Shown: piece by piece, positions 1 through 20,146 of the stretch
How the letters are laid out: the number at the start of each line of letters is the position of its first letter
How positions within the stretch are numbered: the first letter of the stretch is position 1
The notes under the pieces: model-generated
Told to the model about the DNA's origin: nothing
Database searches by the model: none
The model's input: only the letters and a program-made list of their open reading frames with translations
Source of the DNA: a candidate division WOR-3 bacterium
GTDB lineage: Bacteria; Hydrothermota; Tepidihabitantia; Tepidihabitantales; Tepidihabitantaceae
Assembly: GCA_039801365.1 (NCBI GenBank)
Contig: JBDRUN010000038.1
Location: forward strand, 1-20,146
Length of the DNA: 20,146 nucleotides
Direction of reading: 5' to 3'
Translations under genes and position numbers: made by a program

Positions 1-2
1 TT

Positions 3-671
3 CACGAGCAGGAACTGCTTACTCCCCAAGGCTGGCGCAAGCCGCGGCTAGTCTTCCTCTGCTCGATGGGTGATTTGTTTCATCCCGAAGTGCCGGCAGA
101 TTTCATCAGGCGTGTCTTCCAGGTGATGAAACAGTGTCCTCAGCACCAGTTCCAGGTGCTGACCAAGCGCAGCCGGCGGCTCAGGACGTTGGCAAAGTTC
201 CTGCCCTGGCCGGACAATGTCTGGATGGGTGTAACGGTCGAGAATGCGCGTGTGACGGGTCGCGTGGCAGACCTTCAAGAGACGCCGGCGCGAGTGAAGT
301 TTCTGTCCTGTGAACCGCTGCTTGGGGACATTCCCAAACTGCCGCTTGCGGGCATCAACTGGGTGATTGTCGGCGGCGAATCCGGACCTAGTGCACGCGT
401 GATGCGGAGAACGTGGGTTGAGTCGGTCAGACGGCAGTGCGAACGTGCCAACGTTGCATTCTGCTTCAAGCAGTGGGGCGGGACGCGCAAGTATGCCAGC
501 GGCAGGCTGCTTGACGGTCACATGTACGACGACATGCCTGATATTCGTCTGCCTGCGGTATTGAATACTAGACAGTGCGAGCTGCCGCTGGGCGACGAGG
601 CACAAGGCCAGGGGGCGAACTTCGGTGACAGAATGAGAGTTGCGGCCGTCAAGCTCATTGTTCCCGATTAG
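3..671 (+). CDS. DUF5131 / phage Gp37Gp68-family protein; 5'-truncated, the ORF is open to the window start
   Basis: The reading frame is open from nt 3 and ends at TAG 669-671. The translation 'RKPRLVFLCSMGDLFHPEVP...LTKRSRRL...VWMGVTVE...KFLSCEPLLGDI...WVIVGGESGP...FCFKQWGG' matches the conserved blocks of the Gp37Gp68 family (SMSDLFH, LTKRP, LSCEPLLGPI, WVIVGGESG, FFKQWG). Family assignment is from recalled motifs, not a search. Confidence 0.8.
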   Translation, partial: HEQELLTPQGWRKPRLVFLCSMGDLFHPEVPADFIRRVFQVMKQCPQHQFQVLTKRSRRLRTLAKFLPWPDNVWMGVTVENARVTGRVADLQETPARVKFLSCEPLLGDIPKLPLAGINWVIVGGESGPSARVMRRTWVESVRRQCERANVAFCFKQWGGTRKYASGRLLDGHMYDDMPDIRLPAVLNTRQCELPLGDEAQGQGANFGDRMRVAAVKLIVPD

Positions 672-1662
672 TCTTGGTCCGACATATGTTCCGGCCGAAG
701 CGCTGGCAGCGCTTTGTGGTTGTTCCTGCCCGAGTCCGCGTCGGCTGGCCCGGCTCGAGCCCGGCACGGTCCTGTTCTGCGACCGTAATCCGCTGCTTCC
801 TGGCCTAGGTTTCTGCGACCCGCATGCCCGGCTGGCGCCAGACGGCAGATTGCTAATCTATGCAACCCACGATGCATCACCCACGAATACTGACTATACG
901 ATGAACGACTGGTGGGTCTGGTCAACGCGTGACCTGGCTCACTGGACATTCGAAGGTGCACTCCGGCCCGAACAGACCGCTATCGGCGCGCTTTCTTCGT
1001 CCTGCTGGGCAACCGATGCCCTACTGACGGCTGGCGGCACCTGGTGGTATCTTTCGGACGGCCCGCGGCGCATCCGCGTGATGCACGGCGCAAGCCCGAC
1101 CGGACCTTGGCGCGATGGCAGCAGGCGACCGTTGGTCGCCGAGTCAGACCTGGCCGGCCAGTCGCGTGACCCGGCGGTTTTCGCCGACCAGGACGGCTCG
1201 GAATGGCTCTTGTTCGGCACCTGGGACTTCTATCTTGGCCGGCTTGGTTCGGACCGTGTTTCATTCACCGAGCCGCCACGCAGGATCGAGATAGTCAACC
1301 CGCAGGGCCCCTATGGCCCGGGTCGAACCGACGACAAGCCTTTTCTGCACTACCGAGCTGGCTGGTACTATCTGACTTGGGGCTGTTTTTCGGCTCGTTC
1401 GCACTCATTACTTGGCCCGTATGACTGTGACGGTCCATTCTTCGACCCCGCACTTGCCGAAGCATCATTCGCCCGCGTCAAGGAGTTCCGTCTCGATCGG
1501 CACGGCTCCTTCTTCGACTTTGATGGCCGCCACTACTTCATCGCCAACGATTTCAGCCGGACCGGGGCCAGCCCGTTTTTCCGCGATAGCGTAATTGTAC
1601 CGATTGAGTACCGAACTGACGGCGTAATAGCGCCCGCGGCAGTCCGCACGTCTTGGCGTTAG
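640..1662 (+). CDS. Glycoside hydrolase family 43-like five-bladed beta-propeller (beta-xylosidase/arabinofuranosidase-like); start ambiguous
   Basis: Motifs 'NPLLPGLGFCDPHARLAPDGRLLIYATHD' (GH43 N-terminal NPIL.GF.PDPS...DYYI block with the catalytic Asp), 'WSTRDLAHW', 'CWATDALL' (WAPD-like second Asp) and 'YRAGWYYLTWG'. Stop is TAG 1660-1662. The only in-frame start codons upstream of the NPLLPG block are TTG 640 and TTG 658, both overlapping the Gp37 3' end. No signal peptide is apparent. Confidence 0.65.
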   Translation: MRPSSSLFPISLGPTYVPAEALAALCGCSCPSPRRLARLEPGTVLFCDRNPLLPGLGFCDPHARLAPDGRLLIYATHDASPTNTDYTMNDWWVWSTRDLAHWTFEGALRPEQTAIGALSSSCWATDALLTAGGTWWYLSDGPRRIRVMHGASPTGPWRDGSRRPLVAESDLAGQSRDPAVFADQDGSEWLLFGTWDFYLGRLGSDRVSFTEPPRRIEIVNPQGPYGPGRTDDKPFLHYRAGWYYLTWGCFSARSHSLLGPYDCDGPFFDPALAEASFARVKEFRLDRHGSFFDFDGRHYFIANDFSRTGASPFFRDSVIVPIEYRTDGVIAPAAVRTSWR

Positions 1663-1734
1663 CCGTTGGAGTCAGCCGCAGCATAATAGGATGCCGGACT
1701 GTAGGACTGCGAGCAGAATCCGGGGTTGCCGGCA

Positions 1735-1762
1735 TTGCACCGGCGAACGGACAGGATAGAAT
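1735..1762 (+). promoter_or_regulatory. Candidate sigma70-type promoter TTGCAC-16nt-TAGAAT upstream of the flavoprotein gene
   Basis: TTGCAC at 1735-1740, a 16-nt spacer, then TAGAAT at 1757-1762. The SD TAAGGAG lies at 1773-1779 and the ATG at 1785. Confidence 0.35.
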
Positions 1763-1784
1763 GACCGTCTGATAAGGAGTAGCG

Positions 1785-2351
1785 ATGAAGCGAATACTCG
1801 TGATCGAAGGCAGTCCGCGTAAGGGCAATACCGCAGCTGTGACCGACTGGGTGCTTGCCGGTCTCGGTGGCGACATGGCGGTTGAACGCATCCGTGCGGC
1901 CGAACTGGACATCCATCCATGCCGGGAGTGTCTCAGATGCACAAAGACAAGCAGTGGGGCTAGGTGTGGGCAGGACGATGACATGGTCAAGGTGTACGAT
2001 AAGCTCGTTGATTCAGACCTCACCATTTTCACTACCCCGGTATTCTGCTGGGGCCCGACTGCTCAGCTTAAGACCGTGCTCGACCGCTGCTTTGCCTTGT
2101 TCTCGGGCGAAAACATTCTCAAGGGGGCGAAATGGGCACTGGTCATCACTGCGGGCGGAGACCACTATGACGGCGCCGAGCTCGTTGTCACGATGTTCAA
2201 ACACCTGTGCCGGTTCGTCGGTATTGAATATTTGGGTCAGCACGTGGTCGCACCGTGCCCGGACCGCAGAAGGTTGAAGCAGAGCCGGCTGCTTGCAAGA
2301 CAGGCGAAGGAGTTCGGCCGGGGTCTCAGGGAGGCGTTGGTAAGCAGGTAG
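1785..2351 (+). CDS. Iron-sulfur flavoprotein (Isf)-like / NADPH-dependent FMN reductase-fold flavodoxin-like protein
   Basis: 'MKRILVIEGSPRKGNT' flavodoxin-like N-terminus. Compact 4-Cys motif 'CRECLRCTKTSSGARC' (C-x2-C-x2-C-x7-C), typical of Isf-family proteins. SD TAAGGAG is 6 nt upstream of ATG 1785. TAG stop. Confidence 0.75.
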   Translation: MKRILVIEGSPRKGNTAAVTDWVLAGLGGDMAVERIRAAELDIHPCRECLRCTKTSSGARCGQDDDMVKVYDKLVDSDLTIFTTPVFCWGPTAQLKTVLDRCFALFSGENILKGAKWALVITAGGDHYDGAELVVTMFKHLCRFVGIEYLGQHVVAPCPDRRRLKQSRLLARQAKEFGRGLREALVSR

Positions 2352-2360
2352 GAAGCCAGG

Positions 2361-4691
2361 GTGCGTAACCGGGAGCTCAAGAGCCGGGAGTCAAGGGAGA
2401 AGGTGCAAGGTGCTGGGCAAGCTGTAGTCCTGGCGCTTACGGTCTGGCAGTTGGCCGCTGGTCTTGCGCTGAGTGCTGATTTCGGAGCGGTGAACGGTTT
2501 TGTCCGCGATGCGACGAGCGGTGAGCCTCTGAACTATGCCAACGTCTATCTCGAGGGTACCGAGCTTGGCGCCGCCACGAACCACAAGGGTTACTACTTC
2601 ATTGGCAGCGTGCCGCCAGCCGAGTACGAGGTCGTCGCTTCGTTCGTCGGTTACACCTCGGTCAGAAGAAAAGTTCAGGTTCAGGCCGGTCAGACAGTTT
2701 CGGTGAATATCGAGCTGAAGCCGGGTGCGGTTGAGCTGGGCGAAGTGAAGGTTACGGCCGAGCGGGCGCGGTTCGAGCGTGAGATCGAGGTGTCGGTTAC
2801 GCGCCTGGAAACCAGGCAGCTCGCACTCGCCCCACGGGTCGGCAGCGAGCAGGACCTGTTCCGGACCGTCCAGCTTCTACCCGGGGTAGTTACGACCTCG
2901 GATTTCTCGAACCGGCTCTACATTCGCGGCGGGTCACCGGACCAGAACCTCATCCTGCTCGATGGTATCAGTGTGTACAACCCCTCGCACCTATTCGGTC
3001 TTTTCTCGCCGTTCATCACCGACGCGGTCTCGGATGTGACGCTGCTTGCCGGCGGGTTTCCGGCGAAGTACGGCGGCCGGCTCAGTTCGGTTCTCGATGT
3101 GACTACAAAGGAGGGCAACTCCCGGCGTTACACCGGGACCGGCTCGGTCTCAATGATTGCGGCCCAGGCGCAGGCCGAGGGGCCGCTGCCTTTAGGCCAA
3201 ATGACCGATTCGACTTCGCGCCGCAGTTCTTTTCTTGTGGCCGGACGGCGTACTTACCTGCCGGAACTGCTGCTCGCCGCCTTTGATGTCCGCGGGCTCG
3301 GATACTACTTCTACGACGCCGTGGCCAAGGTGAACCATGACTTCGCTGCGGACTCGCGACTGACCGTGTCCGGCCTTGCGGCCGAAGACGTACTTTCGTT
3401 CTGGGACCCGGATAACCGCTCATCCCTGGACTCAAGGATGCGCTGGGGCAACCGCGGTGTGTCGGCCCGGTGGAACCGGGTGTTCACACCGGTGCTGTAC
3501 GGGGAGGTTATGGCAGCCTGTAGCAACTTCTATTCACGGTTTGACGTGTCCTTGGGCGAGGGTCAGCATGCCCAGCTTTCGACCGACCTTACTGACCTGA
3601 CGCTCAAGTCCGACTTGACCTGGTACCTTGCCGACCGGCACACCCTTGACCTTGGTCTGGACGCAAAGTATGTTGGAGTGCGCGCCGGCTTTTCCTACGA
3701 CACCCTGACCGTGGTTCCCCGTGACACGCTTGTGCCAGTTGCGGTCTACGCGGACGAAAAATGGGAGCTGGTACCGGAACGACTGTTTGTCAAGTCCGGG
3801 CTGCGCCTGGCGTATGAGTCCAAGGGCAGCCGGTTCGAGCCGGAGCCGCGCATCGGCATCAAGTACCGGCCGGCCGAGAACACCGCTTTCTCGGCCGCGG
3901 CCGGCCGGTTCTGCCAGCCGATGATAACCCTAAACTCGACTGACGTGGTACTCTCGATCTACGATGTGTGGCTGCCGGTCCCGCGTGGCCGACGGCTGCC
4001 TTCGGCGCTGCATTTCGTCGCCGGGGTTGAGCACTGGCTGGCCCGGAACGTGATTGCCGAGTGCGAGGCCTACTACAAGGACTACGCCGACCTGCTTGAG
4101 GTTCGCTACGGCAGTTTCTTTACTCGGCCTGAATCGCTGCTTTCCGCGGACGGCTACTCCTGGGGCCTGGACCTGTCCCTGCGCCGGACCGAAGGACGAA
4201 TCAACGGCTGGGTCAACTACTCGTTTATGTGGACCCGGCGCAGCATCGGCAAGGAAGTCTATCATCCCCATTACGACCGCCGGCACAGTGCGAACGTGGT
4301 AGTCAACCTGCCGGCATTCGTCTGGGGCGCAGACCTTTCAGCCCGCTGGACCTTGGGCACCGGGTTGCCCTATGCCGGCGCACTGGGCTATTATCCCCAG
4401 TACGTCTATATTCCACAGGAACACCGCACGCGGCGAGAATGGAAGTACATCGAAGGCACGCGCGATGCGTTTCGCTACCCTGTGTATCACCGGCTCGATG
4501 CAAGTTTGACCAGAACCTGGCACAAACACTGGGGTGAGATATCGCTGTTCTTTGACGTCGCCAATCTGTACAACGCCGCAAATGTCCTCATCTACTACTG
4601 GGATTACGAAGCCGAAGGCCAGCCGCCGAAGAGAAAACAGGTCGAGATGCTGCCCATCTTGCCAACGCTGGGCGTGAAAGCGAGGTTCTGA
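2361..4691 (+). CDS. TonB-dependent outer-membrane receptor with N-terminal carboxypeptidase-regulatory-like domain and plug
   Basis: Signal peptide 'AVVLALTVWQLAAGLALSA'. CarboxypepD_reg-like block 'FVRDATSGEPLNYANVYLEGT...GYYFIG...YEVVASFVGY'. Plug-domain motifs 'LYIRGGSPDQNLILLDGISVYNPSHLFGLFS...LLAGGFPAKYGGRLSSVLDV'. Long beta-barrel region of 776 aa in total. GTG start with GGAAG SD 5 nt upstream. TGA stop. Confidence 0.9.
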   Translation: MRNRELKSRESREKVQGAGQAVVLALTVWQLAAGLALSADFGAVNGFVRDATSGEPLNYANVYLEGTELGAATNHKGYYFIGSVPPAEYEVVASFVGYTSVRRKVQVQAGQTVSVNIELKPGAVELGEVKVTAERARFEREIEVSVTRLETRQLALAPRVGSEQDLFRTVQLLPGVVTTSDFSNRLYIRGGSPDQNLILLDGISVYNPSHLFGLFSPFITDAVSDVTLLAGGFPAKYGGRLSSVLDVTTKEGNSRRYTGTGSVSMIAAQAQAEGPLPLGQMTDSTSRRSSFLVAGRRTYLPELLLAAFDVRGLGYYFYDAVAKVNHDFAADSRLTVSGLAAEDVLSFWDPDNRSSLDSRMRWGNRGVSARWNRVFTPVLYGEVMAACSNFYSRFDVSLGEGQHAQLSTDLTDLTLKSDLTWYLADRHTLDLGLDAKYVGVRAGFSYDTLTVVPRDTLVPVAVYADEKWELVPERLFVKSGLRLAYESKGSRFEPEPRIGIKYRPAENTAFSAAAGRFCQPMITLNSTDVVLSIYDVWLPVPRGRRLPSALHFVAGVEHWLARNVIAECEAYYKDYADLLEVRYGSFFTRPESLLSADGYSWGLDLSLRRTEGRINGWVNYSFMWTRRSIGKEVYHPHYDRRHSANVVVNLPAFVWGADLSARWTLGTGLPYAGALGYYPQYVYIPQEHRTRREWKYIEGTRDAFRYPVYHRLDASLTRTWHKHWGEISLFFDVANLYNAANVLIYYWDYEAEGQPPKRKQVEMLPILPTLGVKARF

Positions 4692-4694
4692 GTT

Positions 4695-5531
4695 ATGCGC
4701 TGCGCCGGAATCCGAAAGGAAGCAGGTCAAGCCATTGGCAACTGGGGCCTGGTCAGTGCCCTACTGCTCCTTGTGTGCTCCTGTGACCGGCCGTTGTCCG
4801 AGCAGTTCGTACCAAGACTTGCCGTACACGGCCTGCTTGTTGCCGGCCCGCCGGCCCGGCCCGGGGTCTATGTAAACCGCACCTACGCAATCACCGAGCC
4901 CTTTGAACGGGATTTCTCCGGCGCCGAGGTGCTCATCTGGCGCGCTCAGGACACCTGGCGTTTGGATGAACGCGACACGAGCTACTATTACTCAACGGCA
5001 GAACTTGAAGCCAGGCCGTTTGATGAGTTCAGACTCCGGGTGACAAAACCTGGGCTGGACACGCTATACTCGCGTACCGTGGTGCCAGACCGGTTCTCGA
5101 TATTGTACCCGACCCACGGCGACACCGTAGGAGTCGGCGATTCGCTGGTCTGGACCAGAAGCCGGTTCTGCAAGGGTTACTACATGGTACTCAAAGAAGA
5201 GACGCGCGAAGATACACTCTACGCCGCAATTCCGATTCCAAACGAATCACTGCCTGGAATGCCGTACGACACCGCGGTTGCTCGCATCCCAATGTTCTTC
5301 CTGAACCGGGAAAACGCAGGCCCCTTCACCCTGCATCTTTTGGCCTGCGATACCAATTACTATGACTGGATCGAGGCTCTGGCAAGGAACCGGCCAGGCA
5401 GCGACTCGGCCCATGTAACGGGCGGTGTCGGTGTATTCGGCTCCGTGGTCCAATGCTCGGTCCGGGTCTTTGTCCGCCGCGATACGAGCGCGATACAGCC
5501 TACCGGTTGCGCCCTGCTGGATCGGCAGTAG
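4695..5531 (+). CDS. Putative lipoprotein, DUF4249-like partner of CarboxypepD_reg-type TonB receptors (family assignment tentative)
   Basis: Starts 4 nt after the receptor stop with a GAGGT SD. The N-terminus 'LVSALLLLVCSCD' is a signal peptide with a lipobox-like Cys. Size (278 aa) and position immediately downstream of a CarboxypepD_reg/plug receptor match the DUF4249 context as I recall it. No direct motif match can be verified here. Confidence 0.5.
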   Translation: MRCAGIRKEAGQAIGNWGLVSALLLLVCSCDRPLSEQFVPRLAVHGLLVAGPPARPGVYVNRTYAITEPFERDFSGAEVLIWRAQDTWRLDERDTSYYYSTAELEARPFDEFRLRVTKPGLDTLYSRTVVPDRFSILYPTHGDTVGVGDSLVWTRSRFCKGYYMVLKEETREDTLYAAIPIPNESLPGMPYDTAVARIPMFFLNRENAGPFTLHLLACDTNYYDWIEALARNRPGSDSAHVTGGVGVFGSVVQCSVRVFVRRDTSAIQPTGCALLDRQ

Positions 5532-5785
5532 AGCTCAGCCCACCCGGACGGGACGTGAGTCGGAGGTGCGTATCGATCTTACCCAGAACCATGGTCAAGC
5601 CCAACGAACGGAACCGGCAGTCCGTGCCGGCAGGTAGTGATGCTTTTGGGAACGGCGTCCGGACAAGCCGGTCCGCGCTGTCCCATACGTTGACCGTTTT
5701 CCCTGACGCGAGAGAGCTACAATATGCGCATCGGCAATCCGAAACAGAGCCGCGACCACAAATTGCATGCCAGTGTCGGGTTTGC

Positions 5786-5813
5786 TTGACACTTTGGGGT
5801 GGACTTCTATGAT
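5786..5813 (+). promoter_or_regulatory. Near-consensus sigma70 promoter TTGACA-16nt-TATGAT, ending 8 nt before ATG 5822 (possible leaderless transcript)
   Basis: TTGACA at 5786-5791, a 16-nt spacer, then TATGAT at 5808-5813. There is no SD between the -10 element and ATG 5822. Confidence 0.45.
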
Positions 5814-5821
5814 TACCTGGC

Positions 5822-6709
5822 ATGCCGAGCGTTAGACGCACGAAATCCATGCTGGCCAGTTCTGAACGCAGAATTCAGAACTCGGCATTCTTTTGCAATG
5901 CACGGTTGTGGCCGATTGTCTTGCTCGTCGGTATTGCAGTACTAATACTTTCCTGTTCGGACGCGCCCCTGATAACACGGCAGGGCAATCGGGTCGCACT
6001 GGTCGAGCTCTTCACCCAGAGCGGTTGAGCGTATTGCGGGCTCGCGGAGCGGGCCCTGGACAGTTTGGAACTGAAATACGGTGATTCACTGGCGGTTGTT
6101 TACTATTTTCAGAACCGGGCGCTGGAGATTCCAGCTGGCGCAGGTCGGGGCCGCTGGTACTACGGGTATCAGCAGTGGCCGTGGGCGATATTCGGTGGAC
6201 GGTCAGGAGCGCAGGTGACCGACCCTGATTCATTCTACTCGTCGTATGATGCGCAGATTACTCGTTGCCGGGCAGATTCGACACCGATAGAGATGTGGCT
6301 GGATTCGACCGGTACGGTCGTCGCACCGCCAAACGTACGGGTGCGGGTAGTGGTGAATCCAACCGATTCGGTAGTAAACAGTATGCGGAATCTTGCGCTC
6401 GTTGCCGTGGTATATGAAGACAGTGTGCCCTACGAGCAGTTACCAGGCGACACCGTCCACGTCCGGTTTGTGGCACGCGCGGTGGTTGGTGATACGTGGG
6501 GAATACCGCTCAGCCTACGGCTCGGACAGGAGTTCGATACGACCCTTGCGGTGACGCTCGGACAATGGCGGACCGGGTATCTTGGCGTCGCCGCATTCGT
6601 GCAGGACACCGCAAACAAGGAAGTGTTGCAGGCGGTGGTCAGACGCAGGATAGCGAACAGTGAAACGGTGAAGGGGCAAGAAGCAGGACCGTCAGGAGGT
6701 GTTCAATGA
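5822..6709 (+). CDS. Thioredoxin-fold lipoprotein with in-frame UGA (6026-6028); candidate selenoprotein with a U-x-x-C active site
   Basis: ORFs 5822..6028 and 6065..6709 share a frame and are separated only by TGA. Read-through gives 'RVALVELFTQSG-U-AYCGLAERALDSLELKYGDSLAVVYYF', which is thioredoxin beta1-CxxC-alpha1-beta2 with TGA at the first Cys position. The N-terminus 'WPIVLLVGIAVLILSCSD' is a lipoprotein signal. An ATGA overlap joins it to the downstream redoxin. Confidence 0.6.
5858..5882. promoter_or_regulatory. Perfect 9-bp inverted repeat AGTTCTGAA-N7-TTCAGAACT (operator-like), 36-60 nt downstream of the predicted TSS
   Basis: Seen directly: arm 5858-5866 is the exact reverse complement of arm 5874-5882, with a 7-nt spacer CGCAGAA. 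It lies inside the first codons of the 5822 CDS. Confidence 0.3.
6038..6056 (+). promoter_or_regulatory. SECIS-like RNA hairpin downstream of the in-frame UGA
   Basis: GGGCUCGC-GGA-GCGGGCCC forms an 8-bp stem (7 Watson-Crick pairs plus 1 G.U) with a GGA triloop. The stem starts 10 nt after the UGA. The loop guanines sit at +21/+22 from the U of UGA, inside the 16-37 nt window described for bacterial SECIS elements. Confidence 0.45.
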
Positions 6710-7266
6710 GAAACTTGAAGACCGGAGCGCTTATTATGGCCGTGACTGCGCTCGTTTTTCTGGCTGCGGGGCCGACGGAGAAGGAAAAGGAATACGAGGA
6801 AGCCCCAAGTTTCACGCTCAAAGACGTAACCGGCAAAGCGGTGACACTTGAAAGCCTGCTCGTGAAGGGACCGGTGTATATGGAGTGCTGGGACTTGCCG
6901 TGCGTGAACTGTATTGCCGAGCTCGACGCGCTGGTGCCCGTTTACGACTCACTCAAAGACCGGGGTCTTCAGATAGTTGCGCTGTCGGTGGACAAACCGG
7001 CCGACGAGGCCCGAGTCAAGGCGTTTGTGAAGACAAAGAAGTGGCCCTATATCTGTCTTTTGGACCAGCAGCAGGAGGTAAAGTCGGCGTACGGCATCAT
7101 CATCAAACCGACCGCTTATCTCATCAATACCGAAGGTAAGATTGTCTATACCCACATTGGGTATAAGAAGGGCGACGAGAAGCGCATCAAAGAAGAGTTC
7201 CTTAAATGGCTGCCCGAGAAGCCGGTTGAGAAGGATACGTCAGGTGCCAAGAAGAAGGACGACTAG
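6706..7266 (+). CDS. TlpA/ResA-like periplasmic thiol:disulfide oxidoreductase (redoxin family)
   Basis: Signal peptide 'ALIMAVTALVFLAAG'. 'APSFTLKDVTGKAVTLESLLVKGPVYMECWDLPCVNCIAELDALVPVYDSLKDRGLQIVALSVD' matches the TlpA/ResA layout with a CVNC active site. Strong SD AGGAGG at 6694-6699. ATG 6706 overlaps the upstream TGA (ATGA). TAG stop. Confidence 0.85.
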   Translation: MRNLKTGALIMAVTALVFLAAGPTEKEKEYEEAPSFTLKDVTGKAVTLESLLVKGPVYMECWDLPCVNCIAELDALVPVYDSLKDRGLQIVALSVDKPADEARVKAFVKTKKWPYICLLDQQQEVKSAYGIIIKPTAYLINTEGKIVYTHIGYKKGDEKRIKEEFLKWLPEKPVEKDTSGAKKKDD

Positions 7267-7315
7267 AAACATCGGGAGCCAGGAGCCAGAAGCCAAAAAT
7301 CAGAAGTCAAGACCG

Positions 7316-8824
7316 GTGCTGCTGCTCTGTGTGCTGTGCGCCGTATTATGCGTTCTGAGCTCGCGTGCCGCGGAGTTCACCATCCAGGGCGTGAACCGGG
7401 CCGAGTTCTGGGCGTTTCAAGAGAACTGGGCGACCCAGATCGAGGACAAACTTGACCTTGTCCTGCGTTACGGGGACTTGCGCGGCCAGCTTGGCCTTTT
7501 CCTGTATGATCCGTCAAGGCCCTGGGATGCAGTGCGCAAGCCACTACGGCTTGCAGACTTCACCGCGGCCTATAGTCCGAGACAGCTTGAGATTCTCTAC
7601 GGCAAATTTTTTCAGACCTTTGGTAAGGGGCTGACTCTGCGGGCGTACAATGACGAGGAGTTCAGGCACTACAAGAGTCTGCACGGCTTGCGCGGTAGCT
7701 TCCAGTTGCCGGTTTCGACCGAACTAGTGGCGTTCGGTGCCAGGCTGCGGGACGTGTTCTTTCAAGAAAACGCTTACAAGATAATGAACGCTGCCGATAC
7801 ATCTGACCAGGTGCTCGGTGCAGATTTGTCGTCCCAGCCGATCGTCTGGCAGGGTTCGGACTGGACCAGGGGCAATTTCGGATTCGGTGGCCGGTACGTA
7901 CGGATAAACCGCAGCGCCGACCCGACGGCCAAGGCATTCACTGAACTTTTCGGCGGCAACACCTCGACCGCGGTCGGCCCGGTCGAGCTGTACGGCGAAG
8001 CGTGCTGGCGACTCGGCACGAGACCTGGTATCGGCGGGAGAGATCGGGGTTTTGGCTACTACGGCAGTGCTACTCTATTGCTTGCCGGGTACTCCATCAT
8101 CGGACAGATAATGGACTACGACAAGCTCGGGTTTCCGACCGGAGTGTATCACTACAACGACCCGCCGACACCGATACTATCCGGCGTGGCGCTGGACCGG
8201 GGCATTGACGAGCGGGGGTTTGGTCTGACCGTAAACGGTTCGCCGTTGACCCAGCTTTACTTCGAAGGCAACTACGGCCGGCTGTTCCGGCACGACGATT
8301 CAAGCGCCGGAGTGCTGGAATGGCAGGGCAAGGCGCGCTATTCGTTCGGGTCTGACTGGACGTTTGAGGGATCGTTCGATCACATGCTGCAGAAGAACGT
8401 GGAGCTTGGTACCTATGAACGTACTGTGGACAAGCCGGTCGCACACGTGAACTACCTCTGGGGTCAGCACACGTTCGGGCTGGAGGCCGAGTACGCATTC
8501 GTGCGCGAGCGGCCGAGCGACACGACTCAAGCAGCCGGACCCTACCCGTGGAAGTACCACGAGAGCGCAATTGCACTCAGCTACGGGCATAGCGAGGCCC
8601 TGCAGTTCACGCTTGGCTGGCAACGGGTGGACAAGAAGCTGGCCAAGCGGTACAACGACGAGACATCGTGGCCAATACTCGAGGCAGTCTGGAATGTGAC
8701 TCAGCGTAACATGCTTCGAATCCGACTCGGCGCGGAGCGGGGAGGATATACCTGTTCGGGCGGAGTGTGCCGGTTTGAGGCGCCGTTCCGAGGACTGAAA
8801 GTACAGTTCATCTCCAGATTCTGA
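7316..8824 (+). CDS. Putative outer-membrane beta-barrel protein (signal peptide, C-terminal Phe); start uncertain (GTG 7316, but the ORF is open back to 7142)
   Basis: 'LLLCVLCAVLCVLSSRAA|EF' is signal-peptide-like. The ~500-aa body is rich in G/Y/F/W/N/T, as in barrel proteins. C-terminus '...GGYTCSGGVCRFEAPFRGLKVQFISRF' ends in an aromatic residue with alternating hydrophobics, the OMP C-terminal signature. The only in-frame ATG, at 7142, would overlap TlpA by 125 nt and add an Arg-rich tail. TGA stop. Confidence 0.55.
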   Translation: MLLLCVLCAVLCVLSSRAAEFTIQGVNRAEFWAFQENWATQIEDKLDLVLRYGDLRGQLGLFLYDPSRPWDAVRKPLRLADFTAAYSPRQLEILYGKFFQTFGKGLTLRAYNDEEFRHYKSLHGLRGSFQLPVSTELVAFGARLRDVFFQENAYKIMNAADTSDQVLGADLSSQPIVWQGSDWTRGNFGFGGRYVRINRSADPTAKAFTELFGGNTSTAVGPVELYGEACWRLGTRPGIGGRDRGFGYYGSATLLLAGYSIIGQIMDYDKLGFPTGVYHYNDPPTPILSGVALDRGIDERGFGLTVNGSPLTQLYFEGNYGRLFRHDDSSAGVLEWQGKARYSFGSDWTFEGSFDHMLQKNVELGTYERTVDKPVAHVNYLWGQHTFGLEAEYAFVRERPSDTTQAAGPYPWKYHESAIALSYGHSEALQFTLGWQRVDKKLAKRYNDETSWPILEAVWNVTQRNMLRIRLGAERGGYTCSGGVCRFEAPFRGLKVQFISRF

Positions 8825-8892
8825 TCGAATGAACTGCCCAAAGATGTCAAGCAGTCCAACTACGGACAAACGTGGATAAGACTAGGGAAACC

Positions 8893-9033
8893 ATGAGAGC
8901 ATGCAGGGGCAAGGCTGACGTAAACCGTCGAATCGGGTTTATCGTATTGGCACTTGCCGGAGTCGCTGCGGTTATAGCTGGCATCAAGCTCGGGGATCCC
9001 GAAACAATTCACCGGTTTGCGGCTCAGATATGA
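8893..9033 (+). CDS. Small ORF (46 aa) encoding a single-TM peptide, between the OMP and polyferredoxin genes
   Basis: ATG 8893 follows 'AGGGAAACC'. Translation MRACRGKADVNRRIGFIVLALAGVAAVIAGIKLGDPETIHRFAAQI* has one hydrophobic helix. It is below the 60-aa cutoff of the supplied ORF track. No homology can be asserted. Confidence 0.3.
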   Translation: MRACRGKADVNRRIGFIVLALAGVAAVIAGIKLGDPETIHRFAAQI

Positions 9034-9077
9034 CTATCCTGCATGGGGCTCGTGTAGCCCTGATGCGGAAGTGACAG

Positions 9078-10340
9078 ATGCGGAAACGTAGGATCGCGCC
9101 GTTCCGGATAGCCCAGATAGTATCCACTGTTCTTTTGAACGCCTACATTCTGGCTTATCTCCAGAACAAGATATTATACCAAGGATTCTTCAAGCACATA
9201 CCAGAGCCAGTTCTGAACTGCTACGGCGGGCCCCTGGCCGTATTCGCCTGCCCCTTGGGTTCGATGCAGCAGATGATCGGAATGAAGACGGTGCCGTGGC
9301 TGGTTATCGGAGTATTTGTTGTCATCGGCGCCTTCGTGGGCCGGGCCGCGTGCGCCTGGATGTGTCCGTTCGGGTTGTGGCAGGACCTACTGTACAAGGT
9401 CAAGGCCGGGTCCCGGGCTGGCGCAAAACGTTGGGTTGCGGTCGGAGTCATAGGCGGCATCGGCATTCTCGGTATCGCCCTGCTCGTGACATTCCTCCAC
9501 GTTGTCTGGTGGCGGCCTTTGGTGTATGGGTGGGTGCCCTTCATGGCGCTGGTGCTTTTCGTGATGCTTCGGGGCAAGCTTGATATCCCGCAATACCTGC
9601 ACGTCGGCGGCTTTGTCGCCGGCGTTGGGCTTGGTGCGTTCGTCTGGCTTAAGTACGGTGCTGGGTTCGGCGTGGTCGCCGGCGTGGCCGGAATGGTTGC
9701 TATCGGACTACTGGGCCGCTGGTACGGAGCAATAGTTGCGGCCCTGGCCGGGTTCCTTCTGGCCCGGTTCGGGCCCGATTTTGCTGTCGGCCCACTTTCG
9801 GGTGCGACGCTGGGCATCGTACTTGCTGCGGTCAGTGCCGGGCTCGTTTTAGTTCTCGACGTTTTCGCCGGACTGCGGCTGCCGTCAACGTTTCTCAAGT
9901 ACGGCTTTTTTGTACTCGTGGCCGGGGTGGCTTCGTATTTGACAGTTGAGCCATGGTTCTGCAAGCTGTGCCCCCAGGGTACGCTTGGCGCCGGCATACC
10001 GCTTGTCCTCTGGGACCCAGTAAACGCCCTGCGCGGACTTGTCGGCTGGCTGTATTGGGTCAAGGTCGGAATCCTGCTTCTGGTCGTGGCTGCGGCCATC
10101 GCCATCAAGCGACCGTTCTGCCGGCTGGTCTGTCCGATTGGCGCAATCTACGGCGTGTTCAACAAAGTTAGCCTGCTGCGTCTGCGCCTGGAATCGGCGA
10201 AATGCACCCGTTGCGGGCTGTGCCGCAAGGTGTGCCCGATGAATATCGAGCCGCTTGACGAGCAGAATCAGCTTGAGTGCATCCGGTGTTTCGAATGCGT
10301 CTGGCGCTGTCCAAAGAGCGGTTTACGCATCACCGTCTAG
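9078..10340 (+). CDS. NapH/MauN/CcoG(FixG)-type membrane polyferredoxin (4Fe-4S-binding integral membrane protein)
   Basis: Repeated membrane-proximal C-x3-CP motifs 'RAACAWMCPFGLWQDL', 'FCKLCPQGTLG' and 'FCRLVCPIGAIYG' (the NapH/NosR-type xCxxxCPxGalQd signature). Multiple TM helices. C-terminal ferredoxin motifs 'CTRCGLCRKVCP' and 'CIRCFECVWRCP'. TAG stop. Confidence 0.8.
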   Translation: MRKRRIAPFRIAQIVSTVLLNAYILAYLQNKILYQGFFKHIPEPVLNCYGGPLAVFACPLGSMQQMIGMKTVPWLVIGVFVVIGAFVGRAACAWMCPFGLWQDLLYKVKAGSRAGAKRWVAVGVIGGIGILGIALLVTFLHVVWWRPLVYGWVPFMALVLFVMLRGKLDIPQYLHVGGFVAGVGLGAFVWLKYGAGFGVVAGVAGMVAIGLLGRWYGAIVAALAGFLLARFGPDFAVGPLSGATLGIVLAAVSAGLVLVLDVFAGLRLPSTFLKYGFFVLVAGVASYLTVEPWFCKLCPQGTLGAGIPLVLWDPVNALRGLVGWLYWVKVGILLLVVAAAIAIKRPFCRLVCPIGAIYGVFNKVSLLRLRLESAKCTRCGLCRKVCPMNIEPLDEQNQLECIRCFECVWRCPKSGLRITV

Positions 10341-10360
10341 AGGCTACACTTCCCGCCGAG

Positions 10361-11278
10361 ATGAGAAAACCGGACTGGCTCAGAACAAGGCTCGCGACCG
10401 GGCCCGAATTCGAGAAACTGAACCAGCGGCTGCGGCGCTTGGAGCTGAAAACAGTCTGCACGCAGGCCCGGTGTCCGAATCTCGCCGACTGCTGGGGTCG
10501 TGGAACCGCGACGTTCATGATTCTCGGCAATGTCTGCACCCGACGCTGCCGGTTCTGCTCGGTCGCGACCGGGAATCCACACGGCGCAGTTGACAGGACC
10601 GAGCCCCAGCGAGTGGCCGCGGCGGTAGCCGAACTTGGCCTACGCTACGTAGTCCTCACATCGGTAAACCGGGACGACCTTGAAGACTGTGGTGCGGGCG
10701 CATTCGCACTGACCATCAACGCCTGTCGGACTTGTCCAACAGGTCGAATCGGACCAACGTGTGAGCCTCCCGGCATCGAGGTGCTCACACCGGACTTTGG
10801 CGGCCGGGAGGCGCTGATTCATCAGGTGGTCGAGGCCGGGCCGGACGTGTTCGGACACAATATCGAGACAGTCGAACGGCTGAGTCCGGTGGTACGCGAC
10901 GCCCGGGCATCGTACCGGCGTTCGCTTGGAGTGTTGGCGCTGGCGAAAAAGCTGGCACCAGCGAAGATGGTGAAGAGCGGGTTGATGGTCGGGCTGGGCG
11001 AGACTGACGCCGAAGTTGAGCAGGCGATGCGTGACCTGCTTACGGCCGGGTGCGACATCATTACCATTGGCCAGTACCTTCAGCCAAACCACCGATGCCT
11101 GCCAGTCCGGCGCTATGTCGAGCCGGCGCGATTCTCCGAATGGCAGGAGCAGGCGCTGGCGCTTGGTTTCAGTTCGGCGTACTGCGGTCCTTTGGTACGA
11201 AGCTCATTTCACGCGGAAGAAGTTTTGCGTGGGACGGGGCTAAACCATCTCGGCTTCAAGTTTCCAGAAAGACCGTGA
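10361..11278 (+). CDS. lipA: Lipoyl synthase
   Basis: 'KPDWLRTRL', 'CTQARCPNLADCW...GTATFMILGNVCTRRCRFCSV' (the radical-SAM CxxxCxxC plus the second cluster motif), and the C-terminal 'TIGQYLQP...H' block. ATG 10361 lies 20 nt after the upstream stop. The GTG 10277 of the ORF track lies inside the previous gene. Confidence 0.95.
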   Translation: MRKPDWLRTRLATGPEFEKLNQRLRRLELKTVCTQARCPNLADCWGRGTATFMILGNVCTRRCRFCSVATGNPHGAVDRTEPQRVAAAVAELGLRYVVLTSVNRDDLEDCGAGAFALTINACRTCPTGRIGPTCEPPGIEVLTPDFGGREALIHQVVEAGPDVFGHNIETVERLSPVVRDARASYRRSLGVLALAKKLAPAKMVKSGLMVGLGETDAEVEQAMRDLLTAGCDIITIGQYLQPNHRCLPVRRYVEPARFSEWQEQALALGFSSAYCGPLVRSSFHAEEVLRGTGLNHLGFKFPERP

Positions 11279-12642
11279 GCAGTCTGACCGAGCAGCAGAT
11301 AGCGCGCGGGCTTCGGGTGTCGGTCATCGAGGGTTCATTTGCAACACTCTATGCAACTCTGGCTGGTGGGATGTTTCTCACCGGCCTTGCACTCTACCTT
11401 GGGGCAAATTCGTTCCACATCGCGCTGATTACTGCAATTCCAGCGCTCGTGACCGGGTTCGGTTTTTCGGCCGGGTATCTCGTGCGCCGGGTCGGCTCGC
11501 GCAAGAAACTTGTTATCGTCACTGCGGGAATCGGCCGGGCGGTCTATGCGGTACTCGTGCCGTTCCTCTTGCTGCGGATGCGCGTCGGGCTCGGACTCTT
11601 CTTCGCAGTCGTCGCGGTTTCGAGCATCCTAATGACAATGGCCGGTACAATCTGGACTTCATGGATGAGCGACTTTGTTCCGGAAGACCGGAGGGGCCGG
11701 TTCTTTGGTACGCGGAACGCGATTCTCGGTATCATCGGTGTCACGGCTGCCTATGCGGCGGGCCGTGGCATGGACGGACTTAAGGCTGCCGGACTCGAGC
11801 CGCTCGGATACGGCATCGCCTTTGGACTGGCGGTGGTGTTCGGACTGGGCTCGACCATCGGTCTGTTCCAGCAACCTGAGCCGAAGCTTGAGCCCAGGCC
11901 GGCTTCGGGTCTGCGTGAGCTTCTGTTCGGCCCGCTGCGCGAGCCGCAGTTCCGTCGGCTCACTGTCTTCCTCGCAGTTTGGTTTCTCACCGGCACGCTT
12001 GCCTCGCCGTTCTACATCGTGCACTTGCTGAAAAACCTGCGCTTTCCCTTCGCAGCCATCGGCGTGTATTCGATTCTCGGTGGTATGACCGGAATGGTAT
12101 TTCAGCTCGTCTGGGGTCGGCTCATTGACCGTTTCGGCGCACGGCCGGTAACGGTGCTCAACTTCGGGGTAGTCGGTGTGATGCCCCTGCTCTGGCTGTT
12201 TGCGACTCCGAGTTTCCGGCTGCCGATATGGCTGGACGGGCTGTGTAACGGCATCATCTGGTCCGGCGCGAGTCTCGGACTGTGGAATCTGCTACTGGAA
12301 CTTGCGGACAATCCGGCCCGCAAGGAGAGCTATTTCGCTATCTACACGGTCGTAACTGGACTGTGCGCGTTCCTGGCGTCGCTTCTGTCCGGAGTCATTG
12401 CCCAGTCTCTACACGGTTTCCGGGTTGTGGTGTTCGGACAGGAGTTTGTGAACTACGATGTGCTCTTTCTCGCCGCCGGGGTGGCGCGGTTTGCTTGCCT
12501 GCCCCTACTGGTACGGGTCCAAGAGCCGGGCAGTCAGTCGGTCCCGCATACTGCCCGTGTGCTCTCAACTTGGGCGCTCTGGCGTATCAACTCGGGCAAG
12601 GATGCGCTCCTCGAAGCACTCGGGCTTCGAAATCGCGAGTGA
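11275..12642 (+). CDS. MFS-type transporter (12 predicted TM helices), translationally coupled to lipA
   Basis: GTG 11275-11277 overlaps the lipA TGA 11276-11278 (GTGA). Product 'SSLTEQQIARGLRVSVIEGSF...' carries many hydrophobic helices and a 'GRLIDRFGARP'-type loop motif typical of MFS. The long 5' extension in the ORF track (11050) overlaps lipA and is discounted. TGA stop. Confidence 0.8.
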   Translation: MSSLTEQQIARGLRVSVIEGSFATLYATLAGGMFLTGLALYLGANSFHIALITAIPALVTGFGFSAGYLVRRVGSRKKLVIVTAGIGRAVYAVLVPFLLLRMRVGLGLFFAVVAVSSILMTMAGTIWTSWMSDFVPEDRRGRFFGTRNAILGIIGVTAAYAAGRGMDGLKAAGLEPLGYGIAFGLAVVFGLGSTIGLFQQPEPKLEPRPASGLRELLFGPLREPQFRRLTVFLAVWFLTGTLASPFYIVHLLKNLRFPFAAIGVYSILGGMTGMVFQLVWGRLIDRFGARPVTVLNFGVVGVMPLLWLFATPSFRLPIWLDGLCNGIIWSGASLGLWNLLLELADNPARKESYFAIYTVVTGLCAFLASLLSGVIAQSLHGFRVVVFGQEFVNYDVLFLAAGVARFACLPLLVRVQEPGSQSVPHTARVLSTWALWRINSGKDALLEALGLRNRE

Positions 12643-12662
12643 TAGTGGATCCCGGTGGCGAT

Positions 12663-12690
12663 TTGACTGACCGGCCGGGCGGGATATAAT
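12663..12690 (+). promoter_or_regulatory. Near-consensus sigma70 promoter TTGACT-16nt-TATAAT upstream of rpmA
   Basis: TTGACT at 12663-12668, a 16-nt spacer, then TATAAT at 12685-12690. About 50 nt of 5'-UTR follows, then SD AGGAGAAAGG and ATG 12743. Confidence 0.45.
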
Positions 12691-12742
12691 CACCGTCCGC
12701 ATGGAAGAGAAGATCAGGATTGAAGTTTAGGAGAAAGGACTT

Positions 12743-13021
12743 ATGGCACACAAGAAAGGCGGCGGTACAGCAAAGAACGGCCGAGATTCTGCCGGCCAGC
12801 GCCTGGGCGTGAAGTGCTTTGGTTCCCAAGTGGTGCGCTGCGGTAACATCCTGGTGCGACAGCGCGGCACCAGGTTTCTGCCCGGCGTGAACGTCCGGCG
12901 GGCCAAGGACGACACGCTGTTTGCAGCTGCGGATGGCGTGGTCCGGTTTGATTTCGTGTCGAAGAACAAGAAACGCATTTCAGTAGTTTCAGGAGAAACG
13001 AGCTGCATACGACAGCACTAG
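12743..13021 (+). CDS. rpmA: 50S ribosomal protein L27
   Basis: '[69 protein letters not shown]' is the classical L27 sequence pattern. Strong SD. TAG stop. Confidence 0.95.
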
Positions 13022-13127
13022 TGAGACAAACCGTCCGGACCGAATTTCCGGTGGTGCCTGTACCGCCGGTCCCGGTGTGCCTTGTGTCGCAGCATCCGGG
13101 TTGGTCCGACAAGGGGAGGAGAAGAAG

Positions 13128-13784
13128 GTGAAGGTGAAATGGTTCGGTCACGCGGCGTTTCTTCTTGTCGCATCCGACGGCACGAAGATTATCGCTGATC
13201 CGTACATTCCTGGATGCTTTGATAATGCACTGTGCTATGGTCAGATTTCTGAAACAGCCGACGCGGTAACGGAAAGCCACGATCATGATGACCACGCCGG
13301 AGGCCGGATGCTGCCCGGACGCCCACCGGTACTGCGGGGCGCGGGCGAACATCAGGTCAAGTCCATCACCATCACCGGTCTTGATACTGCGCACGATGAC
13401 GCGGCCGGAGCAAAGCGCGGCCGCAACACGGTGTTCCTTTATTGCATTGATGGTCTGAAGATTGTACATCTTGGGGACCTTGGTGAACCCCTGCCCGCGG
13501 CGGTTAGCTCAGCCATAGGACAGGTTGATGTGCTCCTGGTACCGGTCGGCGGCTATTTTACGATTGACGCGACCCAGGCTCACAAGACAGCAGAAGCGCT
13601 CGGTGCACGTATCATCATTCCCATGCACTACCGGACCGGAAAATGCAGCTTTCAGATTCAGCCAGTTGACCAATTTCTTCAGGGCCGGGTCGGGGTCCGA
13701 CGCTTCGGTACGAGCGAAGTAGAAATAACCAAGGACAAGCTGCCTGCAGCGCCGGAGATTTGGGTGCTGCACCATGCTCTTTGA
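13128..13784 (+). CDS. UPF0173-type metal-dependent hydrolase (MBL fold)
   Basis: GTG 13128 follows SD AAGGGGAGGAG at 13111-13121. 'MKVKWFGHAAFLLVASDGTKIIADPY...ESHDHDDH...VHLGDLG...IIIPMHY' matches UPF0173 (MKITWLGHA...IDPF...H.H.DH). The upstream part of the ORF-track start (13077) lacks an RBS and looks spurious. Confidence 0.8.
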   Translation: MKVKWFGHAAFLLVASDGTKIIADPYIPGCFDNALCYGQISETADAVTESHDHDDHAGGRMLPGRPPVLRGAGEHQVKSITITGLDTAHDDAAGAKRGRNTVFLYCIDGLKIVHLGDLGEPLPAAVSSAIGQVDVLLVPVGGYFTIDATQAHKTAEALGARIIIPMHYRTGKCSFQIQPVDQFLQGRVGVRRFGTSEVEITKDKLPAAPEIWVLHHAL

Positions 13785-13793
13785 GGAACCGGC

Positions 13794-14636
13794 GTGAAGG
13801 AAATTGCATTTGAGCAGGTCCGAGACACGGTGGCGAAACTGTGCATTGATGCCAATTGTGTGCTGGGCGATGACATGGTGCAGGCTTTCAGGCGGGCCTT
13901 GAATCAGGAGGAGTCCCCGACCGGGAAGGACATCCTGAACCAGTGTCTTGCGAACCAGGAAATTGCCCGGACTGAGATGATGCCGATATGCCAGGATACT
14001 GGCTGGGCCGTAGTCTGGGTTGAGATCGGCTCTGGGGTCAGGATTGCCGGCGGCGAGCTCGCTGACGCCATCCGCGAGGGCGTAGCCAAAGGTTATAAGG
14101 AAGGTTATCTGCGAAAGTCCATTGTTGCCGACCCGCTGCGGCGCAAGAACACCGGTGACAACACGCCACCGATAATCTACACCGACATCGTACCGGGTGA
14201 GAGACTGAAGATTACGGTCCAGCCCAAGGGCGGAGGCTCCGAGAACATGAGCGAGGTGAAGATGCTCTCGGCTGCGGACGGCGAAGAGGGCATCAAGCGT
14301 TTCGTGGTGGACCGGGTGGCGCGGTCCAAGGCCAATCCATGCCCGCCGGTCATTGTCGGCGTAGGTATTGGCGGTACTTTTGAGAAGTGTGCGATGCTTG
14401 CCAAGCACGCGCTGCTGCGTGAGATCGGCTCGGTTCACCCGGACCCATTCTATGCGGCGATGGAAAATGATATCCTGGAGCGGGTGAACAACCTCGGCAT
14501 CGGCCCCCAGGGTCTGGGCGGCCGGGTGACTGCCTTGGCGGTATTCATCGAGGCGTTTCCGTGTCACATCGCAACGATGCCCTGCGCAGTGAACATCAAT
14601 TGTCACGCGGCGCGGCACAAGTCCGTGGTGCTGTAA
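13794..14636 (+). CDS. Class I (Fe-S) fumarate hydratase, alpha subunit (N-terminal catalytic domain)
   Basis: 'CQDTGWAVVWVEIG', 'NTGDNTPPIIY', 'KGGGSENMS', 'CPPVIVGVGIGGTFEKCAMLAK' and 'GIGPQGLGGRVTALAV...CHIATMPCAVNINCHAARH'. These are the Fe-S hydro-lyase, tartrate/fumarate alpha-region signatures. GTG start with a GAGGA SD. TAA stop. Confidence 0.9.
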   Translation: MKEIAFEQVRDTVAKLCIDANCVLGDDMVQAFRRALNQEESPTGKDILNQCLANQEIARTEMMPICQDTGWAVVWVEIGSGVRIAGGELADAIREGVAKGYKEGYLRKSIVADPLRRKNTGDNTPPIIYTDIVPGERLKITVQPKGGGSENMSEVKMLSAADGEEGIKRFVVDRVARSKANPCPPVIVGVGIGGTFEKCAMLAKHALLREIGSVHPDPFYAAMENDILERVNNLGIGPQGLGGRVTALAVFIEAFPCHIATMPCAVNINCHAARHKSVVL

Positions 14637-14643
14637 GATAGAG

Positions 14644-15195
14644 ATGGCCAAGCGAATCACTACACCACTCACCGAGGAGACGGTGTGCAAGCTCGTGGCC
14701 GGTGACACGGTGCTTATTTCAGGTACCATCTACACTGGCCGAGACTTGGCGCATAAGAAACTGACCGATGCACTGAAAGCTGGTGAACAACTGCCCTTCG
14801 ACCTTGCCGGTGCGGTGATTTACTACGTCGGGCCGTCGCCGGCCAAACCGGGCAAGCCCATTGGTTCGGCCGGACCGACTACGTCGTACCGTATGGACGT
14901 ATATTCACCGTTGCTCATCGAACATGGACTGCGCGGCATGATCGGCAAGGGCAACAGGACCCAGCCGGTGCTTGACGCGATAGTAAGATACCATGCGGTT
15001 TACTTTGCCGCGGTCGGCGGTGCAGCAGCGCTTATCTCGCGAAGCATTAAGCAGGCCAAGGTTATTGCCTACCCGGAGCTTGGGCCCGAGTCCGTGCAGG
15101 AGCTTGTGGTCGAAGACTTCCCCGCAGTGGTTGTGAACGACATCTACGGCGCTGACCTGTACGAGCAGGGCGTGGCCAAGTACAGAAAAGGATGA
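14644..15195 (+). CDS. Class I fumarate hydratase, beta subunit (C-terminal domain)
   Basis: 'LISGTIYTGRDLAHKKL', 'VIYYVGPSP', 'IGSAGPTTSYRMD', 'MIGKGNR', 'AVYFAAVGGAAAL' and 'VEDFPAVVVNDIYGADLY'. These are the Fe-S hydro-lyase beta-region signatures. TGA stop. Confidence 0.9.
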   Translation: MAKRITTPLTEETVCKLVAGDTVLISGTIYTGRDLAHKKLTDALKAGEQLPFDLAGAVIYYVGPSPAKPGKPIGSAGPTTSYRMDVYSPLLIEHGLRGMIGKGNRTQPVLDAIVRYHAVYFAAVGGAAALISRSIKQAKVIAYPELGPESVQELVVEDFPAVVVNDIYGADLYEQGVAKYRKG

Positions 15196-15201
15196 CCCCC
15201 G

Positions 15202-15939
15202 ATGACTAATCAGCCAGCGAAGCCTAAGGACCAAAACCAGAACTCCTTTGATTCCTCAAGCCTGGTTACCATCTACGTGATGGGTAAGGCATACCAGGTG
15301 CCGAAGAATCTAACCATCATGAAGGCGATGGAGTACGCCGGTTATCAGTTTATCCGCGGCTGCGGATGCCGGGGCGGCTTCTGCGGTGCGTGCGGCACGG
15401 TGTACCGCACCAAGGATTCCTACAAGATAAAGGTCGGGCTTGCGTGCCAGACAGTTATTGAAAACGACATGTACTTAACCCAGATTCCTTTCTTCCCGGC
15501 GAATAAAGCGACCTATGACGTAGCGAAGCTCGAGCCTACAACCCAGACCCTGGTCAGACACTATCCGGAAATCATGCGCTGTATCTCGTGCAACTCCTGT
15601 ACCAAGATATGCCCGCAGGAGATTGACGTGATGGGCTACGTCAATGCGGCGATTCGGGGTGACTGTGAGCGGGTTGCAGACCTGTCCTTCGACTGCATCA
15701 TGTGTGGGCTCTGCGCGAGCCGGTGCCCGGCGGAAATTGTACAGTACAACGTGGCGCTGCTGGCGCGTAGGATAGTTGGCGCGAAAATCAGACCCCGCGC
15801 ACCACACCTCCGAGACCGACTTCGCGAACTGGAGACTGGTGAGTGTCTGCCGGCGGTCGAAGAACTCACCAGGCTTGGCGAGCAGGAACTTAGTGAGCGG
15901 TACTACGACAAGAAAGTCCGGGACATTGAACCGGAGTAG
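15202..15939 (+). CDS. Succinate dehydrogenase/fumarate reductase iron-sulfur subunit-like protein (2Fe-2S plus two CxxCxxCxxxCP clusters)
   Basis: The N-terminal ferredoxin-like 'GCGCRGGFCGACG...LAC' is a C-x4-C-x2-C...C pattern as in SdhB/FrdB. 'CISCNSCTKICP' and 'CIMCGLCASRCP' follow. The 245-aa size fits SdhB/FrdB. TAG stop. Confidence 0.8.
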   Translation: MTNQPAKPKDQNQNSFDSSSLVTIYVMGKAYQVPKNLTIMKAMEYAGYQFIRGCGCRGGFCGACGTVYRTKDSYKIKVGLACQTVIENDMYLTQIPFFPANKATYDVAKLEPTTQTLVRHYPEIMRCISCNSCTKICPQEIDVMGYVNAAIRGDCERVADLSFDCIMCGLCASRCPAEIVQYNVALLARRIVGAKIRPRAPHLRDRLRELETGECLPAVEELTRLGEQELSERYYDKKVRDIEPE

Positions 15940-16045
15940 GAAGTGAAGCAGCGCGCAAACCAACATGAATGCAGGCAGACTCGTGTCACCGAACCGCTGG
16001 GCGCTGTATGCTGGGTTCTGACGTCCATGCTTTTGGGAGGTTGCG

Positions 16046-17701
16046 GTGTATCCTGACAGTATGCGCGAATCCATCCGACGGATGGAGGCGACCCGTGAAG
16101 CGCGAATGAAGCAGACATTCCCAATGCGGACTGCGGAAGAGAAAAAGGAACTGCTTCGGAGATTCCACCCGGACTACATCGAGGAGTCAATGCGCAAGCT
16201 GGCGGTAGGCCCGAATCAGGGTGAGCGGACGCCGAATGAGCTCGCTGATGTGCTGGAGGCGTGGCCGGTGTTCGATGAGACGAGCATTGACCTTAGTCAG
16301 GTTGAGCAGGACGTAGATGTGCTTATCATCGGCGGCGGTGGTGCGGGTGCCGCGGCCGCTCTGACAGCGCAGGCTGCCGGTGCGAGAGTACTTCTGGTGA
16401 CCAAACTCAGGACCGGCGATGCCAATACGATGATGGCTCAGGGGGGTATTCAGGCCGCTGACAAGCCGAATGATTCACCGGCCCGGCACTATCTGGACGT
16501 TCTCGGTGGTGGGCATTTTAAGAACATTCCATCCCTTGCCCGGGCACTGGTCCTGGATGCGCCCGGCGTCATCGCTTGGCTTGAAGAGCTGGGAGTGATG
16601 TTCGACAAGCAGAAAGACGGCACGATGATTACGATTCATGGTGGCGGTACCTCGCGCAAGCGGATGCATGCGTGCCGGGATTACACCGGTGCAGAAATCA
16701 TGCGCGTGCTGCGTGACGAACTCGTCAATCGCAACGTGTCGCGGGTCGAGTTCGCGGCAGCGGTTGAACTGTTGACCGACGGTAGAGGAACGGTAACCGG
16801 CGCGGTATTCGTGAACCTTGAGACCGGGCAGAAATGGATAGCGCGGGCAAAGACGGTCATACTTGCCACCGGTGGATGTGGCCGGTTGCACATTCAGGGA
16901 TTCCCCTGTACTAACCACTACGGCGCAACCGCGGACGGACTAGTCCTTGCCTATCGGGCCGGCGCGAAACTGATCTTCATGGATACTATACAGTACCACC
17001 CGACCGGGGTGGCCTATCCCGAACAGATTGTCGGGCTGCTCATCACCGAGAAGGTACGTGGGTTGGGCGCACAACTGGTCAACGATCAGGGCAATCGGTT
17101 CATTTACGAGCTTGAGAGCCGTGATATCACTGCCTCCGCCATCATCAGAGAATGCCGTGAAGGTCGCGGCGTCAGAACACCGACCGGCGTCTTCGGTGTA
17201 TGGCTCGACTCGCCGCTCATCGAGATGCTCAAGGGTGAAGGCGCGGTGAAGGCGTCGCTGCCGGCAATGTACCACCAGTTTGCCCGCTACGGAATTTTCA
17301 TGGACCGTGAGCCGGTGCTCACCTATCCGACCCAGCACTACCAGAACGGTGGTATTCTGATCGATGAGGACGGACTTTCCGGGGTCGGGAATCTGTATGC
17401 CGCAGGAGAAGTCTCGGGCGGAATCCACGGCCGCAATCGGCTGATGGGAAACTCTCTCCTCGACATTCTCGTGTTTGGACGACGGGCTGGCAAGGCTGCC
17501 GCCGAAGCGGCCAAGGCCACAAAGGCTGTTCCTGAACTCTCCTTGAAGCACGTCGCGGCATTCAAGCGGGAACTTGCGGCAGCAAAGGTGCCGCGTTCTC
17601 GCAAGTCGCCGATGATACTTCCGGACTACCGCCAACCGGCAATGCGTGGCCGCTACTCATTCCTGGGTCCTGACCCGGAGTGCGTGCTTCCGGCCGACTG
17701 A
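16046..17701 (+). CDS. FAD-dependent fumarate reductase/succinate dehydrogenase flavoprotein-like subunit (no covalent-FAD His; ~95-aa N-terminal extension)
   Basis: GTG 16046 has a GGGAGG SD 5 nt upstream. The Rossmann motif 'DVLIIGGGGAGAAAAL' begins only at about residue 96. Frd/Sdh/NadB flavoprotein blocks follow: 'TMMAQGGIQAA', 'HYQNGGILID' and 'YAAGEVSGGIHGRNRLMGNSLLDILVFGRRAG'. The position of the covalent-FAD His reads 'RTGDANT'. TGA stop. Confidence 0.85.
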   Translation: MYPDSMRESIRRMEATREARMKQTFPMRTAEEKKELLRRFHPDYIEESMRKLAVGPNQGERTPNELADVLEAWPVFDETSIDLSQVEQDVDVLIIGGGGAGAAAALTAQAAGARVLLVTKLRTGDANTMMAQGGIQAADKPNDSPARHYLDVLGGGHFKNIPSLARALVLDAPGVIAWLEELGVMFDKQKDGTMITIHGGGTSRKRMHACRDYTGAEIMRVLRDELVNRNVSRVEFAAAVELLTDGRGTVTGAVFVNLETGQKWIARAKTVILATGGCGRLHIQGFPCTNHYGATADGLVLAYRAGAKLIFMDTIQYHPTGVAYPEQIVGLLITEKVRGLGAQLVNDQGNRFIYELESRDITASAIIRECREGRGVRTPTGVFGVWLDSPLIEMLKGEGAVKASLPAMYHQFARYGIFMDREPVLTYPTQHYQNGGILIDEDGLSGVGNLYAAGEVSGGIHGRNRLMGNSLLDILVFGRRAGKAAAEAAKATKAVPELSLKHVAAFKRELAAAKVPRSRKSPMILPDYRQPAMRGRYSFLGPDPECVLPAD

Positions 17702-17710
17702 AGAACTTCA

Positions 17711-17767
17711 CGGACAGAAAACCAATCCCGTCAGGGAAGCGTAGGACAATCCTTCTCATCTGTCCGT
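17711..17767. promoter_or_regulatory. 9-bp inverted repeat ACGGACAGA ... TCTGTCCGT enclosing 39 nt, 10 nt after the flavoprotein stop (terminator-like structured element without a U-tract)
   Basis: Seen directly: 17711-17719 is the exact reverse complement of 17759-17767. It sits between the convergent ends of the + strand operon and the - strand SPFH remnant. Confidence 0.3.
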
Positions 17768-17906
17768 AGCGGTGTTCAATCGGCGAACAGCTCGCAGCGA
17801 CACTGAAAGATACTAGACACACTGCCGAACCACACAAAGGAGTGGGCACCGAAGTCCTCAGTCGGCTTCAGCGCCAGTTTAGTTGGTGCGGCCAGAGGAG
17901 CTTTAG

Positions 17907-18560
17907 CTATTTGATGTTCAGCATCGGGATGCGCTTCTGGTCGAAAGGTGTTATTACGAAAGTGTTATTCTGCGAGTGGGCTACGCTCTTGAGCATCTTG
18001 ACATAGCACCAGGTGAGATAACTGTTCGTCAGGCTGCCGGCAATGCCCCGGTTTGTCTTGGCGATGCTTTTGGCTTCGACCGCCTTGCGCTCAGCTTCTT
18101 TGCGTTCCTTCTAGACATCCTTGTGGGTGTTCTGCTTCTCGGCCAGTTTCTGCTCGATGGCGGTCATGATGACGTCGGGAAGCTTGACCCGGCGCAGAAA
18201 TACACGCTCGCGTTTGATACCTTTGTCCGCGAACGCTTCGTCCAGAAGTGAGTCAACCGCTGCAATGTAAGCAGTACGGCTGCCCGCTGAGTATAGTTCG
18301 GCTGCGGCAAAATGCGAAGCCGCATCGCGCAGGGCGGTGCGGATGGATGGCCGTACGATTTTCTCGGTGTAGTCTGGACCGATGTTCTGGTACACCCAGC
18401 TCCGCCTTTGCCACATCGAGCTGGCACCAGGCTGTGACGTCCGAAACGACTGTGAGACCTCCGAGGCAGGGGCTTCAATTGCATCGTCGCCCTTCACCAC
18501 ACCTTCTTCCTTGACCGGGCTTGATCGAGGAGGCCTCTCGCTGCACCGGATTATGCCCCA
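17907..18560 (-). pseudogene. SPFH/band-7 (HflC/HflK-like) pseudogene: 5'-truncated by the IS, internal frameshift near 18490-18500 and in-frame TAG at 18111-18113
   Basis: The - strand translation '...IAAVDSLLDEAFADKGIKRERVFLRRVKLPDVIMTAIEQKLAEKQNTHKDV*KERKEAERKAVEAKSIAKTNRG...FVITPFDQKRIPMLNIK*' shows Band_7 C-terminal features ('...WGI.V..V.I..I.LP..V..A.E...AE.E..A...A...'). The sequence continues in frame across a TAG. The upstream part ('IMTKVGHNPVQ...') is in another frame. No N-terminal TM or start remains. Confidence 0.65.
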
Positions 18561-19990
18561 CTTTCGTCATGATTTGGACCTGCCCTAAACAGGTTCTGCA
18601 GTGACTGTAGTCATGCAACCTCCTGAGTCGGCACACCACTAGCATATTTGCCCCTGTGCCCAGCATCAAGTCGGCGCTCAGCCCGCCGTAGGTCATAAAG
18701 CAGGCGCAGAAGGTCGGTTCCAGCCAGCAACCGCTCCAGCTTCTCTCGGTAACGCTTGGCCAGTTCGGGTCTGGCCAAGAGGCGCTGCAGCGGCGTATCC
18801 ACGTTGTAGCGCTTGCCGACCCGCGGCCCCACCCTTTCCTTTGCCACCAGCTTCATCGAGGGCATGAACAGGTTGCGCTTGAGGGCTATCAGCCGGTCCA
18901 GCCGCGCCAGCGCCAAGTTCTCTTGCTTCGTGTCATACCGCCGGTAGCCAGCGTAGCTACGCACCAGCGCCCAGTTCTTGCTTTCCACGTAAGGCGAGTC
19001 GTTCTTCTGGTACGCCCGGGACCTGGTGAAGGGCAGTTTCTGTTCCTCGGCAAACGCCGCCAGCGCCTGGTTGATAAACTCGCTGCCATTGTCCGAACGG
19101 ATGGCAGTAGGCTGAAAGGACAGCGAGCGGAAGATGCTCTTCATCGCCAGCAGCATCCAGATGTGAGCCTTGTTGCGTAGTAGCCGCAACTCGGTCCAGC
19201 CGGTGATTATCTCGGTGACTACCAGCGTATAGGCAAACTCACCGCAAGGGCTCTGCCCTCCGTGACTTACCAGGTCTATCTCCAAATACCCGAGCTGCTT
19301 CTTGGGTTTGTCATGGCAGGTCTCGACCGGGATGCGTTTCTTGAGCCAGGAGGCAAAGGGGTTGGACTTGTAGCGGCGTTTGGCCAGCAGCTCGGCTTGG
19401 ACCGGTCGGAGCAGGCGGTCGACTGTGGACGGACTGATAGTCTTGAGTTTATCTTTGACCTCGGCTGATGCCTTCCGGAGCTTGGGATGACAGAAGAGCC
19501 GCTGATGGTTGAGGCGGATGAAGTGAGCGAGGTGGATCGAGGATGGGTAGCGGGCAAGCTGCCAGAGGAAGAGCCGGTAGCACAGCACATCCGGGCCGTA
19601 GCGTTGCTTGCGGCCGCGGCGCTAAGGGAGTGAGCAGGTGGGGTCTGCGATGATAGTAATGCTCGTTGGGGTAGCGATGTTCCTGCCGGCGTTGCAGAGC
19701 ATGAAGCTGAGATACTTCCGGCCAAGACGTGTGAGGTGTGTCAGCTTGTTTAGCAGCGTGGGCTTGGTCTTCTTTCTTGTGGTCCGATACTTGGGGGCAT
19801 TGGCAGAGACGATGGACTTCTTAGCGGTCACGGTGTAGAGTCCTTCTGGGTATTGTGGCTACCATTGGGTGTTCTCCTTTCGGTCAGACCTGAAGAATGC
19901 CCTTGGTACCCTGCTTTTTCAAGCCCAAACAGACCTGAATCCATACCGACGAAACAACCCTGCTTCGGGTAGATATTTATGACGAAAATC
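18560..19990 (-). mobile_element. IS-like element carrying the transposase; boundaries tentative (inverted TTTCGTCAT core at 18562-18570 and 19979-19987)
   Basis: A shared 9-mer TTTCGTCAT (reverse-complemented) flanks the transposase. The inward continuations resemble each other only partially. GC content is visibly lower (about 50%) in 19640-20030 than in flanking DNA. An RBS AAGGAG and a 14-codon uORF ('MVATIPRRTLHRDR*') sit just upstream of the transposase GTG. Confidence 0.25.
18611..19831 (-). pseudogene. rve-superfamily DDE transposase (IS30-like D-D-E spacing) interrupted by in-frame TAG at 19622-19624
   Basis: Catalytic-core motifs 'GYLEIDLVSHGG', 'IRSDNGSEF' and 'SPYVESKNWALVRSY', with D-62-D-33-E spacing. 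An HTH-like segment 'KTISPSTVDRLLR' precedes them. The 69-codon ORF 19622..19831 (GTG) and the 325-codon ORF 18611..19588 share one frame, separated by a single amber codon. Confidence 0.7.
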
Positions 19991-20036
19991 GCCGGCTTGC
20001 GCGGGCCAGCCGAGTTGTTACACTAGAAATGGTACG

Positions 20037-20146
20037 ATGATACTGAATTCCGGTGTTGCGTGGACTGAGACAACGTGGAACCCGGTGACAGGGTGTTCGC
20101 ATATCAGTGCTGGTTGTGCCCATTGCTATGCCGAGCGGCTCGCGCT
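20037..20146 (+). CDS. DUF5131 / phage Gp37Gp68-family protein, N-terminal 36 codons (3'-truncated by the window end)
   Basis: ATG 20037; '[36 protein letters not shown]' matches the family N-terminus ([22 protein letters not shown]). Confidence 0.75.

Follow-up and report, generated by a model that had tools for sequence, protein, structure and literature searches.

Several described systems resemble parts of the locus analyzed here. In the DsbD/CcdA to TlpA/ResA/CcmG pathway, a membrane electron importer feeds an extracytoplasmic redoxin of the TlpA family that reduces specific partners, and to our knowledge redoxins of the TlpA/ResA/CcmG type are reductants in every studied case. NapH and its relatives (MauN, NosH, NosR, and CcoG) pass electrons between membrane and periplasmic partners and have two CX3CP motifs after transmembrane helices as well as a C-terminal pair of CxxCxxCxxxCP [4Fe-4S] motifs. 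The CD1871A family (NF040920) has a single transmembrane helix followed by a C-terminal ...[C/U]-L-[S/E]-C-[M/I]-G motif, and its gene lies immediately 5' of that of a "4Fe-4S binding protein". Members of the Omp28 family (P. gingivalis Omp28; NF033782, PF11551) are lipoproteins in which an N-terminal thioredoxin-like (C/U)xxC segment precedes the Omp28 domain, and their selenocysteine (Sec) branch, "Omp28-related selenoprotein" NF045500 (= "GOS_C"), already figures among the predicted selenoproteins. In the FCB barrel-lipoprotein pairs (SusCD, RagAB, and BtuBG), an outer-membrane barrel is encoded beside a lipoprotein. Finally, [4Fe-4S] clusters reduce a nearby disulfide in ferredoxin:thioredoxin reductase and heterodisulfide reductase; these enzymes are a mechanistic precedent for Fe-S-driven disulfide reduction by analogy only, being soluble or cytoplasmic and having no sequence relationship to the cluster described below.

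No named system corresponds to this cluster, as the original prediction had supposed. Within the window (the whole stretch of 20,146 nucleotides that was analyzed, on a candidate division WOR-3 contig), positions 5786–12642 of the + strand hold a tightly packed operon encoding, in order, an Omp28-family lipoprotein, a TlpA/ResA-like redoxin, a DUF6029 barrel, a mini membrane protein, a NapH-like polyferredoxin, LipA, and an MFS transporter (table 1). The five consecutive genes first proposed as a cluster were all found in place behind the expected promoter. The -10 element of this promoter ends 8 nt before the lipoprotein ATG, so the operon mRNA is probably leaderless, and an equivalent promoter-like site occurs at the matching position (~8 nt 5' of the ATG) in ~31 orthologous loci. 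The lipoprotein and TlpA genes share the anticipated ATGA (6706–6709), and the barrel gene, with the NCBI start at GTG 7244, overlaps the end of tlpA (7266) as suggested. A sigma-70-like scan of the window revealed no further promoter-like site between this promoter and 12663, and LipA follows the polyferredoxin in essentially all WOR-3 loci; thus, the transcription unit probably extends beyond the five genes, through LipA and the MFS gene to 12642.

Table 1. Features of the putative operon and its boundaries in the window
Feature	Position	Strand	Basis or remark
Sigma-70-like promoter TTGACA-16-TATGAT	5786..5813	+	11/12 consensus match
Omp28-family thioredoxin-fold selenolipoprotein (predicted), 295 aa	5822..6709	+	NF033782 E=3.6e-11, NF045500 E=1.3e-6, both below cut-offs
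UGA predicted to be read as Sec, first site	6026..6028	+	In-frame TGA then xxC, kept in 32 loci
SECIS-like hairpin 1: 8-bp stem, loop G(G/U)N, starts 9 nt after UGA	6038..6056	+	Covariation
TlpA/ResA-like periplasmic thiol-disulfide oxidoreductase	6706..7266	+	AhpC-TSA 73 bits, Redoxin 56 bits, above cut-off; ResA 82 bits, below cut-off
DUF6029 outer-membrane beta-barrel	7244..8824	+	Start uncertain, GTG 7244 = NCBI call
C-S-G-G-V-C at tip of last beta-hairpin, within ERGGYTCSGGVCRFEAPFRGLK	8753..8770	+	Invariant among orthologs
Mini single-pass membrane selenoprotein (predicted), 54 aa, MRACRGKADVNRRIGFIVLALAGVAAVIAGIKLGDPETIHRFAAQI-U-LSCMGLV	8893..9057	+	Sec form of CD1871A-type CXXC small proteins
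UGA predicted to be read as Sec, second site	9031..9033	+	Downstream frame conserved
SECIS-like hairpin 2 GGGGCU-CGUGU-AGCCCU, starts 11 nt after UGA, spans stop codon	9045..9061	+	Covariation
NapH-like integral-membrane polyferredoxin, 420 aa	9078..10340	+	Fer4_5; napH 54 bits vs cut-off 213
Lipoyl synthase LipA	10361..11278 (start 10295 or 10361)	+	TIGR00510, 361 bits, above cut-off
MFS transporter, last gene of putative operon	11311..12642 (start approximate)	+	MFS_1 match
Next sigma-70-like promoter TTGACT-16-TATAAT	12663..12690	+	Marks downstream boundary of operon

The lipoprotein contains a lipobox Cys (Cys45) and the redox motif U69-A-Y-C72 in the context VELFTQSG-U-AYC. A CxxC aligned with this motif, with Cys in place of the TGA, occurs in P0022, L052, and L054 as well as in 24 homologs from metagenomes, and homologs in public annotation end early at the equivalent TGA. 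The hairpin after this codon was paired in 98% of cells, against 30–57% in slid controls, and showed compensatory changes in five of its eight pairs. The earlier suggestion that the lipoprotein contains Sec is strongly supported by the UxxC motif, the covarying SECIS hairpin, and the Cys orthologs. Its scores are far below both Omp28 cut-offs (42.8 vs. 150 and 28.1 vs. 200), implying a separate, divergent subfamily, whose fixed operon partners have not been described previously.

T9SS C-terminal sorting domains occur in several of the Omp28-like paralogs that adjoin these clusters, and a partial selD adjoins Cys-type Omp28-like genes in one locus (L009). P. gingivalis Omp28 is a surface protein according to the passage of PMC7290125 that cites Slakeski 2002.

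The second Sec codon was found in the mini membrane protein, which had been taken for a plain transmembrane peptide ending at 9033, its selenocysteine being missed. The TGA at this place is internal (...AAQI-U-LSCMGLV), and the ORF, starting at ATG 8893, runs on to the TAG at 9055–9057, so the gap to the polyferredoxin gene is 20 nt and not 44 nt. In 42 loci (40 nonredundant), the TGA is followed by in-frame L-[SPG]-C-M-G-L-[VG] and then TAG or TAA, the codons after the TGA varying at synonymous third positions. Cys orthologs from L049, L050, L056, and 24 metagenomic loci read CLSCMG. The second hairpin was paired in 97.5% of cells; its pair 18-28, which joins a Gly wobble base to the first noncoding base, occurs as GC (20 sequences), CG (11), or UA (9), all sequences being paired there. 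We predict that the mini peptide is the second selenoprotein of the operon. Its Gram-positive ortholog (Peptoclostridium; P. acidaminophilum; 63 bits) bears the PGAP name "CD1871A family CXXC protein", whereas the WOR-3 proteins, in which Sec replaces the first Cys of that family, score 22.6–27.8 bits against the NF040920 profile (cut-off 32). The CD1871A family is a name only, with no mention in the literature searched, and both the family and this 54-residue membrane peptide are absent from the selenoprotein table of a 2026 review.

Synteny had been set beforehand as the test of the proposed cluster. The operon order is kept in ~39 species representatives of WOR-3 with unrelated upstream flanks, and the core is found again in distant lineages (L049/L050, L056, and 73 nonredundant metagenomic loci); it is a real operon, conserved in several little-known bacterial phyla. 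Among 51 diverse metagenomic loci, TlpA is located directly 5' of DUF6029 in 49, an Omp28-like gene lies at most 5.5 kb away in 36, and the polyferredoxin gene follows immediately downstream in 24. The mini CxxC motif was detected in exactly those 24, the mini and polyferredoxin genes being strictly paired, and about half of DUF6029 loci have no neighboring electron-input gene. It had also been considered that the NapH-like gene might belong to a separate nap, nos, or cco operon. In the loci examined it was never beside such genes and was always preceded by a mini CxxC/UxxC gene and DUF6029.

The TlpA-like redoxin begins with a signal or anchor segment, and its CxxC (C66-V-N-C69) is invariant in 36–40 orthologs. 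The C-terminus of the DUF6029 protein is aromatic (...ISRF). Its structure model is poor (pLDDT 55), and the modeled portion matches outer-membrane barrels in structure comparison, in agreement with the barrel originally predicted. As in SusCD, RagAB, and BtuBG, the most conserved loops are predicted to be extracellular; unlike those pairs, this putative one lacks a TonB box or plug domain and has a redox protein as its lipoprotein in place of a binding lid. The Cys-x-Gly-Gly-x-Cys motif noted earlier is indeed present, but C-x4-C was found in nearly all of 149 DUF6029 family representatives and, judging from these sequences, is a hallmark of the whole family and not of this cluster alone. Strand order would place the Cys hairpin on the extracellular side, so that a periplasmic TlpA could reach it only before assembly or via the lumen.

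The polyferredoxin contains two C-terminal [4Fe-4S] motifs and two CX3CP motifs. Based on the positive-inside rule, from which the topology of this protein and of the mini tail was drawn, the CX3CP motifs are predicted to be cytoplasmic and the Cys pairs C48/C58 and C295/C298 periplasmic. All 16 Cys are invariant in 40 orthologs. An AF2 model (pLDDT 82, but <50 for residues 38–56 including C48) shows a helical membrane bundle and a ferredoxin domain and has no fold match in the PDB. In this model the window protein carries a six-helix insertion, whereas compact homologs consist of a four-TM core. Besides this insertion, an obligate small CxxC/UxxC partner and scores far below the family cut-offs, the protein differs from the NapH family in two extra invariant Cys pairs (Cx9CP and CxxCP) in predicted outer loops, which as far as we know are absent from E. 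coli NapH. These pairs could alternatively bind metal or a cluster.

Two lineages bear on the role of the polyferredoxin. In Cloacimonadota (L052/L053), the order is DsbD, Omp28-like (CVNC), TlpA, and DUF6029, without polyferredoxin; this replacement by DsbD concerns one lineage, represented by two near-identical contigs, and the DsbD profile had no match near the other 80 metagenomic loci. On a megaplasmid of the Gram-positive P. acidaminophilum, a CD1871A-family mini protein gene overlaps the start of a polyferredoxin gene whose product is 42% identical to that of the window and keeps all Cys, and a TlpA-family lipoprotein is encoded ~1.5 kb upstream of the mini gene, with an opposite-strand MFS gene between. 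Since DsbD takes the place of the polyferredoxin in the former and the TlpA/CD1871A/polyferredoxin set recurs in the latter, the comparison suggests that polyferredoxin and mini peptide supply electrons, and both loci support the thiol relay originally envisaged. In addition, a GltD-like NAD(P)H/FAD/Fe-S oxidoreductase directly follows the polyferredoxin in L056 and in 7 of the 24 metagenomic loci.

With gene linkage across phyla, strict mini/polyferredoxin pairing, the invariance of every Cys/Sec, and two Sec codons (both backed by Cys orthologs and by a covarying SECIS-like hairpin) established, we consider it probable (roughly 60%) that the operon encodes a reductive thiol/selenol-disulfide relay of the envelope serving outer-membrane thioredoxin-like proteins; its substrate, electron direction, and surface step we infer. 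A cytoplasmic donor (ferredoxin, or NAD(P)H via the GltD-like partner in some lineages) would reduce the two-[4Fe-4S] ferredoxin domain at the C-terminus of the NapH-like protein. Electrons would then cross the four cytoplasmic-face Cys of both CX3CP motifs and reach the invariant periplasmic Cys pairs and the C-terminal U-L-S-C of the mini selenoprotein, the two proteins together filling the role that DsbD/CcdA has elsewhere. Family membership and gene linkage suggest that reduction on the periplasmic side then passes to the TlpA/ResA-like redoxin (CVNC). This redoxin may in turn serve an outer-membrane module made up of the Omp28-family lipoprotein (U-A-Y-C) and the DUF6029 barrel, whose hairpin bears the invariant Cys-x4-Cys; the module would act on an oxidized substrate at the outer membrane or outside it. 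Such a relay would differ from the DsbD/CcdA pathway in its importer, a nonhomologous NapH-like Fe-S membrane protein with a 45–54 aa CxxC/UxxC peptide, in its clients, which would be an outer-membrane barrel and Omp28-type lipoproteins rather than cytochrome c, Sco, or DsbC, and in the predicted use of Sec by two components.

Metal or chalcogen handling is an unlikely alternative, in which the polyferredoxin reduces Cu(II), Fe(III), selenite, tellurite, or polysulfide in the manner of the cupric reductase CcoG, the CxxC/UxxC proteins are metallochaperones, and DUF6029 is an uptake or efflux porin. Such motifs can bind soft metals, the polyferredoxin is weakly similar to CcoG and NosR, one locus has a NikR/TonB receptor/ZnuABC cluster upstream, and the partial selD of L009 would also fit; however, metal-related neighbors are not conserved across WOR-3 loci, and the CcoG and NosR scores fall far short of the family thresholds (29 vs. 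a cut-off of 317 and 21 vs. 1000). The constant TlpA-type partner and the DsbD replacement in one lineage agree better with protein thiol exchange.

Less likely again is an oxidative or redox-sensing path, running from periplasmic thiols/selenols through the mini protein and polyferredoxin to the cytoplasm or quinone, as a DsbB/VKOR-like disulfide former for the Cys-bearing barrel and lipoproteins. The electron trade of NapH relatives would allow it, and the Cys pairs of the barrel and Omp28-like proteins could be structural disulfides. However, the studied TlpA-type redoxins are reductants, the Cloacimonadota cluster contains DsbD, a reductant importer, the GltD-like oxidoreductase points to cytoplasmic electron input, and the hosts, judging from context genes, appear to be anaerobic and ferredoxin-using.

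We regard as lower still the chance that TlpA and its donor merely keep the Cys of DUF6029 and Omp28-like proteins reduced or properly paired during periplasmic transit, with the assembled barrel serving as a common porin or polysaccharide channel and having no redox function. To fold one barrel, an electron-input module of its own plus two selenoproteins would be heavy machinery, and the catalytic-type CxxC/UxxC of the Omp28-like proteins, with its Sec/Cys switching, is typical of enzymes and not of structural disulfides.

That no functional unit exists, the synteny being inherited (some is expected among related WOR-3 genomes) and both TGAs, at which public annotation ends the two genes, being ordinary stops or pseudogene lesions, is scarcely credible and was rejected, as the cluster is intact while upstream flanks differ, its core recurs in distant lineages and partly in a Gram-positive, and each TGA has conserved protein on either side, Cys orthologs, and a hairpin that covaries at a fixed distance.

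The conservation of the two last genes of the putative operon, LipA and the MFS gene, counts against the preferred reading, a reductive relay, which gives them no role. LipA, which is probably cotranscribed with the cluster, follows the polyferredoxin in 4 of 24 other loci and does not do so in L049/L050, L056, or L137. The window MFS protein showed no specific relationship to that of L137. It is less closely tied to the cluster: the gene is present in most, not all, WOR-3 loci, and insertions sometimes intervene.

Seven closely packed genes lie on the + strand between 5786 and 12642 (see table). The row of five described by the original prediction, running from an Omp28-family lipoprotein to a NapH-like polyferredoxin, is present as claimed and is extended here to seven by genes for lipoyl synthase (LipA) and an MFS transporter, both apparently transcribed together with the redox genes but showing no evident functional link to them. 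The sole promoter-like sites of the region, TTGACA-16-TATGAT (5786-5813) and TTGACT-16-TATAAT (12663-12690), flank this set on either side. A sigma-70-like promoter was detected in the equivalent position in about 31 orthologous loci, and because its -10 element ends ~8 nt upstream of the lipoprotein ATG, the sequence suggests a leaderless mRNA. For the mini membrane ORF, GTA at 8920 was discarded in favor of the ATG listed in the table, as GTA is no start codon. The TonB receptor and DUF4249 genes were likewise rejected as members of the system because their neighborhood with the operon is not kept in other genomes.

Coordinates of the genes in the operon and its surroundings
Feature	Position	Strand	Remarks
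DUF5131 gene	66-671		Left end of window
TonB-dependent receptor with CarboxypepD_reg domain, then DUF4249 lipoprotein-like gene	2361-5531		Directly upstream of operon
Omp28-family lipoprotein	5822-6709	+	In-frame TGA at 6026-6028
TlpA/ResA-like redoxin	6706-7266	+	ATGA overlap with lipoprotein gene; CVNC motif
DUF6029 outer-membrane protein	7244-8824	+	GTG start
Mini membrane ORF	Starts 8893	+	ATG start
NapH-like polyferredoxin	9078-10340	+	
Lipoyl synthase LipA	Ends 11278	+	LipA and MFS region 10295-12642
MFS transporter	Ends 12642	+	
Class I fumarate hydratase subunits, Fe-S protein, FAD-binding fumarate reductase/succinate dehydrogenase-like gene	13794-17701		Downstream, separate from operon
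rve-family integrase	18611-19588	-	

Translated through the in-frame TGA, the lipoprotein has 295 aa, its lipobox Cys at position 45 and the motif VELFTQSG-U69-AYC72; the database homologs are all fragments of ~190-208 aa which start 3' of the TGA. In 32 loci that form two subfamilies (...ELF(T/S)...U-x-x-C), the TGA and the following xxC are conserved, as is the protein on both sides of them, including the lipobox and N-terminal segment. Cys replaces Sec in the identical syntenic slot of a Cys-type homolog, P0022 (CVYC), and of the related loci L054 (CIPC) and L052 (CVNC), and the Omp28-like neighbors in metagenomic loci comprise 24 CxxC versus at least 15 UxxC forms. A SECIS-like hairpin of 8 bp with the apical loop G(G/U)N occupies positions +13 to +31 from the UGA; 98% of its cells are paired, with compensatory changes in five of the eight pairs, compared with 30-57% pairing in shifted controls. 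This hairpin and the one discussed below were defined by alignment and covariation rather than by Rfam, whose gathering and permissive scans matched no SECIS or other RNA family. Neither selA, selB, selC nor selD was found within the 20-kb window, and a tRNA scan of the window gave no tRNA-Sec. The conserved TGA/xxC, the Cys homologs, the CxxC/UxxC mixture and the covarying hairpin thus argue for Sec at this position, in agreement with the original prediction of a lipid-anchored, Sec-containing Trx protein.

The lipoprotein scores below the cut-offs of the Omp28 models (NF033782, 42.8 bits vs. 150; PF11551, 19.4 vs. 34.9), although the alignment spans residues 53-277, the whole mature length, implying a real but distant homology. 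The model for an 'Omp28-related selenoprotein' (NF045500), which a 2026 review equates with the predicted selenoprotein family 'GOS_C', gave 28.1 bits against a cut-off of 200, although the UxxC is present. Judged by these subthreshold scores for NF033782 and NF045500, the predicted protein is a new, divergent Sec-containing branch of the Omp28 type. PDB sequence searches with the lipoprotein, the barrel and the polyferredoxin gave marginal matches only. In one related locus (L029, 15606-16304), a second Omp28-like selenoprotein (FVEEAYQEG-U-GSC) directly follows the MFS gene, and another (L005, 9611-10399) has a comparable paralog that ends in a T9SS sorting domain. Several seleno-Omp28 paralogs, truncated by annotation, are apparently present in WOR-3 genomes. 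In an unrelated bacterium (L009, 1334-5114; also L010), two Cys-type Omp28-like genes, one encoding 598 aa with a T9SS tail, adjoin a short selD-like gene which scores 139 bits on TIGR00476 but encodes only 203 aa. This neighbor may either link the Omp28 family to selenium metabolism or be a decayed gene.

A second selenoprotein gene of the operon, first recognized in this analysis, is predicted in the mini ORF. This ORF is present in every WOR-3 locus and encodes a positively charged N-terminus and one transmembrane (TM) helix, followed by GDPETIHRFAAQI. Its apparent stop is invariably TGA, after which the frame continues with L-[S/P/G]-C-M-G-L-[V/G] and then TAG or TAA (42 loci); the product in the window would have 54 aa and end in U-L-S-C-M-G-L-V. 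Cys occupies the Sec position in locus L056 (...VM-C-LSCMGIE), in two low-GC genomes (L049/L050, ...LL-C-LSCMGLG) and in 24 metagenomic loci (...CLSCMG...), and the seven post-UGA codons vary at synonymous third positions. A 6-bp hairpin (+15 to +31), which begins 11 nt 3' of the UGA and includes the stop codon, is 97.5% paired. Its pair 18-28, between a Gly-codon wobble base and the first base beyond the translated sequence, is GC in 20 sequences, CG in 11, UA in 9 and unpaired in none. The +1 frame at the 3' end of this gene (8872-9057), which reads RYD(C/Y)PAWGSCSP in many loci, was dismissed as a shadow of the U-LSCMGLV codons and the hairpin rather than a separate gene.

With U replaced by C, the WOR-3 mini protein scores 22.6-27.8 bits against the NCBIfam CD1871A family of CXXC motif-containing proteins (NF040920), just below the cut-off of 32. 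It resembles this family in the TM helix and C-terminal CxxC, in the location immediately 5' of a Fer4_5 polyferredoxin gene, and in the common motif [C/U]L[S/E]C[M/I]G. The searched literature contained no mention of the CD1871A family, and a CD1871A-type mini is absent from the selenoprotein table of the 2026 review. The peptide would be a new prokaryotic selenoprotein family, and public annotation of these genomes cuts two genes per operon short at Sec codons.

The redoxin scores above the cut-offs of PF00578 (73.3 vs. 26) and PF08534 (56.5 vs. 26.6), and its invariant CVNC and hydrophobic N-terminus are those of a TlpA/ResA-type redoxin. It is not ResA proper, since it reaches 82 against a cut-off of 170 on the subfamily model NF002854. 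An extra Cys is located five residues ahead of the CxxC (ECWDLPCVNC, 6886-6915, residues 61-70); 31 of 36 orthologs share it, and L049/L050 have Phe instead.

The next product scores above the gathering threshold of DUF6029 (PF19494); it is predicted to fold as an outer-membrane beta-barrel and carries a Cys-x4-Cys hairpin near its C-terminus. The sole paper found to mention DUF6029 notes a likeness to Wzi-type 18-stranded barrels. A profile search yielded 662 representative clusters of this family. Across WOR-3 the barrel is 55-75% identical, an unusually high conservation, and includes the invariant motif ERGGxxCSGGVCRxExPFxGxK, whose Cys-x4-Cys is general to the family. An AF2 model, poor in the N-terminal half (15 sequences, pLDDT 55), served for strand order and generic barrel similarity alone. 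When strands are counted back from the periplasmic C-terminus, the Cys hairpin and the most conserved long loop (YHYNDPPTPI...GVDERG) would be extracellular.

All 16 Cys residues of the polyferredoxin are invariant in 40 orthologs. Eight belong to two C-terminal [4Fe-4S] motifs (C376-C386 and C401-C411), four to two CX3CP motifs (C92/C96 and C348/C352) and four to the additional pairs C48/C58 (Cx9CP) and C295/C298 (CxxCP). Judged by the positive-inside rule and the hydrophobic segments of the compact homologs L049 and L056, the ferredoxin domain and both CX3CP motifs would be cytoplasmic, whereas C48/C58 and C295/C298 would lie in periplasmic loops. AF2 predicted a confident helical bundle of about ten TM helices (pLDDT 82) with low confidence in the loop at C48; six of them form an insertion which L056, with its 4-TM core, lacks. 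A Foldseek search of the model against PDB gave no significant match.

NapH, NosR and CcoG models match the polyferredoxin weakly, NapH chiefly in the C-terminal half. Both CX3CP and both C-terminal [4Fe-4S] motifs are shared with NapH; however, the NapH cut-offs are missed (TIGR02163, 54 vs. 213; NF007013, 52.8 vs. 234), and nap genes (napG, napA) are absent from all of more than 120 loci, which argues against the gene belonging to a separate nap/nos/cco operon. By these sequence features, the protein is a member of the NapH-like superfamily, though not NapH itself. A GltD-like NAD(P)H oxidoreductase gene (Pyr_redox_2/Fer4_20) lies immediately 3' of the polyferredoxin in L056 (9539-11101) and in seven metagenomic loci; loci of this kind include L064, L074-L076, L080, L123 and L125. 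Its product is a candidate cytoplasmic electron donor.

A species-level scan with one genome per species revealed 39 loci, nearly throughout from WOR-3. By tblastn, the genes follow one another as lipoprotein, TlpA, DUF6029, mini, polyferredoxin, LipA (and MFS) wherever the contig is long enough; neither the TonB receptor nor DUF4249 accompanies them in any locus. Contigs with equal gene order have unrelated upstream neighbors (DUF3108, NikR, a FlgD_ig protein, CutA, a glycosyltransferase), and the synteny on which the original prediction depended is thus maintained in WOR-3. The low-GC genomes L049/L050 have a core of TlpA, DUF6029, mini and polyferredoxin only, with a barrel 33% identical, flanked by a type III CRISPR-Cas module on one side and succinyl-CoA synthetase on the other; in L049 (3573-6700) the flanking genes encode Csm4, a RAMP protein and Csm6 with CARF and HEPN domains. 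Other arrangements include DsbD, Omp28-like (CVNC), TlpA, DUF6029 and Omp28-like with a T9SS-type tail in Cloacimonadota (L052/L053); Omp28-like (CIPC), a 153-aa protein, TlpA, DUF6029 and Omp28-like (CGPC) in L054; TlpA and DUF6029 alone in Coatesbacteria (L055); and Omp28-like (UPSC), TlpA, DUF6029, mini (CLSC), polyferredoxin and the GltD-like gene in L056.

A metagenome scan added 73 non-redundant loci, 51 of which were used for counting neighbors. A same-strand TlpA gene is immediately 5' of DUF6029 in 49 of the 51, an Omp28-like gene lies within 5.5 kb in 36, and the polyferredoxin is immediately 3' in 24. The mini CxxC motif is confined to precisely these 24 polyferredoxin loci. About half of the DUF6029 loci are without an adjacent electron-input gene. 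In all WOR-3 loci and in one further lineage (L057-L062), but nowhere else, LipA comes next after the polyferredoxin; the MFS gene is a less constant neighbor than LipA. The uncharacterized DUF6029 (~660 representative clusters) gains a functional context from its almost obligatory association with a TlpA-type redoxin and with Trx lipoproteins of the Omp28 type. Literature searches on DUF6029, CD1871A, Omp28 selenoproteins and WOR-3 selenocysteine found no account or name of this system, as had been supposed. The individual parts belong to known kinds; the gene combination, the Fe-S-based input module in the place of DsbD and the mini selenoprotein appear to be new.

TlpA-family redoxins are reductants that depend on a membrane electron importer. 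No DsbD_TM domain was found in the window, and among the loci DsbD occurs only in L052/L053, the Cloacimonadota cluster, which has a true DsbD and lacks both polyferredoxin and mini. The Gram-positive Peptoclostridium acidaminophilum encodes a CD1871A-family mini protein (63.4 bits) whose gene overlaps the 5' end of a polyferredoxin gene; the product of the latter is 42% identical to that of L056 and retains every Cys. A TlpA-family lipoprotein gene is ~1.5 kb upstream, with an opposite-strand MFS gene intervening, and the locus has neither a barrel nor an Omp28-like gene. On account of this gene, MFS was examined as a possible conserved component and rejected, as the P. acidaminophilum and window transporters share only 20% identity, a generic level. 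Considering the need of TlpA for an importer, the exchange with DsbD, the strict coupling of polyferredoxin and mini, the GltD-like neighbor and the P. acidaminophilum locus, the polyferredoxin and mini most likely act together to feed electrons into a TlpA-type redoxin, as a counterpart of DsbD/CcdA by functional analogy and not by family membership. In the FCB group, the clients of this module would be the DUF6029 barrel and Omp28-type Trx proteins.

Envelope reductive pathways are held to depend on DsbD/CcdA. A second solution for supplying reducing power to the envelope, distributed from Clostridia to candidate FCB phyla, is suggested here, composed of an Fe-S membrane protein of NapH-like type and a very small CxxC/UxxC peptide which so far has had a database name only. 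Cys-form modules occur in the cultivated P. acidaminophilum and are hence experimentally accessible.

Within the limits of sequence analysis, the trans-envelope relay of the original prediction is supported. In its full form, to which we assign a probability of about one in four, the polyferredoxin and the 45-54-residue CxxC/UxxC mini would be a DsbD-independent, Fe-S-driven transmembrane disulfide reductase which, in the FCB group, heads a two-membrane relay exporting cytoplasmic reducing power outside the cell. Electrons would pass from TlpA to a redox-active DUF6029 Cys hairpin and on to surface Trx-fold proteins of the Omp28 type (lipoproteins and T9SS cargo).

The cluster might instead be a metal or chalcogen handling system, which we consider unlikely; its polyferredoxin differs from the CcoG/RdxA/FixG cupric reductases in reaching 29 bits on TIGR02745 against a cut-off of 316.7. 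An oxidative pathway in place of a reductive relay would have to employ a redoxin of a reductant family, and is regarded as somewhat more doubtful still. A role in biogenesis only is the least probable of these readings.

If the relay exists in this full, two-membrane form, reducing power would be available outside the cell, for example for reducing extracellular protein disulfides or keeping surface cysteine proteases active. Several Omp28-like paralogs beside the clusters carry T9SS sorting domains, and Omp28 of P. gingivalis is reported as a surface protein in a passage of PMC7290125 which cites Slakeski 2002; the relay may therefore end on the cell surface. The DsbD-Omp28-TlpA-DUF6029 cluster of L052 adjoins a Peptidase_C25 gene (12220-13473) of the gingipain family whose product has a FlgD_ig domain, a neighborhood compatible with a role in keeping surface cysteine proteases reduced.

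Follow-up and report, generated by a model that had tools for sequence, protein, structure and literature searches.

The window analysed here is a stretch of 20,146 nt of contig JBDRUN010000038.1 from a metagenome-assembled genome (MAG) of candidate division WOR-3 (GCA_039801365.1). Two open reading frames at positions 5822..6028 and 6065..6709 of its forward strand share one frame, and the lone stop between them is the TGA at 6026-6028, an arrangement described in the original prediction and borne out by a check of frames and stops. The two almost certainly form a single gene for an exported thioredoxin-fold lipoprotein in which the in-frame TGA encodes selenocysteine (Sec). Read through, the product is 295 aa long and contains the sequence '...NRVALVELFTQSG-U-AYC-GLAERALDSL...'. 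The features of this gene and of the genes that follow it are listed in the table.

Features of the predicted selenoprotein gene and of the genes downstream (window coordinates)
Feature	Position	Strand	Remarks
Sigma-70-like promoter	5786..5813	+	TTGACA-16 nt-TATGAT, 11/12 matches; ends 8 nt before ATG 5822
Selenoprotein CDS	5822..6709	+	295 codons including predicted Sec69; own stop TGA 6707-6709
N-terminal signal peptide with lipobox-like end 'LILSC'	5822..5956	+	Cys45 codon 5954-5956, followed by conserved 'SDAP'
Thioredoxin-like domain, residues ~56-152	5987..6277	+	AlphaFold model of P0022 mapped by alignment
TGA predicted to be read as selenocysteine U69	6026..6028	+	First residue of the redox motif U-A-Y-C; TGA conserved, Cys in homologues
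Possible weak 3-bp lower helix	6034-6036 with 6061-6063	+	Only 85% paired, no covariation
Cys72, predicted resolving Cys of UxxC	6035..6037	+	TGC codon; Cys in 25/25
Bacterial SECIS-type hairpin	6038..6056	+	8-bp stem (6038-6045 with 6049-6056), apical loop GGA (6046-6048)
C-terminal beta-sandwich of Omp28 / HBP35 / DUF1223 type, residues ~155-277	6284..6652	+	Profile and fold matches
ResA/TlpA-like exported redoxin	6706..7266	+	Invariant 'ECWDLPCVNC'; ATG overlaps the selenoprotein stop (ATGA)
DUF6029 protein with signal peptide	7142..8824	+	Real start probably near 7270-7300
Small single-transmembrane ORF, 46 aa	8893..9033	+	Ends 'GDPETIHRFAAQI'; conserved in L001, L003, L005, L012 and L014
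NapH/MauN-like membrane polyferredoxin	9078..10340	+	Fer4_5 and 4Fe-4S dicluster
Lipoyl synthase (LipA)	10277..11278	+	TIGR00510, 361 bits; conserved in operon
MFS transporter	11050..12642	+	End of the conserved gene string; start probably later than 11050

The GenBank entry for the gene comprises the 214-aa tail alone (MEO0081869.1, hypothetical protein). All 26 close homologue clusters were likewise called as C-terminal fragments of 164-208 aa, and in a library clustered at 50% identity the calls of all 12 representatives with E <= 1e-30 were N-terminally truncated. The full-length reading thus corrects a systematic mis-annotation, in which all public copies of the gene appear as truncated hypothetical proteins. 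An alternative start of the full-length CDS is ATG 5849 (Met10). The promoter listed upstream of it is a consensus match only, of which 0.7 would be expected by chance in the 2-kb scan.

Orthologous sequences were collected from NCBI MAGs, Logan and JGI metagenomes, representing independent samples and assemblers, with protein identities of 35-81%. The same alignment column holds TGA in 25 of 25 distinct DNA sequences, and TAA or TAG in none. The coding sequence is conserved in frame on both sides of this codon: upstream, every locus retains the signal peptide, 'CS(D/E)AP' and the sequence of strand beta1, 'ANRxVLxELF', and the orthologues are free of other stops and frameshifts, with selection visible on either side of the TGA. 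The possibility that homologues end at the TGA and are followed by a separate gene is therefore contradicted by these upstream motifs. The original prediction placed the TGA at the position of the first redox Cys and suggested a search for relatives with Cys at that point. Such relatives were found: P0022 (with 'LVELFTWQRCVYCP' at this column), P0218 and about 80 more distant full-length homologues have Cys, and hence CxxC, exactly at the TGA column.

The hairpin that had been noted behind the UGA, with 8 bp at 6038-6056 and loop Gs at +21/+22, was recovered with exactly that position and geometry. Its sequence is GGGCUCGC-GGA-GCGGGCCC, and it lies inside the CDS, 9 nt after the UGA. The bacterial SECIS model of a recent review has a loop of 3-9 nt, an upper stem of 4-16 bp, a G in the first two loop positions, a distance of 16-37 nt from UGA to loop and a minimum free energy (MFE) of at most -7.5 kcal/mol (PMC13188914). 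With its 3-nt GGA loop, 8-bp stem, spacing of 17 nt and about -18 kcal/mol, the element falls within all four of the criteria given there. For the 45 nt that follow the UGA, the MFE amounts to -18.2 kcal/mol in the window, with a mean of -16 kcal/mol for all 25 sequences, in which the loop is always 3 nt long and starts with G (GGA, GGC or, in one sequence, GUC).

Across the 25 sequences, 97% of cells in the 8-bp helix are paired, and three of its eight pairs show changes on both sides: pair 17/33 (AU 16, CG 7, GC 2), pair 19/31 (GU 19, CG 3, UG 1) and pair 20/30 (CG 21, UA 2, UG 1). The covariation score was 0.209 compared with 0.087 in shuffles, none of 500 of which reached it, in a test that is inflated by the kinship of the sequences; slid registers scored at most 0.078. 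Synonymous sites in the stem appear frozen, with Ala+7 encoded by GCG in 25/25 and Arg+9 by CGG in 22/25, as against conserved Ala and Arg columns elsewhere, where the top codon reaches just 0.48-0.73. Three sequences have an extra Pro codon after the TGA, and the hairpin is shifted by 3 nt along with it. The four inner pairs are invariant and overlap conserved Ala-Glu-Arg codons, so part of this conservation could be at the protein level. No hairpin occurs at the corresponding position in the Cys-form genes of L009 and L015 (MFE -4.8 and -4.2 kcal/mol). The distant metagenome loci L043-L095 turned out to be classical DUF1223 genes and make a poor negative control, since they are GC-rich and reach similar folding energies.

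The predicted SECIS-like character of the hairpin thus stood as regards the published criteria and its conservation with compensatory changes, but not as regards the folding energy of the lone sequence. For positions 6020-6085 the MFE z-score was -0.99 and 31 of 200 shuffles folded as well; this energy is not significant against GC-rich shuffles and was therefore not used as evidence. As judged from aligned sequences, the putative SECIS element is significant by comparison of orthologues, not by thermodynamics alone. A gathering-threshold Rfam scan of the window gave no match, and Rfam is not expected to model such an element.

The N-terminus carries a predicted lipoprotein signal, as originally proposed: the lipobox Cys and the 'S(D/E)AP' that follows are conserved in orthologues, and the protein is probably lipid-anchored. 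The thioredoxin-like layout predicted around the TGA agrees with the AlphaFold model of the Cys homologue P0022, which is 32-34% identical to the window protein and has a thioredoxin fold. Its elements run in the order beta1, UxxC, alpha1, beta2, alpha2, the Pro121 loop ('WPWAIFGG'), beta3 and alpha3, and in the homologue alignment this loop has a Pro, a Phe and a Gly that vary little or not at all. The C-terminal beta-rich domain had been described as having no homology, which proved wrong, as it matches the beta-sandwich of Omp28, HBP35 and DUF1223. Fold searches brought up no close relative of the selenoprotein family with a solved structure.

The redoxin gene is directly downstream of the selenoprotein gene in 20 of 24 other distinct loci, and the DUF6029 and NapH-like genes follow wherever the locus sequence reaches that far. 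The redoxin has Cys only and no Sec. The DUF6029 protein is probably an outer-membrane beta-barrel; DUF6029 has been likened to the Wzi barrel (PMC9603273). The upstream pair of TonB-dependent receptor and DUF4249 genes was dropped as a part of the system, as it is not conserved with the selenoprotein gene. The receptor was also considered as an FCYXU-type selenoprotein, which its C-terminus (...KARF) rules out.

Use of Sec in this lineage is seen in a sister MAG (GCA_039801285.1), which carries an orthologue (L003) and, on another contig (L015), YedF (TIGR03527, 180 bits) next to a SelD (TIGR00476, 344 bits) whose canonical Sec site is a TGA ('AAG-U-ASK'). SelD is widely annotated in WOR-3. 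The SelD entries from two protein clusters have accessions outside the range of the window's MAG, and a SelD profile search of genome contigs returned mostly Dehalococcoidia and other phyla, with L096 as the single WOR-3 locus. The SelD of the related locus L009 has an internal deletion. ARAGORN, run on the window and on ten loci, detected no tRNA-Sec, and SelA, SelB and tRNA-Sec were seen in none of the DNA examined.

Some uncultured bacterial lineages reassign UGA, and the 20-kb window of this MAG contains none of selA, selB, selC and selD. Both points would suit a reading in which the UGA is decoded as a standard amino acid (Trp, Cys or Gly), by local suppression or by a lineage-wide code change, with no role for selenium and with the hairpin as a general read-through stimulator or as a functionless structure. 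We consider this very unlikely. TGA is the ordinary stop of 8 of the 15 well-supported genes in the window, the selenoprotein gene's own terminator included, so the code is not reassigned; it also terminates 9 of the 11 genes in L015. Furthermore, the site corresponds exactly to the redox Cys of CxxC and is paired with Cys in homologues, the hairpin fits the bacterial SECIS geometry, and the YedF and the SelD with TGA at the classical Sec position belong to the same lineage.

We give similarly little credence to two separate products, a 68-aa lipopeptide ending at the TGA and a ~214-aa protein starting from TTG 6065, although that TTG is present and the downstream fragment alone is what GenBank and all gene callers annotate. 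The 36 nt from the TGA to 6065 are conserved as in-frame coding sequence ('AYCGLAERALDS'), the full-length Cys homologues are single proteins, and the downstream piece by itself would have neither the signal peptide nor strand beta1, and its thioredoxin fold would miss the first redox residue. The original prediction had allowed for a downstream ORF beginning at 'ELKYG'; no conserved start exists there, since the gene callers chose inconsistent starts (M, V or L, in different columns) and no start codon is conserved among the orthologues. As for a pseudogene, or a stop introduced by sequencing or assembly error, errors do occur in MAG assemblies and the SelD of L009 is damaged, but the presence of the same TGA in 25 distinct and independently assembled sequences, with intact and selected reading frames around it, effectively refutes this explanation.

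Our preferred reading, to which we assign a probability of about 0.88, is that the locus holds one WOR-3 gene of the Omp28 / HBP35 / DUF1223 superfamily encoding an exported, probably lipid-anchored protein of ~295 aa, with the UGA at 6026-6028 decoded as Sec, and that this protein serves as an envelope oxidoreductase. Following the general bacterial mechanism, the hairpin would be bound by SelB carrying Sec-tRNA(Sec), which would bring Sec to the ribosome. Sec69 would replace the nucleophilic first Cys of CxxC in the loop between beta1 and alpha1 of the thioredoxin fold, Cys72 would act as the resolving residue, and the two would form a selenenylsulfide/selenol-thiol redox couple. The protein would be a cell-envelope selenol/thiol-disulfide oxidoreductase, and its probable partner, judged from gene order, is the translationally coupled ResA/TlpA-like redoxin. 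Electrons would be supplied through the NapH-like membrane polyferredoxin, next to the DUF6029 outer-membrane barrel; this direction of electron flow is one that we infer, as we do the Sec insertion itself and the lipidation.

The closest curated family is NCBIfam NF045500, 'Omp28-related selenoprotein', which is the 'hypothetical protein GOS_C' of Zhang & Gladyshev 2008 (PMC2398784) and is included in a 2026 review (PMC13188914). The Omp28-related UxxC selenoprotein is therefore a kind already curated and known since 2008, of which the window protein is a divergent clade. The original prediction held as a selenoprotein finding, but its novelty is for this reason lower than had been assumed. 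Common to both are the UxxC in a thioredoxin-like fold, the Omp28-type architecture, the Sec/Cys pairs and the SECIS just after the UGA. The alignment of the window protein to the family profile covers positions 38-265 of 377 and scores 28.1 bits (E 1.3e-6), far below the cut-off of 200. The protein belongs to a separate small clade of 12 clusters at 50% identity, from WOR-3 MAGs and mostly non-marine metagenomes, distinguished by a lipoprotein signal ('CS(D/E)AP') and an operon of its own, whereas the reads from which GOS_C was described came from the marine surface and lacked any context. The conserved envelope redox operon thereby places the Omp28-related selenoproteins in a genomic context, and a selenoprotein clade is added for candidate division WOR-3, which is absent from the selenoproteome reviews compared here. 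Full-text literature searches returned nothing relevant that links Omp28 with selenoproteins or WOR-3 with selenocysteine.

With the Omp28 outer-membrane lipoprotein family (PF11551, NF033782, PDB 2R2C) the window protein shares the predicted lipoprotein signal ('LILSC|SDAP'), the thioredoxin-like N-domain and the Omp28 beta-sandwich, but it has Sec instead of Cys. Its scores are below the cut-offs of NF033782 (42.8 vs 150 bits, profile coverage 34-261 of 264) and PF11551 (19.4 vs 34.9). The match to DUF1223 (PF06764; Atu2684, PDB 2AXO) is also below cut-off (16.9 vs 30.7 bits) and covers residues 60-86 only, at profile positions 1-27; the DUF1223 genes encountered in this analysis, most of them from soil metagenomes, are of the Cys form, carry 'ELYTSEGCxSCPPAD' and lack a conserved hairpin. 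As the scores of the window protein against the curated families fall far short of their cut-offs, function is not transferable by membership. The Sec-containing thioredoxin, thiol:disulfide interchange, DsbA-like and DsbG-like selenoproteins (Table 1 of PMC13188914), several of which are also exported, have the same UxxC redox chemistry but another domain architecture, without the Omp28-type beta-sandwich. No significant sequence match to these families was obtained, and matches to Glutaredoxin, redox_disulf_1 and Uxx_star were marginal. UxxC in a thioredoxin fold is the commonest selenoprotein type, and the understanding of Sec decoding is unchanged.

The two-domain fold is also that of HBP35, the 35-kDa hemin-binding protein of Porphyromonas gingivalis (PDB 5Y1A), at a sequence identity of ~15%. 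HBP35 uses Cys, not Sec, and its thioredoxin activity depends on the two active-site cysteines (PMC2907840). HBP35 is a T9SS cargo and carries a C-terminal sorting domain. Such a domain is missing from the window protein (no match to Por_Secre_tail at E <= 1), for which hemin binding is not predictable. A paralogue in L005 and L014 has a Por_Secre_tail.

A more speculative and rather doubtful extension is that the Omp28/HBP35-like thioredoxin-fold lipoproteins of WOR-3 and relatives are parts of an envelope system that captures or reduces selenium, other chalcogen or metal species, with the selenoprotein as the reductase of a new uptake route feeding SelD. It is suggested because Cys-form paralogues lie directly beside yedF and selD (in L009, L015 and L096) and the Sec clade sits in a fixed operon of ResA-like redoxin, outer-membrane barrel, small membrane peptide, NapH/CcoG-like membrane reductase and MFS transporter. 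If so, the selenoprotein would be a surface-exposed or periplasmic reductase rather than a generic antioxidant. Of the ~81 Cys forms, 27 are on the same contig as a SelD match. The conserved operon and the link of the Cys paralogues to yedF and selD together turn an 'unknown redox function' into testable hypotheses.

Two in-frame ORFs of the window are interrupted by a single TGA codon, and translation of the window bore out the original prediction that this codon alone separates them. The read-through product has 295 aa, with a signal peptide ending in LILSC/SDAP and, C-terminal of it, the active-site stretch NRVALVELFTQSG-U-AYC-GLAERALDSL. The source of the window is a candidate division WOR-3 MAG, and the GenBank entry covers only the downstream ORF, as a hypothetical protein of 214 aa (MEO0081869.1, locus tag ABIL25_06215). 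We put the probability that window 5822..6709 is one gene encoding a selenoprotein at about 0.88. The near-consensus promoter lies so close to the first ATG that the mRNA would be nearly leaderless, or else the second ATG (5849) is used.

Positions of the interrupted gene, its signals and the neighbouring genes in the window
Feature	Position (strand)	Details
Sigma-70-type promoter	5786-5813 (+)	TTGACA-16-TATGAT; ends 8 nt 5' of ATG 5822
Upstream ORF	5822..6028 (+)
In-frame TGA	6026-6028 (+)	predicted Sec69; Cys72 would be the second redox residue
Hairpin	6038-6056 (+)	GGGCUCGC-GGA-GCGGGCCC
Downstream ORF	6065..6709 (+)
ResA/TlpA-like redoxin	start overlaps stop of gene under study, ATGA 6706-6709	invariant ECWDLPCVNC
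DUF6029		next after redoxin; signal peptide present
Small ORF	8893..9033 (+)	conserved 46-aa single-span membrane peptide; C-terminal end GDPETIHRFAAQI
NapH/MauN-like polyferredoxin		3' of small ORF
Lipoyl synthase	10277-11278 (+)	TIGR00510, 361 bits; bona fide
MFS transporter		last operon gene listed, 3' of lipoyl synthase
242-aa ORF	12741-13469 (-)	in 1.1-kb gap past MFS gene; no Pfam/NCBIfam match
Integrase-core (rve) transposase	18611-19588 (-)	close to window 3' end

All 25 distinct orthologous DNA sequences, drawn from NCBI MAGs, Logan assemblies and JGI metagenomes, carry TGA at the same column, and none carries TAA or TAG. The signal peptide is conserved in frame 5' of the codon, as are the motif ANRxVLxELF and a CS(D/E)AP stretch whose Cys never varies; the coding sequence 3' of the codon is likewise conserved. 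Because both the TGA column and its in-frame flanks are conserved, a sequencing error or pseudogene is excluded, and two separate genes split at the TGA, the reading embodied in the GenBank entry, are very unlikely. UGA is not reassigned, since 8 of 15 well-supported genes in the window, the gene under study included, end in TGA. Among 5.8 billion proteins searched, 22 relatives were detected, 21 of which are fragments of 164-208 aa beginning shortly 3' of the TGA column; their starts are inconsistent and mark no start proper to the downstream ORF. Likewise, all 12 representatives with E <= 1e-30 in a library clustered at 50% identity are N-terminally truncated calls. The Cys-containing homologues that had been proposed as a check were found: the one full-length relative among the 22, P0022 (248 aa), reads LVELFTWQRCVYCPYAAHTLDSL, and a profile search, which raised the truncated close clusters to 26, added about 80 relatives of full length (26-37% identity), named Omp28-related, thiol-disulfide isomerase or DUF1223 in their sources. 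The alignment of 80 of these has the consensus FTWQRCxYCP.

The hairpin has the sequence and position originally described. Its single-sequence fold is unremarkable in 59% GC DNA (z-score -0.99; 31 of 200 shuffles fold equally well), so the argument has to come from related sequences. In the alignment of the 25 orthologues, 97% of the cells of the 8-bp helix are paired, with two-sided changes in three of the eight pairs (AU 16, CG 7, GC 2; GU 19, CG 3, UG 1; CG 21, UA 2, UG 1). The helix covariation score is 0.209, which none of 500 shuffles reaches (0.087 +/- 0.014), and sliding the 3' arm by 1-3 columns lowers it to <=0.078; these figures come from phylogenetically related sequences whose four innermost pairs are invariant and overlap conserved Ala-Glu-Arg codons. 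Synonymous positions in the stem are frozen, with GCG at Ala+7 in 25/25 and CGG at Arg+9 in 22/25, whereas the commonest codon at other conserved Ala/Arg columns reaches just 48-73% of sequences. In three sequences an additional Pro codon follows the TGA (U-PAY-C), and their hairpin is displaced by 3 nt in step. The closest Cys-form genes with DNA fetched (loci L009 and L015) lack the hairpin at this site, with an MFE of -4.8 and -4.2 kcal/mol versus a mean of -16 kcal/mol. As predicted, the geometry fits the bacterial SECIS consensus, as cited in a 2026 review, in all four of its constraints (loop 3-9 nt, stem 4-16 bp, G in the first two loop positions, spacing 16-37 nt, MFE <= -7.5 kcal/mol; PMC13188914), the window hairpin having a GGA loop, an 8-bp stem, 17-nt spacing and about -18 kcal/mol. 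The invariant TGA, the Cys homologues and the covarying hairpin thus uphold the original reading as a candidate selenoprotein.

The fold was modelled on the Cys homologue P0022, from a 106-sequence alignment, in place of the window protein (pLDDT 90.4, pTM 0.86). Residues 32-126 are predicted to run beta1, CxxC, alpha1, beta2, alpha2, beta3, alpha3, a thioredoxin-like fold with Cys42 between beta1 and alpha1 and an invariant Pro directly before beta3. Residues 132-247 are predicted to form a beta-sandwich of HBP35/Omp28 type, and the earlier view that the C-terminal domain lacks homology was wrong. HBP35 binds hemin and acts as a thioredoxin in a cysteine-dependent manner (PMC2907840). The window protein scores below the cut-offs of Pfam Omp28 (19.4 versus 34.9 bits), DUF1223 (16.9 versus 30.7), NCBIfam lipoprot_Omp28 (42.8 versus 150, aligned almost end to end) and NF045500, 'Omp28-related selenoprotein' (28.1 versus 200). 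NF045500 is equated with 'hypothetical protein GOS_C' (UxxC; PMC13188914), described in 2008 as a selenoprotein with a thioredoxin-like fold and no known function, represented in the GOS data by 74 Sec and 312 Cys sequences (Zhang & Gladyshev, PMC2398784). The kind is therefore already known, and the window protein, with UxxC in the same fold, is an addition to it; its clade is divergent, evolving separately below the curated membership thresholds.

Of the 24 other distinct loci, 20 have the redoxin directly after the gene, with DUF6029 and NapH-like genes next wherever the contig reaches; the exceptions are one too-short contig and the three U-PAY-C sequences, which have different neighbours. 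We find a conserved Sec codon, a SECIS-type hairpin and an exported HBP35/Omp28-type thioredoxin-fold protein fixed in an envelope redox operon. Sec69 would be inserted SelB-dependently and, together with Cys72, would alternate between a selenenylsulfide and the selenol/thiol state; as an envelope oxidoreductase, the protein would exchange electrons with the adjacent redoxin, the NapH-like membrane ferredoxin being a plausible electron source. This choice of partners is tentative, at slightly less than even odds. The TonB-dependent receptor and DUF4249 genes upstream are not a conserved part of the neighbourhood in the loci compared.

DUF6029 is reported to resemble the Wzi outer-membrane barrel (PMC9603273). 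The small ORF between DUF6029 and the NapH-like gene occurs in every orthologous operon examined, often uncalled, and lipoyl synthase keeps its place between the NapH-like and MFS genes in all sufficiently long loci. The U-P-A-Y-C subclade (UxxxC spacing; L020:200-259, L022:6-65, L023:2959-3018) lacks the downstream redoxin/DUF6029 operon; L023 has BNR-repeat genes upstream and a CarboxypepD_reg gene downstream. Two operons carry at their 3' end a second Omp28-like gene with a T9SS sorting domain (L005:9377-10399, L014:8785-9760), in which a conserved in-frame TGA (L005 9476; L014 8884) within RVVVLEEAYQED-U-GSC precedes the hairpin CCAGCG-GUA-CGCUGG, making it another candidate unannotated selenoprotein; the window has no counterpart.

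Neither the window nor the orthologue flanks contain tRNA-Sec, selA, selB or selD. The WOR-3 MAG GCA_039801285.1 carries an orthologue (L003) and, on a separate contig (L015) and in this order, an Omp28/MAM protein, the Cys-form paralogue P0218, a T9SS protein, a 97-aa ORF, YedF (TIGR03527, 180 bits) and, immediately downstream, SelD (2965-4002; TIGR00476, 344 bits). In the reading frame of this SelD, a TGA (3007-3009) occupies the canonical Sec position (FAKAAG-U-ASKVC) with an 8-bp hairpin after it, and the genome therefore decodes Sec; SelD is itself a selenoprotein here. Many WOR-3 MAGs have annotated SelD.

Genes of the P0022/P0218 clade lie about 0.02-2.7 kb upstream of selD (L009:3148-5114, L015:549-4002, L096:33-4223), with yedF also adjoining in L015, and 27 of about 81 Cys-form proteins are putatively co-located with a SelD match, as judged by an equal length of the longest contig; some of these contigs span just 4-8 kb. 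A conserved association of the lipoprotein family with selenium metabolism is suggested by these neighbourhoods; extending it from the Cys paralogues to a selenium-handling role of the gene is speculative yet testable, and the gene itself is of moderate value for selenoproteome annotation. In L009, a MAG with only a Cys-form homologue found, that homologue adjoins a SelD of 203 aa (4503-5114) with an active-site Cys and about 140 residues missing internally, which may be a decaying selD where the lineage swapped Sec for Cys; an independent Logan assembly (L010) has the gene called at the identical length.
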